Shown in pieces: positions 1 to 64,000 of a stretch of 64,000 nt of DNA. The notes under the pieces were generated by a model. The model ran no database searches, was not told where the DNA came from, and saw nothing but the letters and a program-made list of their open reading frames with translations. Position 1 is the first letter of the stretch, and the number at the start of each line of letters is the position of its first letter. The stretch comes from Candidatus Parcubacteria bacterium (GTDB lineage: Bacteria; Patescibacteriota; Patescibacteriia; Patescibacteriales; UBA12075), in contig CAWHBO010000003.1 in the NCBI GenBank assembly GCA_963827735.1, positions 252,676 through 316,675 on the forward strand, read 5' to 3'. The translations under genes were made by a program, and so were the position numbers.

Positions 1-46
1 TTATGTTATAATTACTAAAGAATTTAAAATCATAAAACATCTCCCC

Positions 47-1084
47 ATGCCGCTACGCGTCACCAAACACGGGATACTCCTCGGACCCACTGAGCTTGCT
101 TTTGAAAACAAGTGCGTTTTTAATCCCGGAATCTTGCAGGAAGGAAAAAAAGTTCATGTTATTTATCGGGCGCTGGATAAAAAATTGATGTCTTGTTTCG
201 GTTATGCGGAGCTAAGCGGCCCGCTCAAGGTTGTCAGAAGAGATACGACCCCTTTTATGGAAAAAGAATTCCGCTATGAAAAAAAAGGCATTGAAGATCC
301 TTGCCTTGTCCGTATCGGAAAAAAAGTCTACATGACATATGTCGCTCATGACGGAACGGACGCAGTTATTGCTTATATGTCAGGACAAGACATCTTCCAT
401 CTGAAGCGAGGCGGCATAATCTCCACCAAAATCAGCTACAAAAAAGCGGAAAAACTTTTTAACTATTCCCAGTTGAAAGACGACTACTACATGTTCGCCG
501 CCTTTTACAATGAATATAATGCCAAAAATATTCTTGTCTGGGAAAAAGACGGAGTGCTTTTTCCGGAAAAGATCCGCGGCAAATTCGCGATGCTGCATCG
601 CATTCTTCCAGACATTCAATTAGCCCGCTTTGACAATTTTAACGAGCTCAAAGATCAGAACTATTGGCATGACCACATCCAGCATATTGATAAGCATATC
701 GTCTTGGAGGGCCGTTTCGGCTGGGAGACCAGGCATATCGGCGGCGGCGCTCCGCCCATCCGGACCAAAGACGGCTGGCTCATGATTTATCACGGCGTTG
801 AATCTTTAAACCAGGGGCGCATATACCACGCGGGCGCGGCCCTGCTTGATCTTAAAAATCCGCAAAAGACGATCGGACGCTTAAAAGAACCGCTGTTCTC
901 GCCCGAAGAAAAATACGAGAAAGCCGGCCATGTTAACAATGTGGTATTCCCGACCGGCACTGCCGTCTTCGGAGACAAACTTTACATATACTACGGCACA
1001 TCCGACACTTACACGGCTGTTGCCAGCGTAAACATAAACAGCTTGATAAAAGAACTGTTAAAAAATCAGATAAAAAAATCTTGA
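47..1084 (+). CDS. GH130-like glycosidase / beta-mannoside phosphorylase family protein
   Basis: 345-aa ORF with GH130-type motifs recognised by eye (NPG near the N-terminus, GIEDPCLV, YYGTSD near the C-terminus). It lies 18 nt upstream of a glycosyltransferase gene. Family assignment is from memory. Confidence 0.65.
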   Translation: MPLRVTKHGILLGPTELAFENKCVFNPGILQEGKKVHVIYRALDKKLMSCFGYAELSGPLKVVRRDTTPFMEKEFRYEKKGIEDPCLVRIGKKVYMTYVAHDGTDAVIAYMSGQDIFHLKRGGIISTKISYKKAEKLFNYSQLKDDYYMFAAFYNEYNAKNILVWEKDGVLFPEKIRGKFAMLHRILPDIQLARFDNFNELKDQNYWHDHIQHIDKHIVLEGRFGWETRHIGGGAPPIRTKDGWLMIYHGVESLNQGRIYHAGAALLDLKNPQKTIGRLKEPLFSPEEKYEKAGHVNNVVFPTGTAVFGDKLYIYYGTSDTYTAVASVNINSLIKELLKNQIKKS

Positions 1085-1102
1085 GCTTCTTAAGAATTTG
1101 CT

Positions 1103-3331
1103 ATGAAAAATCCCAAAACCCCATGCATCTTGTATGTCAGCAGTTTTCCCCCGAGGGAATGCGGAATCGCGACTTACACAAAAAGATTAACCACTGCCAT
1201 TGATAAAGAATTCAATCCCGGCATCAAAAGCCGGATTCTTGCCATCAATGACAATGGCACCTCCATTTACAACTATCCCAAAAAAGTGATCATGCAGATC
1301 AGGGAATCGGAAATGGAAGACTATATCAAGCGGGCGTACGAAATAAACCGCCGCCCTGATATCAAAGTTGTCAACATCCAGCATGAATACGGCTTATTCG
1401 GCGGCGAGCAAGGAGAATACCTTATGCCCTTCCTGGAGCTTCTGAAAAAACCTTTTGTGATCACCATGCATACCGTCCTTCCTCATCCGGATGAAAAAAT
1501 GCAAAAAGTGGGCCGCATCATTTCTGAAAAAGCCGCCGGCGTGACTGTTATGAACAAAACCGCCAAAGAACTGCTGGCCGATGTTTATGGCATCAACAAA
1601 GATAAAATCCATATCATCCCCCACGGCGTTTTCCATGTCCCCTACCCTTCAAAAGGCCGGGCGAAAAAAAAGCTGAGCTTGCAGAACCGGCTGATCATTT
1701 CCACTTTCGGCATGATCAGCAAAGACAAAGGCATTGAATACGCGATTGAAGCTTTGCCGGAAGTGGTAAAAAAATATCCGAATGTCCTGTATCTCATCAT
1801 TGGCGCCACTCATCCGCAAGTCCTCAAGCGGGAAGGGGAAAGATACCGCAACAAGCTGAAAAAAATTATTGCCAAACTGAATCTTCAGGATAACGTAAAA
1901 TTTTACAACAAGTACCTGGCGGAAAAAGAGGTTATTGATTTCCTCAAAGCCACCGACATTTACGTTTATCCGATGCTTTCCAAAGAACAGGCTTCTTCCG
2001 GATCGCTATCCGATGCCATGTCCTGCGGCTGTCCTTCAATCGCCACCAAAAGCCAATACGCCTGCTCGGTGCTTAACGACGAAAGAGGAAGACTGGTTGA
2101 TTTCAAAAACTCCAGGCAGATTGAAGCGGCCCTGATGGAGCTCATCCCCAACAAAAACCTCCGAAATGAACTGAAAAAAAATACCTATTTTTATACCCGG
2201 CATATGACTTGGCAGAATGTGGCGCTTTCATATTTCAAATTATACAATGAATGCGCTAAAATTGTACCGAGAGAAAAAGACAAATTACCTCAGCTTAAAT
2301 TGGATTATATCAAAAATTTGACCGATAAATTCGGCATGATCCAGTTTGCCAACCACACCAAGCCGGATCTTCATTCCGGGTACTGTCTGGACGATAATGC
2401 CCGGGCGCTTATCGGCTGCGTCAAAGCTTATGAAATGAAGAAACTCAAAAGCACAATGGACTTGATTGAAAAATATCTTGATTTTATAAAGTTCACGCAA
2501 AAACAAAACGGCAAATTCTATCATTTCGTCAGCTACCAAAAAACTTTCAACGACCCCTCCGAAAGCGAAGATTCTTTCGGACGCGCCATCTGGGGGCTGG
2601 GGGCGCTCATTGCCAGCAAAGATATGCCGGAAGACATGAGAAAAAAAGCCTTGGGCATATACAAAAAAAGCGCGAAATGGATCAATGACTTAACCTCTCT
2701 GCGCGCCTTGGCATTTTCCATCATCGGCCTCACCTTGATTTTGAAATCCGAAGATACTCTGGAAACAAGGACGCTCATAAGAAACCTCTCTGACAATCTT
2801 ATAAAATGTTTCAACAGAAAAAGCGAAAAAAACGACAAGAAAGATAATCAATGGTTCTGGTTTGAGGATTGCCTGACATACTCCAACTACAAATTGCCGG
2901 AAGCGCTTTTCCGCGCTTACGAAGCCCTGGGAACAAAAATTTATCTTGAAGTAGCGGAAAAAAGCATCAACTTTCTTAACGGTGTAACTTTTGAAAAAGA
3001 CACCAACTTCTTTTCTCCCATCGGCCAGGACGGATGGTATTTCCGCGACGGCAAACGCGCTTACTTTGACCAGCAGCCGGAAGACGCCGCTTCTGCGGCC
3101 GAGGCCCTGCTCGTTGCCTATGAGATAACCAAAAACAAAAAATATCATCAAGACGCCCACCTGGCCTTCCAATGGTTCCTCGGGAAAAACCATCTCAATC
3201 AGATGGTCTATGACGAAGCTACCGGCGGCTGCTATGACGGACTCGGAAAATATTCCCTCAACTTCAATCAAGGAGCGGAATCTTCTCTCTCGTACTTTTT
3301 GGCGAGATTGGCGATTGAAAAAGCTAATTAA
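1103..3331 (+). CDS. GT4 (group 1, GT-B) glycosyltransferase fused to a C-terminal helical six-hairpin-like domain of about 330 aa
   Basis: 742-aa ORF. The N-terminal half resembles glycosyl transferase group 1 (HEYGLFGG, the STFGMISKDKGIEY region, and an EQASSGSLSDAMSCGCP segment that looks EX7E-like). The C-terminal half (LDDNARALIG..., FWFEDCLTYSNYKLPEAL) resembles an alpha/alpha-barrel extension. Confidence 0.75.
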   Translation: MKNPKTPCILYVSSFPPRECGIATYTKRLTTAIDKEFNPGIKSRILAINDNGTSIYNYPKKVIMQIRESEMEDYIKRAYEINRRPDIKVVNIQHEYGLFGGEQGEYLMPFLELLKKPFVITMHTVLPHPDEKMQKVGRIISEKAAGVTVMNKTAKELLADVYGINKDKIHIIPHGVFHVPYPSKGRAKKKLSLQNRLIISTFGMISKDKGIEYAIEALPEVVKKYPNVLYLIIGATHPQVLKREGERYRNKLKKIIAKLNLQDNVKFYNKYLAEKEVIDFLKATDIYVYPMLSKEQASSGSLSDAMSCGCPSIATKSQYACSVLNDERGRLVDFKNSRQIEAALMELIPNKNLRNELKKNTYFYTRHMTWQNVALSYFKLYNECAKIVPREKDKLPQLKLDYIKNLTDKFGMIQFANHTKPDLHSGYCLDDNARALIGCVKAYEMKKLKSTMDLIEKYLDFIKFTQKQNGKFYHFVSYQKTFNDPSESEDSFGRAIWGLGALIASKDMPEDMRKKALGIYKKSAKWINDLTSLRALAFSIIGLTLILKSEDTLETRTLIRNLSDNLIKCFNRKSEKNDKKDNQWFWFEDCLTYSNYKLPEALFRAYEALGTKIYLEVAEKSINFLNGVTFEKDTNFFSPIGQDGWYFRDGKRAYFDQQPEDAASAAEALLVAYEITKNKKYHQDAHLAFQWFLGKNHLNQMVYDEATGGCYDGLGKYSLNFNQGAESSLSYFLARLAIEKAN

Positions 3332-3437
3332 AAAAATCTCAAAATACAAATAACAAACCCGAAAAGTCCCGTTGGGACCTCGTGTCCTTTACGGGATCAC
3401 AAATAAATTCAAAATTAAAATTGATAAAATATTGATT

Positions 3438-3771
3438 TTGTCATCCCGGAATTTTTTTTGGAGCGTCAGCGAGAAAAAAAATATCCGGGATCCAGGGTTA
3501 GAAGGAAAAAATACGGATTATCCAATAACACTTATAAATAAAAATACAGGATTTAGCTTTTCTAACGTTTTATGATAAATCTTATAAAAATTATATAATT
3601 TTTTCATTTTTATATATAAAATGCTGAAAAAAAATTTTAAAAGAAAAAATATCCCCTATCATGACGAGCGATTCCAAAAAATCTTAACAATACAAGGCTC
3701 ATTCCCCTAAACCCTGGATCCCGGATATTTTTTTTCTCGCTGACGCTCCAAAAAAAATTCCGGGATGACAA
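3438..3771. mobile_element. MITE-like element: two inverted copies of a 62-bp self-complementary unit around an AT-rich core of about 210 bp
   Basis: 3438-3499 (TTGTCATCCCGGAATTTTTTTTGGAGCGTCAGCGAGAAAAAAAATATCCGGGATCCAGGGTT) is the reverse complement of 3710-3771. Each unit is itself a hairpin (ATCCCGGA+T8 pairs with A8+TCCGGGAT). A third copy lies at 30238-30299. Confidence 0.5.
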
Positions 3772-3843
3772 ACATGATATTTTAATTATCTTATTCTTGT
3801 TTTAAAATTTAGCCATTATTTACAAAATTAAAATTTTATCCAT

Positions 3844-4995
3844 ATGAACATAAAAGATTCCGCCTACGCCAAAGCCCTGGAAGTCATCCGCGCCTGCGTC
3901 CGCCCGACCGGCCTTTACGCATCCGGCCTGAAGGGCGGCTATGAAGCGACTTGGGCGCGCGATTCGATGACCACCGCTCTCGGCGCATCCTTTCACCCGG
4001 AATTCAAAGAGATCATCGCCAAATCAATTGAGCTTCTCGCCAAAAACCAGACCGAAACCGGACTGATTCCCAATTGCGTCGGGTCATACAACACTGACCG
4101 CCAATCCGATGTCACTTTCAATTCCTTGGATGCTCCTCTCTGGTACATCATCGGCCATTACATTTATGCCATGAATTACAGCGATAATAGTTTGCTGGTC
4201 AAATATCGCGAAAGCATTGACCGGGCGCTTTTTTGGCTCAGGTGCCAAGACCAAGACAACATCGGCCTCGTCTCCCAACAGCCGACCGGCGACTGGGAAG
4301 ACGCCTTCCCGCACAAGTACGGCTACACGATCCATTGCAACGCCTTGTTTTACGGCGCTCTCAAAATGCTCGGAAAAAACGATGATGCTGAAAATTTACA
4401 AGCCATCATCAACGGGCAATACAGGAAATATTCTTCGCTCTATAATAAAGATGCGGGTATATATTACCCGTGGGGCTGGAAGAACCATGATCACATCCGC
4501 GAACACGAAGAATGGTTTGACACGGCCGGCAATCTTCTGGCAATCCTCACCGGACTCGCCACTCCCAAAATCGCGAACAGCATCTTGAATCATATTGAAA
4601 AAAACAAGATCAATCGTCCTTATCCGTGCAAAGCCATCTGGCCGCCGATCAAAAAAGGCGACAAAGAATGGCATGACTACTTTGAACTTTGCGACGCCCG
4701 CGAGCCTCTTTGCTACCTCAATGCCGGCGTCTGGCCCTTTACCGGCGGATTCTATGTTGCGGCCCTGATCAAAACCGGCCAATACGCTAAAGCGGAAAAA
4801 GAATTGGAACTGCTTTCGGAAGGCGTCATGAAAACTCTCAAAATCCGCGACATGAAAAAGCCTTATGAATTCAACGAATGGCTCCACGGCGCGACCGGAG
4901 CCGCTTCCGGCGAACCATACCAGGCCTGGAGCGCGGGGACTTATATCTTTGCCAGCGAGTGCGTGAAGCGAGGGAAGGTTTTGTTTTTTGAATAA
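3844..4995 (+). CDS. Six-hairpin glycosidase, glycogen-debranching-enzyme C-terminal (amylo-alpha-1,6-glucosidase)-like
   Basis: 383-aa ORF with TWARDSMTTALG, GDWEDAFP and AWSAGTY motifs, typical of (alpha/alpha)6 GDE_C- or invertase-like enzymes. The subfamily is not resolvable by eye. Confidence 0.65.
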   Translation: MNIKDSAYAKALEVIRACVRPTGLYASGLKGGYEATWARDSMTTALGASFHPEFKEIIAKSIELLAKNQTETGLIPNCVGSYNTDRQSDVTFNSLDAPLWYIIGHYIYAMNYSDNSLLVKYRESIDRALFWLRCQDQDNIGLVSQQPTGDWEDAFPHKYGYTIHCNALFYGALKMLGKNDDAENLQAIINGQYRKYSSLYNKDAGIYYPWGWKNHDHIREHEEWFDTAGNLLAILTGLATPKIANSILNHIEKNKINRPYPCKAIWPPIKKGDKEWHDYFELCDAREPLCYLNAGVWPFTGGFYVAALIKTGQYAKAEKELELLSEGVMKTLKIRDMKKPYEFNEWLHGATGAASGEPYQAWSAGTYIFASECVKRGKVLFFE

Positions 4996-5016
4996 TATTT
5001 TCTATAACAAAAAAAC

Positions 5017-5044
5017 ATCCCCCTGCCAAAAGCTGGAGGGGGAT
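5017..5044 (-). terminator. Rho-independent terminator, better on the minus strand
   Basis: ATCCCCCT pairs with AGGGGGAT (8-bp stem). On the minus strand it is followed by GTTTTTTTGTT; on the plus strand only by TT. Confidence 0.55.
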
Positions 5045-5158
5045 TTAAAAAATTGAACGTGTGCATGATTGCGCCTCTTAGGGGGTAATCAAATTCAGCG
5101 CCTTCATGGGAGGATACTCCCCGAGCATAATATGTCGGGTTGGTGGGTACTCCGCCGA

Positions 5159-5248
5159 CTAAGCTCTGTGATCGCACTGGTTGCAAATCTTATTTGTGCA
5201 TTCGAGCAAAGTGGTCGGACTAATGAAATAACAGATCATCTTATACAT
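5159..5248 (-). CDS. Candidate 29-aa Cys-rich small protein (MYKMICYFISPTTLLECTNKICNQCDHRA)
   Basis: AGGAGG lies 6 nt upstream of the ATG. The ORF is below the ORF-track cutoff. It is followed by a GC-rich tail of about 110 nt and the 5017-5044 terminator. No homolog recognised. Confidence 0.3.
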   Translation of the reverse strand: MYKMICYFISPTTLLECTNKICNQCDHRA

Positions 5249-5404
5249 GGGTAACCTCCTAAAAATAAAAAATGAAATTTAAAATTGAAGTTTGAAATCA
5301 TCAAAAATACGAAAAATTTAGGTTGGGTTGAAAGTTAACAAAGAGCGATATTGACTATATTATATCTAACTGATTGATTATGTCAAGGTTAGCAAAATAA
5401 AAAA

Positions 5405-5436
5405 ATATCCTGCCCCGCAAAATGCGGGGCAGGATA
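5405..5436 (-). terminator. Rho-independent terminator of the rpsU-yqeY unit
   Basis: ATATCCTGCCCCGC / GCGGGGCAGGATAT stem with an AAAA loop. A T-run follows on the minus strand. It lies 28 nt past the yqeY stop. Confidence 0.65.
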
Positions 5437-5463
5437 TTTTTATAAAAATGTTGACAATAACTT

Positions 5464-5922
5464 TTACTTCACTCCCAAAACCTTCCTCACGATATCTTTA
5501 ACAAGGATCCCGTCCGCCCGTCCTTTGAGCTTTGACATAGCCTGCCCCATGATGGCGCCGAACTGATTCATGTCAGCGTCTTTCATTGGTTCCACAATCT
5601 CGCGGACCGCATTTTCTATCTCGGCCGCCGACATCTGAGCAGGAACATATCTTTCAAAAATCGCAATTTCCGCTTTTTCCGTTTCCACCAGATCGTTGCG
5701 TCCGCCTTGCTCATATAAAGCGATGGAGTCTTTGCGTTTCTTCATCTCCGTCCCGGCGACTGCGATCACGTCATCGTCGCTCAAGTCCTCTTTCTGGATC
5801 TTCTCAATCTTCTTGTTCTTGAGCGCCGCAAGGAACATTCTAAGAGTGCCGAGTTCGGAAACCCGTTTTTCTTTCATCGCGATCTTCATGTCGTCATTTA
5901 TTTTTTGCCAAAGTGTCGGCAT
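5464..5922 (-). CDS. yqeY: GatB/YqeY domain protein
   Basis: 152 aa with the typical YqeY N-terminus (KINDDMKIAMKEK..., LRMFLAALKN). It lies directly downstream of rpsU, which is the conserved pairing. Confidence 0.85.
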   Translation of the reverse strand: MPTLWQKINDDMKIAMKEKRVSELGTLRMFLAALKNKKIEKIQKEDLSDDDVIAVAGTEMKKRKDSIALYEQGGRNDLVETEKAEIAIFERYVPAQMSAAEIENAVREIVEPMKDADMNQFGAIMGQAMSKLKGRADGILVKDIVRKVLGVK

Positions 5923-5950
5923 ATTTTTTGGGGTTAAAGTTTATTTAAGC

Positions 5951-6187
5951 TTACCATCTGCCTCTCGGCTCTTCTTTGATCTTGCCGATCTTTTTCAGAT
6001 AATCCATTTTTTCTTTGACTTTTTTGGAATACAAGGCTGAGTCCTTGAGCTGGCGCTTATTTTTTTTCGGATGAAAAAAATTGCGGCTACGCACTTCTTT
6101 CAGTTTTCTGGACCTGATCAAAGTCTTGTTGAACCGGCGCAAAAACGCCTCAAAACTTTCCCCTTTGTTTCTTTTAAATTCTACCAT
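5951..6187 (-). CDS. rpsU: 30S ribosomal protein S21
   Basis: 78-aa basic protein with an FEAFLRRFNK...EVRSRNFF pattern matching S21. AAAGGAAGGTG lies upstream of the ATG. Confidence 0.85.
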   Translation of the reverse strand: MVEFKRNKGESFEAFLRRFNKTLIRSRKLKEVRSRNFFHPKKNKRQLKDSALYSKKVKEKMDYLKKIGKIKEEPRGRW

Positions 6188-6285
6188 GGTAACGCACCTT
6201 CCTTTCTAGATGATGTTTTTTAATTTATTTATTAAATTGATTTTTAAATTATTTCTTTCAAAGGTTAATGAAATATTTCTGTTTT

Positions 6286-6366
6286 AATATTCAATATCCA
6301 ATATTTTAATATTCAATTGATCATTAATATATTTAATTATTAAATGAATATTGGTTATTGAATATT
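6286..6366. repeat. ORF-less intergenic hairpin (AATATTC / AATATTG units)
   Basis: 6286-6305 (AATATTCAATATCCAATATT) pairs with 6347-6366 (AATATTGGTTATTGAATATT) at 19 of 20 positions. It lies 6 nt from the hisS stop codon (6373-6375); the AT-rich arm context continues to the stop. Confidence 0.6.
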
Positions 6367-6372
6367 GGTTAT

Positions 6373-7725
6373 TTACTTCGCCTCTCCTTCCAATCTCTTC
6401 CCCAATTCCGCGTAGATCTTCTTGTAATCAATCACTTCCTGTGTTCCTGATTCCATATCCCGCATGATGATGGTGCCGTCCAAAAGCTCTTTCTGCCCCA
6501 GGATCAAAGTGTATCTGGAACCGAGCCTGTCTGCTTCTTCCAATTGCGTCTTCAAATTATCTTTCGTGAAAGCCTGCCTGACATTGTATCCCCCGCGGCG
6601 CATCTCCTCAAACAGGACAATCATCTTGCGTCTGGACTGATCCCCCAGCTGAGCCAAAAAGACGACTTTGTTCTTGTCTTCCTGGAGAGGGATGTTCTTT
6701 TCCTTGATCTTCTGCACCACTCTCTCCAAACCGATGCCGAAGCCGATGGCCGGAGTCGGACGGCCGCCCATTTTTTCCATCAAGCTGTCATAGCGTCCGC
6801 CGCCGCATAAAGCTGATTGGCGTTTTTGGTCTTCTGACCCTTCCGCGCCTTCTTGGGCAGGCGTTATCTCAAACACTGTCTTGTTGTAGTAGTCAAGCCC
6901 GCGAACCAGAAAAGGATTCAAGTTGTACGGGATTTCCAAATCATCAAGATATTCCAGCACTTTGATAAAATGCTCGCGGCAGTTATCGCACAAAAAATCA
7001 ACAGTCTGCGGAGCTTCTTCTCTGACGCTGCGGCATTCCGGTTCTTTGCAATCGAGGAGCCGTAAAGGATTTTTGGTAAATCTTTTTTTACAGTCAACGC
7101 ACAATTTCGCGCGCTTGCCTCTTTCTTTATAGTATTCAACCAGCTTTTTTATGTAGCTTGGGCGGCAATCCGGACAACCGATTGAGTTGATTTGCACCTG
7201 GATCTCAAGCTGGAGTTCTGAGAAAAAATTATAAGCGATGGAAATGAGCTGGGCGTCAGCCACCGGATTCGACTCCCCAAAAACTTCCATGTCAAACTGC
7301 GTATGCTGTCGATATCGGCCGGCTTGCGGTTTTTCATGCCGGAACAACGGTCCGATCAGAAACATCTTGACCGGTTGAGGCAAATTGAACATGCCGTGTT
7401 CAATGTAAGCGCGCACCAAGCTCGGTGTCGCTTCCGGACGCAAAGCGACTTTGTCTCCGCTTTTATCAACGAAAGAATACATCTCCTTGGAAACGATATC
7501 CGTATCTTTCCCGGTCGCCCTTTCATATAGGTCCACCTTCTCAAGAACCGGAGTTTCAATCTGTTGGAATCCATAATAAGCGGCCAGTTGTGATGCTTTC
7601 TTTTTAAGCAGATCAAAATATCTATATTCATCAAAAAGAATATCTTTCATACCCCTTAAACGGGTATATTTTTGGCTTGTTCTTATTCTTGGCTCTTTAT
7701 TTTTTTCTTCAATTTTCTCCCGCAT
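6373..7725 (-). CDS. hisS: Histidine--tRNA ligase
   Basis: 450 aa with RGMKDIL, motif 2 FRHEKPQAGRYRQHTQFDMEVFG and motif 3 GGGRYD...GFGIGLERV. The Cys-rich insertion domain is common in HisRS. Confidence 0.95.
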   Translation of the reverse strand: MREKIEEKNKEPRIRTSQKYTRLRGMKDILFDEYRYFDLLKKKASQLAAYYGFQQIETPVLEKVDLYERATGKDTDIVSKEMYSFVDKSGDKVALRPEATPSLVRAYIEHGMFNLPQPVKMFLIGPLFRHEKPQAGRYRQHTQFDMEVFGESNPVADAQLISIAYNFFSELQLEIQVQINSIGCPDCRPSYIKKLVEYYKERGKRAKLCVDCKKRFTKNPLRLLDCKEPECRSVREEAPQTVDFLCDNCREHFIKVLEYLDDLEIPYNLNPFLVRGLDYYNKTVFEITPAQEGAEGSEDQKRQSALCGGGRYDSLMEKMGGRPTPAIGFGIGLERVVQKIKEKNIPLQEDKNKVVFLAQLGDQSRRKMIVLFEEMRRGGYNVRQAFTKDNLKTQLEEADRLGSRYTLILGQKELLDGTIIMRDMESGTQEVIDYKKIYAELGKRLEGEAK

Positions 7726-7761
7726 ATCATTATATATGATTAATTTCCAAATTTTTTTAAA

Positions 7762-8352
7762 TTAATTTTCATGGCTTAAGGAATTCTGCACCGGGGAATA
7801 AGCAGGGGCATCAAAAACTTTTAAACGGTTAAACGGCCATCCGCGAAGCAAGACTCTTCCGGTTATATAACTGGCGTTGACCGGACCGAAACTCCGTGAA
7901 TCTTTGGAAGAATTACGATTGTCCCCCAAAACAAAAAATTCATTTGCCCCGAGTTCAATTTTTGAATCAGACAAGCCGTAAGTCTTTACCCCTTTCTCCA
8001 AATAATCTTCCTGCAAAACGAAACCATCAGGATTTTCTGCGTTATAAATGATCACATCACCGTCCTTGATCTGAACGCTTTCCCCGGGAAGACTGATAAG
8101 CCTTTTGATAAAATATTCCTGCGGATTCCTGGGATATCTGAAAACAATGATATCGCCGCGTTTAGGATTTTCAAAACGGTATGTAATCTCATCAATTATC
8201 AAATACTCTTTGTCGTAAAAATTCGGTTCCATGGAAGCGCCCTTCACGTAAAAAGGCTGAATCAGAAAATATCTTACCGGAATGATGATTACCAAAGAAA
8301 TAACGACAATTTTTACCAATTCCAAAACGAAACTAAAGAAATTTTTAAGCAT
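7762..8352 (-). CDS. lepB: Signal peptidase I
   Basis: 196 aa with an N-terminal TM segment, GASMEPN (catalytic Ser), KRLISLPGE (Lys box) and GDNRNSSKDSR. Confidence 0.9.
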   Translation of the reverse strand: MLKNFFSFVLELVKIVVISLVIIIPVRYFLIQPFYVKGASMEPNFYDKEYLIIDEITYRFENPKRGDIIVFRYPRNPQEYFIKRLISLPGESVQIKDGDVIIYNAENPDGFVLQEDYLEKGVKTYGLSDSKIELGANEFFVLGDNRNSSKDSRSFGPVNASYITGRVLLRGWPFNRLKVFDAPAYSPVQNSLSHEN

Positions 8353-8479
8353 GTATTTATGTCAGAAATAACAATAAAAAAACGAATAAAAATTCATTTT
8401 TACGTGATCTCCTTGAGTATTTATTTGAATTATTTTTAACTTTAATGAATATACCATTATTATAAGGAAAAATCAAATA

Positions 8480-8508
8480 TTGTCAAACCAGTTTTTAAAG
8501 GATATAAT
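8480..8508 (+). promoter_or_regulatory. Sigma70-like promoter (TTGTCA, 17 nt, TATAAT)
   Basis: TTGTCA at 8480-8485, a 17-nt spacer, then TATAAT at 8503-8508. It would start a transcript just before the 8522-8616 hairpin and the LCP gene. Confidence 0.45.
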
Positions 8509-8521
8509 GAATGGAGCTTAA

Positions 8522-8616
8522 AACCCACAAATCAACAAATTGCTACAAATCAACAAATCATATTTGACGTTTTTCAAATATTTGTAGATTTGTTGTAATT
8601 TGTTGATTTGTGGGTT
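8522..8616. repeat. ORF-less long hairpin (ACAAATC / CAACAAAT units)
   Basis: 8522-8541 (AACCCACAAATCAACAAATT) is the exact reverse complement of 8597-8616. The inner arms are imperfectly complementary. Confidence 0.65.
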
Positions 8617-8807
8617 CAAAATAATTATAAACGATAATATATCAAGAACGTCAATCATTTTATGAATGAAAAAACTGAAACCATAGAAAAAAACATCAAA
8701 GAAAGCGGCGGCATAAAGATCACCATCAAAAAGAAAATTGCTCCGAAAATAGAAAATAACCACGCTGCTTCCCCGGCTGACAAGCCCAAAAAAGAAAAAG
8801 GAAATTC

Positions 8808-10205
8808 ATGGCTTTCTTGATTGTATTCTTTTGCGTAGCCGGGCTGGTCTTTTCTTCTCAAGTCATCATCTCCAATCAAAGCGCGAATTCCTGGTTCTAT
8901 AACATACCTTTGATCAAGCAAATGAAAACTTTGGCGGAAAGCGCGAACCGCGGACTTAAAGGAGAAGACCGAGGCAGAATAAACATTTTGCTTCTGGGAG
9001 TGGGGGGAGGAAACCACGGCGGCGGACTGTTAACGGATACCATCATGACAGCCAGCATTGACACGGAAAACAAAAAACTGGCGCTGACGTCCATACCGCG
9101 AGACTTATCCGTTCCCGTGGAAAATATGGGTTTAAAAAAAATAAATTCCATCAATGCTTATGCAGAAGCAACCAATCCCGGATCAGGCGGACTGGCAATC
9201 AGCCAGGCAGTCAGCGATCTGTTTGGCTTACCGATTGACTATTACATCCGCATTGATTTCCAGGGATTCATAAACATCATTGATGAGCTGGGGGGCGTGG
9301 ATGTCTACGTGGAAAATACGCTTGATGATTACGACTACCCCGTGTTGGGAAATGAGGAGGCGGAGTGGGACTTGCGTTACGAACATCTGCATGTAGATAA
9401 AGGTTGGCAAAAGATGGACGGCTCATTGGCGTTGAAATTCGCCCGCTCCCGGCACGGAATCAACGGCGAAGGATCTGATTTTGCCAGAGCTTCCCGCCAA
9501 CAGAAAATCATCGCCGGCGTTAAGAGCAAAGTCCTGTCCATGAATACGCTCCTCAATCCGTCAAAAATCAACGGCATAATCAATGAATTGCAAGAGCATG
9601 TCAGCACCAACATCCAAATATGGGAAATGCTAAAACTCTGGGACATGATCAAAGACATTGACCGCGAACGCATGATCACCAAGGTCATTGACAACAGCAC
9701 AAGCGGCTTGCTCGTTGACTCCATTTCCGAAGACGGGGCTTATCTTTTAAAGCCTCGCTCCGGAGACTTTACGGAAATCCAATATTTCATAAACAATGTT
9801 TTTGCCGACGCTCCGGCGGAAGATAAAAACAAAGTGGTAAAAGAAGTCGCCACAGTTGAAGTCAGAAACGGAACCTGGGTTAACGGCCTCGCAAGCCAAG
9901 CCGCGCTGGATCTGGAAAAATACGGCTTTATTGTTGTCAGGATTGGAAATTCCAGCAAGCAGAATTTTGAAAAATCCGTGATTTACGATCTTACTTATGG
10001 AGAAAAAATGGAATCCCTTGCCATTTTAAAGAACAAAATGAACGCCAACGTCGCTTATTCCCTGCCGGAATGGCTGGTTACCGACATCAGCGACGAAACC
10101 AAACTTGATGTCAATCCAATCAAACCGGACTTCATTCTTATCCTTGGCAGAAGCGCCGACCAGACGCAGTCCGGCGCGGAAAATCCGGAGGACAGCGCGC
10201 AATAA
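8808..10205 (+). CDS. LytR-CpsA-Psr (LCP) family protein with a C-terminal LytR_C-like domain
   Basis: 465 aa with an N-terminal TM segment, RINILLLGVGGG...LTDTIM...IPRDL and ARSRH motifs. See the finding on the upstream out-of-frame ORF. Confidence 0.85.
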   Translation: MAFLIVFFCVAGLVFSSQVIISNQSANSWFYNIPLIKQMKTLAESANRGLKGEDRGRINILLLGVGGGNHGGGLLTDTIMTASIDTENKKLALTSIPRDLSVPVENMGLKKINSINAYAEATNPGSGGLAISQAVSDLFGLPIDYYIRIDFQGFINIIDELGGVDVYVENTLDDYDYPVLGNEEAEWDLRYEHLHVDKGWQKMDGSLALKFARSRHGINGEGSDFARASRQQKIIAGVKSKVLSMNTLLNPSKINGIINELQEHVSTNIQIWEMLKLWDMIKDIDRERMITKVIDNSTSGLLVDSISEDGAYLLKPRSGDFTEIQYFINNVFADAPAEDKNKVVKEVATVEVRNGTWVNGLASQAALDLEKYGFIVVRIGNSSKQNFEKSVIYDLTYGEKMESLAILKNKMNANVAYSLPEWLVTDISDETKLDVNPIKPDFILILGRSADQTQSGAENPEDSAQ

Positions 10206-10261
10206 TAAGTCTCACCCAGGTATTCGCATAAAGTAATAACTCCAACTTCGCATTTTGTGAT

Positions 10262-10398
10262 AATATTCAATACTCAATGATCAATCAATAATCAATATTC
10301 AATATTCAATATTCAATTTTCAAACTTTGCGTTTATCTTATTGATTATTTGAATATTAAAATATTGAATGGTTATTGAGTATTGAATATTGATCATTC
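10262..10398. repeat. ORF-less intergenic hairpin (ATTCAAT heptamer arms)
   Basis: (ATTCAAT)n on the left. 10265-10278 (ATTCAATACTCAAT) pairs with 10374-10387 (ATTGAGTATTGAAT). The element occupies most of the LCP-der spacer. Confidence 0.55.
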
Positions 10399-10435
10399 CA
10401 GATTAAAAATTCAGTATTTTAATAAAATTAAAATT

Positions 10436-11974
10436 ATGAATAATCAACTTCCCGCCGTCGTCATCTTCGGTTGTCCGAACGCCGGAAAATCAACTTTGTT
10501 CAACGCGCTCTGCGGAAAAAGCCACGCGCTGGTTTCTGATACTCCCGGCACGACCAGGGACCTGAATGTCGCCAAGATTGATTGGCAAGGCCATACGATT
10601 GAAATTGTGGATACGGGAGGCATTCTGGATATCGGCATGCTGACAATCTCAAAAAGAAAAGAAAAGAAAATAAAAAACCGCACCACGACTGATGTTGAAA
10701 AAATTGACAAACTTGTCCAAAAAAAAGCTTTTGGAGCGCTCATAAAAGCCGATCTGGTGCTATTTTTGGTTGACGCGCGCGCGGGACTGCTTCCCCAAGA
10801 CAAACAACTGGCTAACTTCGTAAAAAAACATGTTGCCAAAGAAAAAATCGTTCTCGTTGCCAACAAAGTTGACAGCCCCAGGCTCAGGGAGGGAGTGCCT
10901 GATTTCAACAAGCTGGGACTCGGGGAACCAAACATGATTTCCGCCACCACCGGCTCCGGTACCGGCGACCTTTTAGATAAGATAATAAGTTATCTGCCAA
11001 AACAAACGAAATTAGAAACAAATAATATAGATACAGATTCGACATCCCTAATTTCCAATTTCCAATTTCCAATTTCCAATCAAATTAATGTCGCCATCAT
11101 CGGCAAACCGAACGTCGGCAAATCCAGCCTCATCAACAAAATTTTAGGTGAAGAAAAAATCATTGTCAGCCCCATAGCGCATACGACCAGAGAGCCAAAT
11201 GATACGAAAATAAATTACCAAGGCCATATCATAAATCTGATAGACACGGCCGGAATTTCCCGAAGCGGCCAAAAGAACGAAAAAAAGCAAAGCGACAAGA
11301 ACACTTTGGAAAAATTGTCCATCCAAAAATCCCTGGAGACTTTGAACCGAGCCGATATTGCCATTCTCGTAATTGATATCAAAGAAGGGCTGACGAGCCA
11401 GGAATCAAAACTGGCGGAAGAAATCATGAATTCCCGGTCCAGTTTGATCATTCTGGCCAACAAGTGGGACTTGATTAAAGAAAAAAATACCAAAAAAGCC
11501 ACTTCCGACATCTATGCAGACTTGCCTTTTGCCGCCTGGGCGCCGATTCAATTTGTTTCCGCCCTTACCGGACAGAAGATTGAAAAAGTTTTGGATTTGA
11601 TCTTGAAGATTTCTGAGGCGCGCAAAATTTCCATCAGCGATAACGCTCTGTCAAAATTCCTGCATAACACCGTAAAAAAACATTCCCCCATCAAATCCTG
11701 GGGCGTCAAAAAGCCATACATCCATGAGATCAAGCAAGATCGAACCGACCCGCCCGGATTTTCCATCCGGATTGGCGCGGATGATAACTTAAGCGAGGCT
11801 TATGTCCGCTTCATCCAAAAACAGCTCCGGGAAAAATTCGGCTTTCTCGGGACGCCGATCCAAACTTACGTTGACCGCAACAAAAAAGTGCACGGGCATA
11901 ACGATGGCTATGACAACCCGAAGAAAGATAAAAAGAGGAAGCCGGCAGGGAGAGTCAATAAACCGGTCAGATAA
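10436..11974 (+). CDS. der: Ribosome-associated GTPase Der (EngA)
   Basis: Two G-domains (GCPNAGKST and GKPNVGKSS P-loops, two DTGG/DTAG and NKxD boxes) plus a KH-like C-terminus. The start is set at MNNQLPAVVIFG because the ORF-track start at 10382 runs into the spacer hairpin. Confidence 0.9.
   Translation: MNNQLPAVVIFGCPNAGKSTLFNALCGKSHALVSDTPGTTRDLNVAKIDWQGHTIEIVDTGGILDIGMLTISKRKEKKIKNRTTTDVEKIDKLVQKKAFGALIKADLVLFLVDARAGLLPQDKQLANFVKKHVAKEKIVLVANKVDSPRLREGVPDFNKLGLGEPNMISATTGSGTGDLLDKIISYLPKQTKLETNNIDTDSTSLISNFQFPISNQINVAIIGKPNVGKSSLINKILGEEKIIVSPIAHTTREPNDTKINYQGHIINLIDTAGISRSGQKNEKKQSDKNTLEKLSIQKSLETLNRADIAILVIDIKEGLTSQESKLAEEIMNSRSSLIILANKWDLIKEKNTKKATSDIYADLPFAAWAPIQFVSALTGQKIEKVLDLILKISEARKISISDNALSKFLHNTVKKHSPIKSWGVKKPYIHEIKQDRTDPPGFSIRIGADDNLSEAYVRFIQKQLREKFGFLGTPIQTYVDRNKKVHGHNDGYDNPKKDKKRKPAGRVNKPVR
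11050..11080 (+). repeat. TTCCAAT heptamer block translated in frame inside the der linker
   Basis: AATTTCCAATTTCCAATTTCCAATTTCCAAT (31 nt) is identical to the reverse complement of 37412-37442. It is translated ISNFQFPISNQ between the two G-domains. Confidence 0.8.
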
Positions 11975-12032
11975 AAACTATTTTATCATGCCCCTGTTCA
12001 AATTAGGAATACGTAAAACGAAGGATCTAATT

Positions 12033-12158
12033 TTTAATTTACAATTTTCAATTTTCAAACAATGATTGAATTTTCAATTTATCAATGTTTGAAACATTAA
12101 GGAATTAAAAAATTGAAAATTGTTTGAAAATTAAAAATTGAAAATTGAAAATTTTATT
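12033..12158. repeat. ORF-less intergenic hairpin (TTGAAAA / TTTTCAA units)
   Basis: Left arm AATTTTCAATTTTCAAACAAT, central near-palindrome ATGTTTGAAACAT, right arm 12111-12155. The right arm is 45 of 45 identical to 21188-21232. Confidence 0.6.
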
Positions 12159-12188
12159 TCTCTGTATTTTTATTTAATAACCAATTTT

Positions 12189-12737
12189 ATGCATTTAGTC
12201 GTCGGCCTCGGCAACCCGGGCGAACAATATAAAAATTCCCGCCACAACGCGGGCTTTATGGCTGTGGATTTTTGGGCTGAGAAAAACGGACTGGCTTGGA
12301 AGCTGGACAAGAAATTCAACGCCGAGATCATCAAAGACGGCGATACGATTTATCTGAAGCCGCAAACTTTTATGAACGAATCGGGGGTATCAGTACAAGC
12401 TGTTTTGGCTTACTATAAGCTTCTCCCAAAAACTCTTGGGATAATATCCAAAAAAGAAAGCGACCTTTCAGAAATCCTGACTGTCATCCACGACGACCTG
12501 GATGTAGATTTTGGAAAGATAAAAGCGTCCGTTGATTCAAGATCAGCCGGACACAGAGGCGTTGAATCCATCATCAATCATTTGAAAACCAAAAACTTCA
12601 AAAGAATACGCTTAGGGATACGGTCCCCTCTTCAGGGCCAAATTCCGACCGAGAAGTTTGTTTTACAGAATTTCAATCCGGAAGAGCTTGGGGTGGTTAA
12701 AAATGTGATAACGTGTTTAAATTTTGACGAGATTTAA
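12189..12737 (+). CDS. pth: Peptidyl-tRNA hydrolase
   Basis: MHLVVGLGNPGEQYKNSRHNAGF is the canonical Pth N-terminus. The ORF-track start at 12138 (MKIENF) is encoded by the spacer repeat and is rejected. Confidence 0.9.
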   Translation: MHLVVGLGNPGEQYKNSRHNAGFMAVDFWAEKNGLAWKLDKKFNAEIIKDGDTIYLKPQTFMNESGVSVQAVLAYYKLLPKTLGIISKKESDLSEILTVIHDDLDVDFGKIKASVDSRSAGHRGVESIINHLKTKNFKRIRLGIRSPLQGQIPTEKFVLQNFNPEELGVVKNVITCLNFDEI

Positions 12738-12851
12738 TATTCACCCTCCCGGCGCAAACATTGTTAATTAATTTGTTTAAACATTGAATGAATATTGATT
12801 ATTGAATATTGAAAATTAAAACTTATTTACCATCTGATTTAATGGTTATAT

Positions 12852-12882
12852 AAAAACGCCCCGCGAAGAACGGGGCGTTTTT
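12852..12882. terminator. Bidirectional rho-independent terminator
   Basis: ACGCCCCG pairs with CGGGGCGT (8-bp stem, 7-nt loop). It is flanked by an A5 run upstream and a T5 run downstream. Confidence 0.6.
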
Positions 12883-12892
12883 AAAATAGATA

Positions 12893-13012
12893 ATGTCCGG
12901 TTCAAAACCTGGAAGCCGGGGAAAACCCCATTTCAAGACCGGTGAAACATTCCAAGGAGGGTAGGTTTGTTTCTGATCTGCTTCCAGGCTCTGAACCATG
13001 CGCCAGGACACT
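12893..13012. ncRNA. Unclassified GC-rich structured element (candidate small RNA)
   Basis: Nested complementary segments: GGTTCA/TGAACC, CCTGGAAGC/GCTTCCAGG, GGGG-AAAA-CCCC, GAAACA/TGTTTC. GC content is well above the flanking spacer. The strand is undetermined and no known RNA class was recognised. Confidence 0.25.
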
Positions 13013-13043
13013 ATCTTCGTTTTATATTATATGATAAAATTTA

Positions 13044-13188
13044 AACAATGTTTATGTTATGTTAATTATCCGCATTGCTGTTCATCAGTGAATCATTTAA
13101 CTCCAATGCCCAAGGAGGATTGGCAAAGGAATTAAAAGAACATGACGAACAGCAATTCAAAAATTAATCTAACTTGCCATATTAACAT
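13044..13188. ncRNA. Second unclassified structured element (three-tier hairpin)
   Basis: TTATGTTAAT pairs with ATTAACATAA, ATTGCTGTTC pairs with GAACAGCAAT, and CCAAT pairs with ATTGG around a GCCCAAGGAGG loop. It lies upstream of dprA. Confidence 0.2.
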
Positions 13189-13270
13189 AATATCATAATA
13201 TTGTCAATAGCAAAAAAACATTTTTTATCATATAGAAAAATAAGCTAACATTAAAAAAATAATCACTTAA

Positions 13271-14377
13271 ATGCTTATGGCGATGGATGATACTCGGAAG
13301 TATCTTATCGCCCTTTCCCACTTCCCAAAATTCGGACCAAAAAGTCTTTTAAAGCTTACAAAACATTTTTCAAATTTGGAAAATGCTTTTAAGGCGCCCT
13401 TAAAAAATTTGATTGATGCCGGAATCAATGAAAAAATCGCCCTGGAATTCATTGATTTTAGAAAAAATCTTTTTCCTGATAAGATCATGGAAAATCTTTT
13501 GCGTGAAAATATCAAAATTTCGGTCCTGGGCGACACCGATTATCCAAAACTTCTGAAAGAAATATATGATCCGCCCGCTCTTTTGTTCTATAAAGGATTG
13601 ATTGATGACAAGAATGATTTTTCTTTAGCCATTGTGGGAACCAGAAACCTTTCCAGCTACGGCCAGCTGGCATTGGAAAAAATCATGGACGGCCTCTGCT
13701 TAAGCCAGCTTACAATCATCAGCGGCTTGGCTTTGGGTATTGATACCTTAGCGCACACAGCCGCAATTGATCAAGGCAAACGAACGATCGCGGTGCTTGG
13801 AACCGGAGTTGATCACAGAAGCGTTTATCCGCGAGCGAACTTGCGGCTGGCGGAACAGATCGTTGGTTCCGGCGGAGCGATCATTTCTGAATTTCCCCCA
13901 GGCACAGAACCCATGCCTTACAATTTTCCTCAAAGAAACCGAATCATTTCCGGGATGACGCTTGGGACATTGGTCATTGAAGCGGGGGAAAAATCCGGAG
14001 CTTTGATCACGGCCAAATCCGCTATTGAACAAAACCGAGAAGTTTTTGCGGTTCCGGGAAGCATCATGAACCCCATGTCAGCGGGCCCGAACCTGCTCAT
14101 CAAACAAGGCGCGGTTCCCGTCCTTTCCGCGGGGGACATTCTGGAAGTTCTCCATTTGGAACAAGTGAATGGTTATGTTGCCAGCAAAAAAATGATCCCA
14201 GAATCACAAGAAGAAGCGCTTATCCTGACGTGCTTAAGCCATGAACCAAAACACATCAACGAGCTCATTCGCTTGACAAAATTGACGACATCGGTTATTA
14301 ATAGTACATTAATACTGATGGAGATGAAAGGGATGGCGAGGAACATGGGAGATATGATGTATGTGGCGGGGAGTTGA
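13271..14377 (+). CDS. dprA: DNA-processing protein DprA (Smf)
   Basis: 368 aa with GTRNLSSYG, SGLALGIDTLAH, PQRNRIISG and GEKSGALITA motifs, plus a C-terminal winged-helix-like tail. It lies upstream of topA, which is the conserved pairing. Confidence 0.9.
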   Translation: MLMAMDDTRKYLIALSHFPKFGPKSLLKLTKHFSNLENAFKAPLKNLIDAGINEKIALEFIDFRKNLFPDKIMENLLRENIKISVLGDTDYPKLLKEIYDPPALLFYKGLIDDKNDFSLAIVGTRNLSSYGQLALEKIMDGLCLSQLTIISGLALGIDTLAHTAAIDQGKRTIAVLGTGVDHRSVYPRANLRLAEQIVGSGGAIISEFPPGTEPMPYNFPQRNRIISGMTLGTLVIEAGEKSGALITAKSAIEQNREVFAVPGSIMNPMSAGPNLLIKQGAVPVLSAGDILEVLHLEQVNGYVASKKMIPESQEEALILTCLSHEPKHINELIRLTKLTTSVINSTLILMEMKGMARNMGDMMYVAGS

Positions 14378-14425
14378 TACTGTATATTTCATATAACAGC
14401 TGATTGTCGTTTAATTCAAAAAGTA

Positions 14426-14518
14426 AAAATCAAAATGCAAAATGACAGTTTAAAATTAAAAAATAATTTTGAATTTTACATTGTCATTTTGCATTTTGAG
14501 ATTTGCATTTTGCATTTT
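14426..14518. repeat. ORF-less intergenic hairpin (GCATTTT / AAAATGC units)
   Basis: 14430-14447 (TCAAAATGCAAAATGACA) is the exact reverse complement of 14482-14499. Extra GCATTTT units follow the right arm. Confidence 0.7.
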
Positions 14519-14548
14519 GGAAAATAATAATTTACAAATATAAATAGT

Positions 14549-16765
14549 ATGAACCTAATCATCGTAGAATCACCTACCAAAGCCAAAACAATAACAAAGT
14601 TCCTGGGCAAAAAATTCAAAGTTGAATCTTCCTTTGGTCATGTCCGCGATTTACCCAAGAGCACCATGGGAGTTGATATAGAAAACGATTTTGCCCCGAA
14701 ATACGTAACACCTGATAAGGCGCGGAAAAACCTGAACCATCTTAAAGATTTGGCAAAAAAAGCGGATGATGTTATCCTGGCAACCGACGAAGACCGCGAA
14801 GGCGAAGCCATTGCTTGGCATCTGGCCGAGGCTCTGAAGATAAAACCGGAAAAGGCGCAGCGCATTGTTTTTCATGAAATCACCAAAGACGCGATCTTAA
14901 AAGCCATGGAAACGCCGCGCAAATTGAACATGGATCTGGTGGACGCCCAGCAAGCTCGGCGAATTTTGGATCGGCTTGTCGGTTACGAGCTCTCCCCTTT
15001 CCTGTGGAAAAAAGTGGCTCGCGGACTTTCTGCCGGGCGCGTTCAAAGCGTGGCAGTCAGGCTGATCGTGGAAAAAGAAAGAGAGATCCAGGCATTCAAA
15101 CCGGATGAATACTGGTCCATTGACGTGAACCTGAACAAGCAAGCGGATAAAGAAAATGTCATCATCGCGGGACTCCATAAGATATCAGGAGAAACGATTG
15201 ATAAGCTGGAAATCAAAAATCAGGAACAGGCTGACAAGATCACGGATGAACTGAGTTCAGCGATTTATGAAATTACGGCCGTAACAAAAAAAGAAACAAA
15301 GAAAAATCCTCCCAAACCGTTTACGACCTCCACGCTCCAGCAGGCGGCCAACCGCCGTTTGGGCTACAGCGCCAAACGGACAATGATGATCGCCCAGCAG
15401 CTTTACGAACAAGGGCTCATCACTTACATGCGTACCGATTCATTGAATTTATCGGAAAAATTTTTAGGCGACGCCAAAGATTACCTTACGACCGCGTTGG
15501 GAAAAGAATACGCTTTGCCGGCCCCGCGGATTTTCAAGACCAAATCAAAAGGCGCGCAGGAAGCTCATGAGGCCATCCGCCCGACTGAAGCCAGCAAAGA
15601 TCCGGAAACAGCCAAGAGCGAGATCAGCGACAGCCAGCTTAAAGTTTACAAATTGATCTGGGAACGCTCAGTCGCGTCCCAGATGCCGGAAGCGGTTCTT
15701 GACGCCACGATCATTGATATCAGCGCCATAAATACGCCTTACGAATTCCGGGCCAACGGGCAAGTTTTGAAATTTCCCGGATATCTTAAAATTTACCCCG
15801 AACAATCCAAGGAACTGGCGCTGCCTGATTGCGCGGAAAGGGAAAAATTGGATTTCATAAAATTGGACAAAGAACAGCACTTTACCAAACCGCCCGCCAG
15901 GTACTCGGACGCCAGCCTTGTCAAAGTGCTGGAAGCTTACGGAGTCGGACGGCCCTCCACATACGCGCCGACATTATCCACGATTGAAGCGCGCAATTAC
16001 GTGGTCAGAGACGAGAACAAAAAGCTGGCTCCGACTGATATCGCTTTCGTGGTCGTTGACCTCCTGACCGCGCACTTCCCTTCCGTCATTGACTACGAAT
16101 TTACAGCCAAGATGGAATCGGAGTTTGACAAAATCGCCGACGGTGAAAACAAGTGGCAGCCCATGATCAAAAATTTTTACGGACCTTTTCATTCCCTCTT
16201 GGAATCTAAATATAATGAAATTAAAAAAGAAAACATTATGCCAGAAGAACAATCAAACGAAATCTGCGATAAATGCGGAGCGAAAATGATCATCAAAACC
16301 GGCCGCTACGGCAAGTTTCTGGCCTGCAGCGCTTTTCCGGAATGTAAGAACATCAAAGGCATGGGTCCCGCGGCAGGTTCAGGACCAGTCAGTGAAGATA
16401 TAAAAAAATTGGAAGAAAAATATAAAGACGAGATTTGCGAAAAATGCGGAGCGAAAATGCTGCTCAAAAACGGACGCTTCGGCCCTTTCTTGGCCTGCTC
16501 CGGTTATCCGGCCTGCAAAAACATCAAGAACATCAAAGAAAACGGCAGTTCCACCGGCATCAAATGCCCGGCCTGCGGCGAAGGCGAGATCGTTCAAAAA
16601 CGCAGCAAGCGCGGAATTTTTTACGCCTGCAACAAATACCCGGACTGCAAAAACGCTTATTGGGGCAAACCCACCGGAGCCAAATGTCCGGACTGCGGAG
16701 CGCTCCTGATTGAAACCAAGGAGGGAGAAAAATGTTCCAGCAAAGATTGCGGATATACGAAATAA
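14549..16765 (+). CDS. topA: DNA topoisomerase I
   Basis: 738 aa with Toprim (IIVESPTKAKTI, ATDEDREGE), the active-site region YMRTDS, and four C-terminal C4 zinc ribbons (CxxC...CxxxxxC). Confidence 0.95.
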   Translation: MNLIIVESPTKAKTITKFLGKKFKVESSFGHVRDLPKSTMGVDIENDFAPKYVTPDKARKNLNHLKDLAKKADDVILATDEDREGEAIAWHLAEALKIKPEKAQRIVFHEITKDAILKAMETPRKLNMDLVDAQQARRILDRLVGYELSPFLWKKVARGLSAGRVQSVAVRLIVEKEREIQAFKPDEYWSIDVNLNKQADKENVIIAGLHKISGETIDKLEIKNQEQADKITDELSSAIYEITAVTKKETKKNPPKPFTTSTLQQAANRRLGYSAKRTMMIAQQLYEQGLITYMRTDSLNLSEKFLGDAKDYLTTALGKEYALPAPRIFKTKSKGAQEAHEAIRPTEASKDPETAKSEISDSQLKVYKLIWERSVASQMPEAVLDATIIDISAINTPYEFRANGQVLKFPGYLKIYPEQSKELALPDCAEREKLDFIKLDKEQHFTKPPARYSDASLVKVLEAYGVGRPSTYAPTLSTIEARNYVVRDENKKLAPTDIAFVVVDLLTAHFPSVIDYEFTAKMESEFDKIADGENKWQPMIKNFYGPFHSLLESKYNEIKKENIMPEEQSNEICDKCGAKMIIKTGRYGKFLACSAFPECKNIKGMGPAAGSGPVSEDIKKLEEKYKDEICEKCGAKMLLKNGRFGPFLACSGYPACKNIKNIKENGSSTGIKCPACGEGEIVQKRSKRGIFYACNKYPDCKNAYWGKPTGAKCPDCGALLIETKEGEKCSSKDCGYTK

Positions 16766-16770
16766 AATAT

Positions 16771-16802
16771 AATAATACCCCGCCATAAGCGGGGTATTAT
16801 TA
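16771..16802 (+). terminator. Rho-independent terminator of topA
   Basis: AATAATACCCCGC / GCGGGGTATTATT stem with a CATAA loop, 6 nt after the topA stop. Confidence 0.7.
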
Positions 16803-16827
16803 TATTTGTATATCTGGCTATGCTTGT

Positions 16828-17091
16828 TCAGGCTTTCCGGGATTCCAGAATTTTTACTTTCTGCTTCAGCGTTGATACTTCCTGTTTTAATTTCTCAATG
16901 GCTTTGTTAAACGCGTTTAAATCTTCATCATTTGCCTTGATAACACGATCCAATTTTCTCTCCAAAGCTTTAACGTCATTTTCAATTGAAAATAATTGCT
17001 GTCTGATGGGATCCAATTTTTCTTCCAATTTCTGCTCAAGTTTTTGCTCAAGCAAATCCGAGATTAATTTTAAATCATTTTTTGTCAGCAT
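16828..17091 (-). CDS. Hypothetical coiled-coil protein (87 aa)
   Basis: Heptad-like, charged sequence (EQKLEQKLEEKL...). It is preferred over the overlapping plus-strand 111-aa ORF, which is Cys/Phe/Ser-rich and looks like a shadow. No homolog recognised. Confidence 0.45.
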   Translation of the reverse strand: MLTKNDLKLISDLLEQKLEQKLEEKLDPIRQQLFSIENDVKALERKLDRVIKANDEDLNAFNKAIEKLKQEVSTLKQKVKILESRKA

Positions 17092-17510
17092 AAAGAATAA
17101 AATTATTTACAAGGTAATAGTATATTTTAATTATATTCTTGTCAAGAAATGTTGACATTTAAAAGAAATACGATAACATTTTATCGTAATAAAAATATTT
17201 TTAAAAAGCAATTAATCTTAAGTGAATTCTTATCATTTTATAAACCCTGTAAAAGGAGGATTCCAAATAAGTGTTCATTCATCGTTAAAAGATAAAAAAT
17301 TTTGTATTAAAAAAAGGAGGGTAGGAAAAAGCGCGCATCCGGGACAAAAATCAAGCAGTGAAAGAAAAAGAAAAAATCAAATAGCTGCAAAAAAGGAGCT
17401 CTTATTAAAATCGCAAGCGACCGGGGTGCCTCCATTCATTATTAAATCTCAGGAATTTAAAGAAAAATTATAATACTCACCAAAATAAAAAGGTCTATTG
17501 TTGGAAATAT

Positions 17511-17547
17511 AAAAGCCGGCGAACTCGCGTTCCCGGCTTTTTTTAAT
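17511..17547. terminator. Bidirectional terminator
   Basis: AGCCGG pairs with CCGGCT, with an A-run before and a T7 run after. It lies between converging transcripts. Confidence 0.6.
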
Positions 17548-17564
17548 TTCGGCTTTTTGCCTTT

Positions 17565-17708
17565 TTACTTGCCTTCTTTTTGCGCAACTGTCTCCTTCGG
17601 GTTTTTCCCCAAACCGCAATAAATGATCCTAGCTTCTGTTGGTCCAGTAGCGCACTTTTTGTAATAATCCAAAGAAATTCTTGTGCCCTTTTTTCTTGTG
17701 TCGCCCAC
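17565..17708 (-). CDS. Candidate 47-aa basic protein (GTG start)
   Basis: AAGGAGG lies 5 nt upstream of a GTG. Translation: MGDTRKKGTRISLDYYKKCATGPTEARIIYCGLGKNPKETVAQKEGK. The ORF ends 18 nt before the bidirectional terminator. No homolog recognised. Confidence 0.35.
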   Translation of the reverse strand: MGDTRKKGTRISLDYYKKCATGPTEARIIYCGLGKNPKETVAQKEGK

Positions 17709-17790
17709 GATTACCTCCTTGGTTATAGGTTGTTGAATATAAAATAAACAGCGATTGTATGCTATGTGTTGTTTTATTGTTTTGTTGTTT

Positions 17791-18081
17791 TTATTCTTCG
17801 TCTTTCTTGTTCTTCCCGGTATGCTCCTTGATCACTTCAACCAATTTCTTTACTCCTTCTCCGATCAGCAGTAAATATGAGGTTGAGTGTTCAATTTTCT
17901 CTTTGATCATCTTAACCAGTTCATCCAATTTTCCCAAACGGTCGCGCATCTCTTTGACCACTCTGAAAAACTGCTGGAGGATGCGGGCGAAATAGTAAAT
18001 CGTCCAGCAGAGAAAAGCGGCCAAGCCAAGGATGGATACGCCGATTGATAAGTTTAAGAAGTCTTTTGAGGTTTCGAACAT
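17791..18081 (-). CDS. Hypothetical single-pass membrane protein (96 aa)
   Basis: One clear TM segment (SIGVSILGLAAFLCWTIYYFA) followed by a charged helical tail. The ATG lies 3 nt from the cassette arm. Confidence 0.5.
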   Translation of the reverse strand: MFETSKDFLNLSIGVSILGLAAFLCWTIYYFARILQQFFRVVKEMRDRLGKLDELVKMIKEKIEHSTSYLLLIGEGVKKLVEVIKEHTGKNKKDEE

Positions 18082-18083
18082 AA

Positions 18084-18593
18084 GATTACGAAATACGAAT
18101 TTGTACGAATATACGAATCCATATTTATTGCTAATATATATTTAGTATTCTTTTATACTTAAGCCCGTTGCTAGTAATTGAGACTAAAAGGCCTAATTTT
18201 AAATTTGTGATTTTTAAATAGCCTAACAACTGTTTTATATTATTATTCGAAAAATACTCTCCTCTTTTAAGTTCAACTACAATTTTTTCTTCTATAACAA
18301 AATCCATAAAATATCTTCCAATCACCTGCCCCTTAAAACTTACTTTATATGGACATTGCGGTATAAATTTAATTTTATTTTCTTTAAAAGATATTTCCAG
18401 CGCTTTTTGATAATGCTTTTCAAGCAACCCTGGACCGAGTAAATTATTTACTTCAAATAATATTCCTATTATCTTATAACTCAAATCCGGATAAAGAATA
18501 TCTTGATTTCTAACCCCTCCTTGCATAGTAAACGACTACAAAAATATATATTAATAAAATTCGTATATTCGTACAAATTCGTATTTCGTAATC
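18084..18593. mobile_element. Inverted-repeat-flanked GxxExxY cassette
   Basis: 18084-18118 is the exact 35-bp reverse complement of 18559-18593. The single ORF 18131-18526 sits in the loop. Confidence 0.75.
18131..18526 (-). CDS. GxxExxY family protein (PD-(D/E)xK-like small protein)
   Basis: 131 aa containing GLLEKHY (the GxxExxY signature) and a downstream DFVIEEKIVVELK (D...ExK-like) segment. Confidence 0.85.
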   Translation of the reverse strand: MQGGVRNQDILYPDLSYKIIGILFEVNNLLGPGLLEKHYQKALEISFKENKIKFIPQCPYKVSFKGQVIGRYFMDFVIEEKIVVELKRGEYFSNNNIKQLLGYLKITNLKLGLLVSITSNGLKYKRILNIY

Positions 18594-21025
18594 TAAAAGT
18601 CCCGTATCGCCGCCTCAAACCGCTCCTCCAATCTTTTCACCAATTTCCCCTGCAGATCGTCGATCTCTGCCGCTGTCAAAGTTCGGTCCGCCTGATAGAT
18701 GATGTGGAATGCCATGTTTTTTTTATCTTTACCGATCTTGTCGCCCGTATACACGTCAAACAAATCAACGCTCTTTATATACTCATGAAAATCCACGATC
18801 TCTTTCTGAATATCGTTATAAAGGGTTTTTTTGTTGATGACAAAAGCAAGATCGCGGATAACCGGCGGAAATTTCTCAAAGCCGATAAATTTCTGCTCTT
18901 TTCCTGATTCCGCCTTCTCTAACTCTCTGATGCTGATTTCCGCGACAGCCGCTTGTTTCTTTATCCCGAGCCTTTTAAGCGCTTCTTTGCTTACAATCCC
19001 AAGCGTTCCCACCGCTTGTCCGTCTGCGCTGATAAGAGTGTTGGTCCCCGCCTCTAACCATGCTTGTCCATTTTCCATTGGATCAAAAAATGAGGCGAGA
19101 GAAAATTTCTTAAACAAGTTTTCAATCGCGCCCTTAGCTTCAAAAAATACGCTCTCCCTTTGTTCTCCGGCAAAGATAAGGCCAATCCTTTTTTCCTGAA
19201 AAGGCAGATTACCGGCATCGCTGCCGCCTTTTTCTATGCCGCCCTCCAAGGAAGAATAAATGTTTCCGATTTCAAACAATCTGATGCTCTCAAATCTTGC
19301 TTGATTGGTCTTTACATTGTTAAGCAGATTGGGGGTCAAGCTCTGGCGGCACAAAGAGTGCTGTTTGACAATCGGGTTCATGAGCTTTAAATGCGAAGAA
19401 GAATCAAGGCCCAGCTTTTGGATCTGCTCTTCGCCGACAAAAGAATAATTGCAAACTTCCGTCATAGCCGGGCTTCCACTCAAACAAAGCCTGATTTTTT
19501 TGAGAAGCTCCCATTCAAAATTTCTTTCTGGCGGGGTCATTTCAACAAGCGGCATGCTTGGGCAAAGATTGTCATAGCCGATGATGCGGGCGACTTCTTC
19601 CGCCAGATCCTCTTTGATGGATATGTCTTTGGTGGCGCGCCAGGTCGGGACAAGCGCGGAAATAAGTTTATCTTTTTTTACCGCTATAAACCCTAAATTG
19701 CTAAGAATCTTTATCACTCTCTTACTGTCCAATTCCTGACCTAAAAATTTGTTCAGCCAATGCATGCTGATCTCAATCGGCCCTTGGTTTAATTGAAAAT
19801 CTTTTTCATCCGCCATCAGCCCCAAGATTTCCGCCTCCGGGCAGATCTGCTTGATAAGCTCAACCGTCCTGAGGACGGCTGTTTCACACAGATTGGGATC
19901 CAAAGATTTTTCAAATCTGGCTGAAGCTTCAGTGCGGAGCCCCAGCCTTTGGGAAGTTTTCCTGACTGACACAAAATCAAAATTTGCCGATTCAATGATG
20001 ATGCTTTCCGTATCATCTGATATCTCGCTGTTTTCCCCGCCCATCACCCCGGCAATGGCGATCGCTTTTTCTTTATCGGCGATCACCAGCATCTCTTCAT
20101 CCAGTTCCCTTTTTTTTCCGTCTAAAGTAACCATTTGCTCTCCCCTTTCGGCGCGCCTGATGATGATATCGCAATCTTGGGCGCCGGCGGCGCAAAGATA
20201 GTTTTTGTCAAAAGCGTGCAGCGGCTGGCCGAATTCCAACATGACATAATTCGTGATATCAACGATGTTGCTGATGGGCCTGACTCCCGCCGCCAAAAGT
20301 CTTTTTTGCATCCATTCCGGAGAAGGTTTTATCTTGATGCCGTCAACGGCCACAGCCATATATCTGGGGCATAATTTTTTATCCTCCACTTTAACATTAA
20401 CCTTGAATTCGCTTCCGGAATTGGCGATCAGGCTCTGACTGGTTTTATATTCTTTGAATTTTGCCCCAAGAAAAGCGGCCACTTCCCGGGCCATGCCATA
20501 GTGCCCCCAGAGGTCAGGGCGATTGGTGATGGATTTGTTGTCCACTTCATATATGACATCTTTCAATTTTAAAAGCTGTCCGAGCGGCTCTCCGACTTTC
20601 GCTTTCTTGTCCAAAATCATGATACCGGAATGATCCAAGCCGAGACCGAGTTCGTCCGGAGCGCATAGCATGCCTTCTGATTTTTCGCCTCTGATCTCCG
20701 CCGGTTTGATCTCCATTCCATTCGGCAACACCGCTCCGATCATGGCTACCGGCACTCTCTGTCCCGCTTCAATGTTCAAAGCCCCGCAAACGATCGTCAG
20801 TTCTTTGCCGGGCACCTCCACAACGGCAATCCGGAGCTTATCAGCATTCGGGTGAGCTTTAACGCTCTTGATCTTGCCGACGATGACAGCTTTAAATTTA
20901 TCCGCTTCTTTAAAAACGCCGTCAATCTCAACGGTATGCATGGTCAATCTTGCTCCCAGCTCTTCCGGAGTCAAGCTTTTGGGAAGGTCAACGTAATCTT
21001 TTAGCCAATCCAATGATAGAAACAT
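18593..21025 (-). CDS. pheT: Phenylalanine--tRNA ligase beta subunit
   Basis: 810 aa with an N-terminal tRNA-binding domain (AHPNADKLRI), B3/4 and B5 regions, and a C-terminal FDX-ACB-like end. It is adjacent to pheS. Confidence 0.95.
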   Translation of the reverse strand: MFLSLDWLKDYVDLPKSLTPEELGARLTMHTVEIDGVFKEADKFKAVIVGKIKSVKAHPNADKLRIAVVEVPGKELTIVCGALNIEAGQRVPVAMIGAVLPNGMEIKPAEIRGEKSEGMLCAPDELGLGLDHSGIMILDKKAKVGEPLGQLLKLKDVIYEVDNKSITNRPDLWGHYGMAREVAAFLGAKFKEYKTSQSLIANSGSEFKVNVKVEDKKLCPRYMAVAVDGIKIKPSPEWMQKRLLAAGVRPISNIVDITNYVMLEFGQPLHAFDKNYLCAAGAQDCDIIIRRAERGEQMVTLDGKKRELDEEMLVIADKEKAIAIAGVMGGENSEISDDTESIIIESANFDFVSVRKTSQRLGLRTEASARFEKSLDPNLCETAVLRTVELIKQICPEAEILGLMADEKDFQLNQGPIEISMHWLNKFLGQELDSKRVIKILSNLGFIAVKKDKLISALVPTWRATKDISIKEDLAEEVARIIGYDNLCPSMPLVEMTPPERNFEWELLKKIRLCLSGSPAMTEVCNYSFVGEEQIQKLGLDSSSHLKLMNPIVKQHSLCRQSLTPNLLNNVKTNQARFESIRLFEIGNIYSSLEGGIEKGGSDAGNLPFQEKRIGLIFAGEQRESVFFEAKGAIENLFKKFSLASFFDPMENGQAWLEAGTNTLISADGQAVGTLGIVSKEALKRLGIKKQAAVAEISIRELEKAESGKEQKFIGFEKFPPVIRDLAFVINKKTLYNDIQKEIVDFHEYIKSVDLFDVYTGDKIGKDKKNMAFHIIYQADRTLTAAEIDDLQGKLVKRLEERFEAAIRDF

Positions 21026-21087
21026 AATATTGTCTATTTTAAAATGTTTTATATTAAAATTATATTTTAGGAATCTAAGCTATCGCT

Positions 21088-21232
21088 AATTTTCAATTTT
21101 CAATTTACACCCATTCGGGTACAAGCAATTTTCAAACAATGAATTAATTTTCAATGAATAAATGTTTAAAACATTTAAAAATTATAGAATTGAAAATTGT
21201 TTGAAAATTAAAAATTGAAAATTGAAAATTTT
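21088..21232. repeat. ORF-less hairpin between pheS and pheT (TTGAAAA / TTTTCAA units)
   Basis: Left arm TAATTTTCAATTTTCAATTT. The right arm 21188-21232 is identical to 12111-12155. A central ATGTTTAAAACAT palindrome is present. Confidence 0.65.
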
Positions 21233-21262
21233 TGTATTATAAAACAAAATTCAAATCAAATA

Positions 21263-22306
21263 TCAAAATTGTTCGAGGAAACGAATGTCCCCGCCATTAA
21301 ACAATCTTATATCTTCAACCCCGTATTTCATCATGGCGAGGCGCGTAAGCCCCAGGCCGAAAGCGAAGCCGGAGTGTTTTTCCGGATCAATGCCGCCGGA
21401 GCTGAGGACATTGGGATGAACCATGCCGCCGGGCATCAATTCCAGCCACCCGCTCTGCTTGCAGCTCGGGCAGCCTTGTCCGCCGCAAATTGTGCATTTG
21501 ATATCCAGCTCAATCCCCGGTTCAACGAAAGGAAAGTACCCCGGCCTGATCCTGGTCTCAATGTCTCTGCCAAAAATTCCATTTACCAATTTTTTCATAA
21601 CCGCGATCAGATTACCCATGGAAATCCCTTCCCCAATCATCAAGCCTTCCATCTGGTTGAAAGTGTGCTCATGGCAAGCGTCCAGTTCTTCATTGCGAAA
21701 AACGCGTCCGGGAACCACAGCGCGGAGCGGTGCGCCATATTTCCGCATGGCGCGAACCTGCATGGGGGAAGTGTGGGTGCGCATCACCAAATCGTTTTTC
21801 TGTATGTCCCCGTCCTTGCTTGACGCCGGCGCTGCCACATAAAAAGTATCCTGCATGTCTCTGGCCGGATGATGGGACGGAATGTTTAAAGCTTCAAAAT
21901 TATAAAAATCGCTTTCCAATTCCGGTCCGTCCAAAATCATAAAACCCATGGAGGAAAACAAATCGCCAAGCTCTTCTTGCATCTGCGAAATCGGATGGAT
22001 ATGCCCGGTCTCAAACTTTTTTCCCGGAACAGTAACATCAATGAACTCATCAGCCCTGCCTGTCCCTTCAACCGCTTCTTTGGCAGCCGCAAATTTTGCC
22101 ATGATCTCCAATTTAACATCATTGACCAGCTTGCCCGTGGTTTTCTTGTCTGCTGCGCTTAAGCCGGAAAGTCCGCGCAAAATTTCCGTAAATTCACCCT
22201 TACGCCCGAGATACTTGATTTCCAAATCGCGGAGCGCGGCACTGTCTTTGATGCCGGCTAAAGCATCTGATATTTCTTTTTTTATTTTTTCTAGTTGTTC
22301 ATTCAT
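21263..22306 (-). CDS. pheS: Phenylalanine--tRNA ligase alpha subunit
   Basis: 347 aa with class II motifs (HPARDMQDTFY, FRNEELDACHEHTFNQMEG, GFAFGLGLTRLAM). Confidence 0.95.
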   Translation of the reverse strand: MNEQLEKIKKEISDALAGIKDSAALRDLEIKYLGRKGEFTEILRGLSGLSAADKKTTGKLVNDVKLEIMAKFAAAKEAVEGTGRADEFIDVTVPGKKFETGHIHPISQMQEELGDLFSSMGFMILDGPELESDFYNFEALNIPSHHPARDMQDTFYVAAPASSKDGDIQKNDLVMRTHTSPMQVRAMRKYGAPLRAVVPGRVFRNEELDACHEHTFNQMEGLMIGEGISMGNLIAVMKKLVNGIFGRDIETRIRPGYFPFVEPGIELDIKCTICGGQGCPSCKQSGWLELMPGGMVHPNVLSSGGIDPEKHSGFAFGLGLTRLAMMKYGVEDIRLFNGGDIRFLEQF

Positions 22307-22314
22307 ATTTTTAT

Positions 22315-22470
22315 CTCATAACTCATAACTTAGAACTCGTAACATTTTTCTCATAACTCGTAACTTGGAACTCATAACTTTTTTTAAAAAATCTTTTAAG
22401 GTTAGATGTTATGAGTTATGAGTTATGAGTTATGAGTTATGAGTTATGAGTTATGAGTTATGAGTTATGT
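22315..22470. repeat. Hairpin with a (GTTATGA)x8 tandem heptamer arm
   Basis: There are eight perfect GTTATGA units at 22408-22463, then GTTATGT. The left arm (CTCATAACTCATAAC..., 22315-22379) is complementary. The element spans the spacer from the pheS start to the stop of the upstream gene. Confidence 0.75.
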
Positions 22471-22878
22471 GCTCTTCTCAAAGCTTAACCAAAAAAACTC
22501 CAGCACCGTCAGCCCCAGCACCAGCAAAGCCAGATTCAGCCAGGAAAACATTCCTTGACTCAAAAGAAAAAGGCTTATGGCCATCAGGGCGGAAAAAAGG
22601 AATGACTGGCGAAAGGCGTCTTTTACCAGGCGGAATGCCATCTCCTTTTTTAAGACAAAAAACCGAAAAAGGAACCCAAGCAGCGCAGAAATCCCAATCA
22701 AACTAAAAGTTAAAGACACGTAAAAAAGCGTAAATCCGATCCAATTGGTGGCTTCCGGGTTAACGGTAAACACAACATAAATGCATGAAATCAAGCATAA
22801 TGCTGTCATGATTGACATTATGATTATATATTTTTTAAGAGTCATGCATTTTTTCATGAATCCGCCGCTTTCCCGCAA
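22465..22878 (-). CDS. Hypothetical multi-pass membrane protein
   Basis: 137 aa with four hydrophobic segments. The stop codon lies inside the last heptamer unit. The start may be the internal MKKCMTL. Confidence 0.6.
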   Translation of the reverse strand: MRESGGFMKKCMTLKKYIIIMSIMTALCLISCIYVVFTVNPEATNWIGFTLFYVSLTFSLIGISALLGFLFRFFVLKKEMAFRLVKDAFRQSFLFSALMAISLFLLSQGMFSWLNLALLVLGLTVLEFFWLSFEKST

Positions 22879-22961
22879 AACGCAGAACAGGGCAAGCGGA
22901 TATCATCAAACACAAATTTAAGCTTAACATAAGCGATAATATTTTTCAAGTTGTTATTTTT

Positions 22962-25900
22962 CTACTCAAATTCCACGTCAAACTGGTACCAGGCCCCGAT
23001 ATGAAACAAAGAATCATTGGTTGAGGCTATGATTTGGAAAACATAGTCTCCTGCCGGCAGAATTACTTGCTGGGGCGGAAGAGGATCAGAAACGACCGGA
23101 CCAACGCCGCCGGGACAATCATAACCGCCACCGGGAGCATGAGCACTACCTATCAATGTGCCATTGACAAAAAAAGACATCACGTCAAAGCTAGATTTTT
23201 CTGTTTCGCCGTATCCGGACCAGGTCACATTGACAGTGGTCGTGTCGCATAATTTAACATTGGTAATAGCGCCGGCGGTTTGTTTGAAAGGATTATATCC
23301 CACGCCGCAATTGCTATCATTTTCCCAATTCAATCTCATAGTTTTTCCTCCGTTGCTCACCACCCAAGGACTTGAAGGAACTGAAAGAGGATCGGTGTAC
23401 GAGCGATAAGCTCCCTCCTGGCCTCCGCTAATGAATCCATGATCGGTAAATGTCCAATTCTGGTTAAAGGTGCAGCAGCTTCCGTTCTGTTCGCATCCGT
23501 TGGACCAATCGCCATCGCAATTGTTCCAGCCGGAAACGCAGTCACAAACAGGCACGCAGGCATCGCAGGTTCCGCTGCCGGAACAGGTCATTGAGCAGCT
23601 GCCGACAGTGTTCGCGGCCGTACAATCGGTCGTACCACAGGCTGACGCGCCGGCGCTCCATTCCAAACAAGGATCGCCATCGTAATTTCCGCAAGTGAAA
23701 TAATCAAAAGTCCCGGAGCACATTCTTGATCCGGACGGACTGCAATCATTGTTGCAGCATTGGGATATGTTAAGAGTGCAGTTAGCATTGCAAGCCAGCG
23801 TTCCTCCGCTGAACCCTTCAGTGGCGCAAGTTTTGGAATCAAGATTTAAGCCTTCGCATGTTTCTCCCCAAGCTCCTTGCACAAAATCGTCCCCGCACCA
23901 CTCATTGGGCCGGAGCAGAAGGGAAAAATCTTTTTGAGCCTCCGTACCGCACTGATTTAAAGCGGTTAAAGTTACAGTTACCGGAACTCCGGCCGGAGGT
24001 ATGATTGAATTAAAAGCGGAAACATTTATGAGTCCAGTGGCAGAATTTATAGAAACATTCGTGGCGGCTGGTACAGCCGTATGGGTCAGAGACCATGTTT
24101 CTCCGCCCAAAGCAGCATTGGTATCAGCTAAACCAACAAAAGTCCACGGGCCGTGATAAAGATCAGCGATGGGGACGCTGTCCGGGACAGCATAAACAAC
24201 CGGAACTGTCGGTATATCAAAATTGGAAGTGATGATAAAATTTTCCGGAGTAACATTTAAAAGAAAAGTTTGGGTGTTGGCGGCGGAAAAAGGAGCATCG
24301 GTCAGGGAAAAAAATTCATCTCTGACCGCCAGATTTATTGGATAAATTCCAGCCGTTTCGGCATAACCATTTAAACTGCCGGTACCGGCATTGAAAGCAA
24401 GGTTAAAGGGAAGCGATCCGGAATTCAAAAATGCAAAACTGTGGCCATCTGGGTCGGTAGCGGCCAGTGCATAAGCATAATTCACGCAAGCATCTATGTT
24501 TGTTATCGGAACCGATGAGATTGTTGGGGGATTGTTGGCAAGATTGATGGTAAAAGCAACAGGCGGCTTGGATTCCGCTCCGCTTGTGTCTTTAGCCGTT
24601 AGGCTGGCTGCATATGATCGAGTGCGATCCGCGACAATTCCCGCAACATGATGGTCATGATTGTTGCTATCCAAAAAACCAACGCTGTTGAACCCCGCGG
24701 GAATTCCGGTAAAATTGAAATTTAAGGGAAAACTGATGTCCGCATCCGAAGCCTCAATGAGAAGATTGATGGGGCGGCCGATGATGGAATTGATGGTAAA
24801 GGGCGTGGGGGCGACATTGGAATACAACACAACCCCTGTATCAACATTGGTGATGCGGGTGATGACCGGCGGAACGCAGTCCGTAACCATGATCGTCTGA
24901 TGGAATGAGGCCGAAAGACCCTTGCCATCGTTAACAGTAACAATAAAATGGTAATTGCCGATCGATCCGGCTGAAGGAGCATAAACTTCTTTCATGCCGG
25001 GAACAGCTGTGTTGCGCATAACCGGCGCGGTCGGCCAGCTTGACCACTGGGAATCAGGGGTGATATCAAGAGCCCAATCAAGATTATCGCCATCCGGATC
25101 GGTCCCGGAAAAATATGCCTTAAGCTCTTTGGTTCCGCAGACAATCAAATTGCTTTCACCTTCAATCGCCGGAGGGCGATTGTCAATTTGGGCCGCAACC
25201 ATGTATTCAACGCTGCCGTCGCAGGCGCCTTCTGTGGCCTCCGTGATATAGCCTGATTCCATGACCGAGCATACAGAAAACTCAAGGCCTTGAGCGTCGC
25301 TGACATAAAGATAAGCGCGGCTGTCGGCAGGAAGATTGATCGCAGGATCAGATGTATCTGAATCAGCAAATCTCTTGGAGCTTTCATCCCAGCAGGTAAC
25401 GGCGTTAAAGCTTGCTCCCCCGCAGTCCCCCAGTCGGTTGATGGGATCGGAAGGAAGCTTCTGTCCCAAGGTCTGAGACAAAACTTTCTGCCAGCTGGGC
25501 CAGGTGGAGACGACAGTGCTCGGGAGATATGATCCGGACTTGACTGCCGGAAAACCACCGTTCTTTTTCTTATAGCTTAAAATTGCTGATTTCATGTCGG
25601 CAATGTCTTCCAAACGGATCGTATCCCTGATGATCTCGGCTTTATCGCTTTGGCAGAAATCATCATCGGCGCAGTCGGAATCAATCAGGCATACAGTGCT
25701 TGACGCTTGTTGGCAATTTCCGGGACTGGAATGATTGGCGTTAAATTTCCAATGCCTGAGCATCTGGGCGAACATATCAGTCGTCTGCTGCTCGGCTGAT
25801 TGATTGTATGATATGAGGTAAATGTTGGTGTACAAAGAAGCGCCGTCAATGTTGGCGACATTGACATAAACCGTGCGTCCATCCCGGACTGCGCGATACC

Positions 25901-26105
25901 CGTCAACAGTAAGCGCTTGCGGCGAACCGGAAAACTTCTTTTCGCCGTACCAGCGGGCGGCGCTTAAATGCTCAGGGTTGGGAATCACGCGGATAGCGAT
26001 AGCGTCCGGCGAAGTTTGGGCCTTAACAGCAAAAAAGACCGCCAGGATGGATATTGCTGGAATAATATGCAAAATTAACAGCTTAAGGATAGATTTTGAG
26101 CTCAT
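22962..26105 (-). CDS. Large secreted protein with cadherin-like (putative Ig, DPDG) repeats and a Cys-rich module
   Basis: 1047 aa with an N-terminal signal anchor and repeats bearing GTDPDGDNLDW / ATDPDGHSFAF. A Cys-rich block begins CGDDFVQGAWGETCEG, which resembles the Myxococcus-type cysteine-rich repeat. A beta-rich C-terminal domain follows. Confidence 0.8.
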   Translation of the reverse strand: MSSKSILKLLILHIIPAISILAVFFAVKAQTSPDAIAIRVIPNPEHLSAARWYGEKKFSGSPQALTVDGYRAVRDGRTVYVNVANIDGASLYTNIYLISYNQSAEQQTTDMFAQMLRHWKFNANHSSPGNCQQASSTVCLIDSDCADDDFCQSDKAEIIRDTIRLEDIADMKSAILSYKKKNGGFPAVKSGSYLPSTVVSTWPSWQKVLSQTLGQKLPSDPINRLGDCGGASFNAVTCWDESSKRFADSDTSDPAINLPADSRAYLYVSDAQGLEFSVCSVMESGYITEATEGACDGSVEYMVAAQIDNRPPAIEGESNLIVCGTKELKAYFSGTDPDGDNLDWALDITPDSQWSSWPTAPVMRNTAVPGMKEVYAPSAGSIGNYHFIVTVNDGKGLSASFHQTIMVTDCVPPVITRITNVDTGVVLYSNVAPTPFTINSIIGRPINLLIEASDADISFPLNFNFTGIPAGFNSVGFLDSNNHDHHVAGIVADRTRSYAASLTAKDTSGAESKPPVAFTINLANNPPTISSVPITNIDACVNYAYALAATDPDGHSFAFLNSGSLPFNLAFNAGTGSLNGYAETAGIYPINLAVRDEFFSLTDAPFSAANTQTFLLNVTPENFIITSNFDIPTVPVVYAVPDSVPIADLYHGPWTFVGLADTNAALGGETWSLTHTAVPAATNVSINSATGLINVSAFNSIIPPAGVPVTVTLTALNQCGTEAQKDFSLLLRPNEWCGDDFVQGAWGETCEGLNLDSKTCATEGFSGGTLACNANCTLNISQCCNNDCSPSGSRMCSGTFDYFTCGNYDGDPCLEWSAGASACGTTDCTAANTVGSCSMTCSGSGTCDACVPVCDCVSGWNNCDGDWSNGCEQNGSCCTFNQNWTFTDHGFISGGQEGAYRSYTDPLSVPSSPWVVSNGGKTMRLNWENDSNCGVGYNPFKQTAGAITNVKLCDTTTVNVTWSGYGETEKSSFDVMSFFVNGTLIGSAHAPGGGYDCPGGVGPVVSDPLPPQQVILPAGDYVFQIIASTNDSLFHIGAWYQFDVEFE

Positions 26106-26165
26106 GGGGAGAGAATTTTGAGTTTTACACTTTTATTTATTATACCACAAAAAGAGGTGATTTTA

Positions 26166-26188
26166 CAAAAAAAGCCCTGAGAGGGCTT
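26166..26188 (-). terminator. Rho-independent terminator downstream of the helicase gene
   Basis: AAGCCCT-CTC-AGGGCTT on the minus strand, followed by a T-run. Confidence 0.55.
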
Positions 26189-26213
26189 ATAAATTAAAAC
26201 TTATTTATCATTC

Positions 26214-26290
26214 TAAATTCCACCCCACTTTAGTGGGCTTTAATATAATAAATTTTAAAACCATAAAGCCGACTGAAGTCGGGTAGAAAT
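26214..26290. repeat. Single A-B two-hairpin unit (same family as 29341-29575)
   Basis: AAATTCCACCCCACTTTAGTGGGCTTTA ... ATAAAGCCGACTGAAGTCGGGTAGAAAT, directly after the helicase stop codon. Confidence 0.7.
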
Positions 26291-26300
26291 TATTAAAAAA

Positions 26301-29273
26301 TTACGTCTGCCTCGCCTCGCATATCCCCCGAAAATCGCAGTACTGGCACAGCAGGCTCGGCGTCGGCTCAAAATTTCCGGAACAAATTTTCTCAACCGTG
26401 TCTTTTGTTTCCATTTGAAATTTTTCCAGATCCTTGTCCTCTGCGGTAAAACTTTTCTTTTCGTTATTCTTGATATAGTAGAAAGTCAATTTAGAAGCGG
26501 TTTTACCAAGCGCGTCTTCCAAGGCCAGCTTATATAAGAATAGCTGTTTTTTCTGCTGATAATAAAATTTGTCCGGCGCCTCCCCCGTCTTGTAATCCAT
26601 GATTTCCAAGGTTCCGTCCGGCAAAATATCAACTCTATCTATCGTGCCTTTGAAGAAATACTTATCAAGTTTGGTTAAAAATTGCTTTTCCAGATACATG
26701 ACATTCGGCCAGCCGTTTTTTTCCAGATCGTCATAAAAAATTTCCAGAATGTTTTTTCCCAATTTGAAATATTCATCGCGGTCATGAACGGAATCGTAGC
26801 CTTCATCAATCCAATATTTTTTATATATTTCAAAAAGCTTCTGCTTGTCCGGGTGCGCCTTAGCTGAATTATTATCTCCGAACAAGCTCCCCTGATTAAA
26901 AGCGCCGGCTTCCAGAGGTGACAGAAAATCATGAAGAGTGTTATGAATCACGCGTCCAAAAGTAAACACCGGCCGCGCCGGGACGGGGATTTTCAGAATG
27001 AAATTAAATTTATACTGCAAGGGGCAATTGTTATACGCTTCAATCTGGGAAAATGAAAATTTCTTGGGCGCGTCGTAACCGTTCATCGGTTGCACCATCG
27101 GACTGTTGAAGCTTACGATATCCCTGAGGAGCTGATTGCTCTTGCTTTTGTTTCCGGAAAAATCCTCTGTGGCCAAGCCGGCTTCTGCAATGAAAACCGA
27201 CATCTTCTTTTCGGTCGCGCCGCCGTAATCTTTGGCGCCGGTTAAAAACAGCTTTTCTTTGGCTCTGGTCATCGCCACATAAAACAAGCGCCGCTCTTCT
27301 TCCAGATGCACGGCTTTCCCGGTCGGCAAGACTTCCCTGACAATCGCGTCGGGGATGGAAATTCGTTCGGCTCGGCTGATGCTTGGGAACTTTTTATCCA
27401 CGAGCCCGACCAGAAACACATGCTTGAATTCCAAGCCTTTGGCCGCGTGGACAGTCATGATCTTGACGGTATCGGCGTCTTCATAATCAAGCTTCAGGGC
27501 GCCGGTCTCGCCGGCGTCCATTTCCAGATCAAGATATGACATAAAATCTTTGAGCCGGGCCTTGGGCTCGTCCTGTTCAAATTTTTTCAGCTTCTGATAG
27601 AACTGGTTGAGCAGGCTGAAAAATTCCCGGTCCTTGTCAAAGTCTTTGCCTTGATGGAACTTCAGATCATAAACAATTTTTACAAACAGCCGGGCCGGAC
27701 TCATCACGGCGGCCGCTTCCGAATGATTTTTTATCTGGGCAAGGAGCGAACTGATGTTCTTCTGCGCCGCAAGACTAATATCCGTGATCGCGTAAATGTT
27801 CTCCAAAGATTCAAAGAGCGACCAATTCTTTCTGGCGCCATACCGGTTGATGTTGATGATGTCAGCGGGCCCGACGATAAAAGCCGGCATGTTCATGACC
27901 CGGAAAAGCGCGGACGATTCGTGATAATTGTCCAATAGTTTCAGGTATGCGATCAGATCCATGATGACCGGCTTGTAGTACAGCCCGCGCAAAGAAACAA
28001 AAGTGTTGGGAATGTTTTTGCGCCCAAGCTCGGCAACGTAGCCGTCAGCCTGGCTGTTAGCGCGGATCAGGATCGCGAAATCGGAGTAGTTTAAATTTTT
28101 ATCAGCCGCTTTCATTTCCAAGATCTTTTCAATCGCGAAGGCTTCTTCGTCGTGGCAGGAATTGAATCTGAGCACTGCAATTTCGCCCGCGCTTTTTGAC
28201 ATTGACTTGAGCCGTTTCTCAATTTTCAATTTCTCTTCCAAACGGTTGGGGTTGTTATGAGAAATAAATTCATGCGCGCTGTCCAGAATTGTCTGGCCGG
28301 AGCGGTAATTTTCCGTAAGCACCACTTCTTTCGCGTGAGGGTAATCGTCTTTGAACTGCATGATGTTGGACAGCGACGCGCCGCGGAATTTGTAAATGGC
28401 CTGGTCGTCGTCCCCCACCACGAATAGATTAGATTTTTCGCCGGCCAGGATCTTCACCAGTTCATACTGCGCCCAATTGGTATCTTGGAATTCATCCACC
28501 ATGATGTATTTGAACTTGTTCTGAAAAAACTTAAGAATGTTCGGGCGCTCTTTGAACAATCTTAAAGCGTGGTTGATCAGATCGCCGAAATCAAAATCGC
28601 CGCGCTTGAGCAAAAGCTGATTATAAAAATGATAGGCATTGGCCAATTCTTTTATTCTTTTGAAATCTTCTTCATTATTACTATCAACATCTTCGTCTGC
28701 TCCCTTTTTCTTCTTAGGAATGCCTTTGCTGCCGCTTAAGTTTTGATCTTGATTGGCCTCAAGTTCTTCCGCGTAATTGAGATATTCTTCCGGCGTGATG
28801 TTTTCATCTTTCAGGCGCGAAAAATGCTTGACGATCTCATATATAAATTTGTCCGGGTTCCCCAGGGGCTGATAGTAATCCAGGTTAAACTCGCTCAGAT
28901 GGTTTTTTATCAGCATCCACTGCTCCGTCTGATTGAGCAATTTAAAATCCGGACTGAGGCCGATGTCCAAGGCATGCTGTCTTAAAAGCCGTTCGCCGAA
29001 ACCGTGAAAGGTTGAAATCCAAAGATCCAGGCAGCCGTAGGGCAAAACTTCCAAAGCCCTGCCTTCCATTTCTCCCGCGCCTTTTTCCGTAAAAGTTAGA
29101 AGAAGTATCTCGTCTAGGCTAGCTTTTTTGCTATCTAATAAATATTTAAGGCGTTCAATGAGGACAGTTGTCTTTCCCGTGCCGGCGCCGGCAATGATAA
29201 GAGCCGGGCCGGCGTTATGTTTGACGGCTTGGGTTTGGGCGGAGTTTAATTTTTTTTGCAGTGATGCTGACAT
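26301..29273 (-). CDS. UvrD/PcrA-type helicase fused to a C-terminal PD-(D/E)xK (AddB/Cas4-like, 4-Cys) nuclease domain
   Basis: 990 aa with AGAGTGKT, DEFQDT, VGDDDQAIYKFRGA and TENYRS helicase motifs. The C-terminus has CPLQYKF ... IDRVD ... MDYKTG ... CQYCDFRGIC. Confidence 0.9.
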   Translation of the reverse strand: MSASLQKKLNSAQTQAVKHNAGPALIIAGAGTGKTTVLIERLKYLLDSKKASLDEILLLTFTEKGAGEMEGRALEVLPYGCLDLWISTFHGFGERLLRQHALDIGLSPDFKLLNQTEQWMLIKNHLSEFNLDYYQPLGNPDKFIYEIVKHFSRLKDENITPEEYLNYAEELEANQDQNLSGSKGIPKKKKGADEDVDSNNEEDFKRIKELANAYHFYNQLLLKRGDFDFGDLINHALRLFKERPNILKFFQNKFKYIMVDEFQDTNWAQYELVKILAGEKSNLFVVGDDDQAIYKFRGASLSNIMQFKDDYPHAKEVVLTENYRSGQTILDSAHEFISHNNPNRLEEKLKIEKRLKSMSKSAGEIAVLRFNSCHDEEAFAIEKILEMKAADKNLNYSDFAILIRANSQADGYVAELGRKNIPNTFVSLRGLYYKPVIMDLIAYLKLLDNYHESSALFRVMNMPAFIVGPADIININRYGARKNWSLFESLENIYAITDISLAAQKNISSLLAQIKNHSEAAAVMSPARLFVKIVYDLKFHQGKDFDKDREFFSLLNQFYQKLKKFEQDEPKARLKDFMSYLDLEMDAGETGALKLDYEDADTVKIMTVHAAKGLEFKHVFLVGLVDKKFPSISRAERISIPDAIVREVLPTGKAVHLEEERRLFYVAMTRAKEKLFLTGAKDYGGATEKKMSVFIAEAGLATEDFSGNKSKSNQLLRDIVSFNSPMVQPMNGYDAPKKFSFSQIEAYNNCPLQYKFNFILKIPVPARPVFTFGRVIHNTLHDFLSPLEAGAFNQGSLFGDNNSAKAHPDKQKLFEIYKKYWIDEGYDSVHDRDEYFKLGKNILEIFYDDLEKNGWPNVMYLEKQFLTKLDKYFFKGTIDRVDILPDGTLEIMDYKTGEAPDKFYYQQKKQLFLYKLALEDALGKTASKLTFYYIKNNEKKSFTAEDKDLEKFQMETKDTVEKICSGNFEPTPSLLCQYCDFRGICEARQT

Positions 29274-29340
29274 AATGAATAAATCTTACGACAAATTTTT
29301 TTTCCGGAATGACAAGAAAATGATTTTAAAATTGATAATA

Positions 29341-29575
29341 TAAAGCCGACTAAAGTCGGGTAGAAATAATATATATAATTTTATTATTATTTGATAAATT
29401 CCACCCCACTTTAGTGGGCTTTATTATAAAAAATTTTAAAACCATAAAGCCGACTGAAGTCGGGAAGAAATAATATATATAATTTTATTATTATTTGATA
29501 AATTCCACCCCACTTTAGTGGGCTTTATTATAAAAAAATTTAAAACCATTAAGCCGACTGAAGTCGGGAAGAAAT
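29341..29575. repeat. Tandem repeat, 104-bp period, about 2.3 copies, each with two small hairpins (B and A)
   Basis: B units (TAAAGCCGACT[A/G]AAGTCGGG) start at 29341, 29445 and 29549. A units (CCACCCCACTTTAGTGGGC) are at 29397 and 29501. The inter-unit sequences are identical between copies. Confidence 0.8.
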
Positions 29576-29596
29576 TTTTTATAAATTTTATGCCGT

Positions 29597-30226
29597 TTAC
29601 TTCTGGTATTCCAAAATCGCCTTCAACACCTTGCTGTCCTCCTTCAGCGCTTCCATATATACGACTTGGGCGCGGACGACGCTTAAGGCACCGTCCGGAC
29701 CGTGGGTTTCATTGCCTCTTTTTACCAAGCGAATGCTGGCGGTCTCGGGTTTTGTTTTGACAGTGGAGGAAGCGGCGTTTATCTGATCATAATCATAGTA
29801 CACGTTCGTGATGACCACCGGGTCAGAGCTTAAGTCGGCAATTTGGCCGTAATATGTTTCATTGCTCTGGAGTTTGACTGAATACCAGCCGGAATTCGCT
29901 TGAGGGCTGGTTTCAACTTTTGGCGTCTTGCGGTTATTAAAAAACATGAAATATCCGATCGTCAAAATCAAAAGCAAAAAAAGCGTGATGGTCGCTTTCT
30001 TATATACATCGCCTTCAAAGCGAGAACGCGCCGGCTGATTTATCTCATGCATCTTGTTTCTGATTGGCTCTTTTTCGTCCGCCGCCGCACCGAAGACTTC
30101 ATCAATGTCCTTGGCATGGCTTTCAAAAACTTTTCTGCGCGCGGGAAAACGCTCAGGAGGAGTTTCCTTCTTGGGCTGATTGCTGAATTTTTTTGATAAA
30201 TCGACTGTCTGCTGGAAGTCGGACAT
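29597..30226 (-). CDS. Hypothetical membrane-anchored protein
   Basis: About 209 aa from MSDFQQ, with one TM segment (ITLFLLLILTIGYFMFF) and an extracytoplasmic beta-rich domain. The ORF-track start (30244) lies inside the 62-bp repeat. Confidence 0.55.
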   Translation of the reverse strand: MSDFQQTVDLSKKFSNQPKKETPPERFPARRKVFESHAKDIDEVFGAAADEKEPIRNKMHEINQPARSRFEGDVYKKATITLFLLLILTIGYFMFFNNRKTPKVETSPQANSGWYSVKLQSNETYYGQIADLSSDPVVITNVYYDYDQINAASSTVKTKPETASIRLVKRGNETHGPDGALSVVRAQVVYMEALKEDSKVLKAILEYQK

Positions 30227-30237
30227 AACAACGTTTT

Positions 30238-30299
30238 TTGTCATCCCGGAATTTTTTTTGGAGCGTCAGCGAGAAAAAAAATATCCGGGATCCAGGGTT
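30238..30299. repeat. Solo copy of the 62-bp self-complementary unit
   Basis: Matches 3438-3499 in the same orientation. Confidence 0.8.
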
Positions 30300-30344
30300 T
30301 AAAGGTAAAATTTATGTTTATCAAATTATGTGGGTGAGGGGATT

Positions 30345-31256
30345 TTAACCCGCCGGCAGCTCAATCACCTCCACCTCCGGCTCTGTCTCTATCTGAACGG
30401 CCGTATCATCAACCGCCGCATCCGTTCCGGTAGCCGTCTCTGTTTCTGAAACATCAGCGGAATCAGCGTTATCAGAGAAATCAGCGTTATCAGCGCTATC
30501 AGCGTTCTCATCGCAAATATCCCCCAAGCCGTCATTGTCAAAATCTCCCTGGCTGGGGTTGAAGTTGTTCGGGCAATTGTCCAGTTCGCCCAGACTGCCG
30601 TCGCGATCAGGATCCATGCGGATGACGAATTCATCATATACGGAATTCAGGCTGTCAGACAAAAACTCTTCGGAAGAAGACGCGGTCCTCAGCGCAAATG
30701 TGATCTCCGGTGATGCGATTTCTGTCGTCTTGACGGCCGTATAGCCGGGAAAAACTTTTTCTGCCACGGCCAGAGTCTTTCCGATCAATCCACTATACTC
30801 TGTCACTTCCTGTCTGACCTCGGCTCCCGTTTCCTCCGCCTTAGCCTGCGCGTCTTTCAACTCTTTGACGCGCGCTTCATAGTCATCTCGGAATTCCTTG
30901 GCCAGATATGCTCCCAAATCTTCTTTGAGCCTCAAAGAAACTTTTCTGATTTTCTCATTGATCTGATACACCCAAGCATCGCTTACAACAACCAGGTCCA
31001 GACAGGTATATGTTATATAGTAGTATTTTTCGTCTTGTTCCACTTTTTCAATCCGAAAATCCATATCAAAAGCGTCAAGATCGACCGCTAAAAGCAAAGT
31101 GTTATCAATGCCCGTGATGCTCGTTTTTTCCTCGCCAATAAACTCTTGGCCGGCTTCAGTCTGGGCGAAAACCCCTGATGAAGCAAGCAAAAAAACCGCT
31201 AAGATAAGGACAGTAGCGTTGTTATACTTCAGAAAATGGATGATTCTTTGAAACAT
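30345..31256 (-). CDS. Secreted protein with a thrombospondin type-3-like Ca-binding repeat and an acidic tail
   Basis: 303 aa with a signal peptide (…SSGVFAQ). DPDRDGSLGELDNCPNNFNPSQGDFDNDGLGDICDEN matches the TSP3 DxDxDG...DNCP...Q.D.D.DG.GD.CD pattern. ADSADNADFSDNADSAD repeats follow. Confidence 0.7.
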   Translation of the reverse strand: MFQRIIHFLKYNNATVLILAVFLLASSGVFAQTEAGQEFIGEEKTSITGIDNTLLLAVDLDAFDMDFRIEKVEQDEKYYYITYTCLDLVVVSDAWVYQINEKIRKVSLRLKEDLGAYLAKEFRDDYEARVKELKDAQAKAEETGAEVRQEVTEYSGLIGKTLAVAEKVFPGYTAVKTTEIASPEITFALRTASSSEEFLSDSLNSVYDEFVIRMDPDRDGSLGELDNCPNNFNPSQGDFDNDGLGDICDENADSADNADFSDNADSADVSETETATGTDAAVDDTAVQIETEPEVEVIELPAG

Positions 31257-31338
31257 TGGGGTGCGTTATTTTACTTCTTTATTATACTATATATTGGTAT
31301 TATGTATCAAGCATTACTGGCGCAGGGATTTTATTTTT

Positions 31339-31989
31339 TTACATCCATAAATTTGCCAGATTATTCCGGTCGCGCTGCCATTTTTCAGGATTTTCAATAA
31401 TATATTGACGAATGTTGTCATATGAACTTTCATTGCGGATTATGCGGTCATAATACCTTGACTGCCAGGTGAAATTTGGGATTATTATTTTTGATCCATG
31501 TGTGACGGCTGATTTATATGAACCGATGATAACCGGCAACGATTTTGGTTTGGGTGATATTTTTTGCATTTTACACGATGTTGGATTTAATTCGTTATCC
31601 GCATTCGTTGCATAAATCATGGTGTTATCCAAATCCGCGTCCGTAGAGACGAGGCATGCCTCGTCTCTACACGGGGTGTTTTCCGCTGCATTTGCATTAT
31701 TGTTACACGTCATGTTATCAATCACCACAATCCCATGCACATGGTTCGGCATCACGATATGTTCATTCAAAATAACATTTTTAAAATGCTTTGAAATTTC
31801 TAGCCAATATTTATCTGCTAATTTCCCGATTTCATTCAAAACCATTTTCCCATCAACCACATTCCCGAAAAACATTTCCTTTTGATGCGTACAAATCGTG
31901 ACAAAATATAGTCCATCTTGCGAATAATCATATCCATCCATGCGCGCGGAATCTATACGGTATTTATTTTTAAATAAACCGTTTGACAT
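31339..31989 (-). CDS. REP-associated tyrosine transposase (RAYT, IS200/Y1-like)
   Basis: 216 aa with HUH (PNHVHGIVV) and WQSRYYDRIIRNE...YIIENPEKW motifs. The linker between them contains the REP palindrome. Confidence 0.85.
   Translation of the reverse strand: MSNGLFKNKYRIDSARMDGYDYSQDGLYFVTICTHQKEMFFGNVVDGKMVLNEIGKLADKYWLEISKHFKNVILNEHIVMPNHVHGIVVIDNMTCNNNANAAENTPCRDEACLVSTDADLDNTMIYATNADNELNPTSCKMQKISPKPKSLPVIIGSYKSAVTHGSKIIIPNFTWQSRYYDRIIRNESSYDNIRQYIIENPEKWQRDRNNLANLWM
31643..31670. repeat. 28-bp REP palindrome inside the RAYT ORF
   Basis: GTAGAGACGAGGCATGCCTCGTCTCTAC is a perfect palindrome, translated ...PCRDEACLVST.... Confidence 0.85.
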
Positions 31990-32083
31990 ATCCCTCCTTG
32001 ATTAATTTTATTTTTAATATTTTTATGTAGTTTGTAATTTTGCAACCGTTGGGCAAAATATATGCGGCGGCGGAATTTGCGAC

Positions 32084-32111
32084 GTAGAGACGAGGCATGC
32101 CTCGTCTCTAC
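32084..32111. repeat. 28-bp REP palindrome, second identical copy
   Basis: The same 28-mer lies between the LamG gene stop (32121) and the RAYT start (31989). Confidence 0.85.
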
Positions 32112-32120
32112 ACATGGGCA

Positions 32121-35100
32121 CTACTGGAATCTCACCGCCCCTCCCCCATACTCCATCTTAACCTGCTCCTCCGTCAAAGCATAATTCCAAATCTTAACAT
32201 CATCGATAAGGCCAGTTAAAAAGCTCATGCTTCCGGCGCGACTGCCGAAATAAAGAGGTTCATCACCAAAATTATTCGTGTTATCTGCGTTTACGATTCG
32301 ACTGGACGGCGTTTGAAGTATTCCATCTATATATAATTGATTTTCATTAATTCCATTGGCATTCTTATCACCAATATATACAAAATGATGCCAAACATCT
32401 ATTCTGGGAGTTGCCCAGCAATTAGCATTGTCTCCAACATTACCTCTGGTATATGCACCGATCGTTCCTGCCGGACAACCACCTATACCACTATCTACAT
32501 ATACCGCAAAACCATTATTAAATGAACTTGTATCAGTTGTAAGTTCAAAAAGACCTTCTATATTATCAAAACTTGATTTTTTAACCCAAAAAGAAAGTGA
32601 TATCGTAGGCGTACTGCTCAAATCAAAACTATTGATTAATGCATAATCACTCCCCCCATCAAAACTCCCCCCAGAATTGTTTTTCCCTACTCTTCCATTA
32701 TACCAAAAAGAATTAGACGAAGACGCGCAAGTCCCGGTCGCGGTGACACCGGTTGCGCCCAAGAAAAGCTGTCCATGATTGCCATTCCCTGAATCATCAT
32801 GAACAACCCCGCCCGCGCATTCATCAAACTTCCAATGCGCCACCGGCTTTCCGCCATTATAGTCCCAAGCGATTTGAGCAGGCGTGCGGGCGTAGTTGTA
32901 GATTTTGACATCGTCAAGAGATCCGTTATAACTATTCTGGCAGCTACTACCATTCCACTCTCCTCCAATACACAATTGATGTGTTGTATCTTTTAAATTA
33001 CCTGTAAATGCAACTGGAGTGGCAATACTTTTACCGTCTGAATATAAACGTATATACGATCCGTCATATACACCTGTAATATAATGCCATCCTTTCTCAA
33101 CAAATGAATCATCGCTCTCTACTCCATTTTCCGTATTGGATGAATTGGTTACCAAAAAGACAATACTTCCACCGGAACTAACCATTTCTCTATATAATGA
33201 CCACCCATAAAAACCACTTCTAAGTCTGTTTACAAAAATTTCATCATTTACAGTTAAATTATCAAAGTTGACCCAGACATTAACTGTTAAAGCCGACCCT
33301 TCTCCGATTGACTGATTTGTACTGTACACATAATCACCCCCATCAAAATCCAAAGCCCCACCCTTCTTCCCAACAAAATCCCAAGTGGCGCCGGTGATGG
33401 CGCCATTATTCCCATTCCCCGAAGTATCAAAGACAGTCCCGCCGGACAATTCATCAAACTTCATCTCCAAAACCGGCGGAGTGCAGACGGCCGTATCCCC
33501 CGGAATGCAATATTCTTTATTAGCGCCGGTCACGGCCGTGCCATTGTTATCGCGACTCGCGTCACTCCCCAAGACCGCCGCCTTGCCCAAATTATATTCC
33601 GCCTTTATTTCATCTTCATTCAAAGCAAAATTCCAGATTTTCACTTCGTCCATTAAACCATTCAAAGAACCATCTGAATAGCTATCATTTAAATAACCTA
33701 AATATACTGGATCATTATCATAAGTATTAGTGTGCACATAGTCATATATGCCTAACACCGTCTTATTAACCAGATCCCCATCTATATAAATTATAGTTTG
33801 TGCTTCTGCTGTGTCTTGATTTCTGTCCATAACTGCTATAACATTGTGCCACTGATTATCATCATATCTATTATTCGTACAATAAGCTGAATAGTTATCA
33901 GAAGACGATATCATGATTGTACAAATACTTCCAAGAGATGGTGGGTCATATCCGCTTGAGTTATCACTAATGTCAATAAAAAATCCATTCTCGCTTGCAT
34001 CAGGTGTCCAAGAATAAGTAAGAAAAATTTCCGGAGTATAAGAACTAATAGGTTGATGCTTCATCCAAAAAGAAACTGTAGCTATTTTTCCGGTTATATC
34101 AAGATTGGAAATAGTTTTTACACCATCATCCACCCCATCAAACTCCATCGCCCCTCCCAATTTTCCATCCTTGGTCCACATGGCGGAAGAAGCGGTATTG
34201 GCTCCGCCCGTGCCGGGCTGAAGCAGGCCGTCATTGCCAAAGATACTCGCGTCATGCGCCACCGCCCCATACCCTTCATCAAAACTCAAATGCAAAACCG
34301 GTGACTTCACCGCCAAATTCCCCGCATTCATGTCTTCCAAAATTTGTTTCTGCGTGCGGGCGTAATTATAGATGCGAACGTCGTCGATTAAACCGTCAAA
34401 TGGTAAATCAAGCGCGCCTCTATTTCCAATATTGATATCTAAACCGTTATTCCAATATTGTGTTCCTGGAATTCCAACAGTATCTTCGTATGTCATTATT
34501 CCATTAAGGTAAAACCTTAAATAACTTGAAGGTTCAAAAATGCCGACAACAAATGTCCATTCTTCCGGATTAGCATAAGCATATGATTGTCTAATGTTTG
34601 TTCCGTCAGCAGCAATGGTAAACGCGTATTCATCCGGTGAAGCTTCTCCTTCTACGCTTAATCCCCAAGCTCTCTGCCCGGAACCACCCATTTTACCGAT
34701 AACATACTGATTTGATGTCAGCGCCTCTCCATGTTTTATCCAGGCCGTAACAGTCATTCCGCCACTAATCATCAAATCATTTGGTTCACCAATATTTACA
34801 TAATCATCCACCCCATCAAAATCCAAAGCCCCGCCATACTTCCCCTGCGCCCAAGTGGCTCCGCTTATGCTTCCATGATTCCCGCCCGCAAAACTGGAAC
34901 TCGCCACCGAATCATAGGCGGTCGCGCCGGTCGCTTCATCAAATTTCCAATGAGCCACCGGCCCCGGCGCCCATTCATAAAGCTTTCTGATTTCATTTGC
35001 CGATAAAATTCGATTATAAATTCTGATTTCATCCATTTTTCCATTAAATTCATAATTAGTATCTTCTACCATTCCAATCATTAAATTATGGCTTGAATCA

Positions 35101-37502
35101 TCAGATATATCTCCCGAAGGAAAATCATAAACCACATAGCTTACTTCCAAACCATTTGCCCAAAATTTTAAATTTTCAAGATTTGTTTTTCCGTCATAGG
35201 TTACACAAATATAATGCCAAATACCTGTAGCAAAATCATAATTCATGGTAGCAATTAAATAGCTCACATCAAATTGCTGATAAAAAGCAATACCGGATTG
35301 ATAATATAAATTCCAACCAATCATTCCAGTCCCTTGATCTTTACCAATAATATATTGATCGCCCAAACTATCAGGTTTTAACCAAGCACATATTGTTTTA
35401 TTGGTTAGATTATCAAGCGAAGAATCTGAACCAGCATAAATACCGTCGTCAGTTCCATTAAAACTCCCCCCATTCCCATACTTCCCCGCTGTCGTAGAGG
35501 CATCGCCATAATAGGTGCCGGTGTTGCCATTGCCACTCGCATCAATCGCTCCGCTCGTGGTGGCGCTTTCATCAAACTTCCAATACCCCACCAATCCATC
35601 CGTCATCCATTTATCAGAGGCCGAACCAAAGGCGGCCGTCGCACCCTTGGGGGTGCTTTGGCCTGCTAAACCGGCGGCATAGTCCTGCTTGATTTGATCC
35701 GCCGTGCGGGCGTAGGGGTAGATTTTGACTTCGTCCAAATATCCAATCACACCTTCGTAATTATCTGCCGCGTAACCAACTCTCATGCTAGTATAATCAG
35801 TATCATTCGTAAATTTACCGTTATTACTTCCCGCACCGACCGATATTGGTTTAGAAATTCCATCTATATAGATACCATATTCTTCATCGGCTGTTAGGCA
35901 GACATGGTGCCAGGCATTATTGAATAACGAACGATCTGTATCTGTGAAACCGATATCTTGATTACCGCCATCATATATCCATAAATGAATCACTTCATCT
36001 GTCAAAAACGAACTAGCTCCGTTTCCAATCTGAAGATCAAATGCACTGCTTGACCCGTCACTGAAACTTAATAAAGTTTGCGATTGATCACTGCCAGTCT
36101 TTACCCAGGCGCAATAGGTACCATTGGATAACAATAAATTCGCATAACTGCTTACACCGGCATAATCATTGCCGTCAAACCATAAACACTTCCCGGCAAC
36201 GCACTCACTCTCCTCTTTCCAAACCGCGCCGGTGATGGTGCCGTTGTTATTGTTGGCGCTGGAATCATTGGCCACGGTGCCGTAGCCTTCATCAAACGAC
36301 CAGTAGCCGACAGGGCCGGGGCCGGTTTCTTCTGTTTGAGCCGAAAGGAAAGTGGTTGGGTCGTTTTGATTGTTGTATTCGGTGGCGATCCAGGTGGCAG
36401 AACGTACTGAACGGGAAATTTTGGTTTCATCAATCAATCCATGAAATTCATAAATCAAATCAACAAAAGTACCAAAGTATAAATCATTGGCCGAATCATC
36501 CGCGCGGCCAGCACCATCTTGATACCCGGTAGAACTTGCTATACCATTTCTATATAATATAATATTATTTCCGCCAATTCCGTTTTGTGTAGCGCAAAGA
36601 TAATGCCAAATGTTAGTCGCAATTACTGGTGCCGAATTTACTCTAAAAGTATATGAAGAAGAACTGCTATAACTTGAGCCAAATCCACCGGTTTGTTCTA
36701 AATACAAATCCCAGCCAGCATTAGTAACGCTATCCAATTTACTAACTATAGCTGGATACTCATTGGGTGTAGTTATTGGCTTTACCCAAGTACAAACGGT
36801 AAAATTTTGCAATCTATTCAAACTGGCACTTTTGTTCACCTTGACATAATCATTATCACCATCAAAACTAAACGCCCCGCCCAATTTTCCGTTTGGCGTG
36901 CTGGAGGCATTATAACCGGCTACCCCGTTATTGCCAAATGCCGTGCTGTCACTGCCTGATGCGGTCGCATCATTCGGAAAATGCCAGACTCCGACAAAGT
37001 TTTCATCCCAAACACTCTCAGCCGTTTCCTGACTACCCACCCCCGCGTTGCCATAATACATAAAAATATTAGCGTCCACTCCCTGTGTCATCGTCGGCAT
37101 CTTGACCCAAGCCACCAGCGCGCCGGTCGTGGTGGCGAAAGATTCAATTTCATGGGATAATTTTTCGCCGTTGGCGGATATAAAAATAATGTCATCAGCG
37201 TCCGCTTGCGCATGCGTTCCCAAATCAGCATCAGTCAGGCTGACCAACATGGGGAAGTTTTCCAAATTGCCGGCGATCTTTGAACCATTGATCGTGATAG
37301 CTTTGCGGTAATTCCAAGAGTCGTTCCACCAGGTCGCTTCTACTTCACTGGGTTTTTTTATGAGAAAAAATATGGTTGAAGTAATAACAATCAAGCCAAT
37401 AACAATAAGAAATTGGAAATTGGAAATTGGAAATTGGAAATTTAAAAATCTTCTCAAAGAAAGAGTTGGTTTTTCTAATATAATTTTATTAAATAATTTC
37501 AT
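32121..37502 (-). CDS. Giant LamG (concanavalin-A-like lectin) repeat surface protein with an N-terminal DUF2341-like domain
   Basis: 1793 aa with an N-terminal TM segment and WWNDSWNYRKAITI...NFPMLV (DUF2341-like). At least 7 modules end in the LamG_3 signature (L[IM]D[DE]V[KR]I[YW]N.A[LR]...I). Confidence 0.9.
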   Translation of the reverse strand: MKLFNKIILEKPTLSLRRFLNFQFPISNFQFLIVIGLIVITSTIFFLIKKPSEVEATWWNDSWNYRKAITINGSKIAGNLENFPMLVSLTDADLGTHAQADADDIIFISANGEKLSHEIESFATTTGALVAWVKMPTMTQGVDANIFMYYGNAGVGSQETAESVWDENFVGVWHFPNDATASGSDSTAFGNNGVAGYNASSTPNGKLGGAFSFDGDNDYVKVNKSASLNRLQNFTVCTWVKPITTPNEYPAIVSKLDSVTNAGWDLYLEQTGGFGSSYSSSSSYTFRVNSAPVIATNIWHYLCATQNGIGGNNIILYRNGIASSTGYQDGAGRADDSANDLYFGTFVDLIYEFHGLIDETKISRSVRSATWIATEYNNQNDPTTFLSAQTEETGPGPVGYWSFDEGYGTVANDSSANNNNGTITGAVWKEESECVAGKCLWFDGNDYAGVSSYANLLLSNGTYCAWVKTGSDQSQTLLSFSDGSSSAFDLQIGNGASSFLTDEVIHLWIYDGGNQDIGFTDTDRSLFNNAWHHVCLTADEEYGIYIDGISKPISVGAGSNNGKFTNDTDYTSMRVGYAADNYEGVIGYLDEVKIYPYARTADQIKQDYAAGLAGQSTPKGATAAFGSASDKWMTDGLVGYWKFDESATTSGAIDASGNGNTGTYYGDASTTAGKYGNGGSFNGTDDGIYAGSDSSLDNLTNKTICAWLKPDSLGDQYIIGKDQGTGMIGWNLYYQSGIAFYQQFDVSYLIATMNYDFATGIWHYICVTYDGKTNLENLKFWANGLEVSYVVYDFPSGDISDDSSHNLMIGMVEDTNYEFNGKMDEIRIYNRILSANEIRKLYEWAPGPVAHWKFDEATGATAYDSVASSSFAGGNHGSISGATWAQGKYGGALDFDGVDDYVNIGEPNDLMISGGMTVTAWIKHGEALTSNQYVIGKMGGSGQRAWGLSVEGEASPDEYAFTIAADGTNIRQSYAYANPEEWTFVVGIFEPSSYLRFYLNGIMTYEDTVGIPGTQYWNNGLDINIGNRGALDLPFDGLIDDVRIYNYARTQKQILEDMNAGNLAVKSPVLHLSFDEGYGAVAHDASIFGNDGLLQPGTGGANTASSAMWTKDGKLGGAMEFDGVDDGVKTISNLDITGKIATVSFWMKHQPISSYTPEIFLTYSWTPDASENGFFIDISDNSSGYDPPSLGSICTIMISSSDNYSAYCTNNRYDDNQWHNVIAVMDRNQDTAEAQTIIYIDGDLVNKTVLGIYDYVHTNTYDNDPVYLGYLNDSYSDGSLNGLMDEVKIWNFALNEDEIKAEYNLGKAAVLGSDASRDNNGTAVTGANKEYCIPGDTAVCTPPVLEMKFDELSGGTVFDTSGNGNNGAITGATWDFVGKKGGALDFDGGDYVYSTNQSIGEGSALTVNVWVNFDNLTVNDEIFVNRLRSGFYGWSLYREMVSSGGSIVFLVTNSSNTENGVESDDSFVEKGWHYITGVYDGSYIRLYSDGKSIATPVAFTGNLKDTTHQLCIGGEWNGSSCQNSYNGSLDDVKIYNYARTPAQIAWDYNGGKPVAHWKFDECAGGVVHDDSGNGNHGQLFLGATGVTATGTCASSSNSFWYNGRVGKNNSGGSFDGGSDYALINSFDLSSTPTISLSFWVKKSSFDNIEGLFELTTDTSSFNNGFAVYVDSGIGGCPAGTIGAYTRGNVGDNANCWATPRIDVWHHFVYIGDKNANGINENQLYIDGILQTPSSRIVNADNTNNFGDEPLYFGSRAGSMSFLTGLIDDVKIWNYALTEEQVKMEYGGGAVRFQ

Positions 37503-37944
37503 AATTTCTAATTTCCAATATTTATTTATCTTTATAAACTAATCTACTGCAAGATTTAATATAAGTATTTAATTTCATGTGTAATATATTTAATTCTTTC
37601 ATTAATAAATCATATTCATTATCAAGAATTATATTTCTTTTGTTAAGTAAAAATGTCCAATGTTTTGATTCCATCAGTGAGCCTCTGGAATTATAATAAA
37701 ATTTTATCTTATCTTTGTGATGATATCGCCCATAGCCTTCGGCGATATTAGCACCAATAGAATCTATGGCTGTAATAAACTGATCTCCAATTACTTTCTT
37801 GATTTGCCAATGCATTTTTTCATAGACTTTCCAGGCGATATTGCTTAATTTTAATGACAATCTATATATTTCTAAATCACCTAATTTCAAATATTCTGAC
37901 ATAATTTCCAATTTCCTAATTTCTAATTTCCAATTTCTAATTTC
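37409..37944. mobile_element. Four-helix-bundle cassette bounded by TTCCAAT/ATTGGAA heptamer blocks
   Basis: Block 1 at 37409-37443 is (GAAATTG)n. Blocks 2 (37503-37519) and 3 (37901-37944) are (AATTTCC/AATTTCT)n in the opposite orientation. Confidence 0.7.
37522..37911 (-). CDS. Four-helix-bundle protein (family formerly annotated as 23S rRNA intervening-sequence protein)
   Basis: 129 aa with DQFITAIDSIGANIAEGYGRYHHKDKIKFYYNSRGSLMESKHW, typical of the family. Confidence 0.9.
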   Translation of the reverse strand: MEIMSEYLKLGDLEIYRLSLKLSNIAWKVYEKMHWQIKKVIGDQFITAIDSIGANIAEGYGRYHHKDKIKFYYNSRGSLMESKHWTFLLNKRNIILDNEYDLLMKELNILHMKLNTYIKSCSRLVYKDK

Positions 37945-37945
37945 A

Positions 37946-39625
37946 TTATTTCAATATCATCTTCTCCTTCAAAATCACTCCTTCTTTAAAAATAATCGGA
38001 CTGCCCTTTTGTGCCGCTTCCGTAGTAAACTGGATATATTCGCCATAGCCGGTGCCTTCGGCATTGACGGCATAAGCGCGAATGAAATAATTCGTGCCGG
38101 GCGATAAATTATCTATTACCAATTCATATTCGCCAGAAGAATAAGTTCCGGTTTCGGATTTGGTCCAAGTGTCAGCCGCGGTCAAACCGTATTTGAATCC
38201 TCTTTCGGTAATATCCGCACCCATACGCTCGCTGATACCGCGGGCGGTTATCGCCTTTGATCCGATGCCGGTGGGGGGAAGCGTGGTGACATAGGGCGCG
38301 CCGGTATATTCCATTGTATATGAATCCAGGTCATGATTGAAGTTGATCCAGCCGATATTTTCGCCCCAGGCATAGCCGCTGAAACGCCCATTGTCCAAAT
38401 CAATTACAACTTGTTCGTGCGTAGTATTGAAATTGATCCAGCCGATATTCTCGCCCCAAGCATAGCCGCTCAAAGCGCCCTGGTCATTGGTCACGCCCCA
38501 ATCCGTGGCGGTGGTATTGGTAGCGCCGGCCGTGCCGTTATAATCAAATTTGATCCAGCCGATATTCTCGCCCCAGGCGTAGCCGGTCAGGCCGGCTTCG
38601 GATACGGTGATCATTTCATGGGTAGAGCTGGCATTGACCCAGCCGATATTTTCGCCCCAGGCGTAGCGCCGGTCGCCGCTGAAATGATTGTAGGCATAAG
38701 CGATTTCCTCGCCGAATTGAAATTTGAGAGTATGATCGCCGGCTTTGATGGTATTGTGGATTATTCGGCCGGTCTCGGCGCATTCCCAATTTTCAAAATA
38801 AATAATATCGCCGGATAAAATTTCGGGGGTGCGCAAATCTTCCCCGCACCACAGCGACACAAATTCATCGTCGTTAACGGTCGCCTGGTCATTGGGTGTA
38901 ATTATCAGATCAGCCATACCCTCGGTGGTGAAATTCACTTCCCAGTCGTCGCCGGTCAAAGGCTGTGAATACAGATTCAAAATACTTATTTCAACACTTG
39001 GGTCCAGAATAATCGGATATTTATGCGCAGACAGCCAAGCCGGGTCGGGCGTTAAAGTCAAAATATTATTTTCAAATTTCATTTTCACGTCTGTAACCAA
39101 ACTTTCTTCACCGTTAGCATCTATCATAAATGCGGCCGGAATAGTAAAAATTAAATCCAAAGGATTTGGTTCATTGGAATCTTTGATTTTGTGTTCTTGG
39201 CTATAAAAATTCAAATTGCCTTGGCTGTCTGACCTGGCTTCCAGTCCCTGGGCATCTATTTTAAATTCAAAAATTTCCGGATGACCGGGCTGTTTCAATA
39301 TTATATCTTCTTTAATTTCATAGCCGAAAACCGATTGTACCACATCCGTGTTTTGATAAGCGTTGATATATTCAACTTTGCGCAAGCAATTTTGGTCCGA
39401 ATTTTCCGCTTCACTAAGCAGCGTCATTTCAGCATAGGCCGGCTTGATAAAGATACTTTCATCATTTCGCATCAACTTCATGCCATCTGGATATGCATCC
39501 GGCAAAACATAAGCAAAGGCGGGGGCTGGTTTATTGGACACTAAAAGAAAAGCCAATAAAAACGCTCCGCTAACTAAAAGCGATAATATTAATAAATAAA
39601 TAATTTTAAATTTCTTTTTTTTCAT
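37946..39625 (-). CDS. Secreted protein with four GYAWGENIGWI repeats and a C-terminal FN3-like domain
   Basis: 559 aa with a signal peptide (…APAFA), four copies of [GR]YAWGENIGW[IV][NK][FA], and an FN3-like end (LSPGTNYFIRAYAVNAEGTGYG). The start lies 3 nt after the stop of the ATPase gene. Confidence 0.8.
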   Translation of the reverse strand: MKKKKFKIIYLLILSLLVSGAFLLAFLLVSNKPAPAFAYVLPDAYPDGMKLMRNDESIFIKPAYAEMTLLSEAENSDQNCLRKVEYINAYQNTDVVQSVFGYEIKEDIILKQPGHPEIFEFKIDAQGLEARSDSQGNLNFYSQEHKIKDSNEPNPLDLIFTIPAAFMIDANGEESLVTDVKMKFENNILTLTPDPAWLSAHKYPIILDPSVEISILNLYSQPLTGDDWEVNFTTEGMADLIITPNDQATVNDDEFVSLWCGEDLRTPEILSGDIIYFENWECAETGRIIHNTIKAGDHTLKFQFGEEIAYAYNHFSGDRRYAWGENIGWVNASSTHEMITVSEAGLTGYAWGENIGWIKFDYNGTAGATNTTATDWGVTNDQGALSGYAWGENIGWINFNTTHEQVVIDLDNGRFSGYAWGENIGWINFNHDLDSYTMEYTGAPYVTTLPPTGIGSKAITARGISERMGADITERGFKYGLTAADTWTKSETGTYSSGEYELVIDNLSPGTNYFIRAYAVNAEGTGYGEYIQFTTEAAQKGSPIIFKEGVILKEKMILK

Positions 39626-39628
39626 TGC

Positions 39629-40753
39629 TTAAAAAATAAAACCTTCAAGATCGCGAGGCGTCAGTATTTTGTAGTCGATGCCGGCGGTACAGCCTGCTTT
39701 TTTTTTCAAATTACCATTAAATTTAAATTCATATCCTTTCAATTCGCCTCCGGCTTCTTCCAAAAGATCAATTTCAGCGCCGTCGTATGTCCGTAAGAAA
39801 TAAGCATTGGCGCGTTTTTGTCGATTGTTTCGGTATTTTAACCTTTCAATGATCATAAAATTTTCCCACAAAGCGCCGGTATCGGCCCGGCTATCCAACG
39901 GATTAAAATTATTGATTACCGCGTTCCTGATACCTAAATCATAAAAATAAATTTTCCGTAATTTGGAAATTGTTCTTCGCTTATTTGTAGAAAAAGGCTC
40001 AAGCCGGAATATGATATAATTTTTTTCCATCAAATCAATGTATCTTTCCACGGTTTTTTTCTCTATGCCGATGATATTGGATAATTCGTTATATGATGCT
40101 TCCGATCCGACCTGCAAAGCCAAGGCCTTTAATAACGAAAACAAGACAGATGAATTTTTTACCTGCTGAAATTCCATGATATCTTTAAAAAGATTGCTTG
40201 AGCATAATTCATCAAGCAAATCTTCTTTTTCAGCCTGTCCATTTAACGCCACCACGCCGGGATAAGTTCCATATATCAAACGACTAGGTAGCTCTTTATC
40301 AAGCGATAATAAATTTCCATCAGGATACATTTCCTCCATAGATAAAGCATGCAGTCTGAAAACGAATTTGCGTCCGGTAAGCGGTTCTGAGGTTTTGTCC
40401 AAGAGGTTCAGGCTGGATGAGCCGGTCGCGATTATTTGTATCTTTTTGCCATGGGCATCCACCAATAATTTCAAAGTTTGGCCAATCGTTTCCACTTTTT
40501 GCGCTTCATCAATAAAAACAAACTTGTTTGAGCCGATTATTCCATTCAATTCTTCCAAATTTTTATTATTCAAAGATTCCCGGTCTTTGGGGTTGTCAGC
40601 ATTAAACCTGATAATACCGTCTTTACCTGAATATTCATTCAAAATTTGTTCCGACAAAGTGGTTTTGCCAACTTGTCTGGCGCCGACAATAATAATTGCT
40701 TTTCCTTGAAACAATTTATCTGATATTAGCTTTTTAATTTTTCTTTGATACAT
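39629..40753 (-). CDS. AAA-family ATPase with a DUF4143-like C-terminal domain
   Basis: 374 aa with Walker A GARQVGKTT and Walker B FVFIDEAQ. The overall layout is that of the AAA_14+DUF4143 family. Confidence 0.85.
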   Translation of the reverse strand: MYQRKIKKLISDKLFQGKAIIIVGARQVGKTTLSEQILNEYSGKDGIIRFNADNPKDRESLNNKNLEELNGIIGSNKFVFIDEAQKVETIGQTLKLLVDAHGKKIQIIATGSSSLNLLDKTSEPLTGRKFVFRLHALSMEEMYPDGNLLSLDKELPSRLIYGTYPGVVALNGQAEKEDLLDELCSSNLFKDIMEFQQVKNSSVLFSLLKALALQVGSEASYNELSNIIGIEKKTVERYIDLMEKNYIIFRLEPFSTNKRRTISKLRKIYFYDLGIRNAVINNFNPLDSRADTGALWENFMIIERLKYRNNRQKRANAYFLRTYDGAEIDLLEEAGGELKGYEFKFNGNLKKKAGCTAGIDYKILTPRDLEGFIF

Positions 40754-40999
40754 AATTTTGCGTAAAGATTACCTTATAATCCCTATATTACGCCTATTTT
40801 TACTATTTGTCAATGATATTTTGCTACGTAGTTTCCGCGGCTGTGCCCGGAACCGGAGTTGCGGGCCTTTTTTTATTTGAATAAACTATTTTCGTTATTA
40901 AACGATTTGCATTTATGGTTCCGGGTACAATCCGGAACCTGCAGTGGTTATAATATTCCAAATAATTCAAATTACCAAATATCCAAATAATCTATTGCC

Positions 41000-41833
41000 T
41001 TAATGACGGACACAACGCGCGTAGCTGTTATTCGTCTTGGTGGTGCCGTTCGTGTTGCCGTTGGCCAAGTAGACGAACCATGCGAGAGAAGTATTATTGT
41101 AGTACTCAGTACTTGACCAAAAGTTGAGGGCAGGAGCAGGAATATTGTTAGCAGCACCATTAATATAGGCTTGCATAAGTTCTTTTTGAGATGGCAAATA
41201 CCAATCGGTCTCATCCGTACCGTTGCCATCGGCGTCCAAGGACAGACTTTCACAAAAATCCACGGCTTGCCCACCCTCAGCGTCCAAACCGTCATCAGCG
41301 TCATCAACAACGCCATTTAAGGTAAAAATATTCGTGCGGGTATCGCAAGTTCCATCTACAGCGGCACTATAACAATCCGACCAAAAAAGCCCGGTGCGCA
41401 AATCGCGCTTGACTACAGCCGAGGCGACAGTGGCCCCCGAAAGCGTGGTATCTGTTGTACTGGCCCATGCTCCTTCTTCTAGGTTTTGATCAACCACGGC
41501 GGCATAGGCCAACGCCAGGCTAGCCGAGGTGGCGACAGCCGAACCTTTCCAGTCGTCCCAAATCTGATTTTTTTGAAGCGAAAAATCTACCAAGGAATCA
41601 TAAATCTCTGTCAGCGTATACATAGTGCCGGTGGCGGTCGCCGGCGAGTCTATGCCATAGGCAGTGGGGGTGCAATTGGTGATTTTGCAGTAGATTTCAT
41701 CCAGAGTCTTCATGGTATCGCCGGGTGCGGCAGACGGATTGAGGCTGCCGGCATGGGTATAAATAAAAACCGAAAAAATGGTGAGGCTGACGGAGAGAGT
41801 GATTAATAGAAAATTTTTGATTGGGAGTTTCAT
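41000..41833 (-). CDS. Secreted DUF1566 (Lcl C-terminal, C-type-lectin-fold) domain protein
   Basis: The start is set at MKLPIKNFLLITLSV (signal peptide). The C-terminus DWYLPSQKEL...FWSSTEY...AWFV...YARCVRH matches the DUF1566 pattern. Confidence 0.75.
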   Translation of the reverse strand: MKLPIKNFLLITLSVSLTIFSVFIYTHAGSLNPSAAPGDTMKTLDEIYCKITNCTPTAYGIDSPATATGTMYTLTEIYDSLVDFSLQKNQIWDDWKGSAVATSASLALAYAAVVDQNLEEGAWASTTDTTLSGATVASAVVKRDLRTGLFWSDCYSAAVDGTCDTRTNIFTLNGVVDDADDGLDAEGGQAVDFCESLSLDADGNGTDETDWYLPSQKELMQAYINGAANNIPAPALNFWSSTEYYNNTSLAWFVYLANGNTNGTTKTNNSYARCVRH

Positions 41834-41852
41834 ATAATATTTATTAAAAAAA

Positions 41853-42044
41853 TCAAATAATAAAATCCACATTCGTGGCAACATTTTTTTCATTATCAAT
41901 AATAATTATTCCATGAATATGATTTGGCATTATGACATATTCATCCAAAATTATATTTTTAAAATGCTGTGGTATTTCTTGCCAATATTTATCTGCTAAT
42001 CGCGCTGATTTTATGCGATATTTATTTTTGAATAATTCACGCAT
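41853..42044 (-). pseudogene. RAYT remnant (internally deleted and truncated)
   Basis: MRELFKNKYRIKSARL|ADKYWQEIPQHFKNIILDEYVIMPNHIHGIIIIDN aligns to the 31339-31989 RAYT. About 40 residues after SARM are missing, and the whole Tyr-motif half is absent. Confidence 0.55.
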
Positions 42045-42139
42045 CCCCTTACATTATATTATTTTTTATTAAAAAATTTCTATTGATCAATGACAAAAAA
42101 AATATCAGTGAAATCAGTGCTTTTCAACGGTTCAGACAA

Positions 42140-45100
42140 TTATCTCGCACACCTAAACCCAATCGTACTCGTCGCCATCGCCGGCGAATAAGAAGTATCC
42201 AAATCATACAAAGCCGAGGCGCCGCGTACAAAACCGCGGATCAGTTCAGCGTTGTCCCCTGTCTTAACCCGCCCGATGCCGTTGTCCGATGAGTAGTAGT
42301 AAGGCGGATTTATGTTAAAGCCTTTGAAGTCAGAGATCTCAAAATATTCATGCCAATCGTTATCAATCGGTTCAAAAATTCCGGCCTGCGTCACGATCTG
42401 ATTCGTCCACTCGCCGACGCCGCCGACAAGATCATAAATTATATTATCATTAGACAAGACCAAGCCAATAGAAGTGGTGGAAACATACTCGTGATTTGTG
42501 CAATTCGTCAACAATTCGTGTTCATCCGTGTAAGCGAAAGCCGGTAATTGCAGACCGATGCTAACATCGTCGCAGTCATTTTTGCTAACGCGTATGGCAT
42601 TTTCCGCAATCGTCAACCATTCATTTTCTGAAATTAAGTGATAACCATCCCCAATCGCCTGGCAAGTCAAATCCGCTTCACCCTGCGTTACGTTCACCCA
42701 CGGCATTCGTGATTCGTGCTCATTCGTCATAAATTCGTGTTCATTCGTTTCAACACAGAAGCCCGGCATCGTCCCATACTTCGCCGAACCTGGTACCCAG
42801 ACATAACCATCATCACAATACCCCGCAAACGCTCCCGCCACCACTGTGCCTTCCACGCCCATATCGCCCAGCGTGGAATCAACCGCCGAGTCAAGCGCTT
42901 CGCCGCAACCTGCTCCGGAGCAGACCATCAAGCGGCCGTCAATCGCCATTTCTCCCACCACTGAAACTTTTCCGTCATCGGCGATGTTAACGATGGATAC
43001 GCCGCCAGCCCGGAAGTCAGCCACATCGCCAGTGCCTTTCTGATTGATGACAAACGCGGTCACGTCGGAGGTGGTGGCTGTTATTATCTCTACCAGTGCT
43101 TCCGACTCATAAACCGCCACCGTGGATGTTGATTGGCTGTCAACGATTTGCGCTTTTACTTCGCTGTCATTGGTAAACACGATTGACCCGTCGGCCGTTA
43201 CCGAGAACGCTTCTTGGGAGCTTGACCCTGTTGTTTCTTCTGCCAGAGCATGGGCAATGGCGGAAGCAAGATCAAGCTCCTCAAGCGCGCTGATTCTATG
43301 ATCAATTTCCCCTAAACCAGACAATTGTAACTCATAACTCGTAACTCGTAACTCCAAAGCAGCCATGCGGCTGATTAGGTTATCGATGCCAGCAGTTACA
43401 TTTGCCAGCTCTCCGGTCACGCCGTTCACCGCCACAGTCAACCTTGAATCAAAAGATGCTATCTGTTCGTTAACGATGGGCTCAACCGAGCTGGCTATAT
43501 TATAATCATTGATTGCGTTTTGGAGCATGATCGCCACTTCATCCTCAATCTCCATGGCGGCGATATGTTCGGTAATTTTCTGTTCAACCGATTCCACGGT
43601 CAAAGATTTGTTCCTACGGCTGATCAATACATTTATCATTCCATATTCAACTTCATCGGGTGTTGAAGAGCTAATTTCAGGGAGCGAAGCGACCGAATTT
43701 CCTAATTTCTCAAGTGCTACACCCACAGTCGGTTCTCCCGCCGCCGCCTTTCTCATATACCCCGGTCTAGATGCCGATGTCAACGAATCCCCTGGTCTGA
43801 TTTCTCCGTTTTCCGTGGACACCAAAGCGGGGATCTGCCCGAGCATGGCGATCGCTTTATAATTTATATTATCAACATATTCATCTTTGGCATTGCCGAG
43901 AATGGCGGGCTTGGTGGACACGATGCCCATCACGTTGTCATCGGCGCCGCGCTCACAGCGGTTGACGGTGTTGTTGTTCGCCACGTCCACGCAGACCGCT
44001 TCGCCGGATTTGAGATCCGTATCATTGGTACGGAAATATTCAGCATAGTCGGCGGCCGGGGTCGTTCCGGTCTGGTCATACGCATAACTGCCGTCGGCGT
44101 TGATCCGGAAGGCTGTCCCGGTTTCATTTCTGACTGTAAACATCGCCAAGGTGCTGGAAGAGGTGGTAGCGATGCTTAAAGCCGCGTTCGGAGTGGAAGT
44201 GCCGATGCCGATGCGGTTGTCTTGCGTGTTAAAGTAAATCAAATCGTCAATCGTGGTGGTACCGGTGATGATCATTTCGTCATCCACAACCACTTCACCC
44301 AAATTGGCCGCGCTCAAAGTCAAATTCAAATTCTCCCAACCGGATTCAGTCTTGATATAGCCGGGGCCATTGGAGAATATGATGTTGCCGCTGGAATCAT
44401 TGGAGAAAATCAAATCATAAGCCATGCTCACATCGCCGGCCGCGCCGAAGATGACTGGGTTATTAAAGGTGGTGTTGGCGCCGGTGATGGTGACGACATC
44501 AGTGCCGTTGCTGTTCAAATTCAAGATTGGTCCGTCGCCGTCCACTCTGACAGACAAACCGGAGGATGAAGCCATTTGGGAAGAGTTGTATATATAGAAA
44601 AGATAATCAGTGGATGAAGCGGTCACTTCCAGTAAGTGTGTTGGGGCGGTGGTGCCGATGCCAAAATTTCCTCCAGTCAAATAACTGTTACCATCGGTAT
44701 CAAAAACCACTCTGGTTGAATAGCCAGAATCAGCCATTTTGAACATCAGACTGCCACCAGTCGGATAATATATACCGCCTAATTCAGTCCCACCTGGGCT
44801 GGTTATTTGAATTGGATAAGTATCTGCGCTTCCAACTCTTACCTCCAAACCATCTGTATATGAATGCAAGCTATTACCTGTTCCAATCCCCACATTCCCC
44901 GCTTCATTAATCACAAACAAATTGGAGCCGGTCGTGGAGGAGGCGACGGTGAAGATATTTGAAAGCGTAGTTGTGCCAATACCGATGCGACCATTTGCGT
45001 CAATTCGCATGCGTTCATTATTTACATTTGATCCACCTGTATAAAATCGCATATCACCAGTTGTCGCTTCAGCTAAAAGATCTAGTCCGCTTGAATTAGT

Positions 45101-48100
45101 ATATGCGCCAACTCCTATCCTATCAGCAAAATTAGTTTGTGAATATGAGCTTGGGTATGCAGAAAAATATCCATAACTACTGGCTGACTGGGTAACAAAC
45201 TCTGCGCCTGCTGAAGCATCATTTGTTTCATTCTTAGATATCACAGTGGCCCAAGCATTTTGATTTTTCTGTACCACTAATAAACCATCAAGATTATCCG
45301 TCCCAATCCCCACATTCCCCGCAGAATTAATCACAAACAAATTAGAACCAGTCGTGGAAGAAGCAACATTGAATATTCCAGTGGGGGTGGAAGTGCCGAT
45401 ACTGACATTGCCGGTATTAAAATATGTATTTGAACCGCTTTGTTGCCACAAATCACTGGTCGCGTCGGCGTTTGCGAAGTACAGGTGGCCGGCGCCGTCG
45501 GTTTTCAACACTTGTCCGGCCGAGCCGTCCGAGCCCGGAAGATACAGATCAAGATTGGCGCCTTGGGTGCTAGAGGCGCGCAGTGAGGTATAGAAAGTTT
45601 CTCCGGTGTTGTATAGATTGAGTCCAGTGCCCAGAGACAAGACGCGCTTGCCGTCCATCCAGTAGGTGGAAGATGAGGTGTAGATATCGGTCGCGTAGAG
45701 CGAGCCGTTGACTGTGAAATTATAATTCGGTGAAGACGAACCGATGCCTATACGGCCGTTGCTTAAGATGTTCAAAATCGTTGAGGAGCCGATGGTGGAT
45801 GACGTGCCAATCGCCAGATGGCCTTCGCTATTGTCCAGCGCCATCCAGAAATCATTCGCGCCATTGCCGTCAATCACAAAGCCGGCGTCTTCAGCCGAGC
45901 CGTCGCCGATGGTGAGGAGCGATCCCGAAAGGCCTGACCCTTCAATCACAAATTGCCCGTCGGACAAGACTTTGAAATCCACAAAGGTATCGGTGTCATA
46001 AGCCAGGCGCAGTTGGCCATTGGCATCAGAGGACATAACCGTCAGTTTGGCGGCCGCGCTGGAAGTGCCAATCATTAAATTGCCGGTGGAATCCAAAAGC
46101 ATATTCAAAGTGCCATTGGTATTGAAGCCGATTTGGTTATTAGTGGAAAAATCTATCAAGGTGTTTCCATCTCTTCCAATCTGTCCGTTCGTACCCAAAT
46201 AAACCACATCCGGCAGGCTGATGGTGGGGTCGCCCAGAATACCATCGCCATTTACGACCGTGATTTCGTTAGGTGTGCCGGTCGCTGTTCTTGCGGTATA
46301 AGTATTAGCGGCGGTACGCACCATCAAACCGGTTCCGGAAAATTCATTATCTATAACAAACGAAGTGGTAGCCGTATTAATCCAAGAACCGCCGGAGTAT
46401 GTGAGAATATCGCCCGGCTGGGCGCTGGATACATTTACATCGCTCATTGACCCCAGCGATCCCGAAGATCCGGCCGAACCGATGTTCACCCATTCCCCGC
46501 TCAGATTCTTGTACTGCATGGTGCCGGCATTATCACGGAAGCCGTAGCTGGAGGTGCCGGTGGTATAATCAGCGCCAAAATTCATATAACGGTCAGTGCC
46601 GGTTAACTTCATATCGCCTGCGACCGTGAGCATGGATTGCGGTGAAGTGGTGCCGATGCCAATTTCTCCGGTTGGTGTAATAATCATTCTTTGAATATTA
46701 TTGGTAACTATTTCAAATTCATGATCTGATAAAGTTCCGATACCACCTCTATTATATTCGGAATACACTGCCGTGCTTGCTCCTATGGTATTAGTAATAA
46801 ACAAAGCCAAATCATCATTTTTAGAAAGTTCAAGTTTCTCTTGCGGATTATCTGTCCCAATCCCCACATTCCCATTCCCCAAAACCGTAAAGACTTCGGC
46901 GGAGGTGGAGGCGAAGAGATTCATGATGTCGCCGGTGCCGGTTTGGCGGAGGTCAACCAGTGTGCCGGTGGTGGTGGCGATGGCATAGATGGCCGGGTAG
47001 CTGACCGGTGAAGTGGTCGCTGTGGTCCTGATCGCCAATCTTTCGGGTTGGTTGTAGGTGGTATTGGTGCCGAGGTCGTTGATTGATTGGGCGCCGGCGC
47101 CGGAATATTGGTTACCTGATAAAGTGTTGTTGTCTGAACCTGATCGAATATCAATTGCATAACCTGTTCCTGCCGTATCAGTAATTCTGTTGTTAGCTAT
47201 TACATTATAATCACCTGTATTTAATATTATCCCTGAATCATCTCCTGATCCACCATTATTATTTATAATATTATTGGAAATTGTGTTATATGCCGAACCA
47301 GTTGTAATATCAATACCATATGTTCCGCAATCATCTATTATATTTCCGGTTACGGAATTATTATCTCCCACTAAACCGATACCCCTAAAGTCACTGTTAT
47401 ATATCGTGTTGTTACTAATAGTTAAATTATCAGAAATAGTATATATTCCATTGCCATTATTCTTAAAAGTGTTTCCATTTACTACGCTATATTTGTTCCA
47501 TTGAAGGAATAAACCGTCGTTACCATTACTTTCAAAATAGTTATTAATAATCTTATTATAGCCTTCAAAACTTGATCCTTGAGCATCAAATCCAACACCA
47601 ACGTCTTCAGCATCGTAGATATATAATTGGGAAATTTCGGAATAACTGACTCTATCTAAATACACACCACTACACTCCGCCCCCGTATTCCCCGCATCAT
47701 TGCCATCAATTTTTAAATTAGAGATTTTGATATAAGAGTTGCCATTGGTCCAATCAGAGTTGGTGATGACAGAGGTGTTAGTGTTGTCAGCCAATCTCAA
47801 AACCGTTGAAGATGCACCCGCGCCTTCCAACCAGACGAATGACGGGATCGTGACGGTGGCAGTGATAGAGTATGTTCCAGCTGGTAAGAAAACTTTACCG
47901 CCGCCTGCGGGCAAGCTGTTGATCGCCGCTTGGATACCGGTGGAGTTTTGCGGATAAGTCACGCCATCCACGCTGATCACTTTGTTCCAGCTCGCCATCG
48001 TGGTCGTGCCGGTGACAGTTAGGGCATCATCCACATACACCGCGCCCGTTCCCCTGCCTTCCAAATATAAATTGTTATCCGTGCCGGCATCGCCTGCGGT

Positions 48101-51100
48101 CAGGTACATGGGGCCGTAACTATTAATATTTGAAGCTGAGGTATTAGATAAATACAAATCCCCGGCAATGTCCACATCGCCGCTTCCGGCAAAAGAATGC
48201 GGGACATAAGATGTGATCTGCGTATCAGTAATCGTGAAGACATCACCACCAGAGGTCGCGACCCTAAACAAATTGCCCGAACCAAAGACGGTCAATTTGT
48301 AGTCCGGTGTCGTGGTACCAATACCCAGATAACCATTGGCATTCAAAATCATATTGTCCGTACCGTTGGTTCTCCAAGTGATTTGATTGTCAGCGCTAAA
48401 GTCAACCAAATTGTCAGCATCTCTTCCAATTTTTCCAGCCGAGCCTAAGTAAACGACATCTGGAAGACCAATGGTGATATTGTCAGCCACGCCGTCGCCA
48501 TTGGCCAAGACGATTTCATTGAGAGTGCCGGTAGCATAGCGCGTGGCATAGGTATTATTCGCAGTGCGGACCATGATACCAAATCCGGAGAAATCATCAT
48601 CCAAGACAAATTCCGTGGTGGAGGCATTGATCCAAGAACCGCTCAGGTATGTCAGGATATCGCCATCCTGCGGACTGGAAACCGACACATCCGATAGCGA
48701 CCCCAGCGCTCCGCTGGATCCGGCCGAACCGATGTTCACCCATTCCCCGCTCAAATTCTTAAATTGCATCTGCCCGGCATTATCGCGGAAGCCGTAGCTG
48801 GAAGTACCGGTGGTATAGTCTGCGCCAAAATTCATATAGCGGTCTGTGCCGGTCAGTTTCATATCACCAGCTACGGTCAGCATTGATTGTGGAGAGGTGG
48901 TGCCGATGCCGATTTCTCCAGTGCCAGTAATATATAACCTTGAAGCACCTGCTGTCTGTATGTCCATATATGATTCGTTGGCACCTCTAATAGACGTATT
49001 TCCCCAAGACACGCCATTGCCATTGGTCAAAGTCAAACTTGTAGCACGTAATTCTCCGTTTACATTTAATTTATATACGCCCGGATCACTTTGACCAATC
49101 CCCACATTCCCATTTGGAGAAATATAAATTGCCGAAGTAGCAGTAAGTGCCGTACCGGTGGCAGAATAATATGGCATCCAGCCGGTATTACCAGTGGCCA
49201 CCGAACCGGTGGAAGTGGAGAATGTCGCCCAAGTTCCGGCGGAGTCACGATATTGCAAAACTCCAGCCACATCTCTAAAACCGTAGCCATTGGATGAAGT
49301 GGCAGAACCAAAATTCAGATAGCGATCCGCGCCCGAAAGTATCATATCGCCGTAAACGTCTAAGCTTGCTAAAGGCGCAGAAGTACCAATCCCAACATCA
49401 CCAACATCTGATATTCTTATTCTTTCTATTGCGCCCCCTGCTTCAATACTTAATGCTCTATATGACCGTAAAATGTCAGGATTGCCGGCGATTAATCCAA
49501 GATAATCGCCACCAATTCCTGCTATAATATTTCCAGTTGCATTTATATTTCCAGCTACATATAAAGGCTCAGTTGGATTATCAATGCCAATTCCCACATA
49601 TCCATTATTTAATATCGTCAAAACCGAAGATGAGCCGATAAGAGTGGAAGTGCCGATATGGAAAGCATCGTCGGTATCATCAATCCCCAGCCAGAAACGA
49701 TTGGCATTGCCATTGAAGACCACGCCGGAATCGGCGGCGGTGCCATTGCCCAGAGTGATTTGCGAACCGGCCGCGGATGGGTTGTTGATCGTAAAGCGCC
49801 CGTCCGAGGCGACGGTCATATTTACATAATTATTTTCATCATAAGCCAAACGGAGTTGAGCGCCGGTCGTGCTCATCACCGTCAATTTCGCTCCCGGAGT
49901 GGACGTACCAAGCATCAAATTGCCAGAAGTATCCAAAAGCATATTCAATGTGCCATTGGTATTAAAACCGATCTGGTTGTCAGTGGAGAAATCAATCAAG
50001 TTATCGCCGTCCCGACCGATCTGTCCACTGGCACCTAAGTAAACCGCGCTTGGCAAGCTAATGGTCGGGTTGCCGGCAATCCCGTCGCCATTCGCCATGG
50101 TGATTTGATTGACTGTGCCATTGATAGAGCGGGAGACGATGCCGGAGCCGGTACCGGTCAAAATGCCGTACGGTGAGCTGGAGCCGGTCCCGCCGTAAGC
50201 GACTTCTAAAATACTACCGGTAGAAGTGGCGAAGTAACCGGCCAAAGCGTGATTGCCCCAATTGTAAGCCTGATTATAAAAAGTAGAACTGGCCGCGACT
50301 GCATTCCAAGCTAAGTAATTGGAAGCGACCAAATTAGAATTCGTGTTATAGAAAGTGGAAGAGGCCACGACCGCGTTCCAATCTGATACTTGCGTGTTGG
50401 TCGGAATAATGAAGCCGGTGGCAGTAGCGATGGTAATGGTATTGCCTGAGATAGAAGTGGTCAACCCGGAACCGCCGACCAAAGTTAGAATAGCCGTAGA
50501 GGTGGCATTCAGTGTCCCGGAATTGCCATTCAATCTCCAATAAGCATAATTATCAAATCCCAGGGTGGAAGTGGCCATATCGCGCCACGCGCCCGTTGAA
50601 TACATTAAAATTTCGCCCTCGGCCGCAGATGTGATAGTCACATCGTTCAGGTCATCCAATCCGGTCGCGCCGGCGCCGATGCCGGACCAAGAGCCATTGG
50701 CATTTTTGACTTGAATGGTCCCGCCCAAATCGCGCAAGCCATAACTGGTTTCACCGGAAGTGGTGCCAAAATTTAGATAGCGATCTGATCCCGATAACAT
50801 TAAATTGCCGTAAATATCTAATTTGGAAAGTGGTGAAGTTGTGCCAATGCCGACATTACCATTGGCGTCAATCCGCATCGCTTCATCACCTGAACCCATG
50901 GTGGTGGTGGCCAGATTGGACGATGAAATGCTTAATTGTCCGGCATTATCAACCATAAAGTTGACATAATTATTTGCATCATATCCAAGTCGTAATTGCG
51001 CTCCGCTAGAAGATAGTATGGTTAAGGCATTTGATGGAGTGGTAGTGCCGATGCCGAGATAACCATTGGAGTCCAAAATCATTCTGTCAGTATTATTGGT

Positions 51101-54100
51101 GCGGAATGTAATCTGGTTGTCCGTATCAAAATCAATCAGATCAGTGGCATCACGTCCGATTTTGCCATTGGTTCCCAGATATACAGCGTCTGGCAGACTG
51201 ATAGTCGGGTTGCCGGCAATCCCGTCGCCATTGGCCATGGTGATTTGATTGACTGTGCCATTGATAGAGCGGGAGACGATGCCGGAGCCGGTACCGGTGA
51301 GAATGCCATAAGGCGAAGTCGTACCGGTGCCGCCGTAAGCAACGCCCTGAACATGAGTGGAAGTGGCGAAGGTGGAAGTGGCGCTTGCTGATAAACCGCT
51401 GACGTAAGAGTATAAAGATGAGGTGGCGGATGCCGATAAATTGTTGATGTAAGCATAGGTAGCGAAGGATGAAGTGGCGGACGCTGACAATCCTTGGACA
51501 TAGCTCAGAGTGGAGAAAGTGCTGGAAGCATAAGCCTGGCTAAGATAACCGGCTAAAGCGTGGTTGCCCCAGTTGAAGGCCGTGTTCCAGTTGGTCGTGC
51601 TGGCTGTCAACGGGATGTTGTAGAGGCCGGAAGGAGAGATCGTGATGGTGTTGCCGGAAACCGCGGTCGTCAGGCCCGCTGAACCGGAGAACGTAAGATT
51701 GGCGCCGGAAGTGGCGATGACCGAGCCGGAATTGCCGGCGGCGGTCCACGAGACATAGTTATCAAAACCAAGTCCTGAAGTCGCGGTCAGGGTATAGCCG
51801 CCGGAAGCATTGCCGAGGAGCAATTGGCCAGATGCAGGGACGGTGGAAGTTCCCGTGCCGCCCAAGTAGATTGGCAGAGTGGAACTGGCTCCCCACACGC
51901 CGCTATTGATGATGGCGATGCCCGATGAAGCCGAGCTGTTCCAGCCGGTGCCGCCTCTAGCCGCCGTTAAATGAGCGGTGCCGATGTTGGTCCAGGAGTA
52001 GTTGTTCAAATCATTATCAACCGTGTATGTGATTTTTCCATTGTTGTCTTCATAGGCCACTGTAATTCTGGTCGTGGTCCCGATCATGGCGCCTACATAG
52101 TCTTCCAAAACTTCCTGCGTCATACCCGTGGATGTAGCCGGCACCCAAGTGTAGCCGTTGGCTCCCCCGTTAACCGAGAGAACATAGTTGGCGGCGCCGA
52201 TGCCAATCTGGCCAAAGGTGGTCGTATCGCTCATATAGGGAATCGCATACTGCGTCCAAGCGGAACGGCCGGTGCCGCCGTACCCGACGCCTTGAACATG
52301 AGTGGAAGTGGCGAAGGTGGAAGTGGCACTGGCTGATAAACCGCTGACGTAAGAGTATAAAGAGGAAGTGGCGGATGCTGACAGATTGTTGATATAAGCG
52401 TAGGTAGAAAAAGTGGAGCTGGCGCTCTGAGACAAGCCGCTGACATAAGCAAGCAGAGATGAGGTGGCAGACGCCGACAGGCTGTTGATATAGACATAAG
52501 TGGAGAAAGTGGAGCTGGCGCTCTGAGACAAGCCGCCGACGTACGAGAGAAGAGACGAGGTGGCGGACGCTGACAATCCTTGGACATAATTCAAAGTGGA
52601 GTAAGTGCTGGAAGCGTAAGCTTGTGAAAGATAACCCGCCGCGGCGTGGTTGCCCCAGTTGTAAGCCGTGTTCCAATTGGTGGTGGAGGCTGTCAATGGT
52701 AAATTGTAATTGCCGTCAAAACCAATGACCAAAGTGCCATTGGTGGTGATCGGGGAACCGGAAATGGTAAAACCGGTCGGGACGGAAAGACCGACGCTCG
52801 TGACCAAACCGAGGCTGGAAGTACCGGTCAAAGAATAACCGCCGGATGAATTCCCAAGCAAAATTTGATTGAGGCCGGCTGACGCCAACCCCGTCCCGCC
52901 CAGGGTAACCGGTAAAGTCGTACTGGCTCCCCAGACGCCATTGTTGATGATGGCGATGCCGGAACTGGCCGAGCTGTTCCAGCCGGTGCCGCCTCTAGCC
53001 GCCGTTAAATGAGCGGTGCCGATGTTGGTCCAGGAGTAGTTGTTCAAATCATTATCAACCGTGTATGTGATTTTTCCATTGTTGTCTTCATAGGCCACTG
53101 TAATTCTGGTCGTGGTCCCGATCATGGCGCCTACATAGTCTTCCAAAACTTCCTGCGTCATACCCGTGGATGTAGCCGGCACCCAAGTGTAGCCGTTGGC
53201 TCCCCCGTTAACACTGAGAACGTAATTGGCGGTGCCGATGCCAATCTGGCCAAAGGTGGTCGTATCGCTCATATAGGGAATCGCATACTGCGTCCAAGCG
53301 GAACGGCCGGTGCCGCCGTACCCGACGCCTTGAACATGAGTGGAAGTGGCGAAAGTGGAGGTAGCGCTTGCGGACAGTCCGCTGACGTAAGAGTATAAAG
53401 AGGAAGTGGCGGATGCTGACAGATTGTTGATATAAGCGTAGGTAGAAAAAGTGGAGCTGGCGCTCTGAGATAAACCGCCGACATAAGCAAGCAGGGATGA
53501 GGTGGCGCTGGCTGACAATCCCTGGACATAACTGATCGTTGAATAGGTGCTGGAGGCGTAAGCTTGTGAAAGATAACCCGCTGTAGCATGGTTGCCCCAG
53601 TTGTAAGCCGTGTTCCAATTGGTGGTAGAGGCTGTCAATGGTAAATTGTAATTGCCGTCAAAACCAATGACCAAAGTGCCATTGGTGGTGATCGGGGAAC
53701 CGGAAATGGTAAAACCGGTCGGGACGGAAAGACCGACGCTCGTGACCAAACCGAGGCTGGAAGTACCGGTCAAAGAATAACCGCCGGATGAATTCCCAAG
53801 CAAAATTTGATTGAGGCCCGAGGACGACAATCCCGTGCCGCCAAGATATATCGGCAAAGTCGTGCTGGCTCCCCACACGCCGTTGTTGATAACAGCGATG
53901 CCGGAACTGGCCGAGCTGTTCCAGCCGGTGCCGCCGCGCGCCGCGGTAAGATTAAGCACGCCGACGTTAGACCAAGAATAATTATTTAAATTAGAATCTA
54001 CAACATAATCAAACTGATTGTTATCATCGTCATAAGTAACCGTGATCAGAGTTTCCGTGTTGCCCGCCACCGTCGGTCCCACATAATCCTGCACTTCTTC

Positions 54101-57100
54101 CTGCGAAAGCACCGTGCCGGTGGAAGAGGCCGCGACCCAGGTGAATCCATCGCCCGTGGCATTGACTGACAAAAGATACGTGGACGAACCGATCGCGATC
54201 TCGCCCAAAGTGTTGGCGCTAACCGCGTAAGGAATGGCATACGGCGTCCAGGCGCTTTTCCCTGTGCCGCCGACCGTCACCGCCAAAGTGGAGCTGGAAG
54301 TCAGAGTGTTCGGATCAGACCAAATGGTTACCGCTCCGTCCGAACCGGAACCGTCAATTGAACCGGCGCTCGCCCAATTGGTATAACAGACTCCGCCCAA
54401 ACACAATTCTTCAAAAGAACCGCCGCCCGCGACTGTCAAGAGCTTGCTCGGACTGGTGGAGCCGATGCCGACATAAGAATTCGTATCAACAAAAATGCTG
54501 GATGTTGCCGTCAAGTCATCAACGCCATTTCCGCCGTAAAACGGAATCCAGCCGGTATTGCCGATGCCGACCGTACCGCCGGTGCCGGAAGGCGTATCCC
54601 AGAAAAGCTGGCCGTCCGTTCCCCACATCAAAGCGTTGCTGGCGGTGCCGCTGGCTGTTGGCAAGGTCAAGATGATTGATGAGGCCAGAGTAGAGCTGGA
54701 CTTTAACGCGACATAGTCCGTTCCGGGCAAATCTTCATACAGTCTCAATTCATTGCCGTCTTCCATACCCAGCGGGAAATTCATGCTTAAGATATCGTTA
54801 TCTGAATCCCAGGTAACCTGCGCTTGCGCGAGTGAACCGCCGCGGTAAAATGCCAAAGTGCTGTCTTCGTCAACGGTAGTATCGGAATTTATAGTAAAAA
54901 TGTTTGAGATTGAGCCGGAGATGGAAGTTGAACCAATGGTCATGTTGGTAACGTCCAAATTCGTGAAGAAACCGTTGCTTACCCGGTTTCCCCAAGAGCC
55001 GATGTCAGTGGAAGCTCCATTTCTGGGGATGATATCGCCGTTTATCAAAAGATTGCCGTCCACAGTCAGACGCTCGGTGGCCGTGGTCGTGCCGATCCCG
55101 ACGTTGCTGTTTGCGGATATATATATGGAAGAGGTGGCAGTCGGATGGTTAGCGGCGTCGCCGGCATAAATCAAGCCTTGATTCAAGGTCATATCCGCCA
55201 GGCTGTTGTACCAAATGTCAGCGACCGTAAATTCAATTCTTCCGTCAACGTTGTCATTGTAAACGACAGTGATGTTGGTGCTGGTCCCGATCATGGCGCC
55301 CACATAGTCCTCCAAAGTTTCCTGCGTCATACCCGTGGAAGTGGCCGGCACCCAAGTGTAGCCGTTAGCGCCGCCGTTAACGCTGAGAACGTAATTGGCG
55401 GTGCCGATGCCGATTTGTCCAAAGGTGGTCGTATCGCTCATATAGGGAATTGCGTACTGCGTCCAAGCGGAACGGCCGGTGCCGCCGTCGGAGACGGCCA
55501 AATCGGTGATGCCGGAGATGCTGCCGCCGGTGATGGCGACATTGCCCGGGGATTGCAGAGCCAGGTTGCCGAGGTTAAGCGCGGTAAACGCCGAAGAGCT
55601 GGAAACAGATGTCCAGTTGGCGCCATTGGCGATCATGAAATTGTTGGTAGAAGTGGAGAGGCCGGCGATGGTGGCGAGGTTCGTGTTCCACGCTTGAATG
55701 TCTGAACCGATGGCCAAGCCGAGATTGGTTCTGGCCTGATTGGCGGTCGTCGCGCCCGTGCCGCCGTAAACGAGGCTAAGCACGCTGGAAGCGGTTAAAG
55801 TATCAGTGTCATACCAGGTAACAATCTGTCCGGCCACCGTGCTGGTTGCGTCAATGCTTCCGGCGCCGTTCCAATCAGAGATACAATTGCCATTCAGACA
55901 AAGCCCTGTGAAAGCGCCTTGCCCGGCCACAGTCAATCTGCTTGCCGGGGTGGATGTGCCGATCCCGACGTTGCTGTTTGTGGATATATATATGGAAGAG
56001 GTGGCAGTCGGATGGTTAGCGGCGTCGCCGGCATAAATCAAGCCTTGATTCAAGGTCATATCCGCCAGGCTGTTGTACCAAATGTCAGCGACCGTAAATT
56101 CAATTCTTCCGTCAACGTTGTCATTGTAAACGACAGTGATGTTGGTGCTGGTCCCGATCATGGCGCCCACATAGTCCTCCAAAGTTTCCTGCGTCATACC
56201 CGTGGAAGTGGCCGGCACCCAAGTGTAGCCGTTAGCGCCGCCGTTAACGCTGAGAACGTAATTGGCGGTGCCGATGCCGATTTGTCCAAAGGTGGTCGTA
56301 TCGCTCATATAGGGAATTGCGTACTGCGTCCAAGCGGAACGGCCGGTGCCGCCGTCGGAGACGGCCAAATCGGTGATGCCGGAGATGCTGCCGCCGGTGA
56401 TGGCGACATTGCCCGGGGATTGCAGAGCCAGGTTGCCGAGGTTAAGCGCGGTAAACGCCGAAGAGCTGGAAACAGATGTCCAGTTGGCGCCATTGGCGAT
56501 CATGAAATTGTTGGTAGAAGTGGAGAGGCCGGCGATGGTGGCGAGGTTCGTGTTCCACGCTTGAATGTCTGAACCGATGGCCAAGCCGAGATTGGTTCTG
56601 GCCTGATTGGCGGTCGTCGCGCCCGTGCCGCCGTAAACGAGGCTTAAGACCGAAGATGCGGTCAAAGTGTTGGCGTCAAGCCAAGTGACGATCGCTCCCG
56701 GAACCGGTCCGGACACGCCGACGCCCGCGCCGCCCCAATTTGAAATGCATACGCCTCCCAAACAGATGCCGTTGAAAGCGCCGCGGCCATTGACTGAAAG
56801 TTTTTCGCTCGGACTCGTGGAACCGATGCCCACATTGCTTAAACCATCAATATATATGGAAGAGGTGGCTGTTAAAGCGTTGCCATAAGCGTTATAAAAA
56901 GGAACATAACCGGGCGTACCGGAAGCGATAGTCCCGTTGCCCGCCGGATCGCCCCAAAACATGTGGCCGTATGCATCGGTTAAAAGCGCCTGTCCCGCTG
57001 TTCCTTGCGTGGTCGGCAAAATCCAAGTCAGTGATGAACCAAGCGTTGAGCTGGCTCTGAGCGCGACATAATCAGTCCCGGCGCTGGCTTCATAAAATCT

Positions 57101-60100
57101 CAAATCCCCCTGGTTTTCCAGTCCCAAAGGATAATTAAAACTGAAAGAATCATTGCCGGAATTCCAAGTCAGCTGGCCGGCCGTCAATGAAGACCCGCGG
57201 TAATAGGCCAAAATGCTGTCCTCGTCGGCAGTCGCGTCGGAATTTATGGTAAACATGTTGGACGCCGATCCGGAAATGGAAGTTGAGCCGATGGTCATGT
57301 TCACGACGTCCAAATTCGTAAAGAATCCGCTTTCCACTCGGTTTCCCCAGGAGCCGATGTCAGTGGAAGCTCCATTTTTGGGGATGATATCGCCGTTTAT
57401 CAAAAGATTGCCGTCCACAGTCAGGCGCTCGGTGGCCGTGGTCGTGCCAATCCCGACGTTGCTGTTTGTGGATATATATATAGAAGAGGTGGCGGCCGGA
57501 TGATTGGCGGCGTCGCCGGCATAAATCAAGCCTTGATTCAAGGTCATATCCGCCAGGCTGTTGTACCAAGCGTCAGCGACCGTAAATTCAATTCTTCCGT
57601 CAACGTTGTCATTGTAAACGACAGTGATGTTGGTGCTGGTCCCGATCATGGCGCCCACATAGTCCTGCAAAGTCTCCACGCTCATCCCCGTGGAAGAGGC
57701 TTCAATCCAAGCATAGCCGTTGCCGGAACCGTTTACGGAAAGCACATAATTGGCGCCGCCAATGCCAATCTGGCCGAAGGTGGTGGCATCAGACATGTAT
57801 GGAATCGCGTACTGCGTCCAAGCGGAACGGCCGGTGCCGCCGTCGGAGACGGCCAAATCGGTGATGCCGGAGATGCTGCCGCCGGTGATGGCGACATTGC
57901 CCGGGGATTGCAGAGCCATGTTACCCAGATTCAAAGCGGTGAAAGCGGAAGATGAAGACATGGAAGACCAGTTGGATCCGTCCGCAATCATGAAATTACC
58001 GCTGGAAGTCGCCAAACCGGAAATCGCATCCAAGCTCAAATCCCATCCCTGGACCTGCGAACCGATCGCCAACCCAAGATTCGCGCGAGCGTCTGAGGCA
58101 GTCGTCGCGCCGGTGCCGCCATATAAAATTGAAAGCACGGAGGTCGCGGTCAAGGTATCAGCATCGTGCCAGAAAGCGATCTGGCCGGCGACAGTGCTGG
58201 TCGCGTCCAAATTGCCGGCTTCGCCCCATCCGGAGATGCAGGATCCGCCAAAGCACAAAGATCCGAATTGGCCGGTACCGTTTACCACCAATTTATTCTG
58301 CGGAGTCGTCGTGCCGATGCCGACGTTTCCGTTGCTTGCTATATATAAGGAAGAGGTCGCCTGCATTGAAGTGGCGTCCAGGCCGGCCAAAACATACCCT
58401 GACGCGGCTGCTGTCAGTCCGGTGCCGCCGCGGCTGACCGTGATCGTATCGGCGTTCCAGGTTCCTGAGGTTATATTCCCAATGGTGGTAAGTCCGGAAA
58501 GGCTTAAGATATTCGGCAAAGTCGTTGTCGCTGACAAACGCGCGTCAAACAGAGCGTCCGACCAATATCTGTTAATGGCGCCTTCCGGCAAAGCGTCGGT
58601 GGTGGTGCCTGACAGATCAATGGCAAACAGTTCCGTGCTGTAATAATGATTCAGAATTCCTTCCGCCAGAGCGTCAGTCGTGGTGGCTAAAAGCCTTGTG
58701 TCCCAAAGATTGTTGAAGCTCTGCCAAATCGGATCAGATCCGTTTGAATATAAAATATAGCCGGCATTGCCAAGAGCCAGCGCGCTCCACAGATTGGTAC
58801 TGCTTGCCACCATCAATTCGCCCCGGGCGGGCGCCCCGGATTCATCCGAATCCGGATGCTGGGAAGACAAAAGTCCATGCGGCGTGGACGCGGCTGTGTT
58901 TGACCAGACCGGCACTCCGCTTCCGTTCATAACCAAGACCTGTCCGTTGTTGCCGGGCAAAATCTGCCCCAAAGAATTTTCCGCGTTGGCAAAAACCAAA
59001 GAATTCGCGGTCCAAGTGCTCGTAGCGGTGCCGCCATACTGAATCCCAATCACGCCGCCGTTCCAAGTTCCGGCCGAAACCACGCCGGATTTGTTTATGA
59101 TAAATTGGCTGTTAGCGTTGTAGCCCACCGTCAGGGCGTTAGCCGGATTGGTCGTAGAAGTGCCGATGCCGACTTCCCCGCCGTTCCCGATGAAGAAAAT
59201 GCCGCCGGTGGTGGATGCGTTGTTGCTGATAAGTTTCATCAAAGGTCCGGTGCCGAATTGGGTCCCCCATAAAAATGGCGTATCAGTCGCGTACTTGGCT
59301 TCCGTGCCGGTCTCAAAATTCATGGTGGATCCCACGCAATTGCATCCCATATATACGCCGGCGGAACCATAAGCCGTGGTGCAGGCGGAAAGGCTCTGGA
59401 TTTCGCAGCCATTGGTCGTGGAAGCGTTGATGTTGGCCTCTGTCAGATCGGAATTGCAATCCAGGTAATTTGTGTTGCAGACAGCGGAGGAAGTGGCAGT
59501 GGATGTATAATGATACCTGAGCCCCCCGACGTTCGGTCCGCCGAATTCGCAGGATGTGTTGTTCCCGTCCTTATCAAAATAGAAATTGGCGGCATCGCAA
59601 GTGCAAGAACAAGCCGGTCCGTTCCAGGTGCCTCCCGTACAGGCTGACCCGTTAAGCAGTTCGCAATTGGCGGCATTCCCGTCGCAATCATAGTAGTTGG
59701 TTCGGCAAGCGCCGCAAGTGTACGCCCCAAAAACATTTTCCGTACAAACCGTCTGCCGGTTGTTGGTGGTATAGCAAGTGCTGTTGCGGTCGCAGAAATA
59801 TGCGCCGCTGTTGTTGCAAAAAGGCGCCGCCGCGTCATAAGCGTAGCAGTTGATGAGCAAGCCGCCGTTAAATGTTCCGGCATTAACGCCTGCCGTATCC
59901 TGGTTGACAATGGAAGTGGAAGACGCGGCCGGCGCGGTCAAAGAAGCCGGATTATAGCACTCAATGTTGTTGCTGCCGTTGACGCCGCAGATGACTTCCC
60001 CCGGTATCGGACAGCTCTGCCCGAATCCGGCGTACGTGGATGGACAGCTGGCGGGATTGCTGACCCAGTACTGAGCCTGAACCGCGCTCCCAAACAAAAG

Positions 60101-60166
60101 AAGCCCAGCAGGCAGGAGTACCGCGAGAATCAATGTTCTGTTCAGTTTTTTAAATATATTCAGCAT
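42140..60166 (-). CDS. Giant (6008 aa) secreted tail-fibre-like repeat protein with a beta-helix module and a C-terminal FGE-sulfatase/C-type-lectin-like domain
   Basis: Single uninterrupted ORF. It has a signal peptide and an N-terminal Cys-rich region. Dozens of GGTG-containing modules follow (several GGTGATT..AR.NLGL). A parallel beta-helix lies at about 47040-47990 (ISNNTIYN..., ISNNIINN..., IANNRITD). The C-terminus (42143-42830) has WVNVTQGEA...YHLISENEW...GGVGEWTN...GFRCAR. Confidence 0.9.
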   Translation of the reverse strand: MLNIFKKLNRTLILAVLLPAGLLLFGSAVQAQYWVSNPASCPSTYAGFGQSCPIPGEVICGVNGSNNIECYNPASLTAPAASSTSIVNQDTAGVNAGTFNGGLLINCYAYDAAAPFCNNSGAYFCDRNSTCYTTNNRQTVCTENVFGAYTCGACRTNYYDCDGNAANCELLNGSACTGGTWNGPACSCTCDAANFYFDKDGNNTSCEFGGPNVGGLRYHYTSTATSSAVCNTNYLDCNSDLTEANINASTTNGCEIQSLSACTTAYGSAGVYMGCNCVGSTMNFETGTEAKYATDTPFLWGTQFGTGPLMKLISNNASTTGGIFFIGNGGEVGIGTSTTNPANALTVGYNANSQFIINKSGVVSAGTWNGGVIGIQYGGTATSTWTANSLVFANAENSLGQILPGNNGQVLVMNGSGVPVWSNTAASTPHGLLSSQHPDSDESGAPARGELMVASSTNLWSALALGNAGYILYSNGSDPIWQSFNNLWDTRLLATTTDALAEGILNHYYSTELFAIDLSGTTTDALPEGAINRYWSDALFDARLSATTTLPNILSLSGLTTIGNITSGTWNADTITVSRGGTGLTAAASGYVLAGLDATSMQATSSLYIASNGNVGIGTTTPQNKLVVNGTGQFGSLCFGGSCISGWGEAGNLDATSTVAGQIAFWHDADTLTATSVLSILYGGTGATTASDARANLGLAIGSQVQGWDLSLDAISGLATSSGNFMIADGSNWSSMSSSSAFTALNLGNMALQSPGNVAITGGSISGITDLAVSDGGTGRSAWTQYAIPYMSDATTFGQIGIGGANYVLSVNGSGNGYAWIEASSTGMSVETLQDYVGAMIGTSTNITVVYNDNVDGRIEFTVADAWYNSLADMTLNQGLIYAGDAANHPAATSSIYISTNSNVGIGTTTATERLTVDGNLLINGDIIPKNGASTDIGSWGNRVESGFFTNLDVVNMTIGSTSISGSASNMFTINSDATADEDSILAYYRGSSLTAGQLTWNSGNDSFSFNYPLGLENQGDLRFYEASAGTDYVALRASSTLGSSLTWILPTTQGTAGQALLTDAYGHMFWGDPAGNGTIASGTPGYVPFYNAYGNALTATSSIYIDGLSNVGIGSTSPSEKLSVNGRGAFNGICLGGVCISNWGGAGVGVSGPVPGAIVTWLDANTLTASSVLSLVYGGTGATTANQARTNLGLAIGSDIQAWNTNLATIAGLSTSTNNFMIANGANWTSVSSSSAFTALNLGNLALQSPGNVAITGGSISGITDLAVSDGGTGRSAWTQYAIPYMSDTTTFGQIGIGTANYVLSVNGGANGYTWVPATSTGMTQETLEDYVGAMIGTSTNITVVYNDNVDGRIEFTVADIWYNSLADMTLNQGLIYAGDAANHPTATSSIYISTNSNVGIGTSTPASRLTVAGQGAFTGLCLNGNCISDWNGAGSIDATSTVAGQIVTWYDTDTLTASSVLSLVYGGTGATTANQARTNLGLAIGSDIQAWNTNLATIAGLSTSTNNFMIANGANWTSVSSSSAFTALNLGNLALQSPGNVAITGGSISGITDLAVSDGGTGRSAWTQYAIPYMSDTTTFGQIGIGTANYVLSVNGGANGYTWVPATSTGMTQETLEDYVGAMIGTSTNITVVYNDNVDGRIEFTVADIWYNSLADMTLNQGLIYAGDAANHPTATSSIYISANSNVGIGTTTATERLTVDGNLLINGDIIPRNGASTDIGSWGNRVSNGFFTNLDVTNMTIGSTSISGSISNIFTINSDTTVDEDSTLAFYRGGSLAQAQVTWDSDNDILSMNFPLGMEDGNELRLYEDLPGTDYVALKSSSTLASSIILTLPTASGTASNALMWGTDGQLFWDTPSGTGGTVGIGNTGWIPFYGGNGVDDLTATSSIFVDTNSYVGIGSTSPSKLLTVAGGGSFEELCLGGVCYTNWASAGSIDGSGSDGAVTIWSDPNTLTSSSTLAVTVGGTGKSAWTPYAIPYAVSANTLGEIAIGSSTYLLSVNATGDGFTWVAASSTGTVLSQEEVQDYVGPTVAGNTETLITVTYDDDNNQFDYVVDSNLNNYSWSNVGVLNLTAARGGTGWNSSASSGIAVINNGVWGASTTLPIYLGGTGLSSSGLNQILLGNSSGGYSLTGTSSLGLVTSVGLSVPTGFTISGSPITTNGTLVIGFDGNYNLPLTASTTNWNTAYNWGNHATAGYLSQAYASSTYSTISYVQGLSASATSSLLAYVGGLSQSASSTFSTYAYINNLSASATSSLYSYVSGLSASATSTFATSTHVQGVGYGGTGRSAWTQYAIPYMSDTTTFGQIGIGTANYVLSVNGGANGYTWVPATSTGMTQEVLEDYVGAMIGTTTRITVAYEDNNGKITYTVDNDLNNYSWTNIGTAHLTAARGGTGWNSSASSGIAIINNGVWGASTTLPVTLGGTGLASAGLNQILLGNSSGGYSLTGTSSLGLVTSVGLSVPTGFTISGSPITTNGTLVIGFDGNYNLPLTASTTNWNTAYNWGNHAAAGYLSQAYASSTYSTLNYVQGLSASATSSLLSYVGGLSQSASSTFSTYVYINSLSASATSSLLAYVSGLSQSASSTFSTYAYINNLSASATSSLYSYVSGLSASATSTFATSTHVQGVGYGGTGRSAWTQYAIPYMSDTTTFGQIGIGAANYVLSVNGGANGYTWVPATSTGMTQEVLEDYVGAMIGTTTRITVAYEDNNGKITYTVDNDLNNYSWTNIGTAHLTAARGGTGWNSSASSGIAIINSGVWGASSTLPIYLGGTGTSTVPASGQLLLGNASGGYTLTATSGLGFDNYVSWTAAGNSGSVIATSGANLTFSGSAGLTTAVSGNTITISPSGLYNIPLTASTTNWNTAFNWGNHALAGYLSQAYASSTFSTLSYVQGLSASATSSFATYAYINNLSASATSSLYSYVSGLSASATSTFATSTHVQGVAYGGTGTTSPYGILTGTGSGIVSRSINGTVNQITMANGDGIAGNPTISLPDAVYLGTNGKIGRDATDLIDFDTDNQITFRTNNTDRMILDSNGYLGIGTTTPSNALTILSSSGAQLRLGYDANNYVNFMVDNAGQLSISSSNLATTTMGSGDEAMRIDANGNVGIGTTSPLSKLDIYGNLMLSGSDRYLNFGTTSGETSYGLRDLGGTIQVKNANGSWSGIGAGATGLDDLNDVTITSAAEGEILMYSTGAWRDMATSTLGFDNYAYWRLNGNSGTLNATSTAILTLVGGSGLTTSISGNTITIATATGFIIPTNTQVSDWNAVVASSTFYNTNSNLVASNYLAWNAVAASSTFYNQAYNWGNHALAGYFATSTGSILEVAYGGTGSSSPYGILTGTGSGIVSRSINGTVNQITMANGDGIAGNPTISLPSAVYLGASGQIGRDGDNLIDFSTDNQIGFNTNGTLNMLLDTSGNLMLGTSTPGAKLTVMSTTGAQLRLAYDENNYVNMTVASDGRFTINNPSAAGSQITLGNGTAADSGVVFNGNANRFWLGIDDTDDAFHIGTSTLIGSSSVLTILNNGYVGIGIDNPTEPLYVAGNINATGNIIAGIGGDYLGLIAGNPDILRSYRALSIEAGGAIERIRISDVGDVGIGTSAPLASLDVYGDMILSGADRYLNFGSATSSNGYGFRDVAGVLQYRDSAGTWATFSTSTGSVATGNTGWMPYYSATGTALTATSAIYISPNGNVGIGQSDPGVYKLNVNGELRATSLTLTNGNGVSWGNTSIRGANESYMDIQTAGASRLYITGTGEIGIGTTSPQSMLTVAGDMKLTGTDRYMNFGADYTTGTSSYGFRDNAGQMQFKNLSGEWVNIGSAGSSGALGSLSDVSVSSPQDGDILTYLSGSWINASTTEFVLDDDFSGFGIMVRTANNTYATRYATGTLNEIVLANGDGVADNITIGLPDVVYLGSAGKIGRDADNLVDFSADNQITWRTNGTDNMILNANGYLGIGTTTPDYKLTVFGSGNLFRVATSGGDVFTITDTQITSYVPHSFAGSGDVDIAGDLYLSNTSASNINSYGPMYLTAGDAGTDNNLYLEGRGTGAVYVDDALTVTGTTTMASWNKVISVDGVTYPQNSTGIQAAINSLPAGGGKVFLPAGTYSITATVTIPSFVWLEGAGASSTVLRLADNTNTSVITNSDWTNGNSYIKISNLKIDGNDAGNTGAECSGVYLDRVSYSEISQLYIYDAEDVGVGFDAQGSSFEGYNKIINNYFESNGNDGLFLQWNKYSVVNGNTFKNNGNGIYTISDNLTISNNTIYNSDFRGIGLVGDNNSVTGNIIDDCGTYGIDITTGSAYNTISNNIINNNGGSGDDSGIILNTGDYNVIANNRITDTAGTGYAIDIRSGSDNNTLSGNQYSGAGAQSINDLGTNTTYNQPERLAIRTTATTSPVSYPAIYAIATTTGTLVDLRQTGTGDIMNLFASTSAEVFTVLGNGNVGIGTDNPQEKLELSKNDDLALFITNTIGASTAVYSEYNRGGIGTLSDHEFEIVTNNIQRMIITPTGEIGIGTTSPQSMLTVAGDMKLTGTDRYMNFGADYTTGTSSYGFRDNAGTMQYKNLSGEWVNIGSAGSSGSLGSMSDVNVSSAQPGDILTYSGGSWINTATTSFVIDNEFSGTGLMVRTAANTYTARTATGTPNEITVVNGDGILGDPTISLPDVVYLGTNGQIGRDGNTLIDFSTNNQIGFNTNGTLNMLLDSTGNLMIGTSSAAAKLTVMSSDANGQLRLAYDTDTFVDFKVLSDGQFVIEGSGLSGSLLTIGDGSAEDAGFVIDGNGANDFWMALDNSEGHLAIGTSSTIGSSTILNILSNGRIGIGSSSPNYNFTVNGSLYATDIYTSSSTYWMDGKRVLSLGTGLNLYNTGETFYTSLRASSTQGANLDLYLPGSDGSAGQVLKTDGAGHLYFANADATSDLWQQSGSNTYFNTGNVSIGTSTPTGIFNVASSTTGSNLFVINSAGNVGIGTDNLDGLLVVQKNQNAWATVISKNETNDASAGAEFVTQSASSYGYFSAYPSSYSQTNFADRIGVGAYTNSSGLDLLAEATTGDMRFYTGGSNVNNERMRIDANGRIGIGTTTLSNIFTVASSTTGSNLFVINEAGNVGIGTGNSLHSYTDGLEVRVGSADTYPIQITSPGGTELGGIYYPTGGSLMFKMADSGYSTRVVFDTDGNSYLTGGNFGIGTTAPTHLLEVTASSTDYLFYIYNSSQMASSSGLSVRVDGDGPILNLNSNGTDVVTITGANTTFNNPVIFGAAGDVSMAYDLIFSNDSSGNIIFSNGPGYIKTESGWENLNLTLSAANLGEVVVDDEMIITGTTTIDDLIYFNTQDNRIGIGTSTPNAALSIATTSSSTLAMFTVRNETGTAFRINADGSYAYDQTGTTPAADYAEYFRTNDTDLKSGEAVCVDVANNNTVNRCERGADDNVMGIVSTKPAILGNAKDEYVDNINYKAIAMLGQIPALVSTENGEIRPGDSLTSASRPGYMRKAAAGEPTVGVALEKLGNSVASLPEISSSTPDEVEYGMINVLISRRNKSLTVESVEQKITEHIAAMEIEDEVAIMLQNAINDYNIASSVEPIVNEQIASFDSRLTVAVNGVTGELANVTAGIDNLISRMAALELRVTSYELQLSGLGEIDHRISALEELDLASAIAHALAEETTGSSSQEAFSVTADGSIVFTNDSEVKAQIVDSQSTSTVAVYESEALVEIITATTSDVTAFVINQKGTGDVADFRAGGVSIVNIADDGKVSVVGEMAIDGRLMVCSGAGCGEALDSAVDSTLGDMGVEGTVVAGAFAGYCDDGYVWVPGSAKYGTMPGFCVETNEHEFMTNEHESRMPWVNVTQGEADLTCQAIGDGYHLISENEWLTIAENAIRVSKNDCDDVSIGLQLPAFAYTDEHELLTNCTNHEYVSTTSIGLVLSNDNIIYDLVGGVGEWTNQIVTQAGIFEPIDNDWHEYFEISDFKGFNINPPYYYSSDNGIGRVKTGDNAELIRGFVRGASALYDLDTSYSPAMATSTIGFRCAR
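51930..53508. repeat. Near-identical tandem duplication inside the giant gene (period 1038 bp)
   Basis: 51930-52470 matches 52968-53508 with only scattered mismatches. The shadow ORFs 51971.. and 53009.. have near-identical translations. Confidence 0.85.
55089..56644. repeat. Near-identical tandem duplication inside the giant gene (period 867 bp = 289 codons)
   Basis: 55089-55777 matches 55956-56644 almost perfectly. The shadow ORFs 55438-55626 and 56305-56493 are identical. A diverged third copy lies near 57440-58100. Confidence 0.9.
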
Positions 60167-60183
60167 GGGGATGCTTTTTGTTT

Positions 60184-60721
60184 AAATTCCAAATTACAAA
60201 TAACAAATTACAAATAATATCAAAAATCCAAATTTCAAAACAAATTTCAAAACTTTATTTTGATTTTTCCAAGATTTTACAAAATATCTTTTTCAGTTCC
60301 TCTGCTTCCTGGATTAATTTTTCAATCTCTTCTTTGAATATATTATCATTATTGGCTTTTATAATTTTTAACCAAAAATTGCTTTCTTTCGCTTCCTTGC
60401 GGCATATTTTTATTCTCATAAAAAATCTTTTTTGCTTAACGCTTCATTGGCTTCAATATAGTTTGCCCCAACTGAACCGCTAGATCTTACAACTTGCTTT
60501 CCATCCTCAGTGTTACTGACTGTTTTATATAATTTTTTCAAAAATTTTCTGACATCAATCGCAAATTCCCGTGTCCTATCCTCCAAATCATAAATTTTTT
60601 TATTAAATATTTCTGTCATTTGAATTTGTTATTTTGATATTATTTGTCCCGCTCTTTATATCTTTTAGTAAGCGGGATCCCGCTGAAAGCGGGAAAATTT
60701 GTTATTTGTAATTTGGAATTT
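60184..60721. mobile_element. Inverted-repeat-flanked (26 bp, perfect) four-helix-bundle cassette between two giant genes
   Basis: 60184-60209 (AAATTCCAAATTACAAATAACAAATT) is the exact reverse complement of 60696-60721. The right arm ends 2 nt before the stop of the upstream giant gene. The left arm lies 18 nt upstream of the 6008-aa gene ATG. Confidence 0.8.
60255..60619 (-). pseudogene. Four-helix-bundle gene split by a 1-nt frameshift (67-aa plus 54-aa parts with an ATGA overlap)
   Basis: Part 1 (60416-60619) ends ...ANYIEANEALSKKDFL*. Part 2 (60255-60419) reads MRIKICRKEAKESNFWLKII.... Together they reconstitute a full-length family member. The junction GATTTTTTATGAGA lies in homopolymer runs. 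Confidence 0.7.
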
Positions 60722-60723
60722 AT

Positions 60724-63700
60724 TTATTGCCACGTACAACAAGCAACCGGCAGATTGTTTCCGCAATTGATGAGCCACCCCGCTCCTCCGCCGCTTAAAT
60801 TGAATTTCCAATACGCTCCCAAAAACAACGTGGACGCGCTCTTCCAGCCGCTGCAATCATTGGAATCGGACGTATACCCCGGAGGCCCTTCGGCTATCCA
60901 GGCGCTGGACGTATCATTTCCCCAGCCGCTGATATTTGATTCATTGATTGATGCGATGATATCGTAAGTCCGGCAGAAAAAGCTTTCCGGATACTGCGCT
61001 TTACAGATATCGTTGGCCGCCGCGTAACCGGTAAGCGAGCCGGTCGCGATTGATCCATCGGTCGTAACTGTCGTCGTGCCGATAAACAAGGCGATCTCAT
61101 TGCCTCCGCCGGCGCTGATTCCCAAAGTTGATGTCGGCGTCCAGTAGCCTCTTCCGTCGCCGTCGGACATCCAGATTTCGCCGTTCGTCCCCGTGGCATT
61201 GATGCCGAATTTATAGGCTTCGTCCAAATCCAAATTTTCTCTGGCGCCCGTGGCCGTGGACGCTCCCGTTCCGCCATATGCGATTTCCACGATATTCGCG
61301 CGCCAAGTTCCCTGCGCCACGATCCCAAGAGCCGTAATGGCCGTGGTGGTTGACCAAATCGTATCTGTTCCGTTGGAATATAAAATGTATCCGCTCGTCC
61401 CCAGTCCCAGTCTGCTCCATTTGTTGCTGGCATCCGCCACCAAAATGTCTCCGCGGATAAGAGTGCTGGTCGCCGTCGCGTCCGCATGCGCTACCGACAA
61501 AAGGCTGTGCGCCGCCGCCGGCGACGTGCTGGCCCAAGCCAGATTGCCGGACTGGATAACCAGCACCTCTCCTTCGTTGCCGATCGCGAATTCGTCAATC
61601 ACATTGTCGGAAGAGGCGAACAACAGCGACTGTTCGGCAATGCCCGTAAGCCCCGTTCCCCCGTGCGCCACGTCAATCGTTGTCCCCTCCCAAACGCCGC
61701 TTGTAATCGTTCCCACGGTATCCAATGAACTTAGATCAGTGATGTTCGGCAAACTCGTGGTGGCTGTAAGCCTTAAATCAAATTGCGTGTTAAACCGGGA
61801 ATCAGACCAATATAAATTGCTTGCTCCCTGGCTTAAAGCATCAGTCGTTGTTCCGGAAAGATCGGCTGCGAACAGATAGGTATGGTAATACTTGTTCAAA
61901 GAGCCTTCCGCTAAGGCGTTCGTGGTCGTTCCGGATAAATCAGCCGCAAACAGGCTGGTGTGGTAATATCTGTTTATACTGCCCTCGTCCAAAGCATCAG
62001 TCGTCGTGGCGTACCAGGAAGTCAGCAAAAGAAAATCGCTAGCATTGTACGTGTCAAATGTCCCGGTCCAATCTCCTGTTCGATCCAAGGTCAGAGTATG
62101 TCCGCTTAAGTTTATTCCACTGCCGCCTACAAGATTGCTGCGTTCAATGGAAACGGTATTGGAAGCATAAGCGACGCCATTGTCAAAGTATAAGAATCCG
62201 GTGCTGGCGGAAAAATCCTGTCCCGTGCCTCCCTGATCAACCGCCAATGTCCCGCCGACCGCGGAAAAATCAATGCCCAGAGACGAAGTGGATACCCAGG
62301 CCGGCCGCCCTCCGACCGCTTGGATGATGTAGCCGGCAGTGCCGATCGGTAAAGCGGCCAGATTGTTGGAGCTCGTGGCAAACACGATATCGCCCTGATT
62401 CCAAGTTCCCTGTCCGGTCCCGCCGTAAGTTTCAGAAACAATGCCTGCTTGCCAAGTTCCGGCCGTGATGGTCCCAAGCGCCGTGATGTTCGTCGTGGTT
62501 GACCAGACTGCGTCTGTGCCGTCTGATCTGAGAATATATCCGGTCGGCCCGAGCGCCATCCTAGTCCAGGTCGGCGTCACGCCTTGTCCAATGATCAGAT
62601 CGCCTCTCGCAACCGCTCCTGGCGTAACATCGGAATGATCCGTGGACAGGATGGAATGCGCTCCGCCCGTGGATGTCGCGGACCAAGTCGGAATCCCGCC
62701 TACGATCTTGAGCACCCGCCCTTCCGAACCCGGCAGAATCTGCCCGATCGTATTCGCGGCGCTCGCGTAAACCAAGGAATTTACCGTAAAAGTCGTCGTG
62801 CCGGTGCCGCCCATATCAACGGCCAAAGCATTGGCCAATGATAAGGACTGCGCGGAAACGGAACCGCCGAAAAGCGAATTGCCCGCGACTTCCAAAATTA
62901 TATTGCTCAAAGTTGATGTGCCGGATGCGCCAATCACCACGATGTTGCTGACTGTTGTCGGATGCACGATCAGATTGTTGGTCGTGCTGGCCCACAGCGA
63001 AGCTTCTCCGCCAACTGTCAGATCCGGACCCCAAGTCGGAATCCCGCCCGTCATCTTCAGGACGTATCCGTTCGTTCCCGCCAGCACCTCGCCGATCGTA
63101 TCCGCACTCGGAGCGTACAAGACCGAGTTGGCTTCAAAAGTGGTCGTTCCTGTTCCGCCGTAAATCACGGAAATCGGATCTCCATTCCAAGTGCCGTCAA
63201 GCACCACGCCGCTGCCGTTAACCAAAAACTGGTTACCGGCACTGGCGCCGACGCTGAGTAGCTGGGACGGAGTGGCTGTGCCCAGCCCGAATCGGCCGGA
63301 AGGCGTAATGAAAAGCGAAGAGGTGGCGGATAAAAGCGAACCGTTTGACCGGTAATATGGTATCTGTCCCGCTGTCCCCGCTTCCACATAGGTAAATCCC
63401 GAAGGCGAATCCCATCTCAGGTTGCCGGTCCCGTCCGTAACAAGCGTCTGGCCGTTTGTTCCCGTCCCGCTCGGCAAAGTCAAGACGTAATTTCCCGTTT
63501 GCGTGCTGGTTGATTTCAAAGCGATATAATTGGAGCTGTCAGCGTCGTAAAATCTGAGTTCCTGCGCTTGGCTCAACCCCACCGTGTCAAACCAAGACAA
63601 ACCTTCCACTTCAAATTCCGTTGCCGCCGGACCGGTCAAAACATTGTTTCCGAGGACCCAGGCCATGCCGGCGTCCGATTCATAAATAAAGTCGCCGTAA

Positions 63701-64000
63701 GTGAGGTCGGATCCGGACGCGATCAGTCCGCTGCCGCCGCCGGAGCCGGCGAAATCCACGCCCCAAACAAGCTGTCCGCCCGCGGTTGCCTTCAGCACAT
63801 AGCCGGGGGTGCCGTTCGCCGCCGGAAATGTATAATTCTCAAATTGGATCCGGCCGTCAGGAAGCACGGCAAAGTAGGTCGTCGTGCCGTGTTTAAATTC
63901 CACGATGTTTCCGCTGCCGTTCTGCGTGATGGTCAAAGCCGTTTCCGCGGAAGTCGCCACCGCGCTCAAAATGTTTTCAAAATTCCATTCGCCTGATATT
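60724..64000 (-). CDS. Paralogous tail-fibre-like giant surface protein, 5' partial (continues past the window end)
   Basis: The frame stays open to position 64000; the ORF-track start is only a TTG. It shares GGTG modules and a DALAEG..N.YY...LFA.DLSGTTTDAL segment with the 6008-aa protein. It has a Cys-rich C-terminal domain ending ACCTWQ. Confidence 0.85.
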   Translation of the reverse strand, partial: ISGEWNFENILSAVATSAETALTITQNGSGNIVEFKHGTTTYFAVLPDGRIQFENYTFPAANGTPGYVLKATAGGQLVWGVDFAGSGGGSGLIASGSDLTYGDFIYESDAGMAWVLGNNVLTGPAATEFEVEGLSWFDTVGLSQAQELRFYDADSSNYIALKSTSTQTGNYVLTLPSGTGTNGQTLVTDGTGNLRWDSPSGFTYVEAGTAGQIPYYRSNGSLLSATSSLFITPSGRFGLGTATPSQLLSVGASAGNQFLVNGSGVVLDGTWNGDPISVIYGGTGTTTFEANSVLYAPSADTIGEVLAGTNGYVLKMTGGIPTWGPDLTVGGEASLWASTTNNLIVHPTTVSNIVVIGASGTSTLSNIILEVAGNSLFGGSVSAQSLSLANALAVDMGGTGTTTFTVNSLVYASAANTIGQILPGSEGRVLKIVGGIPTWSATSTGGAHSILSTDHSDVTPGAVARGDLIIGQGVTPTWTRMALGPTGYILRSDGTDAVWSTTTNITALGTITAGTWQAGIVSETYGGTGQGTWNQGDIVFATSSNNLAALPIGTAGYIIQAVGGRPAWVSTSSLGIDFSAVGGTLAVDQGGTGQDFSASTGFLYFDNGVAYASNTVSIERSNLVGGSGINLSGHTLTLDRTGDWTGTFDTYNASDFLLLTSWYATTTDALDEGSINRYYHTSLFAADLSGTTTNALAEGSLNKYYHTYLFAADLSGTTTDALSQGASNLYWSDSRFNTQFDLRLTATTSLPNITDLSSLDTVGTITSGVWEGTTIDVAHGGTGLTGIAEQSLLFASSDNVIDEFAIGNEGEVLVIQSGNLAWASTSPAAAHSLLSVAHADATATSTLIRGDILVADASNKWSRLGLGTSGYILYSNGTDTIWSTTTAITALGIVAQGTWRANIVEIAYGGTGASTATGARENLDLDEAYKFGINATGTNGEIWMSDGDGRGYWTPTSTLGISAGGGNEIALFIGTTTVTTDGSIATGSLTGYAAANDICKAQYPESFFCRTYDIIASINESNISGWGNDTSSAWIAEGPPGYTSDSNDCSGWKSASTLFLGAYWKFNLSGGGAGWLINCGNNLPVACCTWQ

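Follow-up and report, generated by a model that had tools for sequence, protein, structure and literature searches.

A GxxExxY gene between inverted TACGAAW arms downstream of pheT in a Candidatus Parcubacteria bacterium, a probable copy of a dispersed palindromic element

The window analysed here, a 64,000-nucleotide stretch of DNA from a Candidatus Parcubacteria bacterium, contains a spacer of 511 nt that runs from the stop codon of pheT to the ATG of the next gene and is wholly occupied by two inverted arms and the small gene between them (cassette 1). This raises the question of whether the locus is an ordinary gene beside an ordinary hairpin, a device of the host operon or an inserted element and, if the last, of what kind.

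Anatomy of cassette 1 and of the other hairpins in the window

The initial annotation described a perfect 35-bp inverted repeat filling the spacer between pheT and the next gene. The repeat is indeed exact, though each arm is one base longer than described, at 36 nt (18083-18118 / 18559-18594, 100% complementary, 440 nt between them), and the spacer is filled as claimed, the right arm overlapping two bases of the stop codon and the left arm ending 1 nt from the ATG. The parts of the locus are as follows.

18593..21025, minus strand: pheT, the upstream host gene (phenylalanine-tRNA ligase beta subunit; TIGR00472, 4.1e-224; stop codon 18593-18595)
18559..18594, minus strand: 5' arm in the gene sense, AGATTACGAAATACGAATTTGTACGAATATACGAAT, with four TACGAAW units and a 2-nt overlap with the pheT stop codon
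18527..18558, minus strand: leader from the 5' arm to the ORF start, 32 nt, AT-rich
18131..18526, minus strand: GxxExxY gene, 131 aa, sole ORF of the loop
18083..18118, minus strand: 3' arm, ending 1 nt from the ATG of the downstream gene (18079-18081)
17791..18081, minus strand: downstream host gene, 96 aa, small membrane-like protein

When 17900-18800 was shuffled 100 times, the longest perfect inverted repeat averaged 9.5 nt, with a maximum of 12 nt; the spacer folded as RNA has a 38-bp terminal stem (MFE -136 kcal/mol, z = -6.9). The arm ends read CTACGAAAT...ATTTCGTAG, and each arm is an array of TACGAAW units, TACGAAATACGAATTTGTACGAATATACGAAT, which occurs within the 64-kb window in cassette 1 only. 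No Shine-Dalgarno motif was found in the 32-nt leader, and such motifs are scarce across the whole window. Between 17600 and 18800 there were no terminator-like sites, and promoter-like sites were at chance level. An intrinsic terminator was ruled out: the 36-bp stem is rich in AT and closes a loop of 440 nt, and the combination of a GC-rich stem and a T-tract is lacking. Rfam returned no family at cassette 1 and no rRNA in the window at gathering thresholds, and at relaxed thresholds only spurious miRNA-precursor matches, to a neighbouring hairpin. A family profile search with the downstream 96-aa protein gave no match above threshold.

The single 131-aa ORF of the loop had been assigned to GxxExxY from a short signature, and profile searches bore this out (TIGR04256, GxxExxY: 1.3e-32, 112.5 bits, cut-off 35; PF13366, PDDEXK_3: 1.2e-30, 106.7 bits, cut-off 22). 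Its AF2 model has a pLDDT of 90.5 and is matched best in Foldseek by Cas4 SSO0001, lambda exonuclease, splicing endonucleases and Hjc; residues G31, E36, D75, E85 and K87 are invariant among 39 homologues. The protein is a minimal predicted PD-(D/E)XK nuclease with E36, D75, E85 and K87 as putative catalytic residues. Compared with homologues, the gene is 85-86% identical at codon position 2 and 40-48% at position 3, a difference that indicates purifying selection on the ORF. The nearest homologue (P0002) shares 80% identity and has a pheT-like context. Sequence searches with the protein gave no match in the PDB or in PHROGs, and PADLOC gave one weak generic PD_DExK match (E = 1.7e-4). A toxin or defence island was rejected, as there are no defence-system partner genes near cassette 1.

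Two further cassettes in the window had been proposed to carry four-helix-bundle genes. Both were recovered (37409-37944 and 60183-60722), with arms and with ORFs matching PF05635/TIGR02436 (four-helix bundle), and cassette 2 shares its heptamer arms with the closest relatives, L100 and L101. Heptamer hairpins without an ORF fill the remaining junctions of the pheS-pheT operon and many other spacers. The window also holds a RAYT-like gene at 31339-31989, with a GTAG palindrome of its own.

37409..37944, minus strand: cassette 2, arms 37897-37944 / 37409-37456, 79% complementary, GGAAATT/GAAATTR heptamers
37522-37902 (or 37911 from a TTG start), minus strand: four-helix-bundle ORF of cassette 2, intact, profile match
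60183..60722, minus strand: cassette 3, perfect 27-nt arms 60183-60209 / 60696-60722, ACAAAT-type units
60416-60619 and 60255-60419, minus strand: four-helix-bundle ORF of cassette 3, split in two at a T6 run
22307..22469, minus strand: ORF-less heptamer hairpin, (CTCATAA)x8 and TTATGAG-type units, from the upstream stop codon to 9 nt before the pheS ATG
21088..21230, minus strand: ORF-less heptamer hairpin in the pheS-pheT spacer, GAAAATT/AATTTTC units
14413..14519, plus strand: ORF-less heptamer hairpin upstream of topA, GCAAAAT units
12029..12153, plus strand: ORF-less heptamer hairpin, AATTTTC/GAAAATT units
10262..10411, plus strand: ORF-less heptamer hairpin, AATATTC/GAATATT units
8522..8616, no strand assigned: ORF-less hairpin between divergent genes, ACAAATC units, 37-nt arms, 92% complementary

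Empty sites, occupied sites and dispersed arms in other genomes

Of 80 related loci, 49 have the 96-aa gene immediately after pheT, and in 20 of these 49 syntenic Patescibacteria loci the spacer between the two genes is AT-rich and only 15-55 nt long, against 511 nt here. These short spacers are the empty sites for which a comparison of relatives had been suggested, and they identify cassette 1, at the level of sequence, as an insertion into a normally short spacer. Scanning metagenome contigs for a protein pattern from the PheT C-terminus returned no close relative. A distant relative (L107) carries a GxxExxY cassette at the same pheT site, and another locus (L108) has arms identical at 33/33 positions and a protein 67% identical between other flanking genes. 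Other genomes thus carry the unit of ORF and arms both at orthologous positions and at unrelated ones, and the initial proposal that a discrete cassette was inserted stop to start within an operon of protein-coding genes is upheld by the empty sites, by the shared site and by the unrelated one. The cassette has apparently been kept at the pheT site across the deep divergence to L107, suggesting that movement is rare. In other lineages, the site between pheT and the next gene holds different heptamer hairpins or none. The junctions of the window, L107, L108, L116 and L120, where the flanks are AT-rich and 0-8 nt long, showed no evident direct repeats of the target-site-duplication kind; such short residual flanks may reflect insertion into the very short spacers of a compact genome.

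The layout recurs beyond this locus. Among 20 cassettes, the upstream gene is co-directional in 18 of 19, the upstream stop codon lies -6 to +5 nt from the arm in 15 of 20 and the downstream start is at most 28 nt away in 16 of 20. The stop-to-start layout, the co-orientation with the flanking genes and the TACGAAW arms are a family property, and the link between TACGAAW arms and ORFs of the GxxExxY family was seen in 15-17 of 19 cases and again in 11 of 11. The arms are 85-100% identical between cassettes, Bacteroidia copies included, against 38-49% at the third codon position of the ORF, and silent codon positions between homologues are saturated (about 40% identity). Judged from these alignments, the arm sequence is conserved across phyla far above neutral expectation. 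Pairing was assessed with cognate versus non-cognate arm scores as the null, a cross-locus null being inflated by the motif common to the arms of these genomes; the cognate arm was the best pairing partner in 13 of 17 loci. Of 25 arm pairs, 13 had a complementary hypervariable insert, where 3.6 would be expected; among ORF-bearing copies the figure was 6 of 7. The two arms of one copy therefore co-vary. Many arm-arm mismatches are G/T alternations (TACGAAA vs TACTAAA) that are not wobble-compatible in RNA, suggesting that the identity of the unit matters besides pairing.

Exact copies of the 31-33-nt arm core were found in 25 species of Patescibacteria and Bacteroidota and in 63 metagenome contigs. 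When ORF-bearing, hairpin and solo classes were counted across 88 loci, the 93 exact instances comprised 11 with the ORF, every one having a partner arm, 33 short hairpins, 43 solo arms, 2 long loops with no detectable GxxExxY ORF and 4 at a contig edge. Both long loops were rejected as cassettes, since one (L154) surrounds a tRNA gene together with an ORF for a membrane protein, and the other (L170) only other heptamer arrays. The arms of ORF-less copies are decaying, and in other genomes such copies lie within ribosomal-protein and glycolysis operons. The GxxExxY arm is thus dispersed mainly as ORF-less hairpins and solo copies. The earlier picture of a small, selfish-looking ORF inside a long stem is right as to the ORF and the stem; beyond that picture, the TACGAAW arms are no arbitrary stem but a sequence conserved across phyla, and most copies of them lack the ORF. 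This is a dispersed repeat family with occasional ORF-bearing members, nearer to REPIN/RAYT than to a lone selfish gene.

Comparison with known elements

The intervening sequence (IVS) in the 23S rRNA of Coxiella has a 28-bp stem, a length of 428-444 nt and heptamer repeats, with RNase III cutting inside the stem (PMC4990558); tandem GACAGAT heptamers lie in its 5' arm (PMC4990558, PMC11270868). In Coxiella burnetii and Leptospira, ORF-less and ORF-bearing forms of the 23S rRNA IVS coexist and the ORF is sometimes decaying (PMC4990558, PMC11270868). Cassette 1 shares with these elements a long enclosing stem (36-nt arms, 38 bp), a size of about 0.45-0.5 kb and heptamers in the arm, while cassettes 2 and 3 encode the same S23p/four-helix-bundle family. 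The likeness to ORF-bearing rRNA intervening sequences drawn in the initial annotation therefore agrees in stem length, size and heptameric arm repeats with the published element (PMC4990558), and the anatomy of cassette 1 is that of the four-helix-bundle cassettes and of the ORF-bearing 23S rRNA IVS. However, cassette 1 lies between two protein-coding genes, pheT and the 96-aa gene, instead of in an rRNA helix such as helix 25 or 45 of 23S; its cargo is PF13366 GxxExxY and not a PF05635 four-helix bundle; its arm sequence is conserved across phyla; and RNase III excision, which is demonstrated for the rRNA elements and in them is not followed by religation, would apply to it by analogy.

In the REPIN/RAYT system, the gene lies between two inverted copies of a dispersed short repeat and persists at orthologous sites (PMC3116915, PMC3337134). 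The GxxExxY arm is likewise scattered as hairpin doublets and singlets that far outnumber the gene-bearing copies. The two systems differ in the protein, a 131-aa PD-(D/E)XK protein here against an IS200-like Y1 (HUH) transposase, and in the arms, which are arrays of 7-8-nt units here against one GTAG/CGTC-tagged palindrome; gene-bearing GxxExxY copies are, moreover, co-oriented with host operons. GxxExxY genes are multi-copy per genome by annotation lore, whereas RAYTs are usually single-copy.

Intergenic heptamer arrays include TAACTGA in Beggiatoaceae, Cyanobacteria and Bacteroidetes, GGGAATC inverted pairs in Xanthomonas, 70-75 of them convergent, and the STRR of cyanobacteria; they are translatable when inside ORFs and often end beside start codons (PMC4679880, PMC4692102). 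The hairpins described here resemble them in the short tandem 7-nt units, placed in spacers and near start codons. In the two reports the arrays are not connected with intervening sequences or with ORFs of the GxxExxY and four-helix-bundle families (PMC4679880, PMC4692102); here that connection is explicit, and the arm is a fixed 31-33-nt composite, not a pure tandem array.

For the element here, neither a transposase partner nor a target-site duplication was identified, and the predicted nuclease of the ORF-bearing copies belongs to an unrelated family; in these respects it differs from Correia elements and other MITEs and from Foldback transposons. Correia elements of Neisseria are small inverted-repeat elements co-transcribed with their neighbours, with stems that are RNase III substrates, and the Foldback transposons of eukaryotes have long inverted arms of short tandem repeats. 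An integron gene cassette was rejected because the arms flank the ORF on both sides and no integrase was seen among the ORFs examined near the cassettes.

Explanations of the locus and their meaning

Considering these results, the locus is probably one copy of a widespread palindromic repeat element, in which a promoter-less GxxExxY gene lies between inverted TACGAAW arms. Cassette 1 would be transcribed with the pheST operon, the 36-38-bp stem forming in the mRNA and making the 0.5-kb insert tolerable. This may happen in either of two ways. RNase III may excise the insert as in rRNA intervening sequences, cutting of the stem being inferred from its geometry and the rRNA precedent. Alternatively, the stem may hold the pheT stop codon near the next start, and the terminating ribosome may melt the stem base, thereby freeing the start region in a lineage lacking Shine-Dalgarno sequences. 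The conserved TACGAAW arrays may be cis sites recognised by the encoded nuclease, which could propagate or maintain copies with and without the ORF in trans, in the way that RAYT acts on REPINs. Mobility would then be driven by the nuclease. Non-enzymatic four-helix-bundle proteins occupy the same type of hairpin with other heptamers, which argues that mobilisation need not depend on the cargo protein.

It is rather unlikely, in our estimate, that the heptamer hairpins are instead beneficial punctuation of host operons, serving as sites of RNA processing or stabilisation or as translational-coupling devices, with GxxExxY and four-helix-bundle proteins as accessories that bind or process them and nothing mobile today. 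Hairpins do stand stop-to-start at every junction of the pheS-pheT operon and in many spacers, ORF-less copies occur within ribosomal-protein and glycolysis operons elsewhere, and cassettes are kept at orthologous sites across deep divergence; purifying selection on the GxxExxY ORF, the rarity of Shine-Dalgarno motifs in the window and the co-orientation with host genes, which suits an RNA-level role, also accord with such a function. However, a bare spacer of 15-55 nt suffices at the same junction in 20 of the 49 relatives' loci, the heptamer hairpins at the pheT site differ or are missing between lineages, and an identical arm with the ORF lies between unrelated genes in L108, while the four-helix-bundle copy of cassette 3 is frameshifted and the arms of ORF-less copies are decaying. 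Gain and loss of an element therefore fit better than a fixed host function.

Presence or absence between conserved genes and a predicted nuclease fold with its active site intact would also be expected of a free-standing homing-endonuclease gene that cuts the empty junction between pheT and the next gene and is copied by repair, the arms being incidental; the tight junctions recall those of free-standing homing endonuclease genes in phages. Such an origin is nevertheless improbable, as no part of the element is better conserved than the arms, which mostly occur without the ORF, four-helix-bundle cargo with no nuclease has the identical architecture, and the same cassette lies between unrelated gene pairs with no common target sequence, which argues against a single homing target. 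Least probable is an ordinary large hairpin or terminator beside an ordinary small gene, or else a gene for defence or for a toxin accompanied by a repeat that has nothing to do with it. This genome does have many long AT-rich hairpins, and the weak PADLOC match (PD_DExK, E = 1.7e-4) would suit a defence gene, but the stem is not GC-rich with a T-tract, the arm is conserved across phyla and linked to the GxxExxY family (15-17/19 and 11/11), and there are no partner genes nearby, no PHROG match and no Rfam family.

The literature search, which covered papers outside subscription-only access, found no description of GxxExxY or four-helix-bundle ORFs as operon cassettes, of the heptamer hairpins of Patescibacteria or of the arm sequence. 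The cassette family is thus widespread and apparently undescribed, in line with the initial statement that these ORFs were not known as insertion cassettes in operons. Some of the smallest bacterial genomes carry inserts of about 0.5 kb placed precisely between cistrons of essential operons, raising the question of how expression of the operon is maintained by hairpins in lineages that do not use Shine-Dalgarno sequences. Cassettes inside cas or biosynthetic operons may have been taken for functional partners, the 23S_rRNA_IVP gene between cmr3 and cmr2 (PMC3936711) being one example of a possible misreading, and heptamer arms risk being mis-called as coding sequence.

Tentatively, GxxExxY and four-helix-bundle proteins with their family-specific heptamer arms could form one large and ancient class of palindromic elements, recognising their own arrays and resembling REPIN/RAYT with a different enzyme. 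Its members would lie in the operon spacers of Shine-Dalgarno-poor lineages, here Patescibacteria and Bacteroidota and probably also Cyanobacteria and Xanthomonas; the encoded protein would propagate ORF-bearing and ORF-less copies, the stem would render insertions translationally and transcriptionally silent, and the 23S rRNA IVS and the intergenic heptamer repeats would be special cases. If true, this would give a genomic role to two very large uncharacterised families of small proteins, GxxExxY/PDDEXK_3 and the "23S rRNA IVS protein", and would tie together rRNA intervening sequences, intergenic heptamer repeats and REP-like palindromes, so far treated apart.

Cassette 1 between pheT and the 96-aa gene

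The initial annotation described the spacer from the pheT stop codon to the next start codon as one stem-loop, formed by a perfect 35-bp inverted repeat around a single 131-aa GxxExxY ORF, and listed two further cassettes with four-helix-bundle ORFs; all of this was borne out. The cassettes of the window are as follows:

18083–18594, minus strand: cassette 1, with the GxxExxY ORF at 18131–18526
37409–37944: cassette 2, with an intact four-helix-bundle ORF (TIGR02436/PF05635)
60183–60722: cassette 3, with perfect 27-nt arms and a four-helix-bundle ORF (TIGR02436/PF05635) split at a T6 run

The arms of cassette 1 (18083–18118 and 18559–18594) are slightly longer than first described, 36 nt each at 100% complementarity with 440 nt between them; the longest perfect inverted repeat in 100 shuffles of 17900–18800 had a mean of 9.5 nt and a maximum of 12 nt. 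The right arm shares two bases with the stop codon of pheT, an 810-aa ORF (TIGR00472 profile match, 4e-224) with pheS directly upstream, and the ATG of the 96-aa minus-strand ORF lies one base beyond the end of the left arm. Folded as RNA, the whole spacer is closed by a 38-bp terminal stem (MFE −136 kcal/mol, z = −6.9). Neither an excess of promoter-like sites nor an intrinsic terminator was found in or around cassette 1, and the latter result, together with the 36-nt perfect repeat, led us to reject an ordinary hairpin or terminator.

The only ORF in the loop, on the strand of the flanking genes, matched TIGR04256 GxxExxY (1.3e-32) and PF13366 PDDEXK_3 (1.2e-30) in profile searches, and G31, E36, D75, E85, K87, Q99, L111 and R126 were invariant in 39 homologues. 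The AlphaFold model (pLDDT 90.5) predicts a minimal PD-(D/E)XK domain. Its nearest solved fold was Cas4 SSO0001 (E = 2e-5, TM 0.56), a kind of match that does not fix the subfamily, and lambda-type exonucleases, archaeal tRNA-splicing endonucleases and Hjc resolvase were also near; no solved structure related by sequence was detectable. A defence gene was rejected after comparison with defence-family and phage-family profiles, and an integron cassette because the inverted repeat encloses the ORF.

Insertion, dispersal and co-variation of the arms

The source organism is a Patescibacterium whose best PheT matches (53–55% identity) lie in Falkowbacteria/Parcubacteria-type MAGs, and the nearest relatives are distant. 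Downstream of pheT, the 96-aa gene is a conserved neighbour in 49 of 80 related loci, as judged by simple ORF calls in a census where some loci are orthologous or present twice across collections. The spacer between the two genes, 511 nt in the window, has a median of 80 nt and is AT-rich and 15–55 nt long in 20 of the 49, revealing a presence/absence polymorphism at this junction. The arms accompany the ORF at the same site and at an unrelated one. On metagenome contig L107, pheT is followed by a 68%-identical GxxExxY gene with decayed, still recognisable arms and then by the 96-aa gene (72% identical), so that the gene order of the window is kept; on metagenome contig L108, a 67%-identical GxxExxY gene lies between the genes for an unknown 225-aa protein and a Peptidase_M16, and its arms are identical to those of the window at 33 of 33 aligned positions. 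The polymorphism and the travelling of the ORF with its arms therefore exclude both outcomes that, by the initial annotation, would reduce cassette 1 to a large hairpin, namely relatives with the ORF but no arms and arms with no such polymorphism. As far as the compared sequences go, ORF and arms are shown to be inherited together as a discrete element, and cassette 1 very probably belongs, as an insertion, to a conserved family of elements.

Other pheT spacers contain an ORF-less hairpin of TAACGAG units (L001), a hairpin of TACAAAT units (L030) and solo, partnerless degenerate direct repeats of GCGAAT/ACGAAT type (L024, 6470–6562). A mini-hairpin of TCCGAAT units was seen in L003 (6434–6531); in L024 and L003, both among the closer relatives, these repeats may be what is left of a lost cassette.

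Inverted repeats directly flank the ORF in 15–17 of 19 GxxExxY homologues (42–57% identity) from Falkow-, Doudna-, Saccharibacteria and other Patescibacteria. In a geometry set of 20 cassettes, at sites partly orthologous and not all independent, 18 of 19 upstream neighbours are co-directional; 15 of the 20 cassettes have the upstream stop at −6 to +5 nt from the 5′ arm, and 16 of the 20 have a co-directional downstream start ≤28 nt from the 3′ arm. Insertion sites are shown, in the loci compared, to be short AT-rich operon spacers in which the element is co-oriented and promoter-less. Shine–Dalgarno motifs are nearly absent before genes throughout the window and in relatives' pheT spacers (L002–L026), with none in the empty ones, and genes have AT-rich leaders (...aataatttt ATG). 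The other groups with known heptamer arrays, Bacteroidota and Cyanobacteria, are SD-poor too.

The arms are arrays of TACGAAW/TACTAAA units, whose polarity relative to the ORF is constant in every genome compared; the motif also occurs in Bacteroidota-like contigs (L109–L111) and a 50%-GC sugar-epimerase operon (L112–L115). Arm identity to the window is 85–100%, some values being inflated by low complexity, whereas the third codon positions of the ORF are saturated at only 38–49%; compared with the latter, the 75–86% identity at codon position 2 indicates purifying selection on the protein. The arms are a conserved sequence, more than a stem. Exact matches to the core TACGAAATACGAATT-N(0-2)-GTACGAATATACGAAT were found in genomes of 25 species, from many Patescibacteria classes and Bacteroidota (one a Chitinophaga), and in 63 metagenome contigs, often in several copies per genome.

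When 93 core instances, some of them at orthologous loci or loci duplicated across collections, were sorted by partner arm, loop length and GxxExxY ORF, all 11 with the ORF had a partner arm (loop 404–744 nt), 33 were short ORF-less hairpins (loop ≤150 nt), about 43 were solo arms, two had a long loop with no detectable GxxExxY ORF, and four at contig edges fell outside the classes, giving a ratio of ORF-less to ORF-bearing copies of about 7 to 1. The long loop of L154 was rejected as a GxxExxY cassette, since what lies inside it is a tRNA gene and an ORF for a membrane protein. ORF-less hairpins likewise sit stop-to-start, for example just before rplK (L116) and gapA (L120).

The best partner of a 5′ arm was its own 3′ arm in 13 of 17 loci (mean pair score 26.9, versus 15.0 for non-cognate arms). 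Of 25 arm pairs, 13 had a complementary hypervariable 0–2-nt insert between units where 3.6 were expected, and none of 5000 shuffles reached 13; counted once per locus, this held for 6 of 7 ORF-bearing copies versus about 4 of 12 ORF-less hairpins. Co-evolution of the two arms of a copy is indicated by these counts. Many of the remaining mismatches alternate between G and T (TACGAAA versus TACTAAA) and are not wobble-compatible, so unit identity matters besides pairing. The core instances display arms conserved across phyla and co-varying within a copy, with a large population of ORF-less derivatives. Beside the core, L121 (a Bacteroidetes MAG, ~5400–5513, minus strand), L139 (Chitinophaga, ~6030–6110) and L126 carry longer arrays before it, such as four 17-nt units CTACGAAATACGGGTAT, or two to three tandem 3′-arm copies after it; arms can therefore amplify locally.

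Four-helix-bundle cassettes and other repeats of the window

Among relatives of the cassette-2 protein, the arms are tandem heptamers whose motif tracks the protein clade: relatives at 66–67% identity have GAAATTG, and those at 50–61% have GATATTR or GTAATAC. Period-7 inverted-pair arrays fill many spacers of the window, among them each of the three junctions in the pheS–pheT operon. In cassette 3, the ORF halves (67 and 54 aa) overlap at ATGA beside the T6 run (60416–60422), and one added T would rejoin them; the split could reflect a pseudogene, a homopolymer sequencing error or programmed slippage.

Heptamer arrays also extend into coding sequence. The gene 3′ of cassette 2 may start at ATG 37502 within the loop, translating the 3′ heptamer arm (NFQFPISNFQF; region 37409–37502). 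A clear case of a translated arm is L101 (~1860–1990), where the TAA runs straight into ATG AAA TTT CCC AAT TTC... and the product MKFPNFPISQFLLISFVLIIGIFYFGQTAFG is a signal peptide with its n-region formed by the arm. A solo AATTTCC array (4.4 copies, 11050–11080) lies in frame within a Der/EngA-like GTPase ORF, reading ...LISNFQFPISNQ... immediately ahead of the second P-loop (GKPNVGKS), and was apparently absorbed into the inter-domain linker.

Further repeats were noted. A 216-aa ORF (31339–31989, minus strand) weakly matches a REP-associated tyrosine transposase (NF047646, 1.9e-12, below cut-off), and there are two copies of a perfect 28-nt palindrome tagged with GTAG, GTAGAGACGAGGCATGCCTCGTCTCTAC, one within the coding sequence of this gene (31643–31670, read as ...CRDEACLVST...) and one upstream of it (32084–32111); judged by sequence, these form a genuine REP/RAYT-like pair. 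A second family has 90-nt inverted arms (3410–3499/3710–3799, 89% complementary, 210-nt loop) that fill a 512-nt spacer and hold the unit CCCGGAATTTTTTTTGGAGCGTCAGCGAGAAAAAAAATATCCGGGATCC, which recurs at 30290–30344 upstream of the gene at 30244. A third consists of ~104-nt units (26106–26300 and 29274–29596; 2.4 tandem copies at 29340–29591), each with a pair of small hairpins rich in GC, CCCGACTTCAGTCGGC and GCCCACTAAAGTGGGG.

Proposed working of the cassette and its relation to known elements

Were the hairpins operon punctuation serving the host, with the encoded proteins accessory, their persistence at orthologous sites, co-orientation and housekeeping contexts would fit; this reading is weakened, however, by the bare spacer of most relatives, lineage-specific gain and loss at the same junction, the frameshift in one copy and the decay of ORF-less arms. 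A pure homing endonuclease fails to explain why arms mostly exist without the ORF and why insertion occurs between unrelated gene pairs.

For the inserted element, we propose that cassette 1 would be read through from the pheST promoter, with the stem forming in the mRNA. RNase III typically acts on perfect RNA duplexes such as this one of 36 bp, and this property together with the precedent of rRNA intervening sequences (IVSs) suggests that the enzyme would probably excise the loop; we regard the case for such processing as about evenly balanced. Alternatively or in addition, because the upstream stop and downstream start are both no further than a ribosome footprint from the stem base, a terminating ribosome would melt that base, exposing an otherwise sequestered SD-less start region and keeping coupling across the 0.5-kb insert. 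The encoded nuclease would recognise TACGAAW arrays and act in trans, as RAYT does on REPINs (PMC3116915, PMC3337134), as suggested by arm conservation beyond the needs of pairing, cargo-family specificity and the ~7:1 excess of ORF-less copies; propagation by this nuclease is offered tentatively, as somewhat less likely than not.

Both rRNA IVSs carrying four-helix-bundle ORFs and the occurrence of GxxExxY and four-helix-bundle families outside rRNA are already known, as are intergenic TAACTGA heptamer arrays (PMC4679880) and GGGAATC inverted pairs in Xanthomonas (PMC4692102). No description of these genes as hairpin-bracketed stop-to-start operon cassettes, of their link to heptamer arrays or of the arm sequence of cassette 1 was found in the mainly open-access literature searched, so an earlier mention is possible. 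In Pleurocapsa sp. PCC 7327 (NC_019689 2,412,782–2,413,162), a 23S_rRNA_IVP gene that follows cmr3 and precedes cmr2, with gaps of 85 and 5 nt respectively, was read as having a Cas-associated function (PMC3936711); its tight co-oriented placement looks like another such insertion. The best-studied ORF-bearing IVS, in Coxiella burnetii 23S rRNA, is 428–444 nt long, with a 28-bp stem cut inside by RNase III, a four-helix-bundle ORF and, in the 5′ arm, tandem GACAGAT heptamers differing in copy number among strains (PMC4990558), and CPR bacteria carry four-helix-bundle ORFs within 16S and 23S insertions (PMC11270868). Since these features match the cassettes, ORF-bearing rRNA IVSs and operon cassettes have the same anatomy and differ in the host transcript alone, and we class cassette 1 as an IVS-type, REPIN-like element.

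Follow-up and report, generated by a model that had tools for sequence, protein, structure and literature searches.

Positions 37409 to 37944 on the minus strand of the window (the whole stretch of 64,000 nucleotides that was analyzed, from a bacterium of the Patescibacteria) appear, on balance, to constitute an IVS-type cassette, in which a four-helix-bundle (4HB) gene lies within inverted arms composed of GAAATTN heptamers. IVS elements are discussed almost exclusively in the context of rRNA, and to our knowledge neither these elements nor the S23p proteins have been assigned a function or a mechanism of mobility in about 30 years. The present cassette is located not in a 23S or 16S rRNA helix but between a gene for a secreted protein and a LamG gene, and its 3' arm is almost certainly translated, as judged from sequence, as a genuine part of the LamG coding sequence. 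Together with its counterparts in other genomes, it places IVS-type cassettes inside ordinary operons of many phyla, where they fit exactly from a stop codon to the next start.

The upstream neighbor (37946..39625, minus strand; stop codon TAA at 37948-37946), taken from the ORF list and the sequence, encodes a secreted protein of 559 amino acids, and the downstream neighbor (32121..37502, minus strand) encodes a DUF2341 protein of 1793 amino acids in which Pfam recognizes seven Laminin_G_3 (LamG) domains; a gene for an AAA_14/DUF4143 ATPase (Pfam) is also among the neighbors. The small gene within the cassette (37522..37902, minus strand; 126 amino acids) belongs to the 23S-rRNA-IVS protein family, matching PF05635 (E = 3.9e-22) and TIGR02436 (E = 2e-23). 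It is intact and keeps all of the invariant residues of the family, whose profile matches the pentameric four-helix-bundle structures 2RLD and 2GSC; a search of the PDB with the single 4HB sequence found nothing. A preliminary description of this DNA had placed the ATG of the small gene at 37911, inside the upstream arm. That position proved to be an in-frame TTG; the ATG lies at 37902-37900 and abuts the 3' side of the arm. The closest homologues begin MSDYIKLG or MPDYIKLG and align with MSEYLKLG from the ATG at 37902, and an independent gene call on a Logan contig likewise gave 126 residues. The stop codon of the gene lies 19 nt ahead of the LamG AUG and 79 nt from the 3' arm, a distance that comprises the repeat called block 2 below plus 20 LamG codons and that is shorter in most cassettes.

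The heptamers fall into three blocks, all assigned to the minus strand. Block 3, the 5' arm (37903 to 37944/37945), contains 5.9 units of AATTTCC/AATTTCT with an 86% match, or about six GAAATTN heptamers, and ends exactly at the small-gene ATG; at its other end (37944) one base separates it from the stop codon of the 559-amino-acid gene, as had been described. Block 2 (37503-37519; 2.4 units of AATTTCT/AATTTCC) is a direct copy of the 5'-arm repeat and ends at the LamG ATG. Block 1, the 3' arm (37409 to 37442/37443), contains 4.9 units of GAAATTG with a 100% match (AATTTCC five times on the sense strand). That the blocks are real and nonrandom was confirmed by a pattern count: GGAAATTGGAAATT, with at most two mismatches, occurs 21 times in the window, as compared with 2.8 ± 1.6 times (maximum 7) in shuffled sequences. 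The complementarity of block 1 to both of the other blocks was likewise borne out, the calculated duplex energies being -40.0 kcal/mol for block 3 with block 1 and -14.3 kcal/mol for block 2 with block 1, and a repeat search returned an inverted repeat of 48 nt (37409-37456 / 37897-37944; 79% complementary, 440 nt apart). In the RNA fold predicted for 37380-37960(-), block 3 is paired with block 1 in both the minimum-free-energy structure and the centroid (-115.6 kcal/mol, z = -3.6; equalled by 0 of 100 shuffles), and this pairing would enclose the small gene in a stem of about 40 bp, as proposed. A terminator scan found none, promoter-like matches were at the level expected from AT-rich DNA, and a search of the window with Rfam matched no RNA family, rRNA included.

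The LamG gene most likely starts at the ATG at 37500..37502 (minus strand), the only other start upstream of the arm being an in-frame TTG at 37457-37455. Block 1 had been described as lying inside the LamG ORF, and it does so: it supplies codons 21-31 (NFQFPISNFQF), directly before the hydrophobic stretch LIVIGLIVITSTIFFLI, and is thus positioned between a basic RR and the core of the TM segment. The signal-anchor (TM) FQFLIVIGLIVITSTIFFLI (37359..37418, minus strand) is followed by KKPSEVEATWWNDSWNYRK, where DUF2341 begins. LamG homologues have 17-21 (about 19) hydrophobic residues with Arg or Lys ahead of them, and only starts upstream of block 1 supply basic residues together with about 19 hydrophobic residues. 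Moreover, at least five other loci translate their 3' arm, which argues that the arm in the LamG ORF is coding as well: at L001, L002, L029, L034 (where the leader is that of a prepilin) and L051 it is read as a leader or signal peptide. Two of these loci (L001 and L051) have no canonical in-frame start after the arm. At L002, the closest related cassette, the protein encoded downstream is unrelated, and its signal peptide opens with FPISNFQF.

The arm-coded peptide was present in none of 15 LamG/DUF2341 homologues and is new sequence in the LamG protein. The suggestion that the insertion had donated a new N-terminus therefore stands, and is supported, for the arm-coded peptide. The ATG and the first 20 codons may have come with the cassette as well, or the array may have entered a leader that was already there. 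As a test of whether these codons derive from the 5' end of a 4HB gene, local alignment gave a nonsignificant p = 0.43 against the cassette's own 5' coding region and p of about 0.02-0.07 against a second 4HB cassette near 60 kb; with block 2 included, the alignment score is driven by the repeat itself. Secreted proteins encoded next to such cassettes can take up the arms in their signal peptides, and N-termini may gain new coding sequence in this way; for annotation, genes after such cassettes may have start codons upstream of the arm. Orthologues of the 559-amino-acid protein (58-62% identity) have the same C-terminal end (...ILK*) and no arm past the stop codon; these armless orthologues also have no LamG gene downstream. 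The exact 559-amino-acid protein is found elsewhere only on a 9-kb contig, which ends inside block 1; cassettes of this kind explain why CPR assemblies break off at heptamer arrays. No empty site was found in a close relative, no second copy of the GAAATTN cassette was found in the window, and none of the window's three cassettes shows a target-site duplication. A weak joint on L002 (2921 to 3486, 25-nt anchor) was considered as an empty site and rejected, as it would also delete the signal peptide.

Similar arrangements recur widely. Our comparison set comprised 69 4HB loci from many phyla (Patescibacteria, Bacteroidota, Elusimicrobia, Planctomycetes and proteobacterial MAGs), and at 43 of these the flank-to-flank inverted repeat was stronger than in all shuffles. 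The arms often start less than 10 nt from the upstream stop and end less than 15 nt before the next start, and 53 of 57 cassettes have the same orientation as both neighbors. Significant flanking inverted repeats were also found at 14 of 18 loci encoding GxxExxY proteins, whose cassettes, inserted at several different places, have conserved termini (CTTCTACTAAATAC...GTATTTAGTAGAAG). Each encoded family has its own arm motif, GARAY going with 4HB and TACKAA with GxxExxY: the 4HB loci average 3.1 and 2.7 GARAY on the two flanks (control windows, 0.7 and 0.45) and 0.03 TACKAA per flank, whereas the GxxExxY loci average 2.7 and 2.6 TACKAA and 0.6 GARAY. An arm-period test was passed by five loci, its criterion being too strict to inform. 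In the two closest cassettes the arms are both octamers (L001) or both heptamers (L002), indicating that both arms change together.

The window itself contains two sister cassettes, both on the minus strand. The one at 18083..18594 has 36-nt arms of TACGAAT units (100% complementary) around a GxxExxY (PD-(D/E)XK) gene (18131..18526) and occupies precisely the interval from the pheT stop to the ATG of the next gene (18081). GxxExxY is a second family, named after a companion gene type of rRNA IVSs. The cassette at 60183..60722 has 27-nt arms (100% complementary) around a frameshifted 4HB gene (60255..60619); its 5' arm begins 1 nt past the stop codon of a 1081-amino-acid gene, and its 3' arm stops 16 nt before the ATG of a 6008-amino-acid gene. 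Several further heptamer hairpins in the window lack an ORF. Two of them, at 12029..12153 in the der-pth gap and at 21088..21230 in the pheS-pheT gap, are near-identical copies of a single element (AATTTTC/GAAAATT; strand not assigned), which speaks for mobility.

The cassette is probably mobile, and we picture it as a selfish element, mobile at least formerly, that would have come to lie in sense orientation in a host operon directly after the upstream stop codon. In the transcript, the arms would form the long stem around the small gene and so draw the flanking cistrons together. The stem may be cleaved in the present mRNA, RNase III cutting of the rRNA versions being described in the literature; given that an RNase III cut here would remove the LamG start codon, such cleavage would be absent, partial or regulatory. 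The 3' arm would be read through, adding 11 residues after the basic n-region and ahead of the hydrophobic core, because AATTTCC repeats are free of stop codons in all frames and additional residues are tolerated in signal-anchor leaders. Initiation at LamG would be hindered by the long stem or, when block 3 is occupied, by the weaker hairpin of block 2 with block 1, and ribosomes ending on the small gene so close to the LamG AUG would, if the two are coupled, reopen the stem. Since the same arrangement recurs in other genomes, any effect on LamG looks more like something incidental to the element than like a purpose-built switch.

The preliminary description had taken the two mutually exclusive stems to be regulatory, and a dedicated translational switch, in which block 1 would pair by turns with block 2, so that the LamG AUG is hidden, and with block 3, so that the small gene is enclosed, does have some support. 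Both pairings are thermodynamically possible at the energies given above, the 19-nt spacing makes coupling geometrically possible, and, when block 3 is blocked, the predicted fold changes to block 2 with block 1. The LamG AUG then lies at the 5' edge of a loop, where the earlier account had put it in a loop of about 60 nt, but it is partly sequestered, its G and the next five bases being paired. However, block 2 has no counterpart in L001 and L002, the long stem is common to elements of this class in many phyla whatever gene lies downstream, and no covariation supports the switch, so that we consider it quite unlikely and the regulatory reading of the two stems unsupported. It is very unlikely, too, that LamG starts downstream of block 1, leaving the arm noncoding and the cassette fully intergenic. 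In most cassettes the 3' arm does end just before the next start, and an in-frame TTG (37393) lies 15 nt after block 1, much like the 16-nt spacing at the 60-kb cassette; yet this TTG would leave about 11 hydrophobic residues and no basic n-region, as against the longer stretch preceded by Arg or Lys in the homologues, and several other loci offer no possible start beyond the arm.

A competitor to be taken more seriously, if still improbable, is an element that acts at the level of DNA only, its arms being terminal inverted repeats or single-stranded DNA hairpin sites that would serve transposition or recombination and do nothing at the RNA level; either the encoded protein or an enzyme acting in trans might bind them. 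The conserved GxxExxY termini at different sites, the dispersed ORF-less copies, the family-specific arm motif and the presence in the window of a RAYT-like Y1 transposase gene with hairpin repeats would all fit such an element. Arm mismatches, moreover, numbered 61 G-U and 48 A-C, with no clear G-U bias on the sense strand, and selection could thus act on DNA as easily as on RNA. But the sense orientation of 53 of 57 cassettes and their stop-to-start fit point to constraints from transcription or translation, no target-site duplication was seen at the window's cassettes, neither encoded protein is a known transposase, and the rRNA relatives are processed as RNA (PMC4990558). Finally, unrelated expansions of a common heptamer by microsatellite slippage, with incidental complementarity, would accommodate the very high copy number of the AATTTCC array in groundwater metagenome contigs (DNA contigs compared with L002) and the solo array (4.4 units of AATTTCC; 11050..11080, plus strand) inside der. 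There the array encodes ISNFQFPISN, a peptide of the FPISNFQF type, in the linker between the two GTPase domains, and a relative whose Der is 89% identical on alignment (87% in the search table) has a degenerate version of it, which indicates that homogenization in situ does occur. Slippage is nonetheless largely ruled out by the recurrence statistics and strikes us as extremely unlikely: it does not account for the inverted layout around the 4HB gene at 43 of 69 loci, the tie between motif and protein family, or the joint change of both arms between the octamers of L001 and the heptamers of L002.

The IVS-type cassette that we favor shares several features with the 23S IVSs of Coxiella burnetii and Leptospira that carry an S23p ORF (PMC4990558): PF05635, a similar size (about 430-540 nt) and an inverted-repeat stem around the ORF. 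The Coxiella IVS measures 428 nt, and RNase III excises it; directly before the ATG of its S23p ORF stand three to four tandem heptamers in strain-variable copy number (PMC4990558), just as tandem heptamers stand immediately 5' of the ORF ATG in the present cassette. IVS ORFs also tend to decay, and the window's 60-kb cassette is frameshifted. In contrast to the 23S IVSs, which are found in rRNA helix 25 or 45, the present cassette lies between protein-coding genes, its heptamer is GAAATTN instead of GACAGAT, and its 3' arm is translated in the next gene. Within the same radiation, CPR rRNA insertions hold ORFs of the same protein family (23S_rRNA_IVP) but are located in 16S and 23S rRNA genes, and the passages on these insertions that we consulted mention neither arms, tandem motifs nor mRNA-borne copies (PMC11270868). 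A homologous pentameric four-helix-bundle fold is found in Avd of diversity-generating retroelements, which works with nucleic acid and a reverse transcriptase (PMC10053308). Unlike Avd, the present 4HB gene has inverted tandem-motif arms on both flanks, and no reverse transcriptase was found among the neighboring genes scanned against Pfam; a retroelement of this kind was considered but provisionally set aside. An integron cassette, with its single attC hairpin 3' of the ORF in an array next to an integrase and attI, was also set aside, the arms here being on both sides and the cassettes single and dispersed among housekeeping genes; no integrase was found among the genes scanned.

Small elements with inverted-repeat ends between cotranscribed genes are known in the Correia elements (CREE) of Neisseria and the ERIC/IRU elements of enterobacteria. 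In the RNA, RNase III or RNase E cuts their stems, which changes the expression of the neighbors. We know of no ORF and no tandem-heptamer arms in these elements, nor of their absorption into signal peptides. The same termini at unrelated sites, as expected of MITEs or terminal inverted repeats, are seen here across the class as a whole, in the GxxExxY termini and the copies of the ORF-less hairpin.

The specificity of the arm motifs for the encoded protein yields a testable hypothesis, namely that the protein binds its own arms. Tentatively, and with more doubt than belief, we suggest that the tandem motif is the binding site of the cassette-encoded protein in a self-recognizing protein-nucleic-acid module. 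A pentameric 4HB ring would sit on five or six GAAATTN units (in RNA or single-stranded DNA), GxxExxY nucleases would likewise bind TACKAA units, and the module would control its own expression or mobility and, via the shared stem, the translation of the invaded host gene. Intergenic tandem heptamers are known as the STRR of cyanobacteria and the TAACTGA repeats of Beggiatoaceae, cyanobacteria and Bacteroidetes; they often end 1 nt before a start codon, also break assemblies, and have a patchy phylogenetic spread that suggests horizontal transfer (PMC4679880). They are described as direct repeats, with neither a partner arm nor a gene inside, and have not been reported as linked with 4HB or GxxExxY genes (PMC4679880); under self-recognition, these arrays could be solo footprints. 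Distant 4HB cassettes (L061-L067) have arms of GTAACTN, which resembles TAACTGA and may tie the 4HB cassettes to the TAACTGA arrays.

The cassette at 37409–37944 lies in a locus whose genes are all on the minus strand. The stop codon (TAA, 37948–37946) of an upstream gene for a 559-residue secreted protein lies one base before block 3 (37944–37903), about six GAAATTN units that run up to the ATG (37902) of a small gene for a 126-residue protein of the four-helix-bundle (4HB) family (PF05635/TIGR02436, S23p/23S_rRNA_IVP). Five bases separate the stop of the small gene (37524–37522) from block 2 (GGAAATTAGAAATT, 37519–37503), which directly precedes the ATG (37502) of the gene for LamG, a 1793-residue DUF2341/Laminin_G_3 protein (32121..37502). 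Block 1 (37443–37409), five copies of AATTTCC, follows 58 nt after this ATG and is succeeded by a stretch coding for a transmembrane segment. The three blocks were recovered by Tandem Repeats Finder, by a repeat finder and by a pattern search, which found 21 occurrences of the heptamer dimer in the window against 2.8 expected. Block 3 was paired with block 1 in both the minimum-free-energy and the centroid RNA folds (z = -3.6), and the duplex energies were -40.0 kcal/mol for block 3:block 1 and -14.3 kcal/mol for block 2:block 1. The anatomy given in the preliminary description was correct, except that it began the small gene at 37911, where the codon is a TTG; the true start is the ATG at 37902, abutting block 3, as is also indicated by the closest homologues and by a gene call made independently. 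The small gene keeps all the invariant residues of a 25-member family alignment, and the family profile matches the pentameric four-helix-bundle structures 2RLD and 2GSC.

The 3' arm of the cassette, block 1, is translated as part of LamG. Homologues of LamG/DUF2341 have a basic n-region followed by a stretch of 17–21 hydrophobic residues whose end lies about 12 residues ahead of WWNDxWxYRK, and an FQFPISNFQF-like peptide was present in none of the homologues compared. In the LamG of the window the arm-coded residues fall exactly between RR and the hydrophobic core (LIVIGLIVITSTIFFLI), which starts directly after block 1. The sole canonical in-frame start past the arm, TTG 37393, would leave a core of about 11 residues and no basic residues. 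Translation must therefore begin at ATG 37502 or TTG 37457 and run through the arm. The earlier suggestion that the insertion donated N-terminal sequence to LamG is accordingly supported for the 11 arm-coded residues; the first 20 codons may have the same origin. Indeed, the same is seen at related 4HB loci in other genomes. At L002, one of the two closest cassettes, the start of the next gene overlaps the 4HB stop as ATGA and reads MRKYSFKFPISNFQFLISLLLSIGIFLLFPSPSKA; at L001, the other, both arms are built of octamers and the next gene reads MKFPNFPISQFLLISFVLIIGIFYFGQTAFGA. At a third locus (L034) the arm lies within a prepilin leader, MKKTPITNYQLPITSSG followed by FTMIELLV, and at two more (L029 and L051) it lies within signal peptides. 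No canonical start follows the arm in L001 or L051. Arms of AATTTCC repeats can be read through whichever frame they fall in, since the sequence itself shows all frames to be free of stop codons.

Among relatives of the cassette that have been studied by experiment, the closest is the intervening sequence (IVS) in the 23S rRNA of Coxiella burnetii, which is 428 nt long, carries an S23p ORF that is decaying, is excised by RNase III at its inverted-repeat stem, and has three or four tandem heptamers, in a strain-variable number, directly before the S23p ATG (PMC4990558). ORFs of the 23S_rRNA_IVP family are also present in CPR rRNA insertions (PMC11270868). From its likeness to both, we interpret the locus as an IVS-type cassette resident in an operon. 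Its stem would hold the flanking cistrons adjacent and might be processed, and the heptamer array abutting the ATG could play a role in the translation of the small gene itself or in binding of its product. Initiation of LamG would be hindered by either stem (block 3:block 1 or block 2:block 1), and a ribosome that ends translation of the small gene 19 nt upstream would mask block 2 and, by a putative coupling, release the LamG AUG. This RNA model is tempered by the arm mismatches, which have no clear sense-strand excess of G-U pairs (61 G-U versus 48 A-C), and also by the consideration that an RNase III cut here would behead the LamG mRNA. In the preliminary description the two mutually exclusive stems around the LamG ATG were said to look regulatory; a dedicated two-stem switch finds no comparative support, because block 2 is missing from the closest cassettes (L001 and L002).

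The IVS-type cassette has many counterparts. A scan of species-representative genomes yielded 72 loci that encode proteins related to the 4HB protein; the nearest (66–67% identity) are in Candidatus Falkowbacteria, and others are in further Patescibacteria, Bacteroidota, Elusimicrobia, Planctomycetes, Campylobacterales and MAGs labelled gamma-proteobacterial. A significant inverted repeat from flank to flank (best ungapped repeat with a score of at least 14 and above all 20 shuffles) was found in 43 of the 69 analysable loci. The arms commonly start at most 10 nt from the stop of the upstream ORF and end at most 15 nt from the start of the next, and of 57 cassettes 53 have the orientation of the genes on either side. 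The arms consist of a repeated core, which is GAAAT, GAAAC or GAGAT where the encoded protein shares 50% or more identity with the query, and GTAAT, GTAAC, GTCAT or GGCAT where it is more distant. More distant cassettes (L061–L067) have upstream arms of GTAACTN/GTAATCA, which resemble the TAACTGA heptamer direct repeats reported in Beggiatoaceae, cyanobacteria and Bacteroidetes (PMC4679880); judged by this resemblance, the two phenomena may be linked.

A second protein family, GxxExxY/PD-(D/E)XK (PF13366, TIGR04256), occupies cassettes of the same kind. Out of 23 metagenomic loci, 18 were analysable and 14 of these had significant arms, built of TAC(G/T)AA units; the termini are conserved at several separate insertion sites, one of them between atpD and atpC. 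Motif counts are reciprocal: 4HB flanks hold GARAY at 3.1 and 2.7 per flank (0.7 and 0.45 in control windows) and TACKAA at 0.03, whereas GxxExxY flanks hold TACKAA at 2.7 and 2.6 per flank and GARAY at 0.6. The arm motif therefore goes with the encoded family, either carried along with it or recognised by it. In another genome a GxxExxY cassette lies immediately before the gene of a LamG homologue, and its arm stops 7 nt short of the ATG, outside the ORF. At the LamG-homologue loci L073, L074 and L075, on other CPR-like contigs than that of the window, giant LamG/DUF2341 genes are preceded or split by small genes of selfish type (GxxExxY, DUF559, GIY-YIG, PemK and NYN).

Two further units in the window share the architecture of the focal cassette, both on the minus strand. 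The one at 18083–18594 is a GxxExxY cassette with perfectly complementary 36-nt arms of TACGAAT units, and it exactly fits the gap from the pheT stop to the next ATG. The other (60183–60722), with perfect 27-nt arms, is placed after the stop of a 1081-residue gene and before the start of a 6008-residue gene; a frameshift in a T-run divides its 4HB gene into ORFs 60416..60619 and 60255..60419. In all three cassettes of the window the 5' arm starts 0–1 nt past the upstream stop codon. Meanwhile, many intergenic gaps among housekeeping genes (the hisS 3' end, LCP–der, der–pth, dprA–topA, pheS–pheT and upstream of pheS) hold hairpins of other tandem heptamers or octamers without an ORF, at 6217–6373, 8522–8616, 10262–10411, 12029–12153, 14413–14516, 21088–21230 and 22312–22469. 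Those in der–pth (12029–12153) and pheS–pheT (21088–21230) represent one palindromic element of about 140 nt in two near-identical versions, which differ by an 18-nt insert; this class is thus dispersed like a MITE.

Arrays also occur alone. A perfect (AATTTCC)x4.4 array at 11050–11080 on the plus strand lies inside der (10436..11974), where it encodes ISNFQFPISN in the linker joining the two GTPase domains of Der/EngA. A relative with a Der of 89% identity by alignment (87% by the search table) carries the array in degenerate form, SPISQYPNSLISNQ, and the linkers of more distant orthologues are unrelated; arrays in coding sequence thus arise and homogenise in situ. In four metagenome runs (X1, X7, X8 and X10) the (AATTTCC/AATTTCT)n arm at 3383–3422 of L002 reaches a word depth of up to about 1450x, which comes from many unrelated contigs of groundwater and soil metagenomes, and contigs terminate inside such arrays, including a Logan contig with the 559-residue gene of the window. 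It follows that these arrays are numerous and that assemblies break at them.

On the upstream side, orthologues of the 559-residue protein (58–62% identity) have the same C-terminal end position, and the arm behind the stop is absent from them. Their downstream neighbour is not LamG, and their loci are therefore not true empty sites. Genes for AAA_14/DUF4143 ATPases are syntenic with the 559-residue gene, as is an Lcl_C-domain gene; the window has one such ATPase gene (39629–40753, minus strand), and relatives (L101/L102) have tandems of two or three. Synteny breaks downstream of the stop of the 559-residue gene.

IVS elements, S23p proteins and the Coxiella heptamers are already known. A full-text literature search found no description of operon-borne cassettes with family-specific tandem-motif arms, of their stop-to-start placement or of their absorption into signal peptides. 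The cassettes are of value mainly because they hint at what the 4HB and GxxExxY proteins do.

Finally, we note other repeats in the window. A RAYT-like gene (REP-associated tyrosine transposase, IS200-like; 31339–32111, minus strand) has a 28-nt palindrome, GTAGAGACGAGGCATGCCTCGTCTCTAC, once upstream (32084–32111) and once within its coding sequence (31643–31670). The 390-nt element at 3410–3799, between two plus-strand genes, resembles a MITE-type insertion of another kind; its arms are 90 nt long and 89% complementary, and they flank an AT-rich loop of 210 nt. The gap between a gene for a 990-residue UvrD/PD-(D/E)XK helicase-nuclease and the next gene holds 2.4 copies of a 104-nt unit (94% match; 29340–29591), each with short GC-rich hairpins. 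The 6008-residue secreted giant protein (42140–60166, minus strand) has long near-identical internal repeats, and its gene contains 96-nt tandem repeats at 52361–52607, reported on the plus strand.
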